64,000 bases of DNA from an uncultured Polaribacter sp. (GTDB taxonomy: Bacteria; Bacteroidota; Bacteroidia; Flavobacteriales; Flavobacteriaceae): contig NZ_CANLXV010000009.1 of NCBI RefSeq assembly GCF_947495205.1, positions 1,243 to 65,242 on the forward strand. Direction: 5' to 3'. The notes beneath the pieces were generated by a model that worked only from the letters and a program-made list of their open reading frames with translations, was not told the origin of the DNA and ran no database searches. Shown here one piece after another: positions 1 to 64,000 of this stretch. Within the stretch, counting starts at the first letter, position 1. Every line of letters begins with the position of its first letter. Made by a program: the position numbers and the translations under genes.

Positions 1-1727
1 GTTAAATTACTTTCTTGAGCTGTTTTTTGTAAAAATTGAAATAATTGTAAGCTATTTAATTTTTGATTTTGGACTGGAATAAATATGGTTCCATATTCAA
101 AATTTGTACCTTGATTAGAAAAGTTTTTCATGGCAACTTTAGCTCTTATGCCTTTTTGCAAGATTGCATTTAATGCTTTTGGAGTATAATATTCGTTCCA
201 AGGCATTAAATACCCATAATTACTTTTAATGGAAACCGTACCTTTTTGCATTTTTAAATCTACAATTTCTGAACCTGCTTTAGAAAGTGAAATATTTTCT
301 GCATAATCTACACCAAAAGCATGATTGAAGGTCCATGCAGAAACATCATAAAATAAACTGTCTTTAAAAGTGGTACGAACATTAAACATTGCTTGTACCA
401 AACGTTGATTTTTCTGATTCATTGGAACCATATAACTGTAGTCTTTTTTAAAGTTTTTTCCGTTTTTTGAAAAATCTTCTTTAACTTGATGAATTTTAAT
501 TTGATGTCTTTTTAAAACCTCTGCTAGATGATAACTTTTTGCGGCATCTTTTTCATCACCAAAAACAATGGCTTTTTTACTACCTGTGTTTCTAGATTCT
601 TTGTAAAAATCTTGTTGATATTGTAAAATTTTTATGCGCATATTTTGTGCAGCTTCTAAAGTAGAAAGTGCTGCTGTAAATTGATTTCTAATTGTAAAAG
701 GGAAGGTTAAAATTCCGTTTACAGTTTCTTGAGCATGACCTCTAGAACTGGCTTGCTCAAATAAAATACCTATGCTACCATTAATATCTGGAAAAGTAGA
801 GCCTTTGCCGTAATAAAAATCATCGAAACTTTCTTCTGAATAGTATAATGAACCTATTTTATCTAATGCTTTTGCATGATATGTACCAATTTCTCTGGTT
901 AGATCTTGGTTTAATTGTGGTGTTAACGGGTTTGTTCTGCTTGGAATTCCTGGTTGAAAAAAGAAACTGGAATTGCTACCCATTTCATGATGATCTGTTA
1001 AAATGTTTGGCAACCATTTATGAAAACTTTCTATTCTTGCTTTGCTTTCTGGCAATTGCACAGGTAGCCAATCTCTATTCATATCAAACTGATAATGATT
1101 GGTTCTGCCACGTGGCCAAATCTCTGTATATTCCCTATCATTTGGATCTGGATTTATATTTTTGCTTCTATTGGTATTTGCCCAATATGCAAAACGTTGT
1201 AAACCGTCTGGATTTAAAGATGGATCTAATAAAATTACTGTATTTTTTAATAAATTATCAATATTGTTACCTTCTGCTGCCGCTAAATAATATGCCACTG
1301 CCATTGCTGCGTTAGAACCACTTGCCTCATTACCGTGTATAGAAAAACCTTGATAAATCACAATTGGGTTTTTAGAAACATCTACAGTATTATTATTTGT
1401 AGCTCTTATATGATTTTCTCTTATTTCTTTTAAATTTTTATGGTTTTTTGCTGATGTAATTGTGAGCAACAACAATGGTCTGTCTTCAAAAGTTTTTCCT
1501 CTATTTTCTATTGAAATTCTATCTGAAGATGCCGCCAACACTTTCATATATTCCACCAACTTATCATGTGTAATGTGCCACTCACCTACTTCATGACCAA
1601 TTACAGATTTTGGTGTTGGTATTTGTGAATTATAGGTAACATTTGTTGGCAAATAGTAAGATAAATCTACTTTTTGGGCAATTGCAGAAAAAGATACTAG
1701 TAAAAAAAAACATATAAGTTTTCTCAT
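1..1727 (-). CDS. M14-family zinc carboxypeptidase, secreted; the 3' end runs off the left window edge
   Basis: Absent from the ORF track because it is edge-truncated. My minus-strand translation from the ATG at 1727 gives MRKLICFFLLVSFSAIAQKVD (signal peptide) ... GFSIHGNEASGSNAAMAVAYYLAAAEGNNI ... and is still open at position 3. HGNE fits the M14 HxxE zinc motif. Confidence 0.8.
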   Translation of the reverse strand, partial: MRKLICFFLLVSFSAIAQKVDLSYYLPTNVTYNSQIPTPKSVIGHEVGEWHITHDKLVEYMKVLAASSDRISIENRGKTFEDRPLLLLTITSAKNHKNLKEIRENHIRATNNNTVDVSKNPIVIYQGFSIHGNEASGSNAAMAVAYYLAAAEGNNIDNLLKNTVILLDPSLNPDGLQRFAYWANTNRSKNINPDPNDREYTEIWPRGRTNHYQFDMNRDWLPVQLPESKARIESFHKWLPNILTDHHEMGSNSSFFFQPGIPSRTNPLTPQLNQDLTREIGTYHAKALDKIGSLYYSEESFDDFYYGKGSTFPDINGSIGILFEQASSRGHAQETVNGILTFPFTIRNQFTAALSTLEAAQNMRIKILQYQQDFYKESRNTGSKKAIVFGDEKDAAKSYHLAEVLKRHQIKIHQVKEDFSKNGKNFKKDYSYMVPMNQKNQRLVQAMFNVRTTFKDSLFYDVSAWTFNHAFGVDYAENISLSKAGSEIVDLKMQKGTVSIKSNYGYLMPWNEYYTPKALNAILQKGIRAKVAMKNFSNQGTNFEYGTIFIPVQNQKLNSLQLFQFLQKTAQESNL

Positions 1728-1885
1728 TTTTAAAGATTTCGATTTGTAATTCTTCAAATATAGCGAATCAAATACAGGAAACTGAACTCTTTAACAATGC
1801 TTTAAGATATATAGCAACTTCTTAAAAATTACTTTTTACTTTTTTTTTAAGGATATCTAAAAAGGAATCTTTTTAATTTCGTAAA

Positions 1886-2608
1886 ATGAAACAAACTACA
1901 CTGCTTTTAATACTATTTACTTGTACAATTTACAACACTTGTTTATTTGCTCAAAAAACAGCAACTTCTAAACCTTTTTACGAATACAAAAAGGGAGATG
2001 TTAATGGAATTGGAAAATGGTATTTGGGTAGAGAAATTGCCTATGTTATGGGTTTTCAAGGTATAAATTGGTTGGAAAGATCTTCTAGAGAAAAAGAAGA
2101 AAGTACAGGTACTTTAATTAAAAACATGAATATACAAAGTACAGATTGTATTGCAGATATTGGTGCAGGCTCTGGATACCATGTTTTTAAAATGGCGCCA
2201 CTGGTTAATAAAGGAAAAATGTTTGCTGTAGATATTCAAATAGAAATGCTAAATGCAATCAACAACAATAAAAAATTTGATGATTACAAAAACATAACGC
2301 TTGTAAAAGGTGCAGAAAAAAGTACAAACTTAAAAGAAAATGCCGTTGATAAAATTTTAATGGTAGATGTTTATCACGAATTTAGTTTTCCTAGAGAAAT
2401 GCTTTCTTCAATTTATACCGCTCTGAAAAAAGATGGCGAACTATTTTTAATAGAATACAGACTAGAAGATGCTAGTGTTCCCATAAAAAAAATTCATAAA
2501 ATGACCCAAAAACAAGCTGTTAAAGAGTTTAAAGCTGCTGGTTTTAAGTTGAAAAAAAACCTTACTAATTTACCTTGGCAACATTGTATGGTTTTTATAA
2601 AAGAATGA
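1886..2608 (+). CDS. class I SAM-dependent methyltransferase with N-terminal signal peptide
   Basis: 240-aa ORF. DIGAGSGYH glycine-rich SAM-binding motif and hydrophobic N-terminus. Confidence 0.7.
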   Translation: MKQTTLLLILFTCTIYNTCLFAQKTATSKPFYEYKKGDVNGIGKWYLGREIAYVMGFQGINWLERSSREKEESTGTLIKNMNIQSTDCIADIGAGSGYHVFKMAPLVNKGKMFAVDIQIEMLNAINNNKKFDDYKNITLVKGAEKSTNLKENAVDKILMVDVYHEFSFPREMLSSIYTALKKDGELFLIEYRLEDASVPIKKIHKMTQKQAVKEFKAAGFKLKKNLTNLPWQHCMVFIKE

Positions 2609-2610
2609 AA

Positions 2611-4707
2611 CTAACTAATATTAGACCAAATTTTAGAGGTTCTTGTAACTTTTGCAAACGTATTTCTAATAACTAAATTTTCTGGTTTTTCTAAATTAGG
2701 ATCTTCTTGCAATACGGAAATTGCTGTATTCCTAGCAGCAACCAAAATTTTAGAATCTTTTACAACATCTGCAATTTTAAGATTTAGAACACCACTTTGT
2801 TGGGTTCCCATAATATTTCCTGGTCCACGCAATTTTAAATCTACCTCTGCAATTTTAAAACCATCTGTAGTTTCTACCATAGTTTTTAAACGGGTTTTTC
2901 CTTCTGTAGATAATTTATAGCTAGATAATAAAATGCAATAACTTTGGTCTGCACCTCTACCTACCCTACCTCTTAATTGGTGCAATTGAGAAAGCCCAAA
3001 ACGTTCTGCACTTTCAATAATCATAACACTTGCATTAGGTACATTTACGCCCACTTCTATAACTGTAGTTGCTACCATTATTTGCGTTTCTCCGTTTACA
3101 AAACGTTGCATTTCAAAATCTTTGTCTGCTGGTTTCATTTTACCATGCACAATACTTATTTGGTATTTTGGCGTTGGAAATTCTCTAGAAACACTCTCAA
3201 AACCATCCATTAAATCTTTATAATCCATGGCTTCAGATTCTTCAATTAAAGGGTATACAATATAAACCTGACGTCCTTTTTCTATTTCATCTTTCATAAA
3301 TTTAAAAATAGAAAGTCTATTGCTATCAAACCTGTGCACTGTTTTTACTTGTTTTCTTCCTGGTGGAAGCTCATCAATAACAGAAATGTCTAAATCTCCA
3401 TAGACAGACATTGCCAAAGTTCTTGGTATTGGAGTAGCTGTCATTACCAAAATGTGCGGTGGCAGTGTGTTTTTAGTCCATAATTTTGCTCTTTGTTTTA
3501 CACCAAATCTATGTTGTTCATCTATAATAGCAATTCCTAGATTTTTAAATTGTACCTTATCTTCTAATAAGGCATGTGTGCCCACCAAAATATGCAAACT
3601 TCCATCTTCTAAATTTGCGTGAATTTCTCTACGTTTTTTAACTTTTACAGAACCTGTTAAAATAGCTACGTTAATATTCATGCCTGCTAACAATTCTGAA
3701 ACTGCCGTAAAATGCTGATTTGCTAAAATTTCTGTGGGCGCCATAATTGTAGCCTGAAAACCATTATCTATTGCCAACAACATACTTAATAAGGCAACAA
3801 TGGTTTTACCAGAACCAACATCACCTTGTAAAAGCCTATTCATGTGTGCACCAGAAGCTACATCTTTTCTTACTTCTTTTAAAACTCTTTTTTGTGCATT
3901 TGTTAAATTGAAAGGTAATTTTTCTGCATAAAACTGATTAAAAATTGCACCTACATTTTCAAATACAAAACCTTTTATTTTATTTTTATTGATGAGTTTT
4001 TTGCGTACCAATTGTAATTGTATGTAAAATAACTCTTCAAACTTTAGTCTGTTTTGGGCTTTCGCCAAATTTTCTTGACTTTTAGGAAAATGTACATTTA
4101 AGTAGGCATCTCTTTTATTCATCAACTTAAAATCTGCTAAAATTTCTGTTGATAAACTTTCTTGAATAGCATCATAAAACTGCTGTAATAAATTCTGAAT
4201 GTAATTTCGCATCAATTTATTGGAAACACCAGCATTGGTTAATTTTTCTGTTGAAGGATACACAGGTTGCATTTTTGTTTGCAACTTTTTTTTATACTCG
4301 GAAACCAACTCCATTTCTGGATGTGGCATACTAAAACTGCCATTATAATGATTCAGTTTGCCATAAACCACATAAGGTTCATTAATTTTTAAGGAATCTT
4401 TTAACCACTTTTGGCCTCTAAACCAAACCAATTCCATAGTACCTGTAGTATCTTGAAAAGTAGCCACTAACCTACTGCCTCTTTTCTGTGCAACCGATTT
4501 TAAACTGGTTATTTTACCTACAATTTGCACTTCAGAAGAATTGGATTGTAAATCTTTTATGGTATAAAACTGGGTTTTATCTATATATCTAAAGGGGAAA
4601 AAATTTAATAAATCATTACAGGTTTTTATACCTAATTCTGCCTGCAATAAAGAAGCTCTTTGCACGCTAATGCCATTAATATATGTGATTGGGTTTTCTA
4701 AATTCAA
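2611..4707 (-). CDS. recG: ATP-dependent DNA helicase RecG
   Basis: 698 aa. Walker A GDVGSGKT, DEQHRFG box, helicase C motifs (QLRGRVGRG) and an N-terminal wedge/OB region. Confidence 0.93.
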   Translation of the reverse strand: MNLENPITYINGISVQRASLLQAELGIKTCNDLLNFFPFRYIDKTQFYTIKDLQSNSSEVQIVGKITSLKSVAQKRGSRLVATFQDTTGTMELVWFRGQKWLKDSLKINEPYVVYGKLNHYNGSFSMPHPEMELVSEYKKKLQTKMQPVYPSTEKLTNAGVSNKLMRNYIQNLLQQFYDAIQESLSTEILADFKLMNKRDAYLNVHFPKSQENLAKAQNRLKFEELFYIQLQLVRKKLINKNKIKGFVFENVGAIFNQFYAEKLPFNLTNAQKRVLKEVRKDVASGAHMNRLLQGDVGSGKTIVALLSMLLAIDNGFQATIMAPTEILANQHFTAVSELLAGMNINVAILTGSVKVKKRREIHANLEDGSLHILVGTHALLEDKVQFKNLGIAIIDEQHRFGVKQRAKLWTKNTLPPHILVMTATPIPRTLAMSVYGDLDISVIDELPPGRKQVKTVHRFDSNRLSIFKFMKDEIEKGRQVYIVYPLIEESEAMDYKDLMDGFESVSREFPTPKYQISIVHGKMKPADKDFEMQRFVNGETQIMVATTVIEVGVNVPNASVMIIESAERFGLSQLHQLRGRVGRGADQSYCILLSSYKLSTEGKTRLKTMVETTDGFKIAEVDLKLRGPGNIMGTQQSGVLNLKIADVVKDSKILVAARNTAISVLQEDPNLEKPENLVIRNTFAKVTRTSKIWSNIS

Positions 4708-4903
4708 TTTTTAAATCTATAATGAACGAAATTAAAATAATTTATACGAACTATTTTAAATAAAAAGTGTTTTTAAGAAAAAATGTAAGAAAACTAGGTA
4801 ACATTTGACTATTACAAGACTGAAAGTGCATGTATTAAGGTATAATATTAATATAATTTGTATTTTCGCTATTAAGATATTTTAAAATTAAAATTAGCTA
4901 TCA

Positions 4904-7900
4904 ATGAAACTATCTGGAGAAATAACTCGTTTGAGAAAAATTAGTGTAATACTTTTTATTTTAATTTCAATCAACACTTATTCACAGTTTTTACATAGGA
5001 GTTGTGATAATGGTGCTTCAAGCTTTAATTGGAGCACAACACCAACTGGTAATAATAATTTTGACTGGGTTGATGGAGATTTAACAAATACACTTAATAA
5101 TGTAGATGGCAGCGGTATAAATATTACCTACACTTTTTCTGGAGAAACTACTGCTTTAGGTCAGTGGTTGGGAAGCACATCCACAACAAACTCTCCTGCT
5201 GTTGGTATAGATGCAGAACCTGCTGAGGCATTACAATTTTTTACAAATGGTTTTACAACAGGAGCTGGTGTAACAATTACAATAGAATTTAGTACACCTG
5301 TATTTTCTGTTGGTTTTGATTTGTTACATATAAACGGAAACGGAACTAATGGAGACAGATTTACAATTACAGCTATAGATACTTTTAACAATACAATTTT
5401 CCCGACATTTACTAACGCTTTGAACCCCTCATACACGTCAGATGAAAATACAGGAGTTATAGATTCTAATAATAGTGCTTCTGCAACCGGAGATGATGAC
5501 AATATTGGAGTAAATTTTTCTGATAACGAAAAAATAAACTCAATTACCATTGTTTGGCAAGACTGTACAGCTTGTACAGTTGGTGCAGTTCACGGAAGTG
5601 GTATTTCTGGATTAACTTTTTGTGAAAATTTTGATGATGTAGATGGAGACGGCGTTGCAGATAACGTAGATATTGATAATGATAACGATGGTATTTTAGA
5701 TATAGTAGAAGGAGCTTGTCCTGGAACTCCATTCACAACTACACCCGATAGAATTATCGTAAATAATGGTGGTACTGGAGCTTTACAAAGTATAGATGTT
5801 TCTACTTTAGGCCTAGAGGTTGGCAATTTAATTTCTGTTAGTAATGTGAGAGCAAGAGGAGATATTGATGGAGGTGGAGCAAATGAAACTTTTAGTTTAA
5901 ATTTTAACAACAACATTATAGATAGTGACTTATTTGTTAATACTGCCCAATGTAGTAATACTTTAGATGCTGTTTTTCCGCAAGTAAATAGAACATTAAC
6001 AGTAATTGATATTGGAGGTGGAACCCCAGGTATTACAATTCAAGCAACAACAGCTTCGGGTGTCGGTAATTTTTGTAATGATGGAGGTGCTTTTGCATTA
6101 GAATATACAGTTGATTTAAATTGTGTAACATCCAGAGATACAGATAATGATGGTGTTCCAGATTATTTAGATTTAGATTCAGATAATGATGGTATTCCAG
6201 ACAATATTGAAGCACAATCTACAAATGGTTATGTAGCACCTTCTGGTTTAGATTTTGATAGAGATGGATTAGATAATGCTTATGATGATACACCTTCAGG
6301 AAGCACTACAGGTATAGGTTCTAATGGAATTACACCTCAAAATTCAGACAATTTAGATAATCCAGATTATTTGGCCTTAGATTCAGATAATGATGGAATT
6401 GATGACGTGGTAGAATCAGGAAGTGGTTTAGCAGAATCTGGAGGTCAAGTTACAGGCACTGTAGGTACAAATGGTTTAGTTAATACTTTAGAGAATGCAG
6501 ATGATTATACAGACCCAAATGGATCTTTTGACAACACACAATTTGATAACTTTCCAGATTCTGATGGAGATATAAGTACAGGTGGTGATGCAGATTATAG
6601 GGATGTACCAGGAATAGATACAGATAACGATGGTGTTATTGATAGTGTAGATTTAGATGACGACAATGATGGTATTCTTGATACCGAAGAAGACTTTGGC
6701 TGTAATCTTATAGTAAATTTTGGATTTGAAGAAAGTTCAGCGCCTAATCTTGGAAATAATAGAGATGCAAATATTTCTCCATGGTCCAATATTGGAAGAA
6801 CAAATGTAATAAGGGTAGATGGTACCACAAATTATATGAATGGACCTAATTTTGATGCACGAGGTGGTGCTGGAAATTATTATGATATTGTAGGTGGTGG
6901 TAGTATTTATCAAACATTTACAATTGGTTCAGCAAGTTTAGTAAGATATGGTGGTTATTTTTCTGCAAGAGATGGAAGAACAAATATTTCTGGAGCCGAT
7001 ATTTTAATTAGGAATGGTTCTGGTAATACAGGAACAATAGTATCCTCATTAGGCAATCAGACGGTAACAAATGATTCTTCTTGGGATTTTTTCGAAGAAA
7101 CTACCTTTTTATCAGCAGGCACATATACTTTTGAAGTTATTATAGATAATTCTTTTAATTTTGACGAATGTTTTTTTGAATATTTAACTGGTTGTGATGC
7201 AGATAGCGATGGTATTCCAAATTCATTAGATTTAGATTCTGATAATGATGGTATTCCAGATGTTATAGAAGCTGGAGGTACAGATGCAAATAATGATGGT
7301 AAAGCAGATGGCGCTGTTGGTACTTCTGGAAACGTACAAGGTGTGCCAAGTTCTACAAATAATGGTACAGGAAACACCCCAACCAACTCAGATGGAGACA
7401 CTATACCAGATTTCTTAGATATCGATGCAGATAACGATGGTATTACAGATAATATAGAAGGGCAAACAACCAATGGATATATTGCCCCAAGTGGCGTAGG
7501 TCCTGGGATAACAGATGTCAACCAAAATGGAGTAGACGATAATTATGAAACAGAAGGTAATATTGGTGTAAACCCTACAAATACAGACAATGCAGATAAT
7601 CCCGATTATCAAGATACAAATGCAGATAATGATGTATTTACTGATGTCGATGAAAACGGAGACGCTGATCCTTTTGCACTAGCAGATTCCGATGGAGATG
7701 GTTTAATAGATGCTTTTGATGATAATGATGACTCTGGTATTTCTGGGTCTACTGTAAACGATGGAGTTACACCTACAACTAAAATTACAAATACCACAGA
7801 TATTGTGAATGTTTTTGGAGATGCAGATGGTGACATTGGAACAGGAGGAAATGTTGACTATAGAGATGTGCCAGGTTTAGATTCCGATAACGACGGTATT

Positions 7901-10900
7901 GCAGATGTAGACGATTTAGATGATGATAATGATGGTATTTTAGATACTGTAGAAGATGCCTGTGCTTCATTTAGAACACCTGTAAGACAGCTAGCAAATA
8001 ACGGACCAGTTACAGACTCACAAAACATTGATTTATCTTCTTTAGGAGTAATTATTGGAAGTCAAGTAACTTTAAATAACTTGTTAGCTGACGGAGATTT
8101 AACCAATCCTGGTACTGAAGTGTTTTCATTAAGCATAAACTCTGGTACCCCTATTACAGGTTTGCAAACCGGAGTAGATTGTAACGGGAGTTTAATTCCT
8201 GTTACATCACCTATTACAGAAACAGTAACTGTTATTGATATAGGGTCTGGAATACCTGGTATATCATTAGAAATTAGTTATCCTGCAGATGTAGATTTTT
8301 GTCCATTTAGGTTAGAATATACCGTTGATATTGCTCCTGTTTCTTGTGGTGCCCCTTTAGATACAGATGGAGATGGAATCCCAAACTCATTAGATCTAGA
8401 TTCCGATAACGATGGTATTCCAGATGTTATAGAGGCAGGAGGTACAGATGCAGATAGAGATGGTAGAGCTGATGGAACTGTTGGCACTACAATTACTACC
8501 AATGGAATACCAAGCTCTGCAGGAACAGGAAATACACCACCAAATTCAGATAGCGATAGCATTCCAAACTATTTAGATATCGATGCAGATAACGATGGTA
8601 TTCCAGACAATATAGAAGCACAAACTACAAACGGCTATACTGCACCAAGTGGAATAGCTAATGGTATTACAGACGTTAATAATAATGGTGTAGATGACAA
8701 TTATGAAACAGAAGCATTAATTGGTTTAAACCCTGTAAACACAGATAATACCGATAACCCAGATTATATAGACACAGATACAGATAATGATGGCGTTTTA
8801 GATATTGATGAAAACGGAGATGGAGATACTTTTAATATAACAGATACAGATGGAGATGGGTTAGTAGACGCTTTTGATGATAATATTGGTTTTATAGTAA
8901 ACGATAACCATAACCCACCAGGACCAGCTAATTTAGGTGATATAGATAATGATGCAAGCAGCCCTTTTGGGGATGTAGATTATAGAGATACTCCAGATGC
9001 CCAAGGTACACCAATGATAACTCAAGTATATCAATTTGATAGCGAAAGGTGGATAGAAATTACGAACATTAGTACAACCAATTCAATAGATGCCTATACG
9101 GTAAAAATTCAATTGTATAAAAATAGATCAGGAGATCAAACAGGTGTTGTGCCAGATGTGGCTTTTACTATTCCATCAGTCATACAACCTGGTCAATCTG
9201 TTTTATTTAGAGATGGAAATACCGTTTCAAGAAACATCACAAATACGGTTGCTACAAACCCCACTGTTGCTGCTTCTGTTATAGAAAACAATGCTATAAC
9301 CGCTATTGCTGATGCTAACGATATCATTACTTTATCTACCTCCATTTTTATAGATTCTTGGGAAAATCGTTATGATGTAGTGCAACAAGTTCCTAATAAA
9401 ACATCTTTTGTAAGAATAGATGAAACATTAGTACCTAATGTAACGTACACACCAGAAGAATGGGTTGTATTTATAGATGATGCATTAGATCCTTTTGAGT
9501 TTTTATCTACAGTAGCAGAAAGACACCCACATGATCCTTTAATCTCAGAAATCGAAAACGCTAATACAGATGCTAACACTTTATTAGGTTTACATCGAAT
9601 AGAAAAAACAACGAGAACAGCTGGTAGTTGGAACAACGGTTTCCCAGATAGATCTAGATTTGTGTCTATAGATGAGAATTACAATCACCAAAATGTAAGA
9701 CTGAGTGCACGTAAACTAGAAGTGTTAAATACTAATATTTTAGCTTTAGACAGTCAATTTTTAGTAGTTACAAACAATGTAAATATTGCAGACAATGCAG
9801 AGATTCGCTTAGTTGGTAGCAGCCAATTTATTCAAACCCATTTAGGAGGATCAGATATTTCTGGAAACGGTAAATTATATGTAGAGCAAAACTCTACTTT
9901 AGCAAATATTTACAGATATAATTATATGAGTTCTCCTGTAACTTCATTAAATACTGCCGCTACTTATACTGTAGAAGATGTTTTAAAAGATGGTACAAAT
10001 CCAGTATCATTTGCAGGTACTGTTGGTCAAGGAAGTACAGATATTGCTAGAGATATTAACTTTGTAGGTGGTTTTGATGGTAGCTTTGGTACACCAATAA
10101 ATATTGCAGATTATTGGATTTACGCTTTTTCTAGTGCGAACGGACAAAGAGCTAATTGGATTCAGAAATTTAAAGCTGGAATTATGAATAACACAGAAGG
10201 TTTTATATTTAAAGGTCCAGAAGTAGCACAAAACTATACATTTGTTGGAAACCCTAATGATGGTGATCTAAACGCATCTGTTGGTGCTAATGAGTCTTAC
10301 CTTTTAGGAAACCCTTACCCATCTTCTTTAAATGCTTTAAAATTTATAAAAGACAATTTAAACTCTATAGATGGTAGCGTGTATTTATGGGATCATGTTG
10401 GTGAGCAAGAAACAAGTGTCACAGATTCAAGAGGCCATAATTACAGAGGTTATGTAGGTGGCTATGCAACCATAAACCTTTCCATGTCTGTTGGCGCTTT
10501 AGGTTCAGCATCTGCTGCTGCTGCTGGTCCTTTTAATATTTCTATTGAAGCAGAAAATGCTGTAACAAATTCAACAACAGTAACAGACGGTGCACTAGAT
10601 GTGGTAACATTAAATAACGCTGCAGACTTTATACAATTCGATAGAATTACAAGAGCTACTGATAAAATTACATTAAGTTATAAAGCAAACACTACCAAAG
10701 GAATAAGAGTATTAGTAAACAATGTAGCAATAGGAAATTATGATTTAGACCCTAGTGGCAATGTTTACGCAGATTTTGATATTATAAGTTGTTTACCTGT
10801 TGGAGCCACCATTAGAATTGAATCTTTAGACGGTAATAATTTATCTTTAGATAAAATTAGTATTAGTGATGATGATGGTTTTATAAGTTGTGTTCCTTCC

Positions 10901-11818
10901 GCAGGATCAGATGCATCACTATTTAAAACACCAGGAACATATTTACCTATTGGTCAAGGTTTCTTTATTGGAGGAGATAGCAATGGTGGCCCAATAGTAT
11001 TTGACAATAGTCAAAGAGAATTTGTTTCAGAAGCCTCTGGAAATGCAGTATTCTTTAAATCAGGAAAAAAAGCTAAAGAAAATAACCAAAGTGCCAAATT
11101 TAAAAATGGAGACTTTAACAGACTGCCTTCTATTAAGTTAAGTATGGACTTTATGAATACTGAAGGAATAAGTTTAAAAAGACAAATAGGAGTTTCTTTT
11201 AGTAGTAACAATTCATTTGCGTTTGACAAAGGATATGACAGCCCTATTCTAGATTTAGGAGCTACAGATATGTATTGGAAATTTGAACAAGAAGAGGCAA
11301 AACTTGTAATTGCAGGTATTCAAAGTTTCTCTAAAGGTTTACAAATTCCTTTTGATGTTGTTATAGATTATGATGGCACTAACATTTTTAAAATAGATGA
11401 TATTTTTAATATTGATAGTGAAGTTTACCTTTTAGATAAGTTAACCAATAAAACGCAACTAATTTCTAAAGAAAATGAAGTTGGTTTACAGTTAAAAAAA
11501 GGAGTTTATACAGAACGATTTGCGCTTGTATTTAAAGAAAACACGGTATTAAATACAGAAAATACACAAGCAATTGCAAACGAAAATATAGCTGTTTACT
11601 TAGATGGAGGTTCAAATGAATTAGTCATTGAAAACAAACACAATCAAACTATTAATAAGGTAATAATTTACAATATATTAGGACAAAAAGTTTCTTCTTG
11701 GAACAATTTAGAATCTGCTACAGAAAACAGATTAAAAGTAAATAAATTATCAGAAACTATTTATATTGTAAATATAGAAACAGACAAAGGGTTTGTAAGT
11801 AAAAAGATAAAATTCTAG
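4904..11818 (+). CDS. giant secreted surface protein with thrombospondin type-3-like Ca-binding repeats, a lamin-tail-like domain and a T9SS C-terminal sorting domain
   Basis: 2304-aa ORF with a signal/anchor N-terminus. It has dozens of DxDxDGxxDxxD motifs ([16 protein letters not shown]). An LTD-like segment reads [10 protein letters not shown]...YTVKIQLY. The C-terminal about 80 aa ([11 protein letters not shown]...[19 protein letters not shown]) looks like a Por/T9SS tail. Confidence 0.85.
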
Positions 11819-11850
11819 ATACTAAAGAAAATTCTTTTCAAATAACTACA

Positions 11851-11886
11851 AAAGGTCTTTAAATTAAATTTTAAAGACCTTTTTTA
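11851..11886 (+). terminator. intrinsic terminator after the giant surface protein gene
   Basis: 13-bp perfect stem aaaggtctttaaa / tttaaagaccttt, loop ttaaat, followed by a T-run. Confidence 0.6.
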
Positions 11887-12225
11887 ATTTTATAAAGCGA
11901 AAACAGATATTTAAACAAAAGAATTCGTACTAACTATAAAACGTGGGGCGAAATTAATTAACTATTACATGTTTTTATAAACCATTTTTATAAACAAAAA
12001 TGTAGCTCTTTTTGAGCATATGCTGTTTATATATTTTATTGGTTTTTTTAAATCAAAATCTAAAAATTATAAACAAGGAAAATAATAAAAATGAAACTTC
12101 AAAAACATTATAAAGCCACTATTTAAGGTGCTGTAATTTATCTTTATTTACATAGATTTTAATAACAGATTTACAAAATTTATTTATTAATTATTTGATT
12201 TTTAGTATATTTAAATCAAAAAACT

Positions 12226-13113
12226 ATGATTAAACGAACACTTTTTTTCGCTAAAAAATTTTCTTTAACCACAAAAAACAATCAACTTGTAATAAGTAAT
12301 AATGAGGTACCAGACAAAACAATACCCATTGAAGATATTGGGTACATTGTTATAGAAAACCAACAAACCTATATTTCAATTCCTGCTTTAAATAAACTAA
12401 ATGAAAACAATGTAGCTGTAATTTTTTGTAATGAAAAACATTTACCACAGAGCATGTTGCTTACACTAGATAATCATCATATACAACATGAGTTATTTAA
12501 ACATCAAGTAAACGCTTCAGAACCTTTAAAAAAGCAACTTTGGCAACAAGTTGTACAACATAAAATACATAATCAGGCAGCTCTTTTACATAAAATTGGC
12601 AAAAACAAAAACCCTTTAGCCTACCATGAATCTAAAGTTTTAAGTGGCGATACAACAAACAGAGAGGCAGTAGCAGCTGCTTTTTATTGGAAAAACATAT
12701 TTGACTTCAATTTTAAAAGAGAAAGAACAGGTATCTACCCTAACCTCTTTTTAAACTATGGTTATATTATTTTAAGAGCCGCTGTTGCAAGAGCGCTTTC
12801 TGGAAGTGGCTTATTAAATACACTAGGCATACATCATAGTAATAAATACAATGCTTTTTGTTTGGCAGATGATATTATGGAGCCTTACAGACCTTTAATA
12901 GATGCTAAAGTGATTGAAATTATGCAAAAATATGATGAGCAGGATTTAATAACCCCTATAAAAATAGAATTGTTAAGTGTTTTAACCCAAACGGTATATT
13001 TTGAAGATAAAAAAAGCCCCTTAATGGTAGCTTTATCTAACACTACTAGTTCTTTACAAAATTGTTTTTTAGGAAAATCTAGAAAAATCAATTATCCAAA
13101 ATTATGGATTTAA
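12226..13113 (+). CDS. cas1: CRISPR-associated endonuclease Cas1 (type II)
   Basis: 295 aa. Cas1-like C-terminal catalytic region (LNTLGIHHSNKYNAFCLADDIMEPYRPLID). It overlaps cas2 by 10 nt and lies next to the CRISPR array. Confidence 0.9.
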   Translation: MIKRTLFFAKKFSLTTKNNQLVISNNEVPDKTIPIEDIGYIVIENQQTYISIPALNKLNENNVAVIFCNEKHLPQSMLLTLDNHHIQHELFKHQVNASEPLKKQLWQQVVQHKIHNQAALLHKIGKNKNPLAYHESKVLSGDTTNREAVAAAFYWKNIFDFNFKRERTGIYPNLFLNYGYIILRAAVARALSGSGLLNTLGIHHSNKYNAFCLADDIMEPYRPLIDAKVIEIMQKYDEQDLITPIKIELLSVLTQTVYFEDKKSPLMVALSNTTSSLQNCFLGKSRKINYPKLWI

Positions 13114-13433
13114 ACGCATATAGAATTATGTGGTTATTTGTATTTTTTGATTTACCAACAGAAACAAAAAAAGACAGAAGAAATGCGCAACTATTTCGTA
13201 AAAATCTTTTAAAAGACGGTTTTACAATGATGCAGTTTTCTGTTTACATGCGCCATTGTGCAAGCAGCGAAAGTGCAGATACTCACGAAAGACGCATAAA
13301 AACGTTATTGCCTCCTTTTGGAAAAGTAAGTGTATTAAGAATTACAGATAAACAATATGGCAATATTTTAAATTATTGGGGTAAAGTAGAAACCCCAAAA
13401 GAACCACCACCCATGCAACTTGAATTATTTTAA
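13104..13433 (+). CDS. cas2: CRISPR-associated endoribonuclease Cas2
   Basis: 109 aa. N-terminal WLFVFFDLPT beta-strand with the conserved Asp, then MQFSVYMR. The start ATG lies in ATGGATTTAA, which overlaps the cas1 stop and suggests translational coupling. Confidence 0.85.
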   Translation: MDLNAYRIMWLFVFFDLPTETKKDRRNAQLFRKNLLKDGFTMMQFSVYMRHCASSESADTHERRIKTLLPPFGKVSVLRITDKQYGNILNYWGKVETPKEPPPMQLELF

Positions 13434-13443
13434 CAGGATAAAA

Positions 13444-13490
13444 AAAATGCTTCAAATAAAGCAATTATGTCTTTATAAGAAGCATTTTTT
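13444..13490. terminator. bidirectional terminator-like hairpin between cas2 and the distal end of the array
   Basis: aaaatgcttc (13444-13453) pairs with gaagcatttt (13479-13488), with inner pairing ataaag/ctttat. An A-run precedes it and a T-run follows, so it could terminate both cas1-cas2 (+) and the array transcript (-). Confidence 0.5.
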
Positions 13491-13542
13491 ATTACGATAT
13501 TTTCTTTTAATCTTTTCAATATCAGAAGCTAACACAGCAACT

Positions 13543-16500
13543 AATATCGTCTTTTCTAATCTTTAATCAAACCACAACTGTAGATTAGTTTATTAGGTTC
13601 TAAAATTAATATCGTCTTTTCTAATCTTTAATCAAACCACAACTATTAAGTGTAATAATTAGTTTGTTAACTAATATCGTCTTTTCTAATCTTTAATCAA
13701 ACCACAACTTTTGTCCAACTTGGCATTCAGTTTGTATTAATATCGTCTTTTCTAATCTTTAATCAAACCACAACAAAGGCGCATAAGTTTTAAATTGATT
13801 AAATAATATCGTCTTTTCTAATCTTTAATCAAACCACAACCTGCTTGGGCTAATTCTGAATACAATGAAAAATATCGTCTTTTCTAATCTTTAATCAAAC
13901 CACAACTAATCAAGTCGTATTTAGGCAAAGGGTAAAAATATCGTCTTTTCTAATCTTTAATCAAACCACAACTCTACTTTAAATTTACCTTCTTTAAATT
14001 CAATATCGTCTTTTCTAATCTTTAATCAAACCACAACATACAGTAACCTGTTAACCTTAAATCTATTAATATCGTCTTTTCTAATCTTTAATCAAACCAC
14101 AACATGTGTTTTATTTTTTATTAATTTGTACTAAATATCGTCTTTTCTAATCTTTAATCAAACCACAACTTTTTAACTTCGTTAAATGATTTATGATTAA
14201 ATATCGTCTTTTCTAATCTTTAATCAAACCACAACTCTGGCGAATAAACATTAAGAGGTTGTTGCAATATCGTCTTTTCTAATCTTTAATCAAACCACAA
14301 CATTGCTATATCACACATATATTTTGTATTTAATATCGTCTTTTCTAATCTTTAATCAAACCACAACATGATATGCTATTATATATAAGTAAGGAATAAT
14401 ATCGTCTTTTCTAATCTTTAATCAAACCACAACTGTTTATTATTAGTCACTAAAACAAGTTCGAATATCGTCTTTTCTAATCTTTAATCAAACCACAACA
14501 ACAAAACATCTCTTAACGCTTCTTTATAGAATATCGTCTTTTCTAATCTTTAATCAAACCACAACTGCGTGTGCAAGGTGGTAGCAAAGAAAGTAAATAT
14601 CGTCTTTTCTAATCTTTAATCAAACCACAACTCTGTTCTATCTATATTTGTTGTAAATCTTAATATCGTCTTTTCTAATCTTTAATCAAACCACAACTAA
14701 CGGTGACAATGAATATATAGCAAACCAAATATCGTCTTTTCTAATCTTTAATCAAACCACAACATGATTGCAAAGGATTATGCAAAACACGTTAATATCG
14801 TCTTTTCTAATCTTTAATCAAACCACAACTCTATTTGTTTGTGTTTTTTCTTCATCTTAAATATCGTCTTTTCTAATCTTTAATCAAACCACAACCTACT
14901 TGCACCAAAGGCACTTTCTACAGCAAATATCGTCTTTTCTAATCTTTAATCAAACCACAACTTAAATGAGATGTGTAAAATATTAATTGAAAATATCGTC
15001 TTTTCTAATCTTTAATCAAACCACAACAATACCAACACAATGAGCAAAGAAATTAAGAATATCGTCTTTTCTAATCTTTAATCAAACCACAACTGCATCC
15101 TGATTAAATTGTAAAGATTTAACAATATCGTTTTTTCTAATCTTTAATCAAACCACAACTGATAATAGGAAAAGCTTTAAGTGATGTTTAATATCGTTTT
15201 TTCTAATCTTTAATCAAACCACAACACAAGATTAATTTGTTTTTGTAAAACAACTAATATCGTTTTTTCTAATCTTTAATCAAACCACAACATTAACCCT
15301 CTAACTGCACCAGTTAAACCAAATATCGTTTTTTCTAATCTTTAATCAAACCACAACATAAATTAATCATATTAACAAAGGCGGATTAATATCGTTTTTT
15401 CTAATCTTTAATCAAACCACAACACTTCTTTAAACTTGCCCCACGCAAATTTTAATATCGTTTTTTCTAATCTTTAATCAAACCACAACACCATCATCTA
15501 AAGAATAAGTAAAACATATAATATCGTTTTTTCTAATCTTTAATCAAACCACAACTTACAAATGGCGGATTACAGAAAATGACAAATATCGTTTTTTCTA
15601 ATCTTTAATCAAACCATAACTTACAAATGGCGGATTACAGAAAATGACAAATATCGTTTTTTCTAATCTTTAATCAAACCACAACTGGTCATAGACCAAA
15701 TACCAACTTCCACCTAATATCGTTTTTTCTAATCTTTAATCAAACCACAACTTACAAATGGCGGATTTAAGGCATATTGCAAATATCGTTTTTTCTAATC
15801 TTTAATCAAACCACAACTTACAAATGGCGGATTACAGAAAATGACAAATATCGTTTTTTCTAATCTTTAATCAAACCACAACTGGTCATAGACCAAATAC
15901 CAACTTCCACCTAATATCGTTTTTTCTAATCTTTAATCAAACCACAACTTAACGATAACGGATTTAAGGCATATTGCAAATATCGTTTTTTCTAATCTTT
16001 AATCAAACCACAACACGCTGTAATAGTTACTAATGAGAATATTTAATATCGTTTTTTCTAATCTTTAATCAAACCACAACTTCACAACTGTCCTGCCAAA
16101 TCTAGTGAGTAATATCGTTTTTTCTAATCTTTAATCAAACCACAACTTCGAGGAAGGCTTATTTACTGATTCTAGTAATATCGTTTTTTCTAATCTTTAA
16201 TCAAACCACAACTAGTAAGGTAACTTGCAATGATATAAGTTGAATATCGTTTTTTCTAATCTTTAATCAAACCACAACAGTGCGCTAGACTATTTTAATA
16301 AGTGGGGTAATATCGTTTTTTCTAATCTTTAATCAAACCACAACAAAAACAGTATTAATTCTTTAAGTTTAGGAAATATCGTTTTTTCTAATCTTTAATC
16401 AAACCACAACAGTTCGTCTTTTAATGATTCCATAGCTGTTAATATCGTTTTTTCTAATCTTTAATCAAACCACAACCAGTTAATGTTGGTACAATAGACG

Positions 16501-17002
16501 ATAGAAATATCGTTTTTTCTAATCTTTAATCAAACCACAACTGCATAATGTAAACGGCTACTGGGTAAGTAAATATCGTTTTTTCTAATCTTTAATCAAA
16601 CCACAACTATCACAAATCAATCAACGATAAAAACGAAAATATCGTTTTTTCTAATCTTTAATCAAACCACAACCTTTCATACGCACCCAATAATCACCTT
16701 TAAAATATCGTTTTTTCTAATCTTTAATCAAACCACAACTAACCAAACTTTACATTGTATTTTTTCTTGAATATCGTTTTTTCTAATCTTTAATCAAACC
16801 ACAACCTATGGTGGATAATCATAACTCTAGTAGGTAATATCGTTTTTTCTAATCTTTAATCAAACCACAACCCGGTTGCACTTATGAAGATATGCAGCTT
16901 AATATCGTTTTTTCTAATCTTTAATCAAACCACAACTCTATTTTCACCTTCTTACTCATGGCTATAAATATCGTTTTTTCTAATCTTTAATCAAACCACA
17001 AC
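13543..17002 (-). CRISPR. CRISPR array of 53 repeats of 36 nt and 52 spacers (44 x 30 nt, 8 x 29 nt); crRNA sense is the minus strand
   Basis: I enumerated every unit by hand. The plus-strand repeat is AATATCGT[C/T]TTTTCTAATCTTTAATCAAACCACAAC, which in crRNA sense is GTTGTGGTTTGATTAAAGATTAGAAAA[G/A]ACGATATT. Polarity follows from complementarity to the plus-strand tracrRNA anti-repeat at 21447-21472. Confidence 0.97.
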
Positions 17003-17060
17003 TGAAAATATGTCAAAGAACTTTATTGCTAATCTTAAGTAAATTCTATTTTAAGAATTT
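17003..17060 (-). promoter_or_regulatory. putative short CRISPR leader between the cas9 stop and the first transcribed repeat
   Basis: 58-bp AT-rich gap directly upstream of the array in crRNA sense. It contains TTGACA-like ctttgacatatttt. This is positional inference only. Confidence 0.35.
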
Positions 17061-20000
17061 TTATTTACAAAAACTTATTTTACCTGTTGATGATATTGTA
17101 AAATCATAACCTTGTACTAAAATATTTAATTTACTAACCTGAAGTCTAATCTGTTCTCTTTGTATATTAAAATCTACGCTATAAACTTCTTTTAATTCTG
17201 AAGCTTGTTTTGCTTCAGAATGTGGTCTAAAAGTGAGTCTTCCTTGAGCATCGAATTTCGCTAGTTTATAAAGTCTTTTTAACAAATCAAGTTTGGGTAA
17301 TTCTAAAATTTCATCAATGTTTTCATTATACATCAAAACCATATCACCTTTTTTTAAGATATACTTTAAAGGTAAATTAGATTTTATATGAGAACTTTCC
17401 ACTAAATTATAATTTCTTTTATGTTCATTATTACTAAATTTATAATATTCTCCAGCAGTAATATTATTTATAATTTGAAAATCACGTTTGAATCTTCCTT
17501 TTGAATTGGTTCCTTCATAAATGGCCATACAATAATTACCATCATTCTTAGCAAAAACATGTTGTTTATGTTCGTGCTTAGAAACATCTCTATGTTTTTT
17601 AATTTCTAAAGGAACTTTTACATCTGTAGTAAAATATCTTATTTTTTTTATTGGTATTGGGTTGCCATTTTTGTTTGGTAATTTATAAAGTTCATTTTCT
17701 ATTTTGTTAGTTAGACTTTCTATTTGCGCTCTAATTATTACTTCTTCTTTATCATTTACTTTGTTAATTTGCTTTTTTAAAGATTCAATTTCTTTTTTTA
17801 AGGCCTTTTCTTGTTTTCTACTTTCTGTTACAATCTCTTTAATTTTATCATCAACAATATTTTTTAAATCTGTATCAGAAAAATTTTCTAATGGTTTTCT
17901 TAATACATATTTAATTACTTCTTTAGTTTCTCCTTTTTTATCTGTTTCTTCTCTTTTTATTGCACCGTAAAAACTTTCTTTATGCAAAGCTCCCCTAACA
18001 GTATCACCTTTTTTGTATTTAATTTCTCCTTTTGCATTTCTTTGTATAATACCACGTTTACGAATGGCTTTTTTACTTTGAATAGGCAAAACGTCTGGAA
18101 CATGATGACTAATTAAAATATTCTCATCAAAATTTTTAACGTCTTTATTAAATCCCTTCCAAGGAATTCTATGTTGAAAAGATGGTTTTGGTTTACCATA
18201 ATATTTATAATCTTCATAATTATGATAATATGCTGCCAAAGCATCATTTATATCTTTAGAACAACAAGCAACAACTACTGCATCTTTTGCATGGTGTGCA
18301 TGATTTATTCTTTCTTTTTTATCTAAACCCCAAATATCTCTTAAATTAGATGTTGTTTTTCCTTTTACAGGATATACTTTTGTAAACAAAGACTTTAAGA
18401 ATAAGTTGCCATATTTACTAATAATGCCAATATCTACAGATTGACTGTTTTTAAAATTTCTAGGAATTTCAGTTATCGTAAAAGTTTTGTATTTGTCTTT
18501 CAAGTAGTTATGCTCAAAACGTAATTTGGTTCTTTTTTGTATATTACCATCTCTACTCTCTTTTGTTGCAGCTACTCTTACTTTTTTTGTAAGATCTCTA
18601 ATTTGTTTATCTAAACTTTTATATTTAGCAAACCAATGTTTTATTCTGGGTAAAATTTCTTCATGATTATTACATTCACTTGGTATTTTATTCTTTTTTA
18701 AATCTCTGTTATAAACTGAACAACATAATGTTTTATTAATTTGAGAATTATCTAAACTTTTACTTCTTGGTATGGTATGTTCTATGTCAAATTTGGGGTT
18801 TGCTCCTATAAAATCACAAATACTTATATTTTTACCTGTGTATAAGCAAACTCTGTTTTGCTCAATCCAAAGTTGATATTTTAAAACGTCATCTTGTGAA
18901 GGTTCAATATCTAAGTTGCATTGTTCTTTGTACAGTTTTTTTATAGCATCTGTGTATTCTTTTCTATTATTTTGAAGCTCATTTTGCCATTGTCTAATAG
19001 CAACTCTTTCATTGGCACTTTTAAGTTCTCTTGCCATTTCAATACGAATAATCGTATTTTCATCTATTACATCTTCTTTAATTAATTGATTAATAACTTT
19101 ACGCAACTGATGCAAAGCACGCATTGCCATGGGGTTTTTAATAGAAGAAATTAATGGGCTACCTAAGTATAATTTACCATCCTTATCACTTCTCTTCGCT
19201 TTATTATAAACTTCAATGGCAGATGGATGATAGAGCTTCTTTAAACTATCTTTATTTACATTAAAATTATCTCTTAAAAAATCTTTTACACGTTCATCTA
19301 ATGTTTCTTTTTTCAAAAATTCTCCTCGACCGGTATTTAATTTCATTTGAACAGAAAAAAGAGTAAAGCTATCATCTAAAATTGTTTGTTGCTCTTCTTT
19401 AGAAAACGATTCCCAGAGTTTTAAACCATAATAACTTTTAATGTTTTTATGAATATCTTTTTTATAAGCTTTAATTACAAAAGAATTATTTTCATTCCAA
19501 GTTTCCTTATTGTCTTTTACATTTTTAATTAAACCGTTAATAATATCAACTTTGTTTCTGTAAATATTGTAGGTATTAATAATTGAAAAAATTTCTTTAT
19601 TAATTATTTTTCTATACTCATTATTATCCCAAATTTCTTTTGGTAAAACAGTTTTTAAGTTTGCTAAAAACACAGCATGCGAATACAATAAGCCTTTTTC
19701 TAAATAAGGTAAAATGTTACGTATTGCCTTTAAACTTAAAGAACCATAATCTTGTTTTAGTTTTATTTTTGAAAATTTAACAGCTGTTTTTTCATCACAG
19801 TTTAAATATTTAATAACAAATTGTTTCAGCTTTTCAGTTTTATCAAACCTAAAAAGCACGTGCCAAATAGCATCAATAATTTGATGTTCTGTTTTATCAG
19901 AACCGTCTTTATTTTTTTTGTTAAAATTTTTAAGTAAATAAGTTTTCCAATCTTCGCCAAAAACTGCTCTTAAATTGGCAATTGTTGGGCAACCACTAAC

Positions 20001-21338
20001 ATTTGTATAATTACCAAAATTAAACAAGACATCAAAATCGCCTTTATTTTTATCTTTATAATATGCTGACTTTAAATTTTTGGGAGTTAGTTTATTTGCT
20101 ATTTCTGAGAAATCAAAATTTGGTTTTGATTTTCTATAAAAGAGTGGTTCTAAAATTGCTTTTTCTTTTGAATTTAAAAACCTTAATTTATCTTCTTCTG
20201 CTGTCTTAATTTTTACTGAATTTAAAAAACTAAACATTCTAAACAACTCAAAATCTGGATGTGAAATTGGTACACAAGCTTTATCATTTTCTAACGGACA
20301 TTTAGCAACTAAACCTTTTTGAGATTTTAATGGTCTTTGATAAAAAATAGCGTTTTCTATAGCTTCTTTTAATGATGTTTCTAGATTTTGTTTATCACAA
20401 ATTGTATTGAATTCTTGTAAATAATGTTCTTCTCTATGTGTGTAATTATTTCTTATTCTTATGCTATTTTTATGTAATCCATAAAAATACTCGCCTAAAG
20501 TATTACAATTTGCTTCTTGCATTTTAGTTGATAAATCGCTAATTGCGCTTTTAACTTTACCTAAAAACTCTTTTCGGTTTAAACGTTCTAATAATTTATC
20601 TTTTACAATATCAAATGCTACATTTATATTTTCTTTTAAGATAGCTTTAAAGGCTCTTTCTAGAGTAAATAAAGCTTTTGTATTAGCTTCTGCTTTATCA
20701 TAACCTTGAAGAAATTCGCCATAATTCTGTAAAAAACCCTTTGAATTATTGGCTTGTTGTATAATTTCTTCTATCTCACTATTTTTATCTTCAACAATAG
20801 AATTATCTGAAGTATCTAAACGATTACTTAAAAAACCACGTCTTTGTGCCATATGATAAAAAGCTCTTCCAAGTTCATGTTTATCACTAATAGTATTTAA
20901 ATTAAGTTTTTCTGTTGATGCTTTGAAACGAAAATAATAAGGATTTTTTACTTGCTCTTTTCGTGCTACTTTATCATCTTGATTATCTGTACTTAACCAT
21001 AATCTAAACGCATCATTTTTAGGATAAATCTTTTTGTATCGCCAGAGTTCTAATTCATCATCAGTCAATTTAGGACATAAATTATAGTCTGATAAAACTT
21101 TTAATAATTCAAGTTTCCTTAATTTTCTTCTGTATTTTAATTTTCTTGCACTTCTATAATCCGTTCTTTGTGCCGCTTTTGAACTTTCACTACTTGTTTT
21201 AGCTTCTATATTTACTCCTTCTGTAAAAATCCTAACACCTTTGTCTAAAAGTTTAAAATGTTTTTCACTTTTCTCTTTTTCAACAACTGCCCAACCAATA
21301 CTATTAGTTCCTAAATCTAATCCTAATATTTTACTCAT
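17061..21338 (-). CDS. cas9: Cas9 endonuclease, type II-C
   Basis: 1425 aa. RuvC-I ILGLDLGTNSIGWAVV (Asp8), Arg-rich bridge helix RSARKLKYRRKLRK, RuvC-II IRIEMARE, HNH DIEHTIPRS...NKTLC and RuvC-III HHAKDAVVVA. No csn2 or cas4 in the locus, which indicates subtype II-C. Confidence 0.97.
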   Translation of the reverse strand: MSKILGLDLGTNSIGWAVVEKEKSEKHFKLLDKGVRIFTEGVNIEAKTSSESSKAAQRTDYRSARKLKYRRKLRKLELLKVLSDYNLCPKLTDDELELWRYKKIYPKNDAFRLWLSTDNQDDKVARKEQVKNPYYFRFKASTEKLNLNTISDKHELGRAFYHMAQRRGFLSNRLDTSDNSIVEDKNSEIEEIIQQANNSKGFLQNYGEFLQGYDKAEANTKALFTLERAFKAILKENINVAFDIVKDKLLERLNRKEFLGKVKSAISDLSTKMQEANCNTLGEYFYGLHKNSIRIRNNYTHREEHYLQEFNTICDKQNLETSLKEAIENAIFYQRPLKSQKGLVAKCPLENDKACVPISHPDFELFRMFSFLNSVKIKTAEEDKLRFLNSKEKAILEPLFYRKSKPNFDFSEIANKLTPKNLKSAYYKDKNKGDFDVLFNFGNYTNVSGCPTIANLRAVFGEDWKTYLLKNFNKKNKDGSDKTEHQIIDAIWHVLFRFDKTEKLKQFVIKYLNCDEKTAVKFSKIKLKQDYGSLSLKAIRNILPYLEKGLLYSHAVFLANLKTVLPKEIWDNNEYRKIINKEIFSIINTYNIYRNKVDIINGLIKNVKDNKETWNENNSFVIKAYKKDIHKNIKSYYGLKLWESFSKEEQQTILDDSFTLFSVQMKLNTGRGEFLKKETLDERVKDFLRDNFNVNKDSLKKLYHPSAIEVYNKAKRSDKDGKLYLGSPLISSIKNPMAMRALHQLRKVINQLIKEDVIDENTIIRIEMARELKSANERVAIRQWQNELQNNRKEYTDAIKKLYKEQCNLDIEPSQDDVLKYQLWIEQNRVCLYTGKNISICDFIGANPKFDIEHTIPRSKSLDNSQINKTLCCSVYNRDLKKNKIPSECNNHEEILPRIKHWFAKYKSLDKQIRDLTKKVRVAATKESRDGNIQKRTKLRFEHNYLKDKYKTFTITEIPRNFKNSQSVDIGIISKYGNLFLKSLFTKVYPVKGKTTSNLRDIWGLDKKERINHAHHAKDAVVVACCSKDINDALAAYYHNYEDYKYYGKPKPSFQHRIPWKGFNKDVKNFDENILISHHVPDVLPIQSKKAIRKRGIIQRNAKGEIKYKKGDTVRGALHKESFYGAIKREETDKKGETKEVIKYVLRKPLENFSDTDLKNIVDDKIKEIVTESRKQEKALKKEIESLKKQINKVNDKEEVIIRAQIESLTNKIENELYKLPNKNGNPIPIKKIRYFTTDVKVPLEIKKHRDVSKHEHKQHVFAKNDGNYCMAIYEGTNSKGRFKRDFQIINNITAGEYYKFSNNEHKRNYNLVESSHIKSNLPLKYILKKGDMVLMYNENIDEILELPKLDLLKRLYKLAKFDAQGRLTFRPHSEAKQASELKEVYSVDFNIQREQIRLQVSKLNILVQGYDFTISSTGKISFCK

Positions 21339-21439
21339 AATTCATAGCTTTTTTTTGAATTTTAAAAATACGGAAAAGAAAATTTAACTTTTACGGATTC
21401 CCATAATTTTATTAAATAATTTTTAATTATATTTACACA

Positions 21440-21527
21440 GATTAAATTTCTAATCTTTAATCTTATCACAATAAGGCTATATGCCGTAGATGAAAATCTT
21501 TAGTCCTGCTTAGGTAGGACTTTTTTT
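21440..21527 (+). ncRNA. tracrRNA: tracrRNA, divergent from cas9
   Basis: The anti-repeat at 21447-21472 can form 24 bp with crRNA repeat nt 1-26, interrupted by a 2-nt UU/UU internal loop. It is followed by AAUAAGGCUAUAUGCCG (nexus-like GGC/GCC hairpin, 21475-21485), AGAU-GAAA-AUCU (21488-21499) and the terminator GUCCU...AGGAC plus U7 (21503-21527). The 5' end is estimated from a TAtaTTTa box at 21428-21435. Confidence 0.8.
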
Positions 21528-21594
21528 GTGCCTTAAGTTTTTACTAAATACCTTTTATTTCTCGTACATTTGCAACTCATTATCAAATTAAAAA

Positions 21595-22809
21595 ATGAGA
21601 CTACACAGAAACTTAACCTTTGCTGTTATAGACAGTATTAGAGATATATTTAACGAAGGCGTTTATGCAGACAAAGCGGTAGAAAAAGCTTTAAAAAGAG
21701 ACAAACGCTGGGGCGCAAGAGATCGTAAATTTGTTGCAGAAACCATTTATGATATTGTACGCTGGAATAGATTATACGCAGAAATAGCAGAAGTAAAAGC
21801 ACCTTATGATAGAGATAACATTTGGAGGTTATTTTCTGTTTGGTGTATTTTAAGAGGAATTAAATTACCAGACTGGAATCAAATTGGTGATGTGCCAGAA
21901 CGTAGAATTAAAGGACGATTTGCAGAACTATCAAAAACAAGAAAATACAGAGAATCTATTCCAGATTGGATGGACGAGATTTGTGTAACTGAATTAGGAG
22001 AAGAAACGTGGACCAAAGAAATTGCAGCTTTAAATGAGCAAGCAAAAGTTATCTTAAGAACCAATACTTTAAATATTTCTAAAGAAATGCTACAAAAAAA
22101 ATTACGTTCAGAAAACGTAATTACAGAGTTTGTGCCAAACCATCCAGATGCCCTTGTATTACCAGAAAGAGCCAATGTTTTTAAAACAGAAGCTTTTCAT
22201 AACGGTTTTTTTGAAGTGCAAGACGCATCATCGCAACTTGTTGCAGCTTATTTAGATGTAAAACCAGGTATGAAAGTGGTAGATACTTGTGCAGGCGCTG
22301 GTGGTAAAACGCTACATTTATCTGCCTTAATGGAAAATAAAGGGCAAATAATTGCCATGGATATTTACGAAAGTAAATTGCGTAAATTAAAAGTAAGAGC
22401 TAAAAGAAATAAAGCGCACAATATAGACATGCGCGTTTTAGACTCTACCAAACCAATTAAAAAACTATATGGTAAGGCAGACAGAGTTTTAATTGATGCA
22501 CCTTGTTCTGGTTTAGGCGTAATTAGAAGAAACCCAGATTCTAAATGGAAATTACAACCAGAATTTATAGATAATATAAAAAAAGTACAACAAGAAATTT
22601 TACAAAGTTATTCTAAAATGGTAAAACCAGGTGGTAAACTGGTATATGCTACATGTTCTGTTTTACCATCAGAAAATCAAAATCAAGTTAATAGTTTCTT
22701 AACATCAGAAGCGGGAAAAGAGTTTACCTTTGTAAAAGATAAAAAAGTATTGGCTCATGTTTCTGGTTTCGATGGTTTTTACATGGCTTTATTAGAAAGA
22801 AAACAGTAG
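21595..22809 (+). CDS. rsmB: RsmB/NOP2/Sun-family rRNA cytosine-C5 methyltransferase
   Basis: 404 aa. NusB-like N-terminus, SAM motif DTCAGAGGKT and catalytic DAPCSGLGVIRRNPD and ATCS motifs. Confidence 0.8.
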   Translation: MRLHRNLTFAVIDSIRDIFNEGVYADKAVEKALKRDKRWGARDRKFVAETIYDIVRWNRLYAEIAEVKAPYDRDNIWRLFSVWCILRGIKLPDWNQIGDVPERRIKGRFAELSKTRKYRESIPDWMDEICVTELGEETWTKEIAALNEQAKVILRTNTLNISKEMLQKKLRSENVITEFVPNHPDALVLPERANVFKTEAFHNGFFEVQDASSQLVAAYLDVKPGMKVVDTCAGAGGKTLHLSALMENKGQIIAMDIYESKLRKLKVRAKRNKAHNIDMRVLDSTKPIKKLYGKADRVLIDAPCSGLGVIRRNPDSKWKLQPEFIDNIKKVQQEILQSYSKMVKPGGKLVYATCSVLPSENQNQVNSFLTSEAGKEFTFVKDKKVLAHVSGFDGFYMALLERKQ

Positions 22810-22855
22810 TTAAAAATGAGTAAAACTGATACTGATAACTTAAATTAATTAAAAA

Positions 22856-25054
22856 ATGATTAAAAAATTATTCCTTTTTATTTTTACCGTTGCATCTTTA
22901 AATGTTTTTTCTCAAGTACAATCTTATTACAGCGATGTAGATTTACAATTAACAGGTGTAGCCTTAAAAAATGCACTGGCAACTAAAATTACAGCAACTC
23001 ATGTTAATTTTTTAGATTATACACCAGATGTTTGGACTGCCTCAAAAGCAACGGACGTAAACCCAAATAACCCAAATGAAGTTTTATTAATTTATGGCTT
23101 TGAAAACGGTTCTGATAGCAATTTAGAAAACGATAGAACTAGAAACATTAACGTGAATGGTGGTGCAGCTTCAGATTGGAACAGAGAACACGTATTTGCT
23201 AGATCTCTTGGAAACCCCAATTTAGGAACAGTAGGTCCTGGTGCAGATGCGCATCATTTAAGACCAGCAGATCCTGGTAGAAATTCTTCTAGAAGTAATC
23301 GAAAATTTGGAAGAGGAACAGGTAATTCTGGTTTTTCTTCATTAGACACTCATCAAGGAAATGATGGCCCAAATACAGCGGCTTATTATCCTGGAGATGA
23401 ATGGAAAGGAGATGTTGCAAGAATGATAATGTATATGTACGTGCGTTATGGTAATGTTTGTTTACCAACTGCAGTTGGCGTTGGTAGCAATACAAATACG
23501 CCAGATGACATGATTGATTTATTTTTAAAATGGAATGTAGAAGATCCTGTTTCTGATTTTGAAAGAGCTAGAAATACCTATCATGAAAACACCAATAATG
23601 CTGCTGCACAAGGAAATAGAAATCCTTTTATAGACAACCCATTTTTGGCAACAAGAATTTGGGGTGGAGATTCTGCACAAGATACTTGGGGAATTTATAC
23701 ATCTAATGATAGAGAAGCACCAACAGCACCAACAAATGTAACAATTAACAACATTACTTTTACTTCCTTTAATATTTCTTGGACAGCATCTACAGATAAT
23801 GAAGCGGTAACCGGTTATGATGTTTTTGTTGATGGAACTTTAGCAACGCAAACCACTACCACTAATGCTACCCTTACAAACCTAACACCAAATACTAGCT
23901 ATGCAATAACAATTTTAGCTAAAGATTTAGTAAATAACAAATCTGCATTAAGTACTGTTGCAAATGGAACAACATTAGCAGATACTGTTGCTCCTTCTAT
24001 GCCTACTAATGTTATAGCTAACAATATTTCAGACACTTCTTTTACGTTTTCTTGGACAGCATCTACAGACAACAATGCAATTGCTTCTTATGATGTTTAT
24101 TTAAATAATCAATTAGACCAAAACGTAACAGGTACAACTGCTATTATAACTGGGTTGGCAGCAACAACAGCATATACAGCATACGTTATTGCAAAAGATA
24201 CCTCTGGTAATGTTTCTGTAAAATCTAACACCATAACTGTTACTACTATAGAAGGTGGCAATGGTGTTGCAGACGAATTATTTATTTCTGAATATGTAGA
24301 GCCAAATACCGGAAACAACAAAGCCATAGAAATTGTAAATCTTACAGGTAAAACTGTAAGTTTAGCTGGTTATTCTTTGCAAAAACAATCTAATGGAGGC
24401 AGTTGGGTAGATAATTTAGCATTAGACAATCAAAGCTTTATTTTACAAGGTTCTTCTGCAAGTATTTTACCAAATGATGTTTTTGTAATTATACACTCTG
24501 GAGCATCAGAAACAGAGTTAACTAGCAATGCAGATATGGAAGTACCAAGCAATGCTAATCCGCCTTATCAATTTGCATCACCTTTAAACTTTAATGGAAA
24601 TGATCCTGTTGGATTGTATAAAAATGGCGTTTTAATAGACATGGTTGGAGAGTTAAATAACTCTAGCAACCACATACAAAACATTACCTTAAGAAGAAAC
24701 GGAGATATTAGCAAACCCAACCCTGTTTTTAGTGAACAAGGAGAATGGGAAGCATTTCCTGTAAATACCTACAGTGGTATTGGTTCTTTTACGAGTACAT
24801 TAAGTACAGAAGACAACCAAATTTTAGACGCCATAAAGATTTTCCCAAATCCTGTAAAGGGAAATAACCTTTCTATTTCTAATAAAGAAGCGGTTACTCT
24901 TAAAATTTATAACGTCTTAGGTACTTTGGTAAAAACAGAAAAATTAAAAGCAAACGCTAAACAAATAGATATTTCTGCATTAACTTCTGGTGTGTATTTA
25001 ATTAATTTTATTTCTGGAGAAAAAACTAGCAGTAAAAAGTTTATAAAATTATAA
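22856..25054 (+). CDS. secreted endonuclease I fused to 2 x FN3, a lamin-tail-like domain and a T9SS C-terminal sorting domain
   Basis: 732 aa with a signal peptide. Endonuclease I-like motifs WNREHVFARS, AHHLRPAD and GNRNPFIDNP. Two FN3-like repeats (PTNV..I..SF..SWTASTDN). LTD-like ELFISEYVEPNTGNNKAIEIVNLTG. C-terminal FPNPV...LKIYNVLG...GVYLINF tail. Confidence 0.85.
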   Translation: MIKKLFLFIFTVASLNVFSQVQSYYSDVDLQLTGVALKNALATKITATHVNFLDYTPDVWTASKATDVNPNNPNEVLLIYGFENGSDSNLENDRTRNINVNGGAASDWNREHVFARSLGNPNLGTVGPGADAHHLRPADPGRNSSRSNRKFGRGTGNSGFSSLDTHQGNDGPNTAAYYPGDEWKGDVARMIMYMYVRYGNVCLPTAVGVGSNTNTPDDMIDLFLKWNVEDPVSDFERARNTYHENTNNAAAQGNRNPFIDNPFLATRIWGGDSAQDTWGIYTSNDREAPTAPTNVTINNITFTSFNISWTASTDNEAVTGYDVFVDGTLATQTTTTNATLTNLTPNTSYAITILAKDLVNNKSALSTVANGTTLADTVAPSMPTNVIANNISDTSFTFSWTASTDNNAIASYDVYLNNQLDQNVTGTTAIITGLAATTAYTAYVIAKDTSGNVSVKSNTITVTTIEGGNGVADELFISEYVEPNTGNNKAIEIVNLTGKTVSLAGYSLQKQSNGGSWVDNLALDNQSFILQGSSASILPNDVFVIIHSGASETELTSNADMEVPSNANPPYQFASPLNFNGNDPVGLYKNGVLIDMVGELNNSSNHIQNITLRRNGDISKPNPVFSEQGEWEAFPVNTYSGIGSFTSTLSTEDNQILDAIKIFPNPVKGNNLSISNKEAVTLKIYNVLGTLVKTEKLKANAKQIDISALTSGVYLINFISGEKTSSKKFIKL

Positions 25055-25092
25055 CACCTTAAAAGTTGTATTTTATTGTTAATAACCCTTTT

Positions 25093-25122
25093 AAAAAACT
25101 CGCAAATATTGCGAGTTTTTTT
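25093..25122 (+). terminator. intrinsic terminator after the nuclease gene
   Basis: ctcgc (25099-25103) / gcgag (25111-25115) stem followed by T7. Confidence 0.55.
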
Positions 25123-25185
25123 ATGCGCTAAATTCATTGTAAAGAATTAAATTTGTAGCTTATAAATTATTGCAAACTATAAAAA

Positions 25186-28100
25186 ATGATTCATTTCTTT
25201 GGAAACAAAAACAGTAAGGTATTTGCTGTTCAAACAACAAAAGAATTTACCGCAGAAACTATTGCCAAATTAACATGGTTATTTGGTGACGCACCAAAAA
25301 TAGACGAGGCATCAATAGATGCTTTTTTTATTGGTCCAAGAGCGGCAATGATAACGCCTTGGAGCACAAATGCTGTAGAAATTACCCAAAATATGGGAAT
25401 TTCAGATATCATTAGAATTGAAGAATTTATGGCTATATCAGAAGATTTTGCCGACTTTGATCCTATGATTTCAGAGAAATTTAAAAGTTTACATCAAGAA
25501 TCATTTACCGTAAAAGTGCAACCAGAAGCTATTTTAGAAATAGAAAACGTTGCCGCGTATAACAAGCAAGAAGGTTTATCTTTAAGTGATGAAGAGGTTA
25601 CTTATTTAGAAAGTGTAGCAAATAAAATAGGAAGAAAGCTAACCGATTCAGAAGTTTTTGGTTTTAGTCAAGTAAACTCAGAACATTGTAGGCATAAAAT
25701 ATTTAATGGAACTTTTGTAATTGATGGTGAAGAAATGCCAACTTCATTATTCAAATTAATAAAAGAAACATCAAAGCAATTTCCTAACGATATTGTTTCA
25801 GCATATAAAGATAATGTTGCCTTTGTAAAAGGACCTAAAGTAGAGCAATTTGCGCCAAAAACAGCAGATAAACCAGATTTTTATACAACCTCAGATTATG
25901 ATTCTGTAATTTCATTAAAAGCAGAAACACATAACTTCCCAACTACTGTAGAGCCTTTTAATGGCGCTGCTACAGGCTCTGGAGGAGAAATTAGAGATAG
26001 GCTTGCTGGCGGAAAAGGATCTTTACCCTTGGCAGGAACCGCTGTTTACATGACTTCTTATTCTCGTTTAGAAGAAAACAGGTTTTGGGAACACAAATTC
26101 AAAGAAAGAAATTGGTTATACCAAACACCAATGGACATTTTAATTAAAGCCTCTAATGGTGCTTCTGATTTTGGTAACAAATTTGGGCAACCTTTAATTA
26201 CAGGTTCTGTTTTAACTTTTGAGCATGAAGAAAACAACTCTTCTAGTGAGGCTCCTGCAAGAAAATTAGGGTTTGATAAAGTAATTATGCAAGCTGGTGG
26301 TATTGGCTATGGCAAAGTAGAACAAGCTTTAAAAGATACGCCAAAAGAAGGCGATAAAATTGTAATTCTTGGTGGAGAAAACTATAGAATTGGTATGGGT
26401 GGTGCTGCAGTTTCTTCTGCAGATACAGGAGAATTTGCTTCTGGTATAGAATTAAATGCCGTACAACGTTCTAATCCAGAAATGCAAAAACGTGCCGCAA
26501 ATGCAGTTCGTGGAATGGTAGAAAGTGAAGAAAATTTTATTGTTTCTATTCACGATCATGGTGCTGGTGGCCATTTAAATTGTTTGTCTGAATTAATAGA
26601 AGATACTGGTGGAAAAATAGATTTAGATAAATTACCCGTTGGAGACCCAACCTTGTCTGCAAAAGAAATAATTGGTAACGAGTCTCAAGAAAGAATGGGC
26701 TTGGTTATTGCAGAAAAGCATACAGAAACCTTACAAAAAATAGCAGAAAGAGAACGCTCGCCAATGTATACTGTGGGTAATGTTACTGGCGATAATCGTT
26801 TTACTTTTGAATCTAAAACCACTGGAGAAAAACCAATGGATTTAGCTTTAGAAGACATGTTTGGTTCTTCTCCAAAAACAATAATGACAGACAAAACTAT
26901 TGTTAGAAAATATAAAAACCCACGTTACAAAACTAAAAACTTACAAATTTATTTAGCCCAAGTTTTACAATTAGAAGCTGTAGCTTGTAAAGATTGGTTA
27001 ACAAACAAAGTAGATAGGTGTGTTGGTGGTAAAGTTGCCAAACAACAATGTGTGGGTCCATTGCAAATTCCATTAAATAATGTTGGCGTAATGGCTTTAG
27101 ATTTCAAAGGTAAAGAAGGCGTTGCTACTTCTATTGGCCACTCGCCTATTTCTGGATTAATTCACCCAGAAGCAGGTAGTAGAAATTCTATTACAGAAGC
27201 ATTAACCAATATTATTTGGGCACCTTTAAAAGACAATTTGGCTTCAATTTCATTATCGGCAAATTGGATGTGGCCTTGTAAAAACGAAGGTGAAGATGCA
27301 CGTTTGTACAAAGCTGTTAAAGCAATTTCAGAATTTTCTATAGATTTAGGCATTAATGTACCAACTGGTAAAGATTCTTTGTCTATGAAACAGAAATATG
27401 CTGATGGTGATGTAATATCTCCTGGAACAGTTATTATTTCTGCAGCAGGAAACTGTAATGAAATTACTAAAGTTGTAGAACCTGTTTTACAGGCAAATGG
27501 CGGCAATATTTACTATATAAACATATCTCAAGACGAATACAAATTAGGTGGAAGTTCTTTTAACCAGACTTTAAATGCTATTGGAAATGAAGCGCCAGAT
27601 GTTACAAACGCTCCTTATTTAAAAAACACATTTAACACCATTCAGAAATTAATTAAAGCAAATAAAATTAAGGCTGGGCATGATGTTGCTTCTGGTGGAT
27701 TAATTACTACTTTGTTAGAAATGTGTTTTGCTGATGTAGATTTAGGTGCAAATTTTGATATTTCTGAACTGAACGAAGAAGATTCTATAAAAGTATTGTT
27801 TTCAGAAAATGCAGGTATTGTTTTTCAAGCAGACCAAACTGTTGAAGGTATTTTAGAAGAAGCCGGAATTGTAGCTTTTAAAATTGGTACCGCAAACAAT
27901 TCTGGTGAGGTTGTAATTAAAAACAACGAAGATAAGTTTAGCTTAAATGTTTCAGAATTTAGAGACGTTTGGTACAAAACATCGTATTTATTAGACGATA
28001 AACAAACGGCAAATGGTTTGGCTAAAAACCGTTACGAAAACTTTAAAAAGCAACCTTTACAATACACTTTTCCAAAAGATTTTACAGGAAAATTAGAGGA

Positions 28101-28875
28101 TGTTGCAAACACAGTGAAGCAATCTAACAAACCAAAAGCTGCAATAATTCGTGAAAAAGGAAGTAATTCTGAACGCGAAATGGCAAATGCAATGTATTTA
28201 GCTGGTTTTGATGTAAAAGATGTACACATGACAGATTTAATTTCTGGTCGTGAAACCTTAGAAGACATTCAGTTTATTGGTGCTGTTGGTGGTTTTTCTA
28301 ATTCTGATGTTTTAGGTTCTGCAAAAGGTTGGGCAGGAGCTTTTAAATATAATGAAAAGGCAAATACTGCACTTAAAAACTTCTTTAAAAGAGAAGATAC
28401 TTTATCGGTTGGTATTTGTAATGGCGCACAGCTATGGATGGAATTGGATTTAATAAATCCTGAACATAAAATACATGGTAAACTGGTACATAACGATTCT
28501 AAAAAGCACGAAAGTTCTTTTACCTCTGTAAAAATTCAAGAAAATAATTCAGTAATGCTATCTTCTTTAGCAGGAACTGAGTTAGGGGTTTGGATTTCGC
28601 ACGGAGAAGGTAAATTTAACTTACCAGAAGCAGAAGAAAACTATAATATTGTTGCCAAATATGCTTATGAAGGTTACCCAAACAACCCAAATGGCTCTGA
28701 TTTTAATACAGCAATGTTATCGGATAAATCTGGAAGACATTTAGTAACTATGCCACATATAGAACGTTCTACTTTTCAATGGAATTGGGCACATTACCCA
28801 ACAGACAGACAAGACGAAGTTACGCCTTGGTTAACAGCTTTTGTAAACGCAAGATTTTGGATAGAGAACAAATAA
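25186..28875 (+). CDS. purL: phosphoribosylformylglycinamidine synthase, single-chain
   Basis: 1229 aa. AIR-synthase-like repeats and a C-terminal glutamine amidotransferase domain (GICNGAQL, HGEG). Confidence 0.93.
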   Translation: MIHFFGNKNSKVFAVQTTKEFTAETIAKLTWLFGDAPKIDEASIDAFFIGPRAAMITPWSTNAVEITQNMGISDIIRIEEFMAISEDFADFDPMISEKFKSLHQESFTVKVQPEAILEIENVAAYNKQEGLSLSDEEVTYLESVANKIGRKLTDSEVFGFSQVNSEHCRHKIFNGTFVIDGEEMPTSLFKLIKETSKQFPNDIVSAYKDNVAFVKGPKVEQFAPKTADKPDFYTTSDYDSVISLKAETHNFPTTVEPFNGAATGSGGEIRDRLAGGKGSLPLAGTAVYMTSYSRLEENRFWEHKFKERNWLYQTPMDILIKASNGASDFGNKFGQPLITGSVLTFEHEENNSSSEAPARKLGFDKVIMQAGGIGYGKVEQALKDTPKEGDKIVILGGENYRIGMGGAAVSSADTGEFASGIELNAVQRSNPEMQKRAANAVRGMVESEENFIVSIHDHGAGGHLNCLSELIEDTGGKIDLDKLPVGDPTLSAKEIIGNESQERMGLVIAEKHTETLQKIAERERSPMYTVGNVTGDNRFTFESKTTGEKPMDLALEDMFGSSPKTIMTDKTIVRKYKNPRYKTKNLQIYLAQVLQLEAVACKDWLTNKVDRCVGGKVAKQQCVGPLQIPLNNVGVMALDFKGKEGVATSIGHSPISGLIHPEAGSRNSITEALTNIIWAPLKDNLASISLSANWMWPCKNEGEDARLYKAVKAISEFSIDLGINVPTGKDSLSMKQKYADGDVISPGTVIISAAGNCNEITKVVEPVLQANGGNIYYINISQDEYKLGGSSFNQTLNAIGNEAPDVTNAPYLKNTFNTIQKLIKANKIKAGHDVASGGLITTLLEMCFADVDLGANFDISELNEEDSIKVLFSENAGIVFQADQTVEGILEEAGIVAFKIGTANNSGEVVIKNNEDKFSLNVSEFRDVWYKTSYLLDDKQTANGLAKNRYENFKKQPLQYTFPKDFTGKLEDVANTVKQSNKPKAAIIREKGSNSEREMANAMYLAGFDVKDVHMTDLISGRETLEDIQFIGAVGGFSNSDVLGSAKGWAGAFKYNEKANTALKNFFKREDTLSVGICNGAQLWMELDLINPEHKIHGKLVHNDSKKHESSFTSVKIQENNSVMLSSLAGTELGVWISHGEGKFNLPEAEENYNIVAKYAYEGYPNNPNGSDFNTAMLSDKSGRHLVTMPHIERSTFQWNWAHYPTDRQDEVTPWLTAFVNARFWIENK

Positions 28876-28892
28876 TAAAATCTATTTCCTTT

Positions 28893-28934
28893 AAAAAAAA
28901 CAGCTTTTAGAATTACTAAAAGCTGTTTTTTTTT
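28893..28934 (+). terminator. intrinsic terminator after purL
   Basis: cagctttta (28901-28909) / taaaagctg (28917-28925) stem followed by T9. Confidence 0.65.
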
Positions 28935-29012
28935 GCGTTAGGGATTGCAGCATTGTTTGAGCTCTCCCGCTTTTTAGCGGGAAGCGAGTGCGTAAAGCCC
29001 GTTAAAACGCCC
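28935..29012. other. isolated GC-rich structured element of unknown function
   Basis: gcgttagggattgcagcattgtttgagctctcccgctttttagcgggaagcgagtgcgtaaagcccgttaaaacgccc. It stands out sharply from the AT-rich flanks and contains the hairpin tcccgc-ttttta-gcggga. Confidence 0.4.
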
Positions 29013-29423
29013 AAATAAAATGTTTCTATAAAAAAGACGCTAATTTTTTAATTTTCAGTAAAATACGTAAGTTAAAAAACAAGTAAAAACACCTATCTGT
29101 AGTTTAAAAAATAAAATTAATTTGCGCCATAATGGAAACTGATTGGATTAGGGGCTAATCATAACCAAATTATAGCTAGCTTCTTTTTACACAAAAAAGA
29201 GGCTAGTTTCTATAGCATACAACTTTCTATAGTATTATTCTCCCAATAATTATTTCTGTGATTTAAATAATTAAGCTAATTTTTATAAGTTAGCTTAATT
29301 TATTTTAAGAAATAATTATTTTATATGATAAAATTATAAATATTTCTTAAAAAACCATCTATTAAAATAACTATTTGTTAAATACCTGTAAATTCCCTAA
29401 TTTGCAGTAACAAAATTAAATTT

Positions 29424-31199
29424 ATGGCAATAGAAATAAAAAGATTATTCGATTTTCCTTATTATCAATTAGAGACTTACAATTTACAAAAAGCATTTAC
29501 CAGTAAATATCATAACAATTGGGAAAGTATTTCTACCCAAAAATATATAGAACAAGCAAATTTAATTAGCAAGGGTTTAATTAGTTTAGGTGTTAAACCT
29601 AACGATAAAATTGCCGTAATTTCTTCTACAAATAGAACGGAATGGAATATATGTGATATTGGTGTTTTACAAACTGGTGCCCAAAATGTACCAATTTACC
29701 CAACTATTAGTAAAGAAGATTATGAGTATGTTTTAAACCATTCAGAAGCTATCTATTGTTTTGTTTCTGATGTAGAGGTTTTAGAAAAAATAAATGCCAT
29801 TAAAGCAAATACCAAATTAAAAGCCATTTTTACTTTTGATGATATTGCTGGCGAAAAATCTTGGAAAGAAATCTTAGAATTGGGCAACAACCAAAATTAT
29901 AATCTTGAGTTAGAAACCCGAAAAAATAACGTAAAAACAGAAGATTTAGCTACTTTAATTTACACTTCTGGTACTACAGGAAAACCTAAAGGTGTTATGC
30001 TTTCTCACCAAAATATTGTAAGTAATGTGCTTGCTTCTAAAGAAAGAGTACCTTTAGAATATGGTAAAGATGTTGGCTTAAGTTTTTTACCTGTTTGCCA
30101 TATTTTTGAACGTATGATTCTTTATTTATATCAATATTGTGGAGTTTCAATTTATTTTGCAGAATCTATAGAAAAACTATCTGAAAATGCACAAGAAATA
30201 AAACCAAACGTAATGACTGCTGTACCACGTTTGTATGAGAAAATTTACGACAAAATTATTTTAAAAGGAGAGGCTTTAACGGGTATTAAAAAAGGGTTAT
30301 TCTTTTGGGCTGTTAATTTAGGTTTAAGATATAAACCTAATGGTGCAAATGGCTGGTGGTACGAAAAACAACTTGGTTTGGCTAGAAAATTAATATTTTC
30401 TAAATGGCAAGCAGCACTTGGTGGCGAACTTAAATTAATGGTTTCTGGTAGTGCAGCATTGCAAGAAAGATTAACAAAAGTTTTTGCAGCAGCTGGTATG
30501 CCAATTATGGAAGGTTATGGTTTAACAGAAACATCTCCAGTAGTAACCGTGAACGACCAAAGAAACAAAGGTTTTAAAACAGGTACTGTTGGCAAACCCA
30601 TAAAGGAAGTTGAAGTTAAAATTGCAGAAAATGGAGAAATTTTAGTAAAAGGCCCTAACGTTATGCTAGGGTATTATAAAGATTTAGAAAAATCTGAATC
30701 TGTTTTAAAAGACGGTTACTTTTATACTGGAGATAAAGGTGAATTTGATGCCGAAGGTTTCTTAAAAATTACTGGTAGAACTAAAGAAATGTTTAAAACT
30801 TCTGGTGGTAAATATGTGGTACCACCCTTATTAGAAGGAGAATTAAAACAATCTTTATTTATAGAACAAGTTATGGTTGTTGGTGAAGGTGAAAAAATGC
30901 CAGCTGCAATTATTCAGCCAAATTTTGAATTTATTCAAGGTTGGATCAAACATAAAAACCATAATATTGGTACTTCTAATGAAGAAATTGCCAATTCAGA
31001 CATTGTAATCAAAAGAATTCAGCAAGAAGTTGATAAATGTAATAGCAATTTTGGTAAATGGGAGCAAATTAAACGTTTTGAACTTACCAAAGATGTTTGG
31101 TCTATAGATGATGGACATTTAACCCCAACCATGAAAATGAAAAGAGCAGTTATTAAGGAGATTTATAAAGATTTATATCAAAAAATATATAACAATTAA
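29424..31199 (+). CDS. long-chain fatty acid-CoA ligase (AMP-dependent synthetase)
   Basis: 591 aa. AMP-binding motif YTSGTTGKPKGV, plus GYGLTETS and TGD...K motifs. Confidence 0.85.
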   Translation: MAIEIKRLFDFPYYQLETYNLQKAFTSKYHNNWESISTQKYIEQANLISKGLISLGVKPNDKIAVISSTNRTEWNICDIGVLQTGAQNVPIYPTISKEDYEYVLNHSEAIYCFVSDVEVLEKINAIKANTKLKAIFTFDDIAGEKSWKEILELGNNQNYNLELETRKNNVKTEDLATLIYTSGTTGKPKGVMLSHQNIVSNVLASKERVPLEYGKDVGLSFLPVCHIFERMILYLYQYCGVSIYFAESIEKLSENAQEIKPNVMTAVPRLYEKIYDKIILKGEALTGIKKGLFFWAVNLGLRYKPNGANGWWYEKQLGLARKLIFSKWQAALGGELKLMVSGSAALQERLTKVFAAAGMPIMEGYGLTETSPVVTVNDQRNKGFKTGTVGKPIKEVEVKIAENGEILVKGPNVMLGYYKDLEKSESVLKDGYFYTGDKGEFDAEGFLKITGRTKEMFKTSGGKYVVPPLLEGELKQSLFIEQVMVVGEGEKMPAAIIQPNFEFIQGWIKHKNHNIGTSNEEIANSDIVIKRIQQEVDKCNSNFGKWEQIKRFELTKDVWSIDDGHLTPTMKMKRAVIKEIYKDLYQKIYNN

Positions 31200-31330
31200 A
31201 CTTGGAAGCATCGATATTTTTATCGGTGTTTTTTTTGAATAAAATATCATTGTTGAAACCTAAGAATTTGCATTAAAGATTAAAAAAATGATTAAATCTT
31301 TGTACTATTGTAAGAGAAAAAACTTCTATT

Positions 31331-32155
31331 TTGAGTAATTCTACAAAAAACAATAATTGGAAAAACAAACTTCATGAAATTATTTACGAAGCAGACACCA
31401 AACAAGGTAAAGTTTTTGATGTAATTTTATTGATAGCCATTTTAGCTAGTATTATTTTGGTAATGCTAGAAAGTGTAAACCAAATAGACAATACGTACCA
31501 CAACGCGCTATATATTGGTGAGTGGGTAATTACGATTTTATTTTCTATTGAATATATTTTAAGAATTATTGCCATTAAAAAACCTTTAAAATATGTACTT
31601 AGTTTTTATGGTATTATTGATTTTCTTTCAACAATACCCATGTATTTATCGTTTTTTCTGGTTGGTTCACAAGGTTTAGTTGCGCTTAGAGCCTTAAGGT
31701 TATTAAGAGTTTTTAGAATTTTAAAATTAGGCAGATACATTGGTGCTTCTAATACTCTTTTATTGGCTTTAAAAGCAAGTAGAGCTAAAATTGCAGTTTT
31801 TTTATTTTTTGTTTTAATTGTTTGCATCATTTTAGGCACTGTAATGTACATGGTAGAAGGTGAAGAAAACGGATTTAACAACATACCCAAAAGTATATAT
31901 TGGGCTATTGTAACTTTAACTACAGTAGGTTTTGGTGATATTGCCCCACAAACACCATTAGGACAATTAATTGCAAGTGCAATAATGATATTAGGTTACT
32001 CTATTATTGCAATTCCTACAGGAATTGTAAGTGCAGAAATTACTAAAAAAGATTATGACTTAGACATAAACACGCAAGCTTGCCCAACTTGTTTAAAAGA
32101 GAAACATACAAAAAATGCAACATTTTGCTATAATTGTGGTAGTATTTTAAATTAG
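31331..32155 (+). CDS. voltage-gated K+ channel family protein with a C-terminal zinc-ribbon
   Basis: 274 aa with a TTG start in the ORF track. S4-like LRALRLLRVFRILKLGR, selectivity filter TTVGFGD and tail CPTC...CYNC. Confidence 0.78.
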   Translation: MSNSTKNNNWKNKLHEIIYEADTKQGKVFDVILLIAILASIILVMLESVNQIDNTYHNALYIGEWVITILFSIEYILRIIAIKKPLKYVLSFYGIIDFLSTIPMYLSFFLVGSQGLVALRALRLLRVFRILKLGRYIGASNTLLLALKASRAKIAVFLFFVLIVCIILGTVMYMVEGEENGFNNIPKSIYWAIVTLTTVGFGDIAPQTPLGQLIASAIMILGYSIIAIPTGIVSAEITKKDYDLDINTQACPTCLKEKHTKNATFCYNCGSILN

Positions 32156-32156
32156 T

Positions 32157-33080
32157 ATGCATATAACAAAAAACACCTTAATAACCATTGTAGGACCTAC
32201 AGCAATTGGCAAAACTGCATTAAGCATTCAGCTTGCTAAAGCGTTTAATGCAGACATTATTTCTTGCGATTCAAGACAATTTTATAAAGAAATGTCTATT
32301 GGTACTGCTGTGCCAGAACCCGAGGAATTATCCAGTGCAAAACATCACTTTATACAAAACAGAAGTATTTTTGATAATTATAATGTTGGTGAATTTGAAA
32401 GAGATGCTCTAAAAAAACTAGACGTTTTATTCAAAAAAAACAATGTGCAAATTATGGTAGGTGGCTCTGGTTTGTATGTAGATGCTGTTTTAAAAGGCTT
32501 AGATTATTTTCCTGAAGTTGATCCTGAAATTCGTGAAAATTTAACAAAACAATTGGCGGCAGATGGAATTGTAACACTACAAAACCAACTTAAAGTATTA
32601 GATTTAGAAACCTACAACAATATTGCTTTAGACAATCCACATAGAATAATGAGAGCCTTAGAAGTTTGTATTTCTTCTGGTACACCCTACTCCACTTTTA
32701 AAAATAAACCTAAAAAACCTAGAAACTTTAACAGCATAAAAATTGGTTTAAACGCAGATAGACCAATTATATATGATAGAATAAACCAAAGAGTAGATAT
32801 TATGATGGCTAAAGGATTACTGGAAGAGGCTAAAAATTTATATCCGCATAAAAGTTTAAATGCACTACAAACCGTAGGTTATAGAGAATTATTTGCTTAT
32901 TTTGATGGAGATTTTACCAAAGAATTTGCAATTTCTGAAATTAAAAAAAATACTAGACGTTTTGCAAAACGACAACTTACTTGGTTTAAAAGAGACCTAG
33001 AAACAATTTGGTTTGATTATACCACCAATGCTAATAATATTATAGCCACAATTTCTAATAAAATTAACGCAAATACATAA
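32157..33080 (+). CDS. miaA: tRNA dimethylallyltransferase
   Basis: 307 aa. P-loop GPTAIGKT and SCDSRQFYKEMSIGTA. Confidence 0.92.
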   Translation: MHITKNTLITIVGPTAIGKTALSIQLAKAFNADIISCDSRQFYKEMSIGTAVPEPEELSSAKHHFIQNRSIFDNYNVGEFERDALKKLDVLFKKNNVQIMVGGSGLYVDAVLKGLDYFPEVDPEIRENLTKQLAADGIVTLQNQLKVLDLETYNNIALDNPHRIMRALEVCISSGTPYSTFKNKPKKPRNFNSIKIGLNADRPIIYDRINQRVDIMMAKGLLEEAKNLYPHKSLNALQTVGYRELFAYFDGDFTKEFAISEIKKNTRRFAKRQLTWFKRDLETIWFDYTTNANNIIATISNKINANT

Positions 33081-33274
33081 TTAGAATTTTTAGGTATTCA
33101 TTTGCTTTTCTATCTTTGTTTCAAATATTTAGCTTTATGAAAACAATCTTAACATTACTAAAAAAGATTATGTTATGTTTCTATAATAATTGGGTTGTCC
33201 AAGATAAAAATTGAATGGATACTTTAAGAGTAAAAACCTTCTTGGTAGATTTAAAAGTTTAAATTAGAGAAAAA

Positions 33275-33571
33275 TTATACCAACATTAGTTTCTGAATTA
33301 CTTCCTCTCCTACTTCCTCATTCATCATTTTAATTATTTTTTCTTTACCGTAACTTAATTCTTCTCTTAAAACAGATGAAGTTAATTGTATAATTAAAGT
33401 TTTGTTTTGCAATTTTACAGAAGTAGTATGTGTTGCCACACCTGGCCCCATCATTTTATGCCATGTTTCTTCTATTTTAATTTTCTGCATTCCCTTGCTC
33501 AAATTATTCTCTGTGATAAAAAGTTGCATTAAATCTTTAACTGAAACAGAATCGTTTTCTCTTTTAGACAT
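33275..33571 (-). CDS. DUF721 (DciA-like) protein
   Basis: 98 aa, located immediately downstream of recF as is typical for DUF721. The sequence resemblance is from memory. Confidence 0.6.
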   Translation of the reverse strand: MSKRENDSVSVKDLMQLFITENNLSKGMQKIKIEETWHKMMGPGVATHTTSVKLQNKTLIIQLTSSVLREELSYGKEKIIKMMNEEVGEEVIQKLMLV

Positions 33572-33646
33572 ATTTGTGGTTTTTGGTTTTTGTTTGTGGT
33601 TTAAAAATTACAAAAATTAATCAGTTATACATTAGAACTTTAAACT

Positions 33647-34726
33647 TTATAATTCAAAAATCTGGTATGGTTTATCACTTCGTTTTAGTATACTTTCTGT
33701 TCTATCTTTATGCGTATCTGTTATAAATATTTGTCCAAATTTATTATTATTTACCAAATCTATAATGTGCGCTACTCTATTTTCATCTAATTTATCAAAT
33801 ATATCATCTAAAAGTAAAATTGGAGTAACGTTTGCTTGTTGTTTAATAAATTCAAACTGCGCAAATTTTAAGGCAATTAAATATGATTTTTGTTGTCCTT
33901 GAGAACCAAACTTTTTTATCGGGTAATCTCCAATATCAAAGCTTAAATCGTCTTTATGTATGCCAGCAGTTGTATACTGCATCATTTTATCTTTCTCAAC
34001 ATATTTTTGTAACAACGCTTCTAAAGAAAAATCATGAAGCTGACTTTTATACTTTAGATTAACTTGCTCCTTATCTCCAGAAATTAAAGCATATTTTTCA
34101 TTAAAAATAGGAATAAAACGTTCTAAAAAATCTTTTCTAACTTCATATATTCTTGTTCCATACAAAGCCAATTGTTCATTATAAACATTCAAATTTAAGG
34201 CATCAAAAGTTCTATTTGCTGCAAAATATTTTAACAGTGCATTTCTTTGACTTAATACTTTATTGTACGCCAACAAATCTTGTAAATACTTTTTGTTTTG
34301 CTGGCTAATTACGCCATCTATAAACTTTCTCCTGGTATCACTGCCTTCTGTAACCAAATCTCTATCTGCTGGCGATATAATTACCAAAGGAAGTTGGCCA
34401 ATATGTTCAGAAAATTTTTCGTAATTTTTACCATTTCTTTTTAAAACTTTCTTTTGCCCTTTTTTTAAACTACAAACAATTTTTTCATTTCGTTCTTTTA
34501 AAAAATAATCTCCTTCAACCATAAAAAAAGATTCGCCATGTTTTATATTTTGACCTGCAACCGAATTAAAATAACTTTTTGCAAACGAAAGGTAATAAAT
34601 AGCATCTAAAACATTGGTTTTTCCCACACCATTATTACCCACAAAACAATTTATTTTCTCCTGAAAATCAAAAGATTGAGATGTTATATTTTTAAAATTA
34701 AGTAAAGAAAGTTTTTGTAAATACAT
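33647..34726 (-). CDS. recF: DNA replication/repair protein RecF
   Basis: 359 aa. Walker [10 protein letters not shown], signature SQGQQKS and LLLDD Walker B. Confidence 0.93.
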
Positions 34727-34840
34727 GTATATAAATTAACCTATAAAACAATTTGCAAATTATTGAAAATTTTGCGAATTATAGACTTTTAAAATCCAAT
34801 TAAAAAAACTATTTTTGTCCGCACTAATTTTAAAGCAACA

Positions 34841-35605
34841 ATGGCAACATACAAGAAAAAATATAAACCAGAAGGTAAAAAAGAACAGCAACAAGTAGAA
34901 GAAATGGAAAGCACAACTGCTGAAGTTTTTAATACTTTAGACGAAACAGCTTCTAAATCTGAACAGTGGATTGAAAAAAACAGCAAACCACTTTTTTATG
35001 CATTAGTTGGTGTTGTAGTTGTCTTTTTAGCATATTTAGCATATAATAAATACGTTGTAGAACCAAATGAATTGGAGGCTTCTAATGAATTGGCTTTTCC
35101 AAGAAAATATTTTGATGAAGCTTCTACTGCAGGTTCAGGTATAGATTCTTTATTAAATTTAGGTTTAGAAGGTACAGATGGTAAATTTGGATTTTTAGAC
35201 ATTGCTGAATCTTATAGTGGTACAGATGCAGGAAATTTAGCAAATTATTATGCTGGAGTTTCTTATTTGCAAATGAAAAATTACGAAAAAGCAATTACTT
35301 ATTTAGAGAAATTTAATTCTGATGATGCTTTATTAGGTCCTGTTGCATTAGGTGCTATTGGTGATGCTTTCGCAGATATTAATCAACCAGAACAGGCTTT
35401 AGAATATTACGAAAAAGCTGCTAATAAAAAAGACAACACATTTACATCTCCATTATTTTTATACAAAGCAGGCCAAACTGCAATGCAATTAAAAGAATTT
35501 GGAAAAGCAGAAACTTTATTTTCAAAAATAAAAGCAAACTACCCAAGCTCAGAACAAGGTAGAAGTATAGAAAAGTTTATAAACGCTGCAAAATACGCAA
35601 ACTAG
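34841..35605 (+). CDS. membrane-anchored tetratricopeptide-repeat protein
   Basis: 254 aa with one TM helix and TPR-like repeats (AGVSYLQMKNYEKAITYLEKF, QPEQALEYYEKAA). Confidence 0.6.
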   Translation: MATYKKKYKPEGKKEQQQVEEMESTTAEVFNTLDETASKSEQWIEKNSKPLFYALVGVVVVFLAYLAYNKYVVEPNELEASNELAFPRKYFDEASTAGSGIDSLLNLGLEGTDGKFGFLDIAESYSGTDAGNLANYYAGVSYLQMKNYEKAITYLEKFNSDDALLGPVALGAIGDAFADINQPEQALEYYEKAANKKDNTFTSPLFLYKAGQTAMQLKEFGKAETLFSKIKANYPSSEQGRSIEKFINAAKYAN

Positions 35606-35653
35606 TTTTTGGTTGTTGGTTTATAGTTTTTAGTTAAATCCAACAACCAAAAA
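35606..35653. terminator. long perfect hairpin between the TPR gene and ribH
   Basis: tttttggttgttgg (35606-35619) pairs perfectly with ccaacaaccaaaaa (35640-35653) across a 20-nt loop. Confidence 0.45.
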
Positions 35654-35673
35654 CGATAAACTAAAAACAAAAA

Positions 35674-36180
35674 ATGGCAACAACAAATTTATCTTATTAC
35701 GATAAAACAACAATCCCAAATGCGAAACCTTTTCGATTTGGGATTGTTGTTTCTGAATGGAATCCAGAAATTACAAAAAATTTACAACAAGGAGCAATTG
35801 ATACTTTACTAGATTGTGGCGCTGCAAAACAGGATATTATTTCTTGGGATGTCCCAGGAAGTTTTGAACTAATTTATGGCTGTAAAAAAATGATACAGTC
35901 TCAAAAAGTAGACGCTATAATTGCAATAGGTAACGTTATTCAAGGAGAAACTAAACATTTTGATTTTGTTTGTGATGGCGTAACACAAGGTATTGTAGAT
36001 TTAAATATTAAATATGATGTGCCTGTTATTTTTTGCGTTTTAACAGACAACACCAAACAACAATCTTTAGATAGATCTGGTGGTAAATTAGGCAATAAAG
36101 GTATAGAGTGTGCCGTTGCTGCAATAAAAATGGCGGCCATAAATAATTTAAATAGAACTTCAGATAGTATTGGTTTTTAG
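35674..36180 (+). CDS. ribH: 6,7-dimethyl-8-ribityllumazine synthase
   Basis: 168 aa with a lumazine synthase fold signature (VPGSFELIYG, GETKHFDFV). Confidence 0.9.
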   Translation: MATTNLSYYDKTTIPNAKPFRFGIVVSEWNPEITKNLQQGAIDTLLDCGAAKQDIISWDVPGSFELIYGCKKMIQSQKVDAIIAIGNVIQGETKHFDFVCDGVTQGIVDLNIKYDVPVIFCVLTDNTKQQSLDRSGGKLGNKGIECAVAAIKMAAINNLNRTSDSIGF

Positions 36181-36335
36181 CAAATCAATGCTTTATTTCC
36201 TATTTAATTTTAAGAATACTTTTAACAGCAAACCTTTTACAATCAAACGAATTTCTTTAAATTTGAGTAACTTTATAAATTGGTATAAAAGTTGATTTTA
36301 CAATGTAAATTAACCTATCAATTCAGTAAAAAACT

Positions 36336-36608
36336 ATGGGATTTTTAAAACGTACAAATAAGAAATTCGATTATCAACCTCTTTATTACAAAGGAGAAGG
36401 TAGCCCTTTTAAAATTGAGCATAAATTAGACCAATTTAGAACTACTGCTGGTAAAAACAAAGGTATTAAAGGTAAGTTTTCAGATGCTCTAAACGATTTA
36501 AAATCGTCTGACAAAAGCGTAAACAAAACCATCTTAATTATTATTGCCATTTTAATATTCATTTTCTTATACATTATAGATTTCGATTTATCTATATTCA
36601 CAAATTAA
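36336..36608 (+). CDS. small hypothetical protein with a C-terminal TM helix
   Basis: 90-aa ORF in a tight array upstream of mutL. No recognisable motif. Confidence 0.4.
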   Translation: MGFLKRTNKKFDYQPLYYKGEGSPFKIEHKLDQFRTTAGKNKGIKGKFSDALNDLKSSDKSVNKTILIIIAILIFIFLYIIDFDLSIFTN

Positions 36609-36611
36609 TTA

Positions 36612-38426
36612 ATGTCTGACATCATTCAACTTTTACCAGACCATGTTGCCAACCAAATTGCAGCAGGAGAAGTAGTGCAAAGGCCTGCATCTGTAGTTAA
36701 AGAATTGTTAGAAAATGCGATAGACGCAGGATCAACAAATATAAAATTACTTATTAAAGATGCTGGTAAAACATTAATACAAGTAATAGATGATGGTAAA
36801 GGAATGAGCGCTACAGATGCAAGAATGTGTTTTGAGCGCCATGCAACCTCTAAAATTCAAAAAGCAGAAGATTTATTTAATTTATCTACCAAAGGTTTTC
36901 GTGGCGAAGCATTGGCTTCAATTGCAGCTATTGCGCATGTAGAATTAAAAACAAAAGAGCACAACCAAGAATTGGGCTGTGCCATAAAAATTGAAGGAAG
37001 TAAAATTGTTTCTCAAGATTTTGTTTCTACAGGAGCAGGAACCAGTTTAGCGGTTAAAAATTTATTTTATAACATTCCTGCAAGAAGAAATTTCTTAAAA
37101 TCAGATACCGTAGAAACCAGACATATTGTAGATGAATTTCAGCGTGTGGTTTTAGCACACCCTAGTATTTCTTTCTTATTACACCACAATAATAACGAAG
37201 TTTATAATTTAAGAGCTGGAAATTTAAGACAACGTATTGTAGCTGTTTTTGGTGGTAAAATGAATGAGAAACTAGTACCAATTGATGAAGTTACCGATAT
37301 TTTAACAATAGAAGGCTTTGTTGCAAAACCAGAATTTTTTAAACGAAAAAGAGGCGAACAGTTTTTCTTTGTAAACAATCGTTTTATAAAAAGTTCTTAC
37401 TTAAACCATGCTGTTGTTAATGCATTTGATGGTTTGTTAGAAAATGGTACACATCCATCGTATTTTTTATACCTAAAAGTACCTGCAAACACCATAGACA
37501 TAAACATTCACCCAACAAAAACAGAAATAAAGTTCGATAACGAAAAAGCTTTATACGCCATGTTACGTGCTACTGTTAAACATAGTTTGGGACAATACAA
37601 CGTAGCGCCAGTTTTAGATTTTAATAGAGATGCTAATCTAGATACACCTTATCATTTTAAATCGAAAACAAAAAGCGCTAGTATTCCAAAAATTTCTGTA
37701 GATCCAGATTTTAATCCTTTTAAAGAAGAGGTTCAAAAAGAAATAAGTTTTCCTTACAAAAGAGAAAAAAACACCCAAAGTTGGGAATCTTTGTACACTG
37801 CTACTGCAACAACTATAGAAAACGAACAAGAGCAACTTTTTGAGCATCAACAAGAAGAAAAAACACAAAAGACTTTTCAAATACAACGCAAATACGTGTT
37901 AAGTTTAATAAAATCTGGTGTGGTTTTAATTAATCAATCTTTAGCGCATCAAAGAGTTTTATATGAAGATTTTCTAGAAAGTATTACTGTCAAAGAAGCC
38001 AACAGTCAGCAACTTTTGTTTCCTGTTAAAATTTCTTTTTCTTCTGCGGAAATAGAAATGATTTACACTATTAAAAGTGAGCTTGAAAACGCTGGTTTTT
38101 CTTTTGATGAATTTACAAAAGACAGTGTTACCATTAAAGGAATCCCAGTTTCTGTAACAGAAAGTAAAATTACCATAATTTTAGAACAACTTTTAAATGA
38201 TATAGATTTAGAAGTACCCGATGCAAGTTTTAGTCATTTTGATGTTATGGCAAAATCATTTGCCAAAACCTTATCTATAAAAACGGGTACGTTACTTTCA
38301 GAGAAAGAACAAGAAGGTTTGGTAAACGACTTATTTTCTTGCAAAGAACCAAGTGTTTCCCCTTTTGGTAAGGCTACCTTTAAGACTTTAACATTAAACG
38401 AAATTGATAATTTATTTAATAGTTAG
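36612..38426 (+). CDS. mutL: DNA mismatch repair protein MutL
   Basis: 604 aa. GHKL ATPase motifs (ELLENAIDAG, DDGKGM, GFRGEAL). Confidence 0.93.
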   Translation: MSDIIQLLPDHVANQIAAGEVVQRPASVVKELLENAIDAGSTNIKLLIKDAGKTLIQVIDDGKGMSATDARMCFERHATSKIQKAEDLFNLSTKGFRGEALASIAAIAHVELKTKEHNQELGCAIKIEGSKIVSQDFVSTGAGTSLAVKNLFYNIPARRNFLKSDTVETRHIVDEFQRVVLAHPSISFLLHHNNNEVYNLRAGNLRQRIVAVFGGKMNEKLVPIDEVTDILTIEGFVAKPEFFKRKRGEQFFFVNNRFIKSSYLNHAVVNAFDGLLENGTHPSYFLYLKVPANTIDINIHPTKTEIKFDNEKALYAMLRATVKHSLGQYNVAPVLDFNRDANLDTPYHFKSKTKSASIPKISVDPDFNPFKEEVQKEISFPYKREKNTQSWESLYTATATTIENEQEQLFEHQQEEKTQKTFQIQRKYVLSLIKSGVVLINQSLAHQRVLYEDFLESITVKEANSQQLLFPVKISFSSAEIEMIYTIKSELENAGFSFDEFTKDSVTIKGIPVSVTESKITIILEQLLNDIDLEVPDASFSHFDVMAKSFAKTLSIKTGTLLSEKEQEGLVNDLFSCKEPSVSPFGKATFKTLTLNEIDNLFNS

Positions 38427-38428
38427 TT

Positions 38429-39160
38429 ATGGGAAAAGTTACAGAAGGTATTAAACACTTAATTATTATAAATGTAATTGTATTTATAGCACCACAATTA
38501 CTACAATTAGATTTTACCAATATTTTGGCATTGCATTTTCCAGAAAATGAACATTTTGGAATTTGGCAATATGTTAGCCACATTTTTATGCATGGTAGCT
38601 TTGCGCATATTCTTTTTAACATGTATGGTTTATGGGCTTTTGGAACTCCTTTAGAGCAAATGTGGGGTAAAAAAAGATTTTTATTTTTCTACTTTTCTGC
38701 AGGAATTGGAGCAGGCTTAATTTACACACTTGTTAATTATTATCAGTTTAATGGTATTTATGAATTATTTATAAATGCTGGTGTAAATCCAAATGAAATT
38801 TTATCAATTTTAGAAAAAGGAAGTACTAATGATGTTAGAGTTGTAAATGCTATAACCCAAGAACAATTTAACAAAATATCATCATTATACAACACACCTG
38901 CTGTAGGAGCCTCTGGAGCAGTTTACGGAGTTTTAGTGGCTTTTGGCTTGTATTTTAAAGATGCTAAATTGGCATTACTGTTTTTTCCTGTTCCAATAGC
39001 TGCAAAATATTTTATACCTATTATGATTTTAGGAGATTTATTTTTTGGAATGACAAAATATTCCGTGGGTAACATTGCCCATTTTGCGCACATTGGTGGC
39101 GCTTTAATTGGGTTTTTAATTGCTTATTACTGGAAAAAAAATCAATTTAAAACAAGTTAA
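38429..39160 (+). CDS. rhomboid-family intramembrane serine protease
   Basis: 243 aa, multi-TM, with HIFMHGSFAHILFNM and GASGAVYG (catalytic Ser) motifs. Confidence 0.8.
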   Translation: MGKVTEGIKHLIIINVIVFIAPQLLQLDFTNILALHFPENEHFGIWQYVSHIFMHGSFAHILFNMYGLWAFGTPLEQMWGKKRFLFFYFSAGIGAGLIYTLVNYYQFNGIYELFINAGVNPNEILSILEKGSTNDVRVVNAITQEQFNKISSLYNTPAVGASGAVYGVLVAFGLYFKDAKLALLFFPVPIAAKYFIPIMILGDLFFGMTKYSVGNIAHFAHIGGALIGFLIAYYWKKNQFKTS

Positions 39161-40015
39161 ATGGATTTTATAAATAAAATAAAATATAGATTTAATACGG
39201 CCAATATTATAGAAAAACTAATCTATATAAACGTAGGTGTATTTGCCGTAAGCTTACTTATATTGGTAGTGCAAGGTTTGTATCGTGGCCAGGTTAGTTA
39301 TATTGTGCAATGGTTTTCTTTAGATGGAGATTTAAACGAATTATTAACCCAACCTTGGACTTTAATTTCTTACGGTTTCTTGCATTCTGGCTTTATACAT
39401 TTACTTTTTAACATGATTGGTTTGTACTTTATTGGCAATCTATTCATTCAATATTTTACACAAAAACAAGCTTTACAATTTTATCTTTTAGGAACTTTGT
39501 TTGGTGGATTCTTCTATTTATTTAGTCAGAATTACTTTCCTCTTTTTGAAGGCAGTTCTTCTCGTTTGGTTGGAGCATCAGCTGGAGTTTCTGCTATCTT
39601 TATAGGTTTAGCTACATATATGCCAAATTATCAGATAAATATTCGTCTTTTAGGTTATATAAAATTATGGCATTTGGCTGCAGTTTGGTTAGCGTTTGAT
39701 GTTGTTGGTTTAATAGGACCAAATGGTGGTGGTAGCTTTTCTCATTTGGGCGGTAGCTTATTTGGTTTTTTATATGTAAACCAGGCAAGTAACAAAAAAT
39801 TAGATATATTTGGGAGTCTTTTTTCAATGTTTAAAAAGAAAGAAAAGCCTTTACAAACGGTTTACAAATCTAAAACCAACTTAAAAAAGAAAACCACACT
39901 TGTTGCTAACAATCAAAAAGAAATAGATGCTATTTTAGATAAAATAAGTAAATCTGGTTATGACACCTTAACCAAAGCAGAAAAAGATTTTTTATTTAAA
40001 CAAGGTAAAAAATAG
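39161..40015 (+). CDS. rhomboid-family intramembrane serine protease (second tandem copy)
   Basis: 284 aa. FLHSGFIHLLFNM, GASAGVSA and a SHLGG histidine motif. Confidence 0.78.
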   Translation: MDFINKIKYRFNTANIIEKLIYINVGVFAVSLLILVVQGLYRGQVSYIVQWFSLDGDLNELLTQPWTLISYGFLHSGFIHLLFNMIGLYFIGNLFIQYFTQKQALQFYLLGTLFGGFFYLFSQNYFPLFEGSSSRLVGASAGVSAIFIGLATYMPNYQINIRLLGYIKLWHLAAVWLAFDVVGLIGPNGGGSFSHLGGSLFGFLYVNQASNKKLDIFGSLFSMFKKKEKPLQTVYKSKTNLKKKTTLVANNQKEIDAILDKISKSGYDTLTKAEKDFLFKQGKK

Positions 40016-41020
40016 ATGAAGAAATTATCTTTTTTAGACAAGTTAGTCTATTTAATTAATTCGCTGTTTGCAGCCTTATTACTGCTTTCATTTGTATTGC
40101 CTTATGTATCTCCTAAAAACATACCTTTTTTAGCAATATTAAGTTTATTTGTACCTATTTTACTACTTATAAATATTGTCTTTGCCATATATTGGTTGGT
40201 AAAATTAAAAAAACAGGTTTTACTTTCTACCGCTGTTTTAGTGCTTGGTGGCTTTGTTGCTACTCCGTTTTTTAAAATATCAGAAAACAACTCATCATTA
40301 AATTCAGATTTAAAAATTATGAGTTTTAATGTAAAAGCATTCGATTTATTTTCTAAAAATAAAACCTTAAAAAATAATGGTTATGCGTTTATTAAAAAAC
40401 AAGAGCCAGATATTTTTGTAGCGCAAGAGTTTTATAAATCGCCTAAAAGAATAATAAAAAATTACAAGTACAAGTACCATAAACTAAAAGGAAATTACGG
40501 TTTGGTAATATATTCTAAATATAAAATTATTAACGAAGGCTCCTTAGATTTTGAAAAAACAAATAACAACGCAATTTTTGTAGATGTTTTAAAAGATAAA
40601 GATACCATTAGAATTTATAATGTACATTTTGAATCTTTACGAATTAAACCCAATGAAGAAAATTTTGGAGAATCAAACTCTGAAAAATTATTAGCACGTG
40701 TTGGCAATTCTTTTAAAGAGCAAGTAAAGCAAACCGAACTTTTTTTAGCCCATGAAAAAAAATGGAAAGGCAAAAAAATAATCTGTGGAGATTTTAACAA
40801 TACTGCATATTCTTGGATGTACAAACAACTTTCGAATAATAAAAAAGATGCTTTTATAGAATCTGGTAAAGGATTTGGAAAATCTTTTGATTACTGGTTT
40901 CCTATGCGAATTGATTTTATTTTAACAGACAAAAGCAGCATTATAAATCAATTTAAAACATATTCAGTAGATTACTCAGACCACTTCCCTATTATGGCTA
41001 AAGTTAATTGGAGTAATTAA
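40016..41020 (+). CDS. endonuclease/exonuclease/phosphatase family membrane protein
   Basis: 334 aa with N-terminal TM helices. EEP-like motifs (MSFNV, VAQE, CGDFN, SDHFP). Confidence 0.7.
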   Translation: MKKLSFLDKLVYLINSLFAALLLLSFVLPYVSPKNIPFLAILSLFVPILLLINIVFAIYWLVKLKKQVLLSTAVLVLGGFVATPFFKISENNSSLNSDLKIMSFNVKAFDLFSKNKTLKNNGYAFIKKQEPDIFVAQEFYKSPKRIIKNYKYKYHKLKGNYGLVIYSKYKIINEGSLDFEKTNNNAIFVDVLKDKDTIRIYNVHFESLRIKPNEENFGESNSEKLLARVGNSFKEQVKQTELFLAHEKKWKGKKIICGDFNNTAYSWMYKQLSNNKKDAFIESGKGFGKSFDYWFPMRIDFILTDKSSIINQFKTYSVDYSDHFPIMAKVNWSN

Positions 41021-42183
41021 TAACTTCTTTTTTGAATAGCACCGTAAGATTTTGATTCTATTTTCCTTTTTAAAAGACTTGTAAAAAAAGCAAAAGTACT
41101 TTTAAATCTTGCTACTTGAAGCGCATAAAAACTAAACCTTAAAAGTCTACCAAATTTGTCTTTTAACTCTTGATCATATTTTTTTAAGTTTTCTGCAGTA
41201 AAATTATTTTCTTTTACACATCGCTCAATATTTTTAGCTGCAATAATTCCAGACATCATGCCTGTGCCAATACCTTCTTTGTAAAAAGGATTTGCTAAAC
41301 CTGCAGCATCACCTACCAATAAAAAACCATTTCCAGAGGTTTTCTGTTTACCAAAATGAAAAGGTATGGACCAACCTCTCCAATTCCCATCTTTTTCTGC
41401 ATGTATAAATTTACCTTTTACTTTTTTATGATGTTGTATAATATGCTGAATTTCATCAATTAAATTAATATTATGTTTTTTTATTAGATCTACCCTTCCT
41501 CCTAAACTAACATTTACCTTGCCATCAAATAAAGGAAAAATATAAAAGAATAAAGTTACTTTTTTATACACCAACCTAATTTCTGCAACATTATCTTTTG
41601 CCAAAACTACATTATTAAAATAACCACTAATAAATGTTGATGCCAATTTTTTTGAAATCTTGTCTTTTACCAAGTTTCTATAAACTGTAGATTTTGCACC
41701 ATCTGCACCAACTATCAATTTGGCATCAATCTGTTTTCCATTTTTTAAGGTAATTTGCATCCCTTTTTTATTCTCCTTTATTATTTTTACGCCACTCCCA
41801 AAAAATGTTTTGGTGTATGTTTTAGAAAAATGTTTTACTAAAAAATCGTCGAAATCTATGCGTTTTGCATAAGAAATCACCATGTCTCTTTCTTCAGTTT
41901 CTTTAAATTCTATATGATGATGATCATTTGGATGAAATTGTATTTTTTTACTGTGAATAAACTTAGGATGTTTTAAAAAATCTTGAAATAATTGATTTCC
42001 TAAAATTTTTAAAGAACGGTATGCGTAAAGAATTAAGCCATCTCCACAAGTTTTGTCTCTTGGAAATAATGCTTTATCTATTATAATATGCGGAATTTTA
42101 AGCTTACTTAACATCAATGCAGTTGCTGCACCAGATGGTCCAGCTCCAATAATACAAATTGTTGTTTTTTCTATATTCTCCAT
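41017..42183 (-). CDS. FAD-dependent oxidoreductase (geranylgeranyl reductase family)
   Basis: 388 aa. Rossmann motif IIGAGPSGA and GDAAG. Confidence 0.72.
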   Translation of the reverse strand: MENIEKTTICIIGAGPSGAATALMLSKLKIPHIIIDKALFPRDKTCGDGLILYAYRSLKILGNQLFQDFLKHPKFIHSKKIQFHPNDHHHIEFKETEERDMVISYAKRIDFDDFLVKHFSKTYTKTFFGSGVKIIKENKKGMQITLKNGKQIDAKLIVGADGAKSTVYRNLVKDKISKKLASTFISGYFNNVVLAKDNVAEIRLVYKKVTLFFYIFPLFDGKVNVSLGGRVDLIKKHNINLIDEIQHIIQHHKKVKGKFIHAEKDGNWRGWSIPFHFGKQKTSGNGFLLVGDAAGLANPFYKEGIGTGMMSGIIAAKNIERCVKENNFTAENLKKYDQELKDKFGRLLRFSFYALQVARFKSTFAFFTSLLKRKIESKSYGAIQKRSY

Positions 42184-42365
42184 TTATAAAGACCTATTAT
42201 TCTTTAATTTGTAAAGCTAATCCATACACTTTTACAAGATTACTATTTCTAAATTGATGGTTTTTAAACCTTCTTTATGCTGAAAACAATATGTTATTAA
42301 TCGTCTTTAATTCTTATTTTTTATTAAAACTTCAAAAATGTGAAAAACTTTAAAGCATAATTAAA

Positions 42366-42863
42366 TCATAATTCTAGGACATACTTTGTTTCTTGCAATT
42401 GCAATTCTTCATTTAAAAAGCAATTTTCAACTTTAAAAAACAATTGCTCAAGTATCTTTTTTGAAGCAATATTTTTGTCAATCACAAAGGCTATCAACCT
42501 TTGTAAACCAATTTTTCTGGCATAATTAATAAGTGCTTTACAGAGTTCTAAACCATAACCATTTGCCCAATAATTTTGTATAAATCGATAGCCTATTTCA
42601 GTATCAAATTTAGAATTTATAAGCGCAACAGTACCTATAAATGCGCCATCTTGTTTTCTTTCTACAGCATAAATCCAAAAATAATTATTCTTTTCATCAT
42701 ATTTTCTTATGAAACCAAAAAGTTCTTCTTTAGTTTCTTTAAGATTTTTAACACAACCATCTGCATACTTTAAAACTTCAGGATTACTTTCTAAATCATA
42801 AAAACCAGACAAATCTTCTTCTTGCAATCTTCTAATAAGTAGTCTTTCCGTTTCAAAAATCAT
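42366..42863 (-). CDS. GNAT-family N-acetyltransferase
   Basis: 165 aa. RimJ/RimL-like pattern (TERLLIRRL, GYGLE). Confidence 0.72.
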   Translation of the reverse strand: MIFETERLLIRRLQEEDLSGFYDLESNPEVLKYADGCVKNLKETKEELFGFIRKYDEKNNYFWIYAVERKQDGAFIGTVALINSKFDTEIGYRFIQNYWANGYGLELCKALINYARKIGLQRLIAFVIDKNIASKKILEQLFFKVENCFLNEELQLQETKYVLEL

Positions 42864-42902
42864 GAATAATATCGTATTTTTGTAAACGTTAAAAGTACCA
42901 AA

Positions 42903-44237
42903 ATGAACCCAAATAAAAAAGTTGCTTTTTATACTTTAGGATGCAAATTAAACTTCTCTGAAACCTCTACCATTGCAAGAAATTTTGTAAACGAAGGTTT
43001 TAAACGCGTAGCATTTGAACAGAAAGCAGATATTTATGTAATTAATACTTGTTCTGTAACAGATAATGCAGACAAACGCTTTAAGAGTATTGTAAAAAAT
43101 GCACTTAAAAAAAATGAAGAAGCTTTTTTAATTGCTGTTGGTTGTTATGCTCAATTAAAACCAGAAGAATTAGCTGCTGTAGATGGCGTAGACTTGGTTT
43201 TAGGAGCTACAGAAAAATTTAATGTAACTTCTTATATTAACGATTTAACCAAGAATAATGTTGGAGAAATACATTCTTGTGAAATTGCTGATGCCGATTT
43301 TTATGTAGGCTCTTATTCTATTGGAGATAGAACCCGCGCTTTTTTAAAAGTACAAGATGGCTGCGATTATAAATGTACCTATTGCACTATACCTTTGGCA
43401 CGTGGTATTTCTAGAAGTGATACCTTACAAAATGTATTAGAAAATGCTAGAGAAATTTCTGCTAAAGGCATTAAAGAAATTGTGCTCACAGGTGTAAATA
43501 TTGGCGATTATGGTAAAGGTGAATTTGGTAATAAAAAACACGAACATACCTTTTTAGAATTGGTTAAAGAATTAGACAATGTTCATGGAATTCATAGATT
43601 AAGAATTTCTTCTATAGAACCTAATTTACTAAAAGATGAAACAATTAATTTTGTTTCAAAATCGAAAACTTTTGTACCTCACTTTCATATTCCACTACAA
43701 TCTGGTAGTAATGTTTTATTAAAAAAAATGAAACGAAGGTATTTGAGAGAAACCTATACCAATAGAGTTGCGCGCATTAAAGAAACCATGCCAAATGCAT
43801 GCATTGGTGTAGATGTTATTGTTGGTTTTCCTGGAGAAACAGATGCGTTATTTTTAGAAACGTATAATTATTTAAACGATTTAGACATCTCTTACTTGCA
43901 CGTTTTTACATATTCTGAAAGACCAAACACAGCTGCTGTAAATTTTGAAGGTGTTGTACCTAAAAAAACAAGAGCAAAACGCAGTAAAATGTTGCGTGGT
44001 TTATCAGCTAAAAAAAGACGAGCTTTTTATGAGTCGCAATTAGGTAATTCATTAACCGTTTTGTTTGAAAATGAAAATAAAGAAGGCTATATTCACGGAT
44101 TTACAGAAAATTATGTAAAAGTTAAAGCTCCATGGAATCCAGATTTAGTAAACACATTACATCCTATACAATTAACAACTATTGATGAAGACGGTTTGGT
44201 AAGATTTAAATTTGAAAAAGAACTGATAAAGAATTAA
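42903..44237 (+). CDS. mtaB: tRNA methylthiotransferase MtaB (radical SAM)
   Basis: 444 aa. N-terminal UPF0004 cysteines and the radical SAM CDYKCTYC motif. Confidence 0.82.
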   Translation: MNPNKKVAFYTLGCKLNFSETSTIARNFVNEGFKRVAFEQKADIYVINTCSVTDNADKRFKSIVKNALKKNEEAFLIAVGCYAQLKPEELAAVDGVDLVLGATEKFNVTSYINDLTKNNVGEIHSCEIADADFYVGSYSIGDRTRAFLKVQDGCDYKCTYCTIPLARGISRSDTLQNVLENAREISAKGIKEIVLTGVNIGDYGKGEFGNKKHEHTFLELVKELDNVHGIHRLRISSIEPNLLKDETINFVSKSKTFVPHFHIPLQSGSNVLLKKMKRRYLRETYTNRVARIKETMPNACIGVDVIVGFPGETDALFLETYNYLNDLDISYLHVFTYSERPNTAAVNFEGVVPKKTRAKRSKMLRGLSAKKRRAFYESQLGNSLTVLFENENKEGYIHGFTENYVKVKAPWNPDLVNTLHPIQLTTIDEDGLVRFKFEKELIKN

Positions 44238-44297
44238 ATATATTGGTAACTTTTGCATAATTTGGTTACGAATTAAAAGTGCATCTATTTTAAGGAA

Positions 44298-44957
44298 ATG
44301 AAAAAAATTCCAATTTATTTAATGCCAGGTTTGGCCGCGGGTCCAGAAATTTTTGAAAACTTAACATTAGATAAAGAAAAATATAGTTTACATTATCTTA
44401 GTTGGCTTATTCCATTATCTTTAGATGAAGAAATTTCAGATTACGCCTACAGATTAAGCCAAAAAATTACTGAAGAAAACCCTGTTTTAATTGGCGTTTC
44501 TTTTGGTGGCTTATTGGTGCAAGAAATTGCACAATTTATTACCTGCAGAAAAATAATTATCATATCTAGTATTAAAAAAAAAGAAGAGTTACCCAAATCA
44601 TTTAAATTTGCCAAACTCACTAAGATTTACAAACTTTTTCCGACTAAAGTTATAGAAAATTTTGAAGAATATGCCAAATTCTTTATTGGATCATCATTAA
44701 CAAAAAAAGCAAATTTATATAAAAAGTACTTGCACGTAAGAGATAAAACGTACTTAAAATGGTCTATAACCAATGTTTTAAAATGGAAACAAAAAGAAAC
44801 TTCACCTAAAATCGTGCATATTCACGGTACAAAAGACCCTATTTTCCCCATAAAAAACATAAAAGATGCCATAGAAATTAAAGATGGTACACATGTTATC
44901 ATTTTAATGAAAGCGAAACAAATATCTCAAATTATTGATACTATTTTAACTTGCTAA
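44298..44957 (+). CDS. alpha/beta hydrolase family protein
   Basis: 219 aa with a nucleophile-elbow-like GVSFGG. Confidence 0.55.
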   Translation: MKKIPIYLMPGLAAGPEIFENLTLDKEKYSLHYLSWLIPLSLDEEISDYAYRLSQKITEENPVLIGVSFGGLLVQEIAQFITCRKIIIISSIKKKEELPKSFKFAKLTKIYKLFPTKVIENFEEYAKFFIGSSLTKKANLYKKYLHVRDKTYLKWSITNVLKWKQKETSPKIVHIHGTKDPIFPIKNIKDAIEIKDGTHVIILMKAKQISQIIDTILTC

Positions 44958-44979
44958 ACCAAACACAATTACTATTTTT

Positions 44980-45915
44980 ATGCTAAAATTGAATCCTATG
45001 AAAAAACAAAACAAAATTTTAATTTATGTAAGTATTTGCATTGTTGCCACTTTCTTTTACAACGGAATTTCTAAAACAACGTTAACAAATAACACAAATC
45101 AAGATCCTGAAACTCAAACTCACGAAACCTATAAAATTAAAGCGCTAAAGTTACCTGAAAATCTAAATTTAGCAGGAGAAAGAGTACCTGTAGAAATAAA
45201 TGATGTTAAAGAACGTATGGAAAGAGAGTTGTTAGTAAATACCTATTGGCAGTCTAACGGAATTTTACTCATTAAAAGAGCTAACAAATATTTTCCTGTT
45301 TTAGAGCCCTTGCTTAAAAAATATGGTTTACCAGATGACTTTAAGTTTTTAGCCTTGGCTGAAAGTGCATTTATAGACGAAACCTCTACTGCTGGTGCTG
45401 CAGGTATGTGGCACTTTATGAAAGCTACCGGTAAAGAATATGGTTTAGAAATAAATAAAAATGTAGACGAACGCTATAACATAGAAAAATCAACTAAAGT
45501 TGCAGCAACGTATTTAAAAAAAGCTAAGAACAATTTAGGCTCTTGGACGCTAGCAGCAGCAGCCTACAACGCAGGCAATTATGGTGTTTCTAAAAGATTA
45601 AAAGCTCAAGAAGTTAACAATTATTATGATGTGAAATTACCAGACGAAACTGAAAGATATGTTTTTAGAATTTTAGCTTTAAAAGAAGTAATTGGCAATC
45701 CTAAAAAATATGGTTTTGTATTTGATCAAGAAGATTTATATACACTAAAACCAACTAAAGTAATCAAAGTAGATACAGCAATCACTAATATTACCCGTTT
45801 TGCCAAACGATATAATTTAAATTATAAAGAATTTAAAATTTACAACCCTTGGTTAAGAGAAAATAAATTAAATAATAAGAGTAGAAAGTTATATGAAATA
45901 AAAGTTCCTATTTAA
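44980..45915 (+). CDS. lytic transglycosylase domain protein
   Basis: 311 aa. SLT motifs LAESAF, AGMWHFM and AAYNAG. The true start may be the Met at 44998. Confidence 0.75.
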   Translation: MLKLNPMKKQNKILIYVSICIVATFFYNGISKTTLTNNTNQDPETQTHETYKIKALKLPENLNLAGERVPVEINDVKERMERELLVNTYWQSNGILLIKRANKYFPVLEPLLKKYGLPDDFKFLALAESAFIDETSTAGAAGMWHFMKATGKEYGLEINKNVDERYNIEKSTKVAATYLKKAKNNLGSWTLAAAAYNAGNYGVSKRLKAQEVNNYYDVKLPDETERYVFRILALKEVIGNPKKYGFVFDQEDLYTLKPTKVIKVDTAITNITRFAKRYNLNYKEFKIYNPWLRENKLNNKSRKLYEIKVPI

Positions 45916-45924
45916 TAGTATTAC

Positions 45925-46122
45925 TTATTCTATAATTTCTTTTACTCTACCTACAAGACCAGAAACTAATTTAACTTTTATACCATAGGGATGGTTGGGT
46001 GATTTTGTTAAAATTTCACCCACGGTTCCTTCCGTAGTTTCTCCAGTTATTTGGTGTTGCTTTTTAACAATTTTCACAAACTGCCCAACTTTAATATTAT
46101 CTCTTTTTCTTGCATCAACCAT
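45925..46122 (-). CDS. YwbE-family small protein
   Basis: 65 aa. ...GILTKSPNHPYGIKVKL-like pattern, recalled for the YwbE/DUF2196 family. Confidence 0.6.
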   Translation of the reverse strand: MVDARKRDNIKVGQFVKIVKKQHQITGETTEGTVGEILTKSPNHPYGIKVKLVSGLVGRVKEIIE

Positions 46123-46200
46123 AAGAACTGTTTTATATTAAAATAAAAATATTGAAAATTAATAACTTTACTGCCCGAAATATAACAAAACTTTAGGCAT

Positions 46201-46228
46201 AAAAAAAACCTATCAATATTGATAGGTT
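46201..46228 (-). terminator. terminator after the cold-shock gene
   Basis: Perfect palindrome cctatcaatattgatagg (46209-46226), flanked by A8 and T4. Confidence 0.6.
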
Positions 46229-46260
46229 TTCTTAAAAAATTAACTAGTAATAATATATAA

Positions 46261-46452
46261 TTATATAACTCTTACGTTTACTGCGTTTAATCCTTTTCTT
46301 CCATCTTGTAAGTCAAACTCAACTTCATCGTTTTCACGAATTTCGTCAACTAATCCTGACACATGTACAAAATGTTCTTTGTTTGTTCCTTCTTCAGTGA
46401 TGAATCCGAATCCTTTAGATTCATTGAAAAATTTTACGGTACCTTTATTCAT
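46261..46452 (-). CDS. cold-shock protein (CspA family)
   Basis: 63 aa. RNP1/RNP2 motifs KGFGFI and FVHVS. Confidence 0.9.
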   Translation of the reverse strand: MNKGTVKFFNESKGFGFITEEGTNKEHFVHVSGLVDEIRENDEVEFDLQDGRKGLNAVNVRVI

Positions 46453-46569
46453 TATAAAAAAATTAATGTGCTGCCTGTTTAATTACGAACAGCGTTTATT
46501 GAGTTGCAAAGATAGTTCCAAAAAAATTAATACAATGTAAATTTATTGTATTCTTTTAGTTAAATTATG

Positions 46570-47511
46570 TTAAATATTGATTTCTAACGCTTTAAGCGCA
46601 TTAAATTCTACTATAATTTCTTCTAAAACCTCTTTTGCTGGCTTTATTTCATGTATTAACCCTGCAACTTGTCCTATTTCTAGTTCTCCATTTTCTAAAT
46701 CTCCCTCAAACATTCCTTTTTTAGCTCTTGCTCTTCCCAGTAATTGTTTTAAATCTTTTAATGTTGGTTTTTGTTTGTACAAGTCTTGAACATCATTATA
46801 AAATTTATTTTTAATCAATCTTACGGGTGCCAATTCTTTTAATGTAAGTTGTGTATCTCCATCTTTAACCTCAACAATACGCTGTTTAAAATTATGGTGA
46901 GCAGAAGATTCTTTTGTTGCTGCAAACCTACTACCAATTTGCACGCCATCTGCACCTAAAATCATTGCAGCTAACATACCACGTCCAGAACCAATTCCGC
47001 CAGCAGCAATTATAGGTATGGTAACTTGCTCTTTTACCATTGGTATTAGAGTAAAGGTTGTTGTTTCTTCTCTTCCATTATGTCCTCCAGCTTCAAAACC
47101 TTCGCAAACTACTGCATCAACTCCTGCAAGCGCTGCTTTTAAAGCAAATTTTACAGAACTTACTACATGTACAACAGTAATTCCCTTTTCTTTTAAGAAA
47201 GACGTCCAAATTTTTGGGTTTCCAGCAGAAGTAAAAACAATTTTTACTCCTTCTTTTACAATAATATTCATTATTTTTTCAATATCTGGATACAACATAG
47301 GCACGTTAACACCAAAAGGTTGGTTTGTTGCTTTTTTGCATTTTTGAATATGCATTCTTAAAACTTCAGGATACATAGAACCTGCACCAATTAAACCCAA
47401 ACCACCTGCATTAGAAACGGCGGCAGCTAATTTCCAACCAGAAACCCAAACCATACCACCTTGTATTATTGGGTATTTAATATTGAATAATTTTGTGATG
47501 CTGTTTTGCAT
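46570..47511 (-). CDS. nitronate monooxygenase / FabK-like enoyl reductase family protein
   Basis: 313 aa, TIM-barrel FMN protein pattern (IIQGGMVWVS, AGGIGSGRG). Confidence 0.78.
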   Translation of the reverse strand: MQNSITKLFNIKYPIIQGGMVWVSGWKLAAAVSNAGGLGLIGAGSMYPEVLRMHIQKCKKATNQPFGVNVPMLYPDIEKIMNIIVKEGVKIVFTSAGNPKIWTSFLKEKGITVVHVVSSVKFALKAALAGVDAVVCEGFEAGGHNGREETTTFTLIPMVKEQVTIPIIAAGGIGSGRGMLAAMILGADGVQIGSRFAATKESSAHHNFKQRIVEVKDGDTQLTLKELAPVRLIKNKFYNDVQDLYKQKPTLKDLKQLLGRARAKKGMFEGDLENGELEIGQVAGLIHEIKPAKEVLEEIIVEFNALKALEINI

Positions 47512-49178
47512 TATTGCTTTAGAATTTTTATGGTTTTTTGTTGATTGTCTTTAGAAAGTTGCAAAAAATAAACGCCCTTTTTTAATAGAGAAATATCTAT
47601 TTGATTTTGGTTGAATTTTACTTGCTGCAAAACTTTTTTACCTAAAACATCAAACATTTTATATTGATACCTTTCTAAATCCTCCTCAATGCCGTTAACC
47701 TTAAAAATTGTAACAACAGGATTTGGATAAATACTAATTTCATTTAAAGAATTGCTATCTACAGAAAAAACCGATGTGAAATTAGTAAAAGCTACTTTAA
47801 AATCTGGAATACCATAACCGTGTTGATCTGTAGGATTTGCATAACGATCTGCAGATTTATAAACGGCTTCTTTTAAATAATCATTAAAATTTTTACTATT
47901 TTTTTTAGCTGATGATTTTAAAATAAAACCTTCATTATCATTCAAACAAGCTATTAAACCTGCCATTATAGGCGCAGAAAAAGAAGTTCCGTTTGCATTG
48001 GAAATAGCGCCATTTGTATGGTTAATAACAGAAGCAGAAGTTCCTAAAGCTAGTATTTCTGGTTTTATTCTGCCATCAAAACTTGGCCCAAAAGAACTAA
48101 ATGGAGAAATATTTTTACTTGAATCTACTGCGCCAACAGAAATTACAGAAGCAGCATCTGCAGGCGCTGTAATATGTTTCCAAGCACTTATGCCAGAATT
48201 TCCTGCAGAATTTACCACTAAAATTCCTTTTTGAGATGCAATTTCTGCTCCTCTAGAAATAAAGGTAGTTTTTCCATCCATATCTGCATAAGTATAATTG
48301 TGCTTAGAGTTATCAAATGTAGAATATCCTAAAGAAGTATTAATTACATCTACGCCTAAACTATCTGCTCTTTCTGCAGCCTCTACCCAAAGTGTTTCTT
48401 CTAAAACAGTTTCTGATTCTACAACTTCTGTAATAAATAAATAAAATTTTGCATCTGGTGCAGTGCCTACAAATTGGTCTTCCAGATAGCCTCCTATGGT
48501 TGATAAAACATTGGTTCCATGGTTATTTCTAGTATAAAAACTAGTATTTCTATCGGCAAAATTATAACCACCTAAAATTTGATTATTAGCTCTTATTCTT
48601 TTAAACGCTGGTAAAGTATTTACATTGGGAAAACCAGCATCCATAATTGCTATAACTTGGTTTTTTCCTGTTAAACCTTGTTCATGCAAAAAATCTCCAT
48701 TTAACATTTTTATTTGAGTCGCTGTTGCACCGTAATTAAAAGAAGTAGTAGTATATTTAAATTTATTTACATGATTTAAAACCTGTTTTTTAGAAACCGT
48801 TTTACTTGCTGCATTTAAAGATTTATCTGCAAAATCTATACTTTCTATAAAATTAAACTTCGTTTTTAATGTTTTTATAACAGATTCTGTTCCTTGAATA
48901 TGTAACGCATTCAACCATTTTGATTTTCCTAAAATGGTAATATTTGGTTCATTTTTAAGTTGATTATAGTAATTTTCATCAACAGGAACATCTGTAACAT
49001 CTAAAGTTACACCTTGTTGATTTCTTCTATCTATAGCTCTTTGAGATAAAATTGATAATGGATTTGCTAAAAAACTTTCCGACTTTGGTTTATCTTTTAG
49101 AAAAATCCAAGCATCTTCTTGTTGCGCAAAAAGTTGAAAACCAAAAAAGATTAAAAATATAAATACAATGTTTTTCAT
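47511..49178 (-). CDS. S8-family serine peptidase with T9SS C-terminal sorting domain
   Basis: 555 aa. Catalytic triad contexts MDAGF, HGTNV and GTSFSAP. C-terminal YPNPV...GVYFLQL tail. Confidence 0.85.
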   Translation of the reverse strand: MKNIVFIFLIFFGFQLFAQQEDAWIFLKDKPKSESFLANPLSILSQRAIDRRNQQGVTLDVTDVPVDENYYNQLKNEPNITILGKSKWLNALHIQGTESVIKTLKTKFNFIESIDFADKSLNAASKTVSKKQVLNHVNKFKYTTTSFNYGATATQIKMLNGDFLHEQGLTGKNQVIAIMDAGFPNVNTLPAFKRIRANNQILGGYNFADRNTSFYTRNNHGTNVLSTIGGYLEDQFVGTAPDAKFYLFITEVVESETVLEETLWVEAAERADSLGVDVINTSLGYSTFDNSKHNYTYADMDGKTTFISRGAEIASQKGILVVNSAGNSGISAWKHITAPADAASVISVGAVDSSKNISPFSSFGPSFDGRIKPEILALGTSASVINHTNGAISNANGTSFSAPIMAGLIACLNDNEGFILKSSAKKNSKNFNDYLKEAVYKSADRYANPTDQHGYGIPDFKVAFTNFTSVFSVDSNSLNEISIYPNPVVTIFKVNGIEEDLERYQYKMFDVLGKKVLQQVKFNQNQIDISLLKKGVYFLQLSKDNQQKTIKILKQ

Positions 49179-49231
49179 AACTCTGTAATTGAGTTATAAA
49201 AATACTACATTATATATCGTAAAAAAAGTTT

Positions 49232-50419
49232 TTAAGAAATTACACCAGAACCTAAAAGTTCTTCGTTTTTATACCAAGCTACAAACTGCCCTTCTTGTAT
49301 GGCAGATTGTTTATTCTCAAATTCAACAAATAAACCGTTTTTAACTTTATGTAATGTTGCATTTTCTAGCGGTTGTCTGTAGCGTATTCTTGCCTCTACT
49401 TTCATAGTTTCATTTACCTCTAAAGTGAGGTCTTTACGAATCCAATGGATTTCTTCATTGGCCACAAATAATGTATTTCTATACAAACCCAAATGATTTT
49501 TGCCTTCACCTGCATAAATGGTATTGGTCTTTACATCTGTTTCTATAACATATAACGCTTCTTTAGTACCGCCAACATTTAAGCCTTTACGTTGCCCTTT
49601 TGTAAAATAATGCGCTCCTTGATGCTTACCCACTATTTTACCATCATTTTTAGCATAGGTAAACTTCGTAGCTAAATGTTGTAATTCTTCTTCTTTATTT
49701 GAGAACTTAGGAAGTTCTGCTTTATATTGAGCAAATTCTGAAGGAATTACCACAATATTTCCTTCTTTGGGTTGTAATTTTTGTTGTAAAAATTCTGGCA
49801 AACGAACTTTTCCTATAAAACATAAACCTTGAGAATCTTTCTTTTCTGCTGTTATTAAATCGGCTTTTTTAGCAATTTCTCTTACTTCTGGTTTTGTTAA
49901 TTCGCCAATAGGAAACAGTGCTTTTGTTAGTTGCTCTTGAGATAATTGACAAAGAAAATAAGATTGATCTTTATTATTATCTTTACCCGCCAAAAGTTTA
50001 TACACTGGTTTTTTGTTGATAATTTCTTCGCCTTTTCTACAATAATGCCCTGTTGCTACAAAATCTGCACCCAATTCTAAAGCAATGTCCATAAAAACAT
50101 CAAACTTTATTTCTCGGTTGCACAATACATCTGGATTTGGTGTTCTTCCTTTTTCATATTCTGCAAACATATAGTCTACAATACGTTCTTTATATTGTAA
50201 ACTTAAATCTACAACTTGAAAAGGAATACCTAACTTTTCTGCAACAATCATTGCATCGTTAGAATCTTCTAACCAAGGGCATTCATTAGAAATTGTTACA
50301 GAATCATCGTGCCAATTTTTCATAAAAAGCCCAATAACTTCGTACCCTTGTTCTTTTAGTAAATATGCGGTTACACTAGAATCTACACCACCAGAAAGAC
50401 CAACAACTACTCTTTTCAT
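49232..50419 (-). CDS. mnmA: tRNA 2-thiouridine(34) synthase MnmA
   Basis: 395 aa. PP-loop [10 protein letters not shown]. Confidence 0.93.
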
Positions 50420-50521
50420 TTTATAAATTTAAGGATGCAAAGATACAACTTTACAGAAATATTCTATTGTATAACAATTGAAGTAAAAATTTAATTTTTT
50501 CTTGTTTTAAAGAGCATTTCA

Positions 50522-51229
50522 TCAATTCTTTTTCACCTTAAATTTTTCTCTAACCTCTTTTTTCTTGGCAATTTCTCCATCCAAATAAAATTCCCATTTC
50601 CCAACACGTATGCCTTCTTTATACATGCCTGTTTCTTTTAAATTACCATTCAATTCAAAATACTTTGCACGTCCGTTTTCTTTACCAAATTTATACTCAA
50701 CTTCTTCTATTAAATTACCATTACTAGCATATTTACTAGTTATGCCGTGCAATACACCATTTTTATATTCTGCAAACTCAGTAACTTGGCCATCAGGGTA
50801 ATATACTAGTTGCTCACCATGCAACTGCCCTATTTTGTTATAATTTTCTTCTGCCATTAAGGTACCATCAGGATAAAAATATTGCCAATTTCCTGTTCTT
50901 TTCCTTTTGTTTAAAATACCTTCTGTTTTAATTTTTCCTTTTAACGTAAAAAATTGAACAAAAAGAGAATCAGAATCTTCAAAAAAAGTTTTTATAATAA
51001 CAGGATGGTCTGAGTTTGTAATATCATAAAACTTAAAAACACCTACTTCTTTTCCGTTTTCAAATTGACCAGAATAGCGAATTCTCTTGTTGGGATAATA
51101 TTTTTTCCAAACTCCAATTCTTTCGTTTTTATTGTTAAAACGATTTATTTTTTGCGCTTTTACATCTTTATTTATAAAAAAACAGGCCATAAAGATGCTT
51201 AGAAAAGTTAGTCTTTTTATATGTATCAT
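50522..51229 (-). CDS. MORN-repeat (YwqK-like) secreted protein
   Basis: I trimmed the ORF-track start (51397) to the ATG at 51229 (MIHIKRLTFLSIFMACFF signal peptide). The longer form would overlap the divergent gene at 51277. The protein carries repeated G.W..YY.NG motifs. Confidence 0.68.
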   Translation of the reverse strand: MIHIKRLTFLSIFMACFFINKDVKAQKINRFNNKNERIGVWKKYYPNKRIRYSGQFENGKEVGVFKFYDITNSDHPVIIKTFFEDSDSLFVQFFTLKGKIKTEGILNKRKRTGNWQYFYPDGTLMAEENYNKIGQLHGEQLVYYPDGQVTEFAEYKNGVLHGITSKYASNGNLIEEVEYKFGKENGRAKYFELNGNLKETGMYKEGIRVGKWEFYLDGEIAKKKEVREKFKVKKN

Positions 51230-51276
51230 TGCAATAGAATTTAGGACAAATATACAATAAAGCATTAGTAAAACGA

Positions 51277-51873
51277 ATGACGCAAACAAATGAACTTTAT
51301 TTAATTGAGCAGTTACAAAATATGGGAACTGCTGCAAGAGAAAACAGAAAAAGGGTTGCAGATATTGTGTTAGCCAAAAAAGATTTATTTGAAGCACTGG
51401 TTTCTGTTACCTTTTTTGTTGATGATAAAGTGTCTATTAAAGCTGCTTGGATTTTAGAGTGGATTTGTACCCACCATAATTTAAATTGGATATTGCCACA
51501 TTTAACAGAATTTACAGAAAATATTCAATATTTAAAATTTGATAGCGCAATAAGACCTTGTGCAAAAATTTGTGAACATATAGCAAACGCTTTTTTTGAT
51601 AAAACAACAAATGAAACCAAAAAAGTATTAACCAAAACTCACATAGAAAATATCGTCAACACTGGTTTTGATTGGTTAATTACTCCGCAAAAAATTGCAG
51701 TTAGAGCATACATTATGAATACTTTGTATTTATTTGGATTAAACAGTAATTGGATTCATACTGAGTTAAAACATTTAATAGTATCTAAAATAATTCATGA
51801 AAGTAAAGGAACAAAAGCACGCGGAAAACAAATTCTTTTACGCATAGAAAAACATCAAAATTCCCATGAATAA
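51277..51873 (+). CDS. hypothetical protein
   Basis: 198-aa ORF with coding-like composition and no motif I recognise. Confidence 0.45.
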   Translation: MTQTNELYLIEQLQNMGTAARENRKRVADIVLAKKDLFEALVSVTFFVDDKVSIKAAWILEWICTHHNLNWILPHLTEFTENIQYLKFDSAIRPCAKICEHIANAFFDKTTNETKKVLTKTHIENIVNTGFDWLITPQKIAVRAYIMNTLYLFGLNSNWIHTELKHLIVSKIIHESKGTKARGKQILLRIEKHQNSHE

Positions 51874-51917
51874 CTGTGTTTTAATGCTTATTTTTGCAGC
51901 TTACAACACAACAAAAA

Positions 51918-53261
51918 ATGAACTTAACACAATTGAATGCCATTTCTCCTATTGATGGAAGGTACAGAGGAAAAATAGAAAAATTAGCCAACTACTTTTC
52001 TGAAGAGGCTTTAATAAAATACAGAGTTCGCGTAGAAATAGAATATTTTATTGCATTATGCGAAATTCCTTTACCTCAACTAGCAAATTTTAATGCATCT
52101 TTATTTGATGATTTACGTAAAATTTATACAGATTTTACTGCGGAAGACGCTCAGAAAATAAAAGATATTGAGAAAATTACAAATCATGATGTTAAGGCCG
52201 TTGAATATTTTATTAAAGAAAAATTTGACGCGTTAAATTTACAAGAATTCAAAGAATTTATCCATTTTGGCTTAACTTCTCAAGACATTAATAATACTGC
52301 AATTCCTCTTTCTATAAAAGAGGCAATGAATGCTGTTTTTGTACCTCAATATTTTGAGGTTTTAGAAAAATTACAAACTTTAGTAATTGAGTGGAAAGAG
52401 GTTTCTATGTTGGCTAGAACTCATGGCCAGCCAGCATCTCCTACAAGATTAGGTAAAGAAATAGATGTTTACGTTACACGCTTAAAAGAGCAATTTAATT
52501 TATTAAATGATATACCAAGTGCTGCCAAATTTGGTGGAGCAACTGGTAATTTTAATGCACATAAAGTTGCATATAAAGATATAGATTGGAAAGCATTTGG
52601 TAGCAGTTTTGTACAAGAAAAACTAGGTTTGTACCATAGTTTTCCTACAACACAAATAGAACATTATGACCATTTAGCAGCTTTATTTGACTGTTTAAAA
52701 AGAATAAATACCATAATTATAGATTTAGATAGAGATTTCTGGACCTATGTTTCTATGGATTATTTTAAACAAAAAATTAAAGCAGGAGAAGTAGGTTCTT
52801 CTGCAATGCCACATAAAGTAAACCCTATAGATTTTGAGAACTCTGAAGGAAATTTAGGAATTGCAAATGCCATTTTTGAACATCTTTCTGCAAAATTGCC
52901 AATTTCTAGATTGCAAAGAGATTTAACAGATAGTACTGTTTTACGTAATGTTGGTGTACCTTTTGGACACACAATTATTGCTTTTACGTCTACTTTAAAA
53001 GGATTAAATAAATTATTGTTAAACAAAGAAAAGTTTGAGCAAGATTTAGAAAATAATTGGGCTGTTGTGGCAGAAGCAATTCAAACTATTTTAAGAAGAG
53101 AAGCTTATCCAAATCCTTATGAAGCGTTGAAAGGGTTAACAAGAACTAATGAGAAAATTAATCAAAACTCAATTGCCAATTTTATAGATACTTTAGATGT
53201 TTCACCAACCATTAAAGAAGAATTAAAAGCAATTACACCAGCAAATTATACAGGAATTTAG
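51918..53261 (+). CDS. purB: adenylosuccinate lyase
   Basis: SSAMPHKVNP signature. I prefer the ATG at 51918 (MNLTQLNAISPIDGRY) over the TTG at 51894 used in the ORF track. Confidence 0.92.
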   Translation: MNLTQLNAISPIDGRYRGKIEKLANYFSEEALIKYRVRVEIEYFIALCEIPLPQLANFNASLFDDLRKIYTDFTAEDAQKIKDIEKITNHDVKAVEYFIKEKFDALNLQEFKEFIHFGLTSQDINNTAIPLSIKEAMNAVFVPQYFEVLEKLQTLVIEWKEVSMLARTHGQPASPTRLGKEIDVYVTRLKEQFNLLNDIPSAAKFGGATGNFNAHKVAYKDIDWKAFGSSFVQEKLGLYHSFPTTQIEHYDHLAALFDCLKRINTIIIDLDRDFWTYVSMDYFKQKIKAGEVGSSAMPHKVNPIDFENSEGNLGIANAIFEHLSAKLPISRLQRDLTDSTVLRNVGVPFGHTIIAFTSTLKGLNKLLLNKEKFEQDLENNWAVVAEAIQTILRREAYPNPYEALKGLTRTNEKINQNSIANFIDTLDVSPTIKEELKAITPANYTGI

Positions 53262-53267
53262 ATTTCG

Positions 53268-53332
53268 TTGGAAGTTGGAAGTTGGAAGTTGGAAGTTGGA
53301 AGTTGGAAGTTGGAAGTTGGAAGTTGGAAGTT
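53268..53332. repeat. perfect heptanucleotide microsatellite, (GGAAGTT)x9
   Basis: Read directly: nine uninterrupted GGAAGTT units at 53270-53332, plus the 2-nt partial tt at 53268-53269. It starts 7 nt after the purB stop and ends 15 nt before the next start codon. Confidence 0.97.
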
Positions 53333-53347
53333 TAAAATTGAAAAAAC

Positions 53348-53806
53348 ATGTTAGATAGAAAATCAAAAAAGAGTTTTTTAGCAAGATTTACTAAAACTGC
53401 TATTTGTTTAGGAATGGGACTTTTTTTCTTAGTTGCTTGTTCTTCAGAAAAACCAGATGCAGACAGATTTAAACAAGGTGTTTTTGAAATTCCTGCAGGC
53501 GATGGCTACAGTAAAACCATTATCACCAGAAAAGATAGTTTCCAAATAGAAGAATACGAGAAAATTATAAGTATTTCTAATGATAGTACTGTACAAGAAA
53601 AAAGAGTAAAAAGAATAGATACTTTATACATAAAATGGAAAAGTAACTTCTTTTATTCTTTAAAAATGAAATCTCCAAAAAAACAGTTAGACAAAGACGC
53701 TATTTATGTGCAAATAACCAAAGTTACAGATAGTTCTTATGATTTTTCTGCTAAAGTTGGTTTTAGTAAATTTAAAACAGAGGGTACACTTTTTAAAATA
53801 AAGTAA
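53348..53806 (+). CDS. hypothetical lipoprotein
   Basis: 152 aa with a lipobox-like LVAC|SSEK after a hydrophobic segment. Confidence 0.55.
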   Translation: MLDRKSKKSFLARFTKTAICLGMGLFFLVACSSEKPDADRFKQGVFEIPAGDGYSKTIITRKDSFQIEEYEKIISISNDSTVQEKRVKRIDTLYIKWKSNFFYSLKMKSPKKQLDKDAIYVQITKVTDSSYDFSAKVGFSKFKTEGTLFKIK

Positions 53807-53929
53807 TATTTAACAAAAGTATAGGTCTTAATTTTAAAGCTAATTAGTACTTTGCATCCGTTTTAAAATAGTAACATATAATTAAATAAAACTATCAAAA
53901 AAATACACAAACATATAAGTCTATTCTTA

Positions 53930-54208
53930 TTGGCACTTTTTGTAATGCCTTTAATTATGATGTCTTTACATGCTTTTAGTAATCACGAGCATGGTATTTG
54001 TACTTCTAAAGTAGAAAAACATATACATGAAAAAGATACAGACTGTAGTTTGCATTTAATTAAACAATCTACACCTTTATTAACACAAAATACGTTTCAA
54101 GAAATTATTACAATTCCTTGTAATACCAAAGCCTTAACAACGTATTCTTACTTAAAAAATCATTATCAATTAGCTTTTTCTCTAAGAGGACCACCTGCTA
54201 TTACTTAA
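53930..54208 (+). CDS. small His/Cys-rich hypothetical protein
   Basis: 92-aa ORF with a non-ATG start in the track (alternative ATG at 53945). Contains HAFSNHEHGICTSKVEKHIHEKDTDCSLH and lies directly upstream of a TonB-dependent receptor. Confidence 0.35.
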   Translation: MALFVMPLIMMSLHAFSNHEHGICTSKVEKHIHEKDTDCSLHLIKQSTPLLTQNTFQEIITIPCNTKALTTYSYLKNHYQLAFSLRGPPAIT

Positions 54209-54247
54209 ATATATTTTAGATATTTATTTAATTGATTAAAGCAAAAA

Positions 54248-56653
54248 ATGATAAAAAGATTTTTAGCATTTGTATTTGTGTGGTTTATTTTTAGCGCTAC
54301 ACAAGCACAAGATTGTTCTATTACTTTTAAAGGAAAAATTACAGATTTTCACGACAATACACCAATTATTGGTGCATCTGTTCACATCTTAGATTTAAAC
54401 AAATACACCTCTTCTAATGAAGATGGATTGTTTGAATTTAAAAACTTATGTGCACAAAAATTTGTTGTAGAAATTAAGCATATTTCTTGCGATCCTAAAA
54501 GAATAAACATCAATCTTGAAAAAAATACTTACAAAGAAATCTTTTTAGAACACCACTTAAACGAATTAAATGAAGTAGTTGTAAGAACAACATCTAAAAC
54601 AACAATAACAAGTGTTGAGCAAAACCTAAAAAAAGAAGTCATAGAAAATTTTACAGACAAATCTTTAGGCGATGCTTTAAACACAATGAGTGGTGTATCT
54701 TCCTTAAATACAGGAAATAGTATTGTAAAACCAATGATACATGGTTTACATAGCAGCAGACTGTTAATAGTAAACAATAATGTACGTATGTTTGACCAAG
54801 AATGGGGAGATGAACACGCACCAAATATAGACATAAATGCAAGCGAAAAAATTGCAGTTATTAAAGGTGCAAATACCTTAAAGTATGGTTCAGATGCTGT
54901 TGGTGGTTTAATATTGATTCAACCTAAAAAATATGCAGTAAAAGATTCCCTTTTTGGCAGCACAATAACCTCTTTTAACACCAACGGTTTTGGTGGTAAC
55001 ATAAATTCTGAAATTGTAAAAACGTATAAATCTGGGTTTTACTCTAAGCTTCAAGCCAATTACAAACAATTTGGAGATTTTAGAGCACCAGATTATTATT
55101 TAACCAATAGTGGTTTAAAGAATTTAAATGCATCTTTAAGAATGGGTTATAATACGTATGAAAAAGGTTTTAACGCGTATTATAGTTTTGTAAATAACCA
55201 ATTTGCAATTTTACAATCTTCTCATATTGGTAACGTTAACGATTTGGTAAACGCAATTAATAACTTACAACCAAGAGTTACAGAAGATTTTTCTTATGAT
55301 ATTACGTTTCCAAAACAAGAAATTTACCATCATTTAGGTAAAATAGAAGCTTATAAACGTATTAAAGATTTAGGTAAATTGTCTGTACAATATGATGTGC
55401 AATTAAACCGAAGAAAAGAATTCGATTTAAGAAGAGGAAACAGATCTAACACACCTGTTATAGATTTAAGGTTATTTACAAATACGCTACAAACAAATTT
55501 AGAGGTAGAATATTTAGATAATTTAAAAATAGACACTGGCGTTTTAATTCGTTATCAGCAAAATGATGCAATTTCTGGAACAGGAACCAATCCATTAATT
55601 CCAGATTTTACAAAATATGATGCTGGTTTATTTACAATTGCAAATTACTATTTAAATGAAAGCACTGATTTTAGTGCTGGTTTTAGATATGATTTTTCTA
55701 AAATTGATGCAAGAAAGCGATACAATGTTACAGACTGGAACGAAACTTTTAATTACGACGAATTGTTCCCAGAATTTGAAACAGGTACTATAAATGGAAC
55801 TAGAATTTTAACAAATCCTAAGTACACATTTCACAACCTATCTGCAAGTTTGGGGCTTTCTAAACGTTTTAATAATGATGTTTCTTTATTAGTCAATTAC
55901 GGTTTAGCTTCTAGAGTTCCAAATCCATCAGAATTATTTAGCGATGGTTTGCATCATTCTGCAGCAAGAATAGAAACAGGTTTGTTAACTTTAGATAAAG
56001 AAATTGCCAATAAATTTATTGTTTCTTTAGAAAGAGTAAATCGTAATTTTGGTTTTTCTATAAGTCCGTATTACAAACATATTAATGGTTTTATTCAATT
56101 AATACCTGTTGGAATTACAACAACTATTAGAGGCGCATTTCCTGTTTGGGAATACAATCAAATTAATGCGCAAATATTTGGGATAGATATAGATGTTAAT
56201 AAGCAAATAACAGAAAAATTTAACTATTTGGGCAGTTTAAGCTTGTTGCAAGGAGATAATTTAACGGAGGATATTGCATTAATTCACATGCCTTCTACAA
56301 ATTTTACAAATACAATTTCTTATCAAAACAAAAATTTAAATCAGTTAACTATTGCGTTCAACCAAAAAACGGTTTTACAGCAAAATAGATTTCCAGATTA
56401 TAATTTTAACACCTTTAATGCAATTCTACAAGAAGATGTTTTTGTAGATATTAGCACAACACCACCTACTTATACTGTATTTAATTTACGAAGTTCTGCT
56501 GTTTTTAAAATGAATAAAAAGAGTAATTTAAAAATAGAATTTAATGTAGCTAATGTTTTTAATGTTGCCTACAGAGAAAATTTAAACAGACTACGTTATT
56601 TTGCAGATGAATTAGGTAGAAACTTTAATTTAAAATTAAAATATAATTATTAA
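54248..56653 (+). CDS. TonB-dependent receptor with an N-terminal carboxypeptidase-regulatory-like domain
   Basis: 801 aa. Signal peptide, plug-domain motifs (IKGANTLKYGSDAVGG) and a C-terminal beta-barrel ending in ...KLKYNY. Confidence 0.85.
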   Translation: MIKRFLAFVFVWFIFSATQAQDCSITFKGKITDFHDNTPIIGASVHILDLNKYTSSNEDGLFEFKNLCAQKFVVEIKHISCDPKRININLEKNTYKEIFLEHHLNELNEVVVRTTSKTTITSVEQNLKKEVIENFTDKSLGDALNTMSGVSSLNTGNSIVKPMIHGLHSSRLLIVNNNVRMFDQEWGDEHAPNIDINASEKIAVIKGANTLKYGSDAVGGLILIQPKKYAVKDSLFGSTITSFNTNGFGGNINSEIVKTYKSGFYSKLQANYKQFGDFRAPDYYLTNSGLKNLNASLRMGYNTYEKGFNAYYSFVNNQFAILQSSHIGNVNDLVNAINNLQPRVTEDFSYDITFPKQEIYHHLGKIEAYKRIKDLGKLSVQYDVQLNRRKEFDLRRGNRSNTPVIDLRLFTNTLQTNLEVEYLDNLKIDTGVLIRYQQNDAISGTGTNPLIPDFTKYDAGLFTIANYYLNESTDFSAGFRYDFSKIDARKRYNVTDWNETFNYDELFPEFETGTINGTRILTNPKYTFHNLSASLGLSKRFNNDVSLLVNYGLASRVPNPSELFSDGLHHSAARIETGLLTLDKEIANKFIVSLERVNRNFGFSISPYYKHINGFIQLIPVGITTTIRGAFPVWEYNQINAQIFGIDIDVNKQITEKFNYLGSLSLLQGDNLTEDIALIHMPSTNFTNTISYQNKNLNQLTIAFNQKTVLQQNRFPDYNFNTFNAILQEDVFVDISTTPPTYTVFNLRSSAVFKMNKKSNLKIEFNVANVFNVAYRENLNRLRYFADELGRNFNLKLKYNY

Positions 56654-56664
56654 AACAAACACAA

Positions 56665-57237
56665 ATGAAAACTTTAAAATCAAACAAAATGAAAACAATT
56701 AAATTATTGGCCGTATTATTTATTTCTACTTTAATATTCACAAGCTGTGAAGATGATCGTAATGACGATGATGGTGAGGATGAAGAAGAATTAATAACAA
56801 CAGTAAACTATAGATTAACAAATGGTAATGATGTTGTAACTTTAACTTTCCAAGATTTAGATGGAGAAGGTGGTGCAGAAGGAACGTACACTGTTTCTGG
56901 AACATTAGCACCTAATACATCTTATACTGGTGAAATAGAATTGTTAAACGAAACAGAATCTCCTGCAGAAGATATTACAGAAGAAATAGAAGAGGAAGAT
57001 GATGAGCACGAGTTCTTTTACACAACCTCTGCTCCTGGTATAGAAATTACTAAAACAGATATGGATGGTGATGGAAACCCTATTGGACTTAAAACTTCTT
57101 TAGTAACAGGTCCTTCTGGTTCTGGTACCTTAACAATTGTTTTAAAGCACGAACCAACAAAACCAAATAATGGTACTTCTGCAGATGCAGGAGGAAGTAC
57201 AGATGTTGAAGTAACTTTTGATATTCAGGTGCAATAA
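56665..57237 (+). CDS. acidic hypothetical lipoprotein
   Basis: 190 aa with lipobox FTSC|EDD followed by Asp/Glu-rich stretches. The start may be the Met at 56686. Confidence 0.55.
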   Translation: MKTLKSNKMKTIKLLAVLFISTLIFTSCEDDRNDDDGEDEEELITTVNYRLTNGNDVVTLTFQDLDGEGGAEGTYTVSGTLAPNTSYTGEIELLNETESPAEDITEEIEEEDDEHEFFYTTSAPGIEITKTDMDGDGNPIGLKTSLVTGPSGSGTLTIVLKHEPTKPNNGTSADAGGSTDVEVTFDIQVQ

Positions 57238-57257
57238 TAAATTTCTTTTTTAAGATT

Positions 57258-57288
57258 AAAAAGTGCTGAGAAATCAGCACTTTTTTTA
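57258..57288 (+). terminator. intrinsic terminator after the lipoprotein gene
   Basis: agtgctga (57262-57269) / tcagcact (57274-57281), loop gaaa, then a T-run. Confidence 0.6.
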
Positions 57289-57402
57289 TTTACATATTTT
57301 ACTTTTTTTAATTCTTTGCTTTTTATATTTTTACCATGTATTATTTTTGTGCTGTTTTACTTCTTTTTAAAGTGATAAAAATGCTCGAATTAAAAGCATT
57401 TT

Positions 57403-58167
57403 ATGTCTAAATTACCCAAAGAACATCAATTTATAGATTTATCAGATTATGGCAGACCTGTTGCTAGAATTATTGCAAATTCTTTAAAAACTACAAAATT
57501 TACACCGGTAGATGTTACGTTGGCTTTTGTAATATCTGGTTTAATTGGTATTTATTGCATTGTAATAGAATATTATTGGGCAGCTGCATTTTTCCTTATT
57601 TTTAAGTCGATTTTAGATGCTGCAGATGGTGAGTTGGCAAGAATAAAAGAAACACCTTCTTACACAGGACGTTTTTTAGATTCCGTTTCTGATATTATAC
57701 TCAACTTTATTATTTTTATTACCATTTGGTACTTAACAGATATTAGTATTTATTGGACTTTATTAGCTTTCTTCGGTATACAATTACAAGGAACTTTGTA
57801 CAATTATTATTATGTAATTTTAAGAAATCATTTTGAAGGAGATACCACAAGTAGAATTTTTGAAAACGCTACTCCTACTGCCTTACCCGGAGAAAAACAA
57901 AAAAACGTAAATATTTTATATTTTATATACAAAGCACTTTACGGTATTTTTGATGAAATTATTTATGCTCTAGACAGAAAAGCACCAGAAGGTAAACCAT
58001 TTCCAAATTGGTTAATGAGTTTAGTTTCTACTTTTGGATTAGGGTTTCAATTACTAATTATAAGTGTACTTTTAGTTTTAGGTTTAAAAGCCTTTATAAT
58101 TCCTTTTTTTATAGGTTACTCTTTTATGATTTTTATTTTCATTTTAATTAGAAAGGTCTTCTTTTAA
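57403..58167 (+). CDS. CDP-alcohol phosphatidyltransferase family protein
   Basis: 254 aa, multi-TM, with DAADGELAR...D...D matching the DG(x)2AR(x)n D(x)3D motif. Confidence 0.75.
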   Translation: MSKLPKEHQFIDLSDYGRPVARIIANSLKTTKFTPVDVTLAFVISGLIGIYCIVIEYYWAAAFFLIFKSILDAADGELARIKETPSYTGRFLDSVSDIILNFIIFITIWYLTDISIYWTLLAFFGIQLQGTLYNYYYVILRNHFEGDTTSRIFENATPTALPGEKQKNVNILYFIYKALYGIFDEIIYALDRKAPEGKPFPNWLMSLVSTFGLGFQLLIISVLLVLGLKAFIIPFFIGYSFMIFIFILIRKVFF

Positions 58168-59471
58168 CGCACATTCTTCGTTTTATTAATAAAACTCAAC
58201 ACAATAAAAGCCGCTAAAAAGAAAACTGCTAAAGACAATACACTAGACTGAATGGTGAAAATGGCGTTTAATAAACCAAAAGTTACCATACCAACAACTA
58301 AAGCAACTTTTTCAGTAACATCAAAAAAGCTAAAATAAGAAGCAGTATCCTCTGTTTTTGGTAATAATTTAGAATATGTAGATCTTGCCAAAGATTGTAT
58401 TGCACCCATTACCAAACCAATTAAACCTCCTAAAACATAAAAATACAAATCTATATTTGGAGTTTCTTTAGTTAAATTAAAACCAATTACACAAACCAAA
58501 CCCCAAATTGCAATGGTTATTTTAAGCGTTTTTATATTGCCAATTTTATTGGATAATCTAGAAAATAAAAATGCACCTAAAATACCCACAAATTGAACCA
58601 AAAGAATGGTACCAATTAAATTTAAAGTTGGTAAACCTAAAATGGTTCCAAAAATACCCGCCATTAAAATAATTGTTTGCACACCAATACTTAATAAAAA
58701 GAAAGAAATTAAAAATATTTTTAAAGAACGATAACCAAACAATTCTTTAGCCACTTTTTTAAACTCTAAAATTCCTTTTTTAAAGTAATTGTCTTTTGGT
58801 AAATCATTTTTTAAATCTTTAGGCAGTTTTGCATAAGTAATTTGTGCAAAACCCAGCCACCACAAACCAACCAAAACAAAAGAAAGTTGCGATCCGAATT
58901 GTTTGTCATAAAAACCAAAAACCTCTGTTTCTATTAAAACCAAACAAAGTATTAATAATAAAATAGAGCCACTATAGCCTAACATAAATCCTTTTGCACT
59001 AGCATTATCCTGTTGTTCTGGATGCGCAACTTCAGGTAAATAGGCGTTGTAAAAAACAATACTTCCCCAAAAACCAATACTCGCTAAAACACTAAAAACA
59101 ATAGCTACCCATAACGTTTCTTTACCTGTAAAAAAAAACAAACACATTACAGAAATAGAACCTAACAAACAAAAACGCTTTAAAAATGTTTTTTTACTAC
59201 CTGCATAATCTGCAATACCAGACAGCATTGGAGATAAAATGGCGACTACCAAAAAAGAAAACGCTAACGCATAATTATAAAGCGAAGTAGGTTTAAAAAG
59301 CATTCCTAAAAAAGAAATTTTACCTTCTGCATTTGCAAAATTTTCTGAAGCCGTTAAACCTGCATAATAAATAGGAAAAACAGCTGTACTAATTACTAAA
59401 GAGTACACAGAATTTGCCCAATCATAAAATGCCCAAGCATTTATTAACTTTTTATCTCCCTTTTGTAACAT
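58164..59471 (-). CDS. MFS transporter (UMF1/Atg22-like)
   Basis: 435 aa with about 12 predicted TM segments and an N-terminal WAFYDWANS motif. Confidence 0.78.
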   Translation of the reverse strand: MLQKGDKKLINAWAFYDWANSVYSLVISTAVFPIYYAGLTASENFANAEGKISFLGMLFKPTSLYNYALAFSFLVVAILSPMLSGIADYAGSKKTFLKRFCLLGSISVMCLFFFTGKETLWVAIVFSVLASIGFWGSIVFYNAYLPEVAHPEQQDNASAKGFMLGYSGSILLLILCLVLIETEVFGFYDKQFGSQLSFVLVGLWWLGFAQITYAKLPKDLKNDLPKDNYFKKGILEFKKVAKELFGYRSLKIFLISFFLLSIGVQTIILMAGIFGTILGLPTLNLIGTILLVQFVGILGAFLFSRLSNKIGNIKTLKITIAIWGLVCVIGFNLTKETPNIDLYFYVLGGLIGLVMGAIQSLARSTYSKLLPKTEDTASYFSFFDVTEKVALVVGMVTFGLLNAIFTIQSSVLSLAVFFLAAFIVLSFINKTKNVR

Positions 59472-59559
59472 TATAATATCTCTAAATTTAATTCATAAAA
59501 AAACCGTTCAATTGGTATTGAACGGCTTACAATATAGTAAAAGTTTAATTGCAAAAAAT

Positions 59560-60375
59560 TTAATTTCTTACTGGTGATGCATTATATTGTGCTGCATACT
59601 TTCTTGCAGTTGGTAAGTAATTTTTCAAATCATTAATTCTAGTTTCGTTGTGCGGGTGTGTACTTAGCAATTCTGGTTGTTGTTGTCCTTTTGCTCTCTG
59701 ACTCATTCTTACCCAAACTTCTGCAGCTTCTGTGCCCTTATAACCTGCCATTATCATAAAAACTAAACCTAATCTATCTGCTTCCTGCTCATGCACTCTG
59801 CTAAATTTTAGCATCCCTAAACCAGAACCAACACCAAACGCAGTATTCCAAATTTGTTGCGCTTCTGGGCTTTTACCTGATGTTCCTAAAGCTACAGCCA
59901 AACCTCCTATTTGTTGCATTTGTCCTTGAGACATACGTTCTTGACCATGTTTTGCAAAAGCATGTGCAACTTCATGCCCCATAACTGCTGCAACACCATC
60001 TACATTAGCACAAATTGGCATAATACCCGTGTAAAAAACTACTTTACCTCCAGGCATACACCAAGCGTTTACGGTTTCATCTTCTACCAAATTAAATTCC
60101 CATTTATAAGAATCTGCTTCTTTAGTCATTTTATTTGCTCTCATAAAACGGTCTACAGCCGCAGAAATATTTTTACCAACCTCTTTTATCTGATTGGTCA
60201 TTTCTCTATTGGTAGATAATTTATTTTCTTCTAAAAAACCTTTATACTGAGCAAAACTTGCAGGTAAAACCTGTGCATCACTTACAAAATTAACACGACT
60301 TCTGCCAGTAATTGGCACTGTACTACATTCTGCAAATAAAAATATTGTAAATAAAAGTAAACTTATTTTTTTCAT
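59560..60375 (-). CDS. M48-family metallopeptidase lipoprotein
   Basis: 271 aa. HEVAHA zinc motif, downstream EQEADRLG and a signal/lipobox FAEC. Confidence 0.85.
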   Translation of the reverse strand: MKKISLLLFTIFLFAECSTVPITGRSRVNFVSDAQVLPASFAQYKGFLEENKLSTNREMTNQIKEVGKNISAAVDRFMRANKMTKEADSYKWEFNLVEDETVNAWCMPGGKVVFYTGIMPICANVDGVAAVMGHEVAHAFAKHGQERMSQGQMQQIGGLAVALGTSGKSPEAQQIWNTAFGVGSGLGMLKFSRVHEQEADRLGLVFMIMAGYKGTEAAEVWVRMSQRAKGQQQPELLSTHPHNETRINDLKNYLPTARKYAAQYNASPVRN

Positions 60376-60565
60376 GGTATTCTATTTTTATTAGACTTCA
60401 AAATTAGCTAAAATATTATATTTTGAAGCTCATTTTTTACAAAGTCTGTATTTTTAATTGGATTATTTGTTAAAAATGCACATTTTTTCTAAGTTATTAA
60501 AAATAAATGCGACTATTTTTTTAGAAACACTTTATTTTTACAAGTCACTTTAATTTTATAAAAAA

Positions 60566-61045
60566 ATGAAAAACATAATCACTATACTTTCTCTTATTAT
60601 ACTTATTAGCTGTAATAGTAAAGCCCAAAACACATCCAAAGAAAAAAAAACTTATAAAGTTGCAAAAACAGCGGCAGAATGGAAAAAAGAACTTACAGCA
60701 AAACAATACTATATTCTAAGAGAGGCAGGTACAGAAAGACCTTTTACCAGCCCTTTAAATAAAAATTATAAAAAAGGAATATACGTTTGCGCCGCGTGTA
60801 AAACAGAATTATATAAATCTAAACATAAGTTTGATTCTGGTACAGGTTGGCCTTCTTTTGATAGAGCCATTAAAGGTAATGTAGAATTAGATGTAGACTA
60901 TAAAATTGGTTATGCTAGAACAGAACTAAAGTGCAATACTTGTGGTGGTCATTTAGGACATTCATTTAACGACGGACCAAAAACTACGGGTCAACGTCAT
61001 TGCATAAATGGCGCCGCTTTAGAATTTATACCCGAAAAAAAATAA
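60566..61045 (+). CDS. msrB: peptide-methionine (R)-S-oxide reductase MsrB, secreted
   Basis: 159 aa. CxxC pairs (CAAC, CNTC) and the RHCINGAAL active site, preceded by a signal peptide. Confidence 0.9.
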   Translation: MKNIITILSLIILISCNSKAQNTSKEKKTYKVAKTAAEWKKELTAKQYYILREAGTERPFTSPLNKNYKKGIYVCAACKTELYKSKHKFDSGTGWPSFDRAIKGNVELDVDYKIGYARTELKCNTCGGHLGHSFNDGPKTTGQRHCINGAALEFIPEKK

Positions 61046-61181
61046 ATCTAGTTTTATTTAAATAGAAATCCACAATTTTATGAATTCTGGATTTTTCTTT
61101 TGAATACAGAAGTTTAAATTTATAAACCACAAATTATTAAGATTTAACTTTAAGTGGCATATTTTTAATTACTTTTATGGC

Positions 61182-61763
61182 ATGAATTTCTTAGCACATT
61201 TATACCTCTCAAAAGACAACACCAATATTATGATTGGTAATTTTATTGCAGATCATATTAAAGGCAATAATTATAAAGGTTTTTCAGAAGAAATTCAAAA
61301 AGGTATTTTTTTACATAGAGCTATAGATACTTTTACAGATACACATAAAATTGTGCGCAAAAGTAAAAGACGTTTACACGAAAGATACAGACATTATGAT
61401 GGTGTTATAATAGATGTATTTTACGACTATTTCTTGGCCAAAAATTGGGCTAGTTATTCTGCGATTCCCTTAGATATTTACACAAAAGCAATTTATACAT
61501 TACTGTCTAAGCATGCTCCTCAACTGCCAGAAAAATCTCAAAGTTTTATAAACTATATGATTGAATATAACATTTTATTCAATTACAAGAAAAAAGAAGG
61601 TATTGCTAAAGTGCTAAATGGTCTAAATGCAAGAACCAAAGGTGTTTCTCAAATGAATTTGGCTATTGAAGATTTAAATATTCTAGAAAATGATTTAGAA
61701 CAAGATTTTACAACGTTTTTTAAAGATTTAATGGAATTTAGCAGGAAAGAAATTCAAAGATAA
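61182..61763 (+). CDS. acpH: acyl carrier protein phosphodiesterase (AcpH-like)
   Basis: 193 aa with the N-terminal MNFLAHLYLS motif typical of AcpH. Confidence 0.7.
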   Translation: MNFLAHLYLSKDNTNIMIGNFIADHIKGNNYKGFSEEIQKGIFLHRAIDTFTDTHKIVRKSKRRLHERYRHYDGVIIDVFYDYFLAKNWASYSAIPLDIYTKAIYTLLSKHAPQLPEKSQSFINYMIEYNILFNYKKKEGIAKVLNGLNARTKGVSQMNLAIEDLNILENDLEQDFTTFFKDLMEFSRKEIQR

Positions 61764-61788
61764 AATTAATTTTTTAAAATAAATTATA

Positions 61789-62208
61789 ATGCAGGTACAA
61801 CCATTTCACTTATCTATACCCGTTAAAAATTTAGAAATTTCTAGAACATTTTACAGAGATGTATTAAAATGCGAAGAAGGTCGATCTACAGAAGATTGGG
61901 TAGATTTTAATTTCTTTGGACATCAATTGGTACTCCATGAAAAAAAAGACTATGAACCTCAAAGAATTTCTAATGCTGTAGATGGTCATAACGTTCCTGT
62001 ACCTCATTTTGGAGTGGTATTAACTTGGGAAGATTTTGAAAATTTTTCTAACCAATTAATTAAAGCAAACACCAAATTTGAAATTGCACCTTATATAAGA
62101 TTTAAAGGTAAAGTAGGTGAACAAGCTACTATGTTTTTTAAAGATCCAGAAGGCAATGCACTAGAATTTAAAGCATTTAGAGATATTGGGCAATTGTTTG
62201 CAAAATAA
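61789..62208 (+). CDS. VOC/glyoxalase-family protein
   Basis: 139 aa with a beta-alpha-beta-beta-beta pattern, PFHLSIPV and GNALEFK. Confidence 0.62.
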   Translation: MQVQPFHLSIPVKNLEISRTFYRDVLKCEEGRSTEDWVDFNFFGHQLVLHEKKDYEPQRISNAVDGHNVPVPHFGVVLTWEDFENFSNQLIKANTKFEIAPYIRFKGKVGEQATMFFKDPEGNALEFKAFRDIGQLFAK

Positions 62209-63092
62209 TGCAAATTATAGAAACCCATATTGCTAAAAAACAGAAAGAAACCATTCGTTTTCAAGAATATGGAGTAAAAATATTTACCACAATTACCACA
62301 AAATCTGGTTTAAAAAAAGCGATTAAAAAAGAGCTCATTTTTATTGATGGTTTGGTTGCCACAACTTCTAAATATATTTCTGGAGGAGAAAAAATTACTT
62401 TAATTAATAATGAAAAAACTCCATTTTCTAAAAAACTAAAATTAACTTTAGAAGTTTTATTTGAGGATGATTATTTAGCTATTGTCTACAAACCATCTGG
62501 CCTTTTAGTAAGTGGTAATAAGTTTGTAACACTTAAAAATGCCTTACCACAAAACCTAAAACAAAGTAAGCAAAAAGATGCCGTTTTGCCACAACCTATT
62601 CATCGTTTAGATTACCCAACATCTGGTGTGCTATTGATAGGAAAAACTAGTAGTTCAATTCAAAAATTAAGCAAATTATTTGAAACTAAACAAATTACCA
62701 AAACTTACTTTGCAGTAACTACTGGCAAAATGTGCAAAGACGGTACAATTAATCTTACTATTGATCATAAAAATGCAATAACAGATTTTTTGGTGATAAA
62801 AGCTGTAAATTCTGAACGCTTTACCAATTTAAACTTGGTAAAACTAATGCCAAAAACAGGTAGAAAACATCAACTCAGAAAACATATGGCAGGTATTGGT
62901 CACCAAATTTTAGGAGATAAAAATTATGGAGAAACTGAACTAATTTTAAATGGAAAAGGTTTGTATTTACATGCATTTTCTTTAACTTTTCTACACCCTT
63001 TTACAGCAGAAAAACTGCATGTTTCTAAAGAGTTACCTAAGAAATTTAATAAAATATTTTCTGAAACCAGTGCATTAATAGCTTTAAAATAA
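62208..63092 (+). CDS. RluA-family pseudouridine synthase
   Basis: 294 aa. Catalytic HRLDYPTSGVLL and KHQLRKH motifs. Confidence 0.85.
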   Translation: MQIIETHIAKKQKETIRFQEYGVKIFTTITTKSGLKKAIKKELIFIDGLVATTSKYISGGEKITLINNEKTPFSKKLKLTLEVLFEDDYLAIVYKPSGLLVSGNKFVTLKNALPQNLKQSKQKDAVLPQPIHRLDYPTSGVLLIGKTSSSIQKLSKLFETKQITKTYFAVTTGKMCKDGTINLTIDHKNAITDFLVIKAVNSERFTNLNLVKLMPKTGRKHQLRKHMAGIGHQILGDKNYGETELILNGKGLYLHAFSLTFLHPFTAEKLHVSKELPKKFNKIFSETSALIALK

Positions 63093-63147
63093 ATATGTTA
63101 TTTTAAAAAGATTTATTTTAGCAATTCAATTATTTTAAAATTTAAAA

Positions 63148-64000
63148 ATGAAGAAATTTTTCAAGTTTTTGGCTTACACCGTTTTAATTTTATTTGTAGG
63201 TGTACTTATTTTTTATTTTTCTAAGAATGAAGCACTTCCTGAAGGAAAAAAAGGAAAGGATGCAGATGCTTTAGCTATAAAAATGATAAACGCCTTAAAC
63301 GGAGAAGCATACGAAAATACAGAAGTTTTAGAATGGAGTTTTAGAAATACACATCACTACAAATGGTATAAAAAACAGCATATTGTAGAAGTAAAATGGG
63401 ATGATAACAAAGTTGTTTTAGATACTAAAAACAAAAAAAAAACAGCAGTTTTTGTGGCAAAAAAAAGCGTAAAAAACCAAAGTTTAATAAAACAAGCAAC
63501 ACGTTTTTTTAATAATGATTCTTTTTGGTTAGTTGCACCATACAAAATATTTGATAAAGGCACAGAAAGACGTATTGTAAAACACAATAATAAAGATGCG
63601 CTCTTAATAACTTACACTTCTGGTGGAGACACTCCTGGAGATTCTTATTTATGGATTTTAGATGATAATTACTTACCAACTTCTTATAAAATGTGGACAA
63701 AGATTATTCCTATTGGAGGAGTTTCTGCAACTTGGAATCAACTAAAAAACACAGAATCTGGTATAAAATTACCTACAAACCATACACTTTCTTTATTTGG
63801 TTTAGAAATTCCAATGGGAAATGTAAGAGCCTATAATCCTAAAGCAAACGAGCTAGCAAACAAAATTTTAAACAGAATAAAACACAATGCTTATCAAAAA
63901 ACACGCTATCTAGAATGGAGTTTTAGTGGCAGACGTTCTTTTAAATGGGATAAAGAAAAACACGTTGCAGATGTATCTTGGGATTCCATTCGCGTAAACT
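63148..64000 (+). CDS. hypothetical membrane-anchored protein; the 3' end runs off the right window edge
   Basis: Absent from the ORF track because it is edge-truncated. From the ATG at 63148 my translation MKKFFKFLAYTVLILFVGVLIFYFSKNE... stays open to the window end. Confidence 0.55.
   Translation, partial: MKKFFKFLAYTVLILFVGVLIFYFSKNEALPEGKKGKDADALAIKMINALNGEAYENTEVLEWSFRNTHHYKWYKKQHIVEVKWDDNKVVLDTKNKKKTAVFVAKKSVKNQSLIKQATRFFNNDSFWLVAPYKIFDKGTERRIVKHNNKDALLITYTSGGDTPGDSYLWILDDNYLPTSYKMWTKIIPIGGVSATWNQLKNTESGIKLPTNHTLSLFGLEIPMGNVRAYNPKANELANKILNRIKHNAYQKTRYLEWSFSGRRSFKWDKEKHVADVSWDSIRVN

Follow-up and report, generated by a model that had tools for sequence, protein, structure and literature searches.

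A type II-C CRISPR-Cas9 locus of an uncultured Polaribacter with the convergent gene order of the Flavobacterium columnare-type lineage

The window, the whole 64,000-nucleotide stretch of uncultured Polaribacter DNA that was analysed, contains a CRISPR-Cas locus in which cas1 and cas2 occupy the plus strand, the repeat array and cas9 occupy the minus strand and a plus-strand tracrRNA diverges from cas9. A previous sequence-only reading had proposed this convergent layout and its parts (cas1, cas2, a 53-repeat array, cas9 with its catalytic motifs and a tracrRNA), all of which were found in place. The cas1 gene (12226-13113, plus strand) encodes a type II integrase subunit of 295 residues, recognised by TIGR03639 and Pfam Cas_Cas1; in the profile search it scored 294.5 bits against TIGR03639 (cas1_NMENI; cut-off 120 bits) and covered 277 of the 278 model positions. 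It overlaps by 10 nt with cas2 (13104-13433, plus strand), whose 109-residue product matches TIGR01573 (64.7 bits in the profile search) and PF09827. The region 5' of cas1 (11819-12225) spans 407 bp with a GC content of 19-22%, in agreement with the separate AT-rich upstream region suggested earlier. The cas9 gene (17061-21338, minus strand) lies on the same strand as the array and encodes a large Bacteroidota-type II-C effector of 1425 residues, which scored 425.5 bits against TIGR01865 and also matched the Pfam models HNH_4, RuvC_III and Cas9_RuvC in the profile search. Direct reading of the protein located the catalytic motifs RuvC-I (DLGTNSIGWA), RuvC-II (IEMARE), HNH (DIEHTIPRS...NKTLC) and RuvC-III (HHAKDA). 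The solved structures nearest to this Cas9 are those of II-C Cas9s, and its identity to the Cas9 of Gelidibacter, Lacinutrix, Aureibaculum and Polaribacter is 74-77%. The C-terminal ~125 residues of Cas9 are mosaic. All three cas ORFs are full length, and the gaps at 11819-12225, 13434-13542, 17003-17060 and 21339-21594 contain no ORF of 50 residues or more. The flanking genes encode a T9SS cargo protein, RsmB, a secreted nuclease, PurL and RecG, and are unrelated to csn2 or cas4. A 1229-residue ORF (25186-28875) considered as a Cas13b partner was rejected, since it encodes PurL. Because csn2 and cas4 are absent from both the locus ORFs and the flanking genes, the subtype is II-C, as originally assigned, and the sequence is that of an apparently functional type II-C CRISPR-Cas9 locus.

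The array (13543-17002, minus strand) comprises 53 repeats of 36 nt, GTTGTGGTTTGATTAAAGATTAGAAAA[G/A]ACGATATT, separated by 52 spacers 29-30 nt long; 49 spacers are unique, and the array includes an internal duplication. The variable position carries G in the 24 leader-proximal repeats and A in the 29 cas9-proximal repeats, and the first, cas9-proximal repeat is intact. Among convergent loci the repeat differs by 0-4 substitutions from the F. covae-type repeat, the window repeat by 1 in 36. Judged by the anti-repeat polarity and by the strand on which the tracrRNA terminator lies, the crRNA is read from the minus strand, like cas9. The array is separated from cas9 by the 58-bp gap noted previously (17003-17060), within which a conserved 13-nt motif, GTTCTTTGACATA (17009-17021, minus strand), is positioned 6 nt upstream, in the crRNA sense, of the first and oldest repeat. 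This motif has a single exact copy in the window; when counted over 80 loci it was present in 17, with one copy per locus and always just upstream of the array in the crRNA sense, and it may serve as a promoter or mark the array boundary. A possible extraneous crRNA with an autoregulatory target was considered as well, but the 15 nt preceding repeat 1 showed no enrichment of matches in the window. The repeat itself has the TTG (positions 2-4) and TTTG (positions 8-11) elements proposed for repeat-internal promoters in F. columnare (PMC8092290) and lacks a complete -7 box. In the window, an exact TAnnTTTG is missing from the upstream regions of cas1, cas9, the tracrRNA and the array, and a sigma-70 scan, a model ill-suited to Bacteroidota, returned fewer matches than shuffled sequence. 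The window also shows no terminator in the stretch from cas9 to the array.

The tracrRNA (~21440-21527, plus strand) is composed of an anti-repeat, a nexus-like hairpin, a second hairpin and a terminator, the latter formed by a hairpin at 21502-21521 followed by a T-run. The anti-repeat and the repeat form a duplex of 24 bp with a 2-nt bulge and a predicted energy of -47.4 kcal/mol, compared with -27.9 +/- 2.5 kcal/mol for shuffled anti-repeats. A near-identical tracrRNA is located upstream of cas9 in all 17 examined loci with this repeat, usually behind a TAnnTTTG box and in most cases ~115-180 nt from cas9 (~400 nt in L003). Nothing in the window reached the gathering score of an Rfam family.

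The order of the window locus, tracrRNA< cas9> array> leader <cas2 <cas1, had been considered unusual. A scan of species-representative genomes, restricted to the 64 informative related loci that contain cas1, revealed the same order in 14 of them, while the other 50 display a co-directional cas9-cas1-cas2 arrangement. The same order was found in all four of the closest named isolates checked (Lacinutrix, Aureibaculum, Polaribacter and Flavobacterium sp. 102), with differing flanking genes. This gives a total of 18 independent convergent loci in at least nine genera, all Flavobacteriaceae/Flavobacteriales and including Flavobacterium covae; the complete genomes CP025118 and CP047026 carry this order. 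Between the window Cas1 and that of the other convergent loci, identity is 60-79%; Cas2 is 74-91% identical in 17 of 18 loci, with 52% identity to that of the F. covae locus L031. Close relatives thus commonly share the convergent order, the very condition under which the earlier reading would not call it unusual, and it is the standard, routine architecture of the F. columnare-type II-C lineage rather than an oddity.

The cas2-array gap (13434-13542, minus strand; 109 bp) is filled entirely by a sequence that abuts base 36 of the last-transcribed repeat and most probably constitutes the leader at the spacer-integration end. Over ~105 nt it is conserved in at least eight genera, with a mean column identity of 78% in a 16-locus alignment. 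Its distal half (13442-13490) consists of an A-run, a hairpin and a U-run; the hairpin displays compensatory changes at 8 of 18 pairs and could terminate both array transcripts and the cas1-cas2 mRNA. The window alone does not define array polarity because the first repeat is intact and a terminator between cas9 and the array is lacking, and the blocks of G and A repeat variants are compatible with either direction. No sibling strains were found in two metagenome scans, with the oldest spacer and with the motif-repeat junction, and no two of the 21 related arrays have a spacer in common. The assignment of the integration end to the cas2 side is made because of homology with the F. columnare experiments, the conservation of the leader and the degeneration of first repeats in relatives. 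In the F. columnare study, which concerns a II-C system with the same repeat type, base 36 is reported to be leader-proximal, the array to be transcribed towards the leader and deletion of cas1 to abolish acquisition (Hoikkala et al. 2021, PMC8092290), and II-C systems are stated to place new spacers at their last repeat (Feussner et al. 2025, PMC12080349). The common variable-end primer of the F. columnare study (PMC8092290) finds its best ungapped match within the 3'-terminal part of cas2 in 8 of 10 loci; it had no placement within 3 mismatches on F. covae L031. Cas1-cas2 had been described as facing the distal end of the array, with the choice of the integrating end as a puzzle. Both points dissolve with the recognition of the 109-bp gap as a conserved leader and with the published entry of II-C spacers at the last-transcribed repeat (PMC8092290, PMC12080349). 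Thus, cas1-cas2 probably adjoin the spacer-integrating end, as in textbook II-C systems, and it is the cas9/tracrRNA module alone that is located on the other side.

A leader placed beside cas9, with a polarity like that of II-A systems, would turn the 13-nt motif and the 58-bp gap into leader and promoter, bring new spacers in next to cas9 and leave the conserved cas2-side sequence as a shared terminator only. The conservation of GTTCTTTGACATA upstream of arrays, the intact first repeat of the window and the degenerate last repeat of co-directional Bacteroidales relatives are in line with such an arrangement, but the distance from cas9 to the array varies from 40 bp to ~1.1 kb and can accommodate inserted genes, for instance parDE in F. 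columnare (PMC8092290) and a GIY-YIG ORF in L084. In addition, the first repeat is degenerate or 5'-truncated in four convergent loci (L019, L020, L031 and L043) while the last repeat is intact in all those examined, and in the 16-locus alignment conservation in the 50 nt that follow the last repeat reaches beyond the terminator. In F. columnare the variable end was sequenced from the cas2 side and cas2-proximal acquisition has already been reported. A cas9-proximal leader is therefore improbable. More improbable still is a remnant in decay or without activity, or a locus that the assembly wrongly built from two partial ones. The array does contain an internal duplication, and phage and viral collections provided no protospacers: a BLAST search of 50,697 phage records with the complete array returned chance matches only, to Klebsiella and Staphylococcus phages, and four exact-match IMG/VR scans with leader-proximal, duplicated or seed spacer portions gave none, so that no PAM was derivable. 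Nor did any spacer match elsewhere in the window within 5 mismatches. Against decay or misassembly stand the three full-length cas ORFs with strong family scores and catalytic motifs, the 53 near-identical repeats with 49 unique spacers, and the same order in the complete genomes CP025118 and CP047026. The idea that the textbook II-C operon was rearranged in this genome alone or in few others, stranding cas1-cas2 at the distal and therefore wrong end of the array and making leader specification an open problem, can be set aside almost entirely, as the order does differ from that of Neisseria and Campylobacter and of 50 of the 64 related loci but recurs in 18 independent loci of at least nine genera, the cas2-array gap is a conserved leader and published II-C integration occurs at the last-transcribed repeat.

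The preferred reading, with a probability of roughly 0.85, is that the window locus belongs to the II-C lineage that includes the F. columnare system and has the standard order and mechanism of that lineage. In this mechanism, Cas1-Cas2 would be expressed from a separate promoter region 5' of cas1 and would insert new spacers at the leader-abutting repeat, beside the cas2 stop codon. The array would be transcribed on the cas9 strand from its old end towards the leader, starting from repeat-internal promoters, by read-through from cas9 or by both, and its transcripts would end at the leader hairpin. The divergent tracrRNA would pair with the first ~24 nt of each repeat and load Cas9.

The Cas1 proteins of the convergent loci, that of the window included, form a single clade (100/100 neighbour-joining bootstraps). 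In bootstrapped trees the Cas9 proteins of the same loci fall into two separate clades, and Cas1 relationships cut across these clades. In this tree comparison, which the sequence-only reading had put forward, the presence of one Cas1 clade and two Cas9 clades suggests that the effector module has been exchanged. An exchange of this type has a flavobacterial precedent, as recombination in the F. psychrophilum II-C locus substituted one cas9 for another and left cas1, cas2 and the array where they were (PMC10309648). An ancestral inversion of either the cas1-cas2 or the cas9-array segment had also been proposed. Rearrangement is plausible, although the block that moved relative to tracrRNA-cas9 would be cas1-cas2-leader-array, neither cas1-cas2 alone nor cas9 with the array. 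L002 and L033 display the order cas9>cas1>cas2>leader<array<motif, a single inversion of which yields the window order, and the layout may have arisen in this way, from a Neisseria-like order whose cas1-cas2-leader-array block was inverted once. The loci nearest to the convergent clade in the Cas1 tree are ordered cas9>cas1>cas2>tracr>array, and an origin from these would need more than one rearrangement step. Across the loci compared, what stays invariant in II-C systems is cas2-leader-array and not cas9-cas1-cas2. A tentative proposal, on balance doubtful, is that the array, lying between tracrRNA-cas9 and leader-cas2-cas1, acts as a recombination hinge, where crossovers within arrays or at the boundary motif would swap a whole cas9 or its PAM-interacting end without disturbing the adaptation module or the immune memory. 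It gains plausibility because the repeat and the tracrRNA are almost identical across genera. If true, it would explain the contrast of one Cas1 clade with at least two Cas9 clades, the cross-cutting Cas1 relationships and the mosaic Cas9 C-terminus. A related and equally tentative thought is that read-through from cas9 couples the expression of effector and guides.

As an oddity the layout carries little weight, being typical of its lineage and following a logic covered by published II-C biology. The locus adds an intact 1425-residue Cas9 of the second Cas9 clade, which shares its guide scaffold with the F. columnare enzyme and has a different PAM-interacting end. The conflict between the Cas9 and Cas1 trees and the conserved array-boundary motif offer testable leads on effector-module exchange and on how arrays begin to be transcribed in Bacteroidota.

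Textbook II-C systems (Neisseria meningitidis, Campylobacter jejuni, Riemerella anatipestifer) comprise cas9, cas1, cas2 and a tracrRNA without csn2 or cas4, a gene set identical to that of the window. Also retained in the window is the unit cas1>cas2>leader<array, with transcription running towards the leader and spacers joining at the last repeat (PMC12080349), and L002 and L033 combine the textbook order with a leader of homologous design. In contrast, cas9 and the tracrRNA of the window lie beyond the old end of the array, with cas9 on the strand opposite to cas1-cas2, and co-transcription is therefore impossible. The window Cas9 is ~350 residues longer than textbook II-C Cas9, and the window repeat lacks the extended -10 box of Neisseria repeats, having only a TTG ~33 nt upstream of the spacer. 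The F. psychrophilum II-C locus (PMC10309648), whose cas9 replacement parallels the Cas9/Cas1 tree conflict of the window lineage, keeps the co-directional tracrRNA-cas9-cas1-cas2-array order, unlike the window. Also among the closest known systems is the F. columnare/F. covae II-C system (L031; PMC8092290), for which the PAM NNNNNTAAA has been reported in F. columnare. The two differ in Cas9, which is ~41-44% identical and belongs to a different clade, and in the distance from the cas9 stop codon to the first repeat, ~0.9-1.1 kb in L031 (occupied by parDE in F. columnare) versus 58 bp without parDE in the window. Unlike F. columnare, the 64-kb window contains no cas13b/VI-B partner. The F. 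columnare/F. covae system nevertheless shares the order cas9> array> leader <cas2 <cas1 with a divergent tracrRNA, a Cas1 64% identical to that of the window, a repeat identical at 35 of 36 positions (C at position 28 in place of the window G/A), a near-identical tracrRNA core and a homologous leader of ~105 nt with poly(A)/poly(T) around a hairpin.

The complete type II system described by the sequence-only reading is confirmed, in all its parts and their positions, by the ORF list, Tandem Repeats Finder with a direct repeat scan, family profiles and the tracrRNA duplex. On the plus strand, cas1 (12226-13113) encodes a type II Cas1 (NCBIfam TIGR03639, 294.5 bits) and is followed by cas2 (13104-13433; TIGR01573), while cas9 occupies 17061-21338 of the minus strand (TIGR01865, 425.5 bits), with Pfam concurring for all three. 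The array (13543-17002) comprises 53 repeats of 36 nt and 52 spacers of 29-30 nt. The Cas9 motifs RuvC-I DLGTNSIGWA, RuvC-II IEMARE, HNH DIEHTIPRS...NKTLC and RuvC-III HHAKDA are read directly in the sequence, the RuvC and HNH motif residues do not vary when aligned with 14 homologues, and the closest solved structures are II-C Cas9s. The plus-strand tracrRNA (about 21440-21527) combines an anti-repeat duplex with a terminator hairpin and T-run at its end; the first 24 nt of the repeat pair with it at -47.4 kcal/mol, against -27.9 +/- 2.5 kcal/mol for shuffled anti-repeats. Its orientation implies that the crRNA is read from the minus strand, which is also the cas9 strand. No ORF of csn2 or cas4 size occurs in the locus (ORF list; flanks by Pfam and NCBIfam) and the flanking genes are housekeeping genes, which upholds subtype II-C. 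Two type IX secretion cargo proteins also flank the locus, a 732-residue predicted secreted nuclease with Endonuclease I, fibronectin III and lamin-tail domains and a Por sorting tail (22856-25054, plus strand) and a 2304-residue protein in which the sorting tail is the sole recognised part (4904-11818, plus strand).

The convergent gene order, which had been considered unusual for a II-C locus, is shared by relatives and is thus not exceptional. Fifteen Cas9 homologues were aligned and 80 related loci fetched from one-genome-per-species contigs; cas9, cas1, cas2 and arrays were located in each, and order was scored in the 64 loci containing cas1. Co-directional cas9-cas1-cas2 is found in 50 of these, and the remaining 14, all from Flavobacteriaceae or Flavobacteriales, display the window order, cas9> array> <cas2 <cas1 (Gelidibacter, Confluentibacter, Lacinutrix, Formosa, Lutibacter, Algibacter, several Flavobacterium including F. 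covae, and MAGs). The same order, with unrelated flanking genes, is present in all four of the closest named isolates checked one by one (Lacinutrix sp. Bg11-31, Aureibaculum conchae, Polaribacter sp. L3A8 and Flavobacterium sp. 102). Convergent loci also have their non-coding elements in common. Their repeats lie 0-4 substitutions from GTTGTGGTTTGATTAAAGATTAGAAAACACGATATT, the window having G or A at position 28, and a near-identical tracrRNA is located upstream of cas9 on the opposite strand, in most loci about 115-180 nt away. It is usually preceded by the Bacteroidota TAnnTTTG box; no exact copy of this box is found in the window intergenic regions. The interval from the last repeat to the cas2 stop codon, about 105 nt where free of insertions, is conserved in length and sequence (mean column identity 78% in a 16-locus alignment), and its distal half consists of an A-run/hairpin/U-run in which 8 of the 18 pairs show compensatory changes. 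This leader fills the whole cas2-array gap in the window (13434-13542; hairpin 13442-13490). In eight related loci (L003:15305-15600, L022, L031:15200-15530, L032, L040, L041, L082 and L084) a small palindromic element (GGTTTACAAACAC ... GTGTTTGTGAATC), not present in the window, appears inserted in or beside repeats and leaders, splitting repeats after GTTGTGGTTT.

The specification of the spacer-integrating end, raised as a puzzle by the sequence-only reading, is not supported as one. The F. columnare II-C locus studied by Hoikkala et al. 2021 (PMC8092290) has the same repeat as the convergent loci; there, repeat base 36 is leader-proximal, array transcription runs towards the leader, parDE separates cas9 from the array, and deletion of cas1 abolishes spacer acquisition. 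In 8 of 10 loci tested, among them the window (3 mismatches), the variable-end primer named 'F. columnare common' in that study matches best within the cas2 3' end, 125-133 nt past the last (leader-side) repeat. As a general rule, II-C spacers are acquired at the last repeat, the first being the oldest and 'extra' (Feussner et al. 2025, PMC12080349). The repeats of the relatives fit this rule, the last being intact in every convergent locus and the first 5'-degenerate or 5'-truncated in L019, L020, L031 (F. covae) and L043. The leader-proximal base 36, the cas2-side primer and the intact last repeats thus place cas1-cas2 beside the integration end. The description of these genes as facing the distal end of the array holds for transcription but not for integration, which by homology would occur at the cas2 side. 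For the window we infer transcription starts, activity and integration polarity. Neither protospacers nor a PAM were found for its spacers by BLAST against 50,697 phage records and exact-match IMG/VR scans, metagenome scans with the oldest spacer and the motif-repeat junction found no sibling strains, and no spacer is shared among the 21 related arrays. The array carries an internal duplication (15556-15978), in which spacer TTACAAATGGCGGATTACAGAAAATGACA occurs three times and spacer TGGTCATAGACCAAATACCAACTTCCACCT twice; the spacer at 15752-15781 appears chimeric, made up of two other spacers that meet at a common CGGATT, and the repeat at 15585-15620 bears an extra C-to-T change.

The opposite, cas9-side boundary of the array and the history of the effector provide side leads of moderate interest. 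Seventeen of the 80 fetched loci, irrespective of their gene order, carry a single copy of a 13-nt motif, GTTC[T/A]TTGACATA, which in crRNA sense always stands shortly before the first, oldest repeat (e.g. L052:14323-14335); the window copy, at 17009-17021 on the minus strand, is separated by 6 nt from a first repeat that is intact. Many convergent loci have, between cas9 and array, the motif followed by an inverted partial repeat, which in relatives forms a long hairpin by pairing with the initial 12-14 nt of repeat 1 and with the adjoining flank (L001:14879-15000, L003:14329-14450, L052:14323-14450, L079:14795-14925, L084:13890-14000 and others). The hairpin flanks covary, differing in sequence among loci while keeping complementarity, and the fold would fit the published idea of structures suppressing extraneous crRNA (PMC12080349). 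The window has neither this hairpin nor a terminator between cas9 and array.

The trees of Cas9 and Cas1, a check proposed by the sequence-only reading, conflict with each other; they were built by NJ, a crude method, with 100 bootstraps from 61 loci with both proteins full-length. Cas1 of the 16 convergent loci included (window, L001, L003, L006, L018, L022, L032, L041, L043, L052, L077, L079 and L081-L084) forms one split in 100/100 replicates, whereas their Cas9 does so in 0/100. Convergent Cas9 is instead divided into a window-type clade (7 loci, 100/100), an F. columnare-type clade (8 loci, 100/100) and the outlier L041, and a Cas1 split matching either clade is recovered in 0/100 replicates for each. 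This conflict, independent of rooting, suggests that the effector module may have been exchanged; in F. psychrophilum, cas9 is reported to have been replaced by recombination inside a flavobacterial II-C locus (PMC10309648). Identity is moreover mosaic over the C-terminal ~125 residues of the window Cas9 (17064-17441, residues about 1300-1425), probably the PAM-interacting end. Identity to Gelidibacter (L001), otherwise the closest relative, is 75-90% over most of the protein and 25-44% at this end, against 30-65% mostly and 62-65% at the end, the highest similarity there, for Confluentibacter and F. granuli (L003, L052), of the other Cas9 clade.

An ancestral inversion, as the sequence-only reading proposed, is plausible, but with a different moved block. 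Two loci (L002 and L033), whose leader is similarly designed, are ordered cas9>cas1>cas2>leader<array, and flipping the block cas1-cas2-leader-array once against tracrRNA-cas9 turns this order into that of the window. The loci nearest to the convergent Cas1 clade in the NJ trees, from Bacteroidales and Marinilabiliales, are ordered cas9>cas1>cas2>tracrRNA>array and would need more than one step, so that the single inversion is a candidate path to the window layout. Seven co-directional Bacteroidales/Marinilabiliales loci with a same-strand tracrRNA between cas2 and array (L008, L009, L010, L016, L042, L053 and L067) have the last, not the first, repeat degenerate, which hints that their integration polarity may be opposite to that of the flavobacterial lineage. 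The window locus is a new member of a known II-C type that has already been studied by experiment, and its cas1-cas2, judged by homology, would directly adjoin the integration end, just as they do in loci of the Neisseria type.

Follow-up and report, generated by a model that had tools for sequence, protein, structure and literature searches.

How does a CRISPR array come to hold a run of seven consecutive spacers that are related to each other? We address this question for an array carried by an uncultured Polaribacter sp. and contained in a stretch of 64,000 nucleotides, hereafter called the window, to which all coordinates refer. Spacers 31 to 37 of this array read a-a-b-c-a-b-d in plus-strand order, where each letter denotes one spacer sequence, and spacer 28 ends in a string that resembles the head of a and d. 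An earlier account, referred to below as the sequence-only reading, had offered two options: repeated sampling of one hot-spot locus from diverged or mosaic invaders, or recombination inside the array. Our analysis suggests that spacers 28 and 31-37 record two processes, namely the sampling of several variants of an invader at one site, followed by repeat-mediated duplication. We put the probability of this combined reading at roughly 0.55. The array region as a whole is mostly an ordinary record of array slippage and of a virus-host arms race.

Locus, crRNA strand and polarity of the array

Parsing of the source stretch yields 53 repeats of 36 nt, separated by 52 spacers of 29-30 nt (Table 1). 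The order of cas1, cas2, array and cas9, the last in opposite orientation, is the standard layout seen in congeneric genomes. Based on its gene content the locus is assigned to type II-C: Cas9 has HNH and RuvC domains, and a type II Cas1 and a Cas2 are present without csn2 (II-A) or cas4 (II-B) among ORFs of at least 80 aa. No further cas genes were found among the flanking ORFs of at least 80 aa, which encode a 2304-aa protein with a T9SS tail, RsmB and a secreted endonuclease I. The assignment also agrees with a predicted tracrRNA whose anti-repeat is complementary to the repeat. This candidate is located just past the start of cas9 and carries an imperfect copy of the plus-strand repeat; an Rfam search returned neither a tracrRNA nor another RNA family above threshold.

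The anti-repeat (21446-21473, +) forms a duplex with the minus-sense repeat, with a computed energy of -29.3 kcal/mol, and the crRNAs are therefore read off the minus strand. It follows that the head of a spacer on the plus strand is its PAM-proximal (seed) end. This pairing confirms the orientation that had been claimed for the related spacers, in which the seed side is common to a and c, and the PAM-distal 20 nt to c and d. Judging from the pairing and from work on Flavobacterium columnare, the array is probably transcribed toward its leader. As far as the available text of PMC8092290 describes them, the II-C arrays of that species are likewise transcribed toward the leader at their variable end, which the PAM end of each spacer faces, as it does here.

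On three grounds the leader is placed at the cas2 side, at low coordinates, where the left flank of the array is conserved in G011, G021, G024, G010 and G029. The first is the arrangement in F. columnare just described. Second, of the 14 related arrays, 5 have a degenerate terminal repeat at the end away from cas2 and 4 more have truncated repeat remnants past that end, against no degenerate repeat at the cas2 end in any of them (the distal end is off the contig or locus in 3). Third, position 9 of the repeat is C in repeats 1-24 and T in repeats 25-53; as 13 of the 14 related arrays have T, the C-type repeats are the derived and newer ones. This polarity allows the spacers of interest to be put in order of age: d is the oldest, followed by b, a, c, b, a, a, 30, 29 and then 28. 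By the same polarity about 27 further spacers were added after spacer 28.

Table 1. Position and strand of the genes, RNA, array elements and duplicated segments of the locus (window coordinates).
Feature	Position	Strand	Description
cas1	12226..13113	+	295 aa, type II Cas1; Pfam Cas_Cas1, E 1.2e-25; NCBIfam cas1_NMENI, 294.5 bits (cutoff 120)
cas2	13104..13433	+	109 aa; Pfam CRISPR_Cas2, E 3.4e-18; NCBIfam cas2, 64.7 bits
Leader	13434..13542	.	Hairpin terminator, then ~50 nt conserved in the genus, touching repeat 1
CRISPR array	13543..17002	- (crRNA sense)	Strand from the tracrRNA anti-repeat
Spacer 28	15358..15387	-	Last 16 nt (+ strand) are a candidate third allele of the a/d head, register shifted 14 nt
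Spacer 31 = a, copy 1	15556..15584	-	29 nt
Repeat 32	15585..15620	-	Sole repeat reading CCATAAC (T at 15617); between the tandem a copies
Duplicated segment, copy 1	15618..15754	.	137 nt, exact
Spacer 32 = a, copy 2	15621..15649	-	29 nt
Spacer 33 = b, copy 1	15686..15715	-	30 nt
Spacer 34 = c	15752..15781	-	a(1-16) + d(11-30)
Duplicated segment, copy 2	15815..15951	.	137 nt, exact
Spacer 35 = a, copy 3	15818..15846	-	29 nt
Spacer 36 = b, copy 2	15883..15912	-	30 nt
Spacer 37 = d	15949..15978	-	Oldest member of the family, by polarity
cas9	17061..21338	-	1425 aa; Pfam HNH_4, RuvC_III, Cas9_RuvC, Cas9_a; NCBIfam cas_Csn1 (TIGR01865), 425.5 bits (cutoff 100)
Predicted tracrRNA	21440..21527 (ends approximate)	+	Anti-repeat ~21446-21473, nexus-like hairpin, terminator with T-run; read from the sequence

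Duplicated units within the array

Re-parsing the array reproduced every coordinate and string of the sequence-only reading, including the three occurrences of a and the two of b. The claimed duplication of the a-repeat-b-repeat unit at exactly 197 nt is borne out by a segment that is identical at 137/137 nt between the two copies. It is bounded to the left by the single variant base of repeat 32 (15617) and to the right by the fourth base of c and d. In addition, the unit formed by a and its repeat recurs at a period of 65 nt, and the base at 15617 is the sole difference between the two units. Identical spacer-repeat units thus stand head to tail in the same order, which is the arrangement expected of tandem duplication. 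A comparable case is found among the 312 spacers of the 14 related arrays, where G288 holds an exact duplication of three units (spacers 20-22 equal 23-25) consisting of unrelated spacers.

In the text available for the SpacerPlacer survey, duplications account for 86% and reacquisitions for 1% of the events leading to duplicate spacers (PMC11472070). According to the same source and a second survey, as far as their text goes, duplication is the main source of repeated spacers and touches about 3% of the spacers in CRISPRCasdb groups (PMC4524480, PMC11472070). Given the exact 137-nt copy, the block in G288 and these proportions, we favour repeat-mediated tandem duplication within the array as the source of both the a-repeat-b-repeat block and the a-a pair. 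The identical 36-nt repeats would misalign, through replication slippage or unequal sister exchange, and the misalignment would copy a block of three units at a period of 197 nt, as well as one a unit at a period of 65 nt, to give a-a-b-c-a-b-d. The block duplication itself is ordinary. The earlier option of recombination inside the array is supported for the block and for the a-a pair, on account of the exact copy and G288, and for c it is one of two possible origins.

It might be argued that no duplication took place and that the seven spacers were acquired singly (d, b, a, c, b, a, a) from two strongly preferred protospacers. Seven consecutive spacers would then come from just two sites, and F. 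columnare, in what PMC8092290 reports of its II-C system, indeed takes new spacers from a limited pool of protospacers. However, a cell that already matches a or b gains nothing from re-acquiring either of them, the order of a, repeat, b and repeat is repeated exactly, and the duplication in G288 is an exact one of three units with unrelated spacers. The low share of reacquisitions in the survey cited above argues against it as well, and we regard this course of events as highly improbable.

A second concern is whether the run is an artefact of assembly, or a mixture of arrays collapsed into one path, for example from sub-populations with a-b-c and a-b-d. The genome is a draft of 57 contigs, the identical segment of 137 nt exceeds common assembly k-mers, and no sequencing run holding this stretch was found: among 24 runs retrieved in the search for this array, none contained more than 0.10 of the sampled words. 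Metagenomes X1-X4 gave only pieces of about repeat length (~34-42 nt) flanked by other spacers, showing that arrays with the same repeat occur there, but not this array. Nonetheless, the junctions b-repeat-c, c-repeat-a, b-repeat-d and a-repeat(variant)-a are each unique and so were necessarily present in reads, and by reasoning no path other than the assembled order passes through each of them once. The array, moreover, sits within a long contig, and a comparable block duplication is present in an independent genome (G288). An artefact is therefore unlikely.

The family of related spacers and the origin of c

To put the similarity between spacers in perspective, all pairs were compared in both orientations (2652 comparisons). 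The longest run shared by unrelated spacers is 10 nt (3 comparisons), against runs of 30, 29 (three times), 20 and 16 (three times) nt in related pairs. Spacers a, c and d begin at the same base and hence share their PAM-proximal boundary, which implies that one protospacer register was sampled. Spacer c had been described as the head of a joined to the tail of d at a shared CGGATT, and this is exactly what we find: its first 16 nt equal a and its last 20 nt equal d. The five differences between c and d, also noted before, all fall in the first 10 nt (15755-15761), in other words at the PAM-proximal side. The presence of CGGATT in the same register of both a and d is unusual in itself, as same-register runs of at least 6 nt are seen in only 15 of 1035 unrelated pairs (~1.4%). 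The tails of a and of c/d, when compared by eye, show no similarity (3/13 positions), so that a possibly corresponds to the other alleles over only part of the protospacer; this counts against a single site.

Spacer 28 is the weakest member of the family. Its end had been proposed as a third variant of the same 16-mer, and the string is correct, but the 13/16 match to a alone is at background level (42 of 2352 ungapped comparisons score equal or higher). When both spacers are considered, 15 of its last 16 nt are the same as in a or d. With respect to a and c there are 3 mismatches in the seed and with respect to d there are 4, and spacer 28, which overlaps a, c and d by 16 nt, spans the predicted Cas9 cut site of these spacers. 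The consensus TTAMMRATRRCGGATT, which was picked post hoc after the data had been seen, occurs with at most 1 mismatch 11 times in 6,289,448 genome windows outside the array, corresponding to ~0.0024 expected matches in the ~1350 windows of the other spacers. None of the six reading frames, inspected by eye, is both open and conservative across the variants a, c, d and 28.

Pairs of nearly identical spacers in the same register are also found in two related arrays. Spacers 23 and 26 of G136 match at 29/30 positions, and spacers 1 and 6 of G099 at 28/30, where both differences are PAM-proximal and the newer copy adjoins the leader. Re-sampling of variant invaders thus occurs in related arrays. 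Duplication and re-sampling are both seen independently in congeneric arrays, and no spacer is common to the 14 related arrays (312 spacers) and G000.

Because of the shared boundary, the intermediate allele in spacer 28 and the same-register allelic pairs in the two related arrays, the family of a, c, d and 28 most plausibly stems from repeated sampling of a single invader site in diverged versions. The hot-spot option of the sequence-only reading is favoured for this family on the same grounds, and is not for the a-b block. In terms of mechanism, Cas1-Cas2, probably with Cas9 choosing the PAM, would have sampled one PAM-defined protospacer in several versions, acquiring d, then a and then c with a single PAM-proximal boundary. 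Spacer 28 would have been taken later from a further variant, in the shifted register. While the sequences, the limits of the duplication, the crRNA strand, the polarity and the occurrence of both processes in congeneric arrays are shown by the data, we infer the order of the rearrangements and the existence of a natural c-type invader, together with the logic of escape that follows. An invader of the c type would evade both older spacers, since c differs from d only within the 10 seed bases and from a only at the PAM-distal side, and it would be a recombinant of a-type and d-type sequences at the conserved CGGATT. Stepwise point escape would hardly produce five differences within 10 nt of seed, a number that points instead to replacement of the allele by recombination. 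The 3-4 seed mismatches of spacer 28 would likewise fit a source variant that a, c and d no longer cut.

Escape through the seed or PAM, followed by new acquisition, is a familiar pattern in arms races. As in the allelic spacers known from such races, c and d here, and spacers 1 and 6 of G099, keep one register and differ in the seed. Weighing against this explanation, no protospacer was located for a, b, c, d or spacer 28. No extending match to any of them was obtained in INPHARED, PLSDB, IMG/VR, JGI metagenome contigs, GTDB genomes or 266 congeneric genomes. With blastn, the region 15490-16044 and the whole array gave only weak, non-flavobacterial matches to INPHARED phages and nothing in PLSDB plasmids. 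Exact scans of IMG/VR resulted in 0 matches each for the 20-mer of c/d, a 21-mer specific to a and a 20-mer of b. The head 16-mer of a/c had 38 matches there and the tail 16-mer of spacer 28 had 29, none of which extends; the best tail identity among these 16-mer matches is 8 of 13-14 positions, equal to chance level. The c/d 20-mer furthermore had 3 matches in JGI metagenome contigs and 1 in GTDB genome contigs, all without extension. Allowing up to 3 mismatches, the c/d consensus was found in 267 genomes of the genus (one genome per species) only in the array itself, and in the own genome a-d have no match longer than 17 nt.

Spacer c may derive from a natural mosaic invader, or it may be a chimera made at the CGGATT microhomology. 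With the leader at the cas2 side, acquisition of c after a predicts the order c-a-b-d. To arrive from there at a-a-b-c-a-b-d takes at least two further rearrangements, or an exchange between arrays with and without c. It also speaks against a natural origin that c fills the slot held by d in the other copy and that both of its halves are letter-perfect spacers of the array. The alternative would be that a-b-d was duplicated to a-b-d-a-b-d, after which the head of the leader-side d was overwritten from a neighbouring copy of a through short-patch gene conversion or double template switching, with the single-unit duplication of a taking place afterwards. The event would enter via the identical 36-nt repeat plus TTA and exit at the 6-nt CGGATT.

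Several observations fit this alternative. Apart from the parts taken from a and d, c shows no other difference; both parental spacers are in the array, at most 2 units away, and the junction lies in a shared, in-register 6-mer, as would be expected of a chimera. The position of c in the place of d in the 197-nt unit is predicted without an extra assumption. By reasoning, the number of events (3 acquisitions and 3 rearrangements) is no higher than in the reading we prefer. A c-type sequence is absent from the searched collections, and sequences of the a type and d type were equally not found. On the other hand, recombination depends on the length of homology, and resolution at 6 nt is expected to be far rarer than in a 36-nt repeat. 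Here the next 36-nt repeat would be the expected place of resolution, by far, and this converts the whole spacer. Spacer 28 suggests that natural head alleles exist which mix a-like and d-like states, natural re-sampling in the same register is seen in related arrays, and the literature searched for chimeric or hybrid CRISPR spacers provided no precedent for a chimeric spacer made within an array. That c was created in the array by short-patch conversion, rewriting the seed of a duplicated spacer without acquisition, is in our view less likely than the natural origin, though a real possibility.

We also considered a single unequal crossover at CGGATT as the source of both the duplication and c. 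This was rejected as it predicts the wrong order: by reasoning, such a crossover gives either a chimera with the head of d and the tail of a together with the duplication, or c together with the loss of b.

The two origins of c differ in what they would mean. A natural c would imply that the array has preserved four successive steps at a single target site (d, a, c and spacer 28), including an invader that evaded two spacers at once via recombination inside the protospacer. It would then offer, in a marine-type flavobacterium, a compact natural case of CRISPR escape driven by recombination and of renewed adaptation by the host. Should c instead have arisen in the array, duplicated spacers can become new guides without acquisition; guides would then diversify independently of Cas1-Cas2, by recombination among the array's own spacers after duplication. 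Either way, duplicated and near-identical spacers affect strain typing by spacer order and the reconstruction of ancestral arrays.

Comparison with known systems and targets of other spacers

The closest known counterpart is the II-C system of F. columnare, which, as described in the available text of Hoikkala et al. 2021 (PMC8092290) and Laanto et al. 2017 (PMC5524643), likewise consists of cas9, cas1, cas2 and an array with 36-nt repeats. In the same sources the variable end of its array carries phage-matching spacers and is presented as the product of an arms race. Unlike in F. columnare, as far as these descriptions go, cas9 and the predicted tracrRNA are located here beyond the array, with cas9 on the strand opposite to cas1-cas2.

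The duplications resemble those surveyed by Kupczok et al. 2015 (PMC4524480) and with SpacerPlacer by Fehrenbach et al. 2024 (PMC11472070), where, in the text available, head-to-tail units and multi-unit blocks are also reported in the middle of arrays. In contrast to the cases given there, one spacer is not the same in both copies of the block, being c in one and d in the other. This difference amounts to a 5-nt patch that is identical to a third spacer of the same block, a case not described in the available text of either survey. Altogether, two known processes are well preserved in this region, whose one unusual detail is spacer c.

Targets were found for two other spacers only, 48 and 45. 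BLAST of the whole array against the 267 genus genomes gave nothing for a-d or spacer 28, and returned the related arrays, the target of spacer 48 and the self-target of spacer 45. The target of spacer 48, matched at 29/30 positions, is a replication-initiator gene of phage type that lies in a prophage-like region of G135; when all spacers were compared with the 60 kb around this target, only spacer 48 rose above background. Spacer 45 matches the own genome at 29/29 positions, in the gene for a PL28 ulvan lyase, where TAAA follows after 7 nt and not after 5 nt. Self-targeting spacers of F. columnare, in what PMC8092290 reports of them, similarly have no canonical PAM or show an altered N spacing.

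Repeat polymorphism and locus layout

The array (positions 13543-17002) carries a single repeat polymorphism, C versus T at repeat position 9, with the boundary lying between repeats 24 and 25 (approximately 15093/15124). The polymorphism separates 24 newer repeats from 29 older ones, and this split is a clean marker of the leader-proximal repeat serving as the template for new repeats.

Within the locus (positions 12226-21527) cas9 and the tracrRNA are located beyond the array, on the strand opposite to cas1-cas2. Relatives share this arrangement, for example the locus L022 of the congeneric genome G011. Comparing the source genome (G000) with G011, identity is approximately 76% for Cas1 and 88% for Cas2, whereas it is only approximately 27% for Cas9. 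As judged from these sequence identities, the difference suggests that the effector module was either exchanged or diverged fast relative to the adaptation module. Separately, the two proteins listed in the table below, which flank the CRISPR locus, each bear a type IX secretion C-terminal sorting domain.

Targets of spacers 45 and 48

Spacer 45 matches over its full length the PL28 ulvan lyase gene of its own genome. The flank of this self-target in crRNA sense is CATTTGGTAAA, so that TAAA is found after 7 nt, not 5 nt. This resembles the PAMs with altered spacing described for type II-C self-targeting spacers of F. columnare (PMC8092290).

The target of spacer 48 lies in a prophage-like region of the congeneric genome G135, in a gene of the phage-type replication-initiation class (321 aa; phrog_11233, E 4e-24), and the sole mismatch is PAM-distal. 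Weaker matches to this spacer (approximately 89%) occur in several further genomes of the genus.

Spacer matches and genes flanking the CRISPR locus
Feature	Window position	Target	Identity or domain
Spacer 45	16477-16505	G000:C13:1533-1561	29/29 nt
Spacer 48	16674-16703	L107 (stretch of G135) 2398-2427 = G135:C1:986897-986926	29/30
2304-aa protein	4904-11818		type IX secretion C-terminal sorting domain
Secreted endonuclease I, 732 aa	22856-25054		type IX secretion C-terminal sorting domain

Arrays of related genomes

A block duplication and allelic spacers are also present in congeneric arrays. In L029 (G288) a three-unit block is duplicated exactly (spacers 20-25), while same-register allelic pairs are formed by spacers 23 and 26 of L028 (G136; 1 mismatch) and spacers 1 and 6 of L036 (G099; 2 mismatches).

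At the trailer end, the terminal 30-nt spacer is identical in L022 and L038 (G079), which belong to two different species, and is followed in the right array flank by a truncated repeat. It is an old spacer kept across species. Just past the trailer end of three other arrays, L029, L032 (G098) and L011 (G024), the right flank contains an inverted partial repeat that begins like the minus-sense repeat, yet is on the + strand. It is followed in all three by a conserved ATGTCAA(A/T)GAAC motif.
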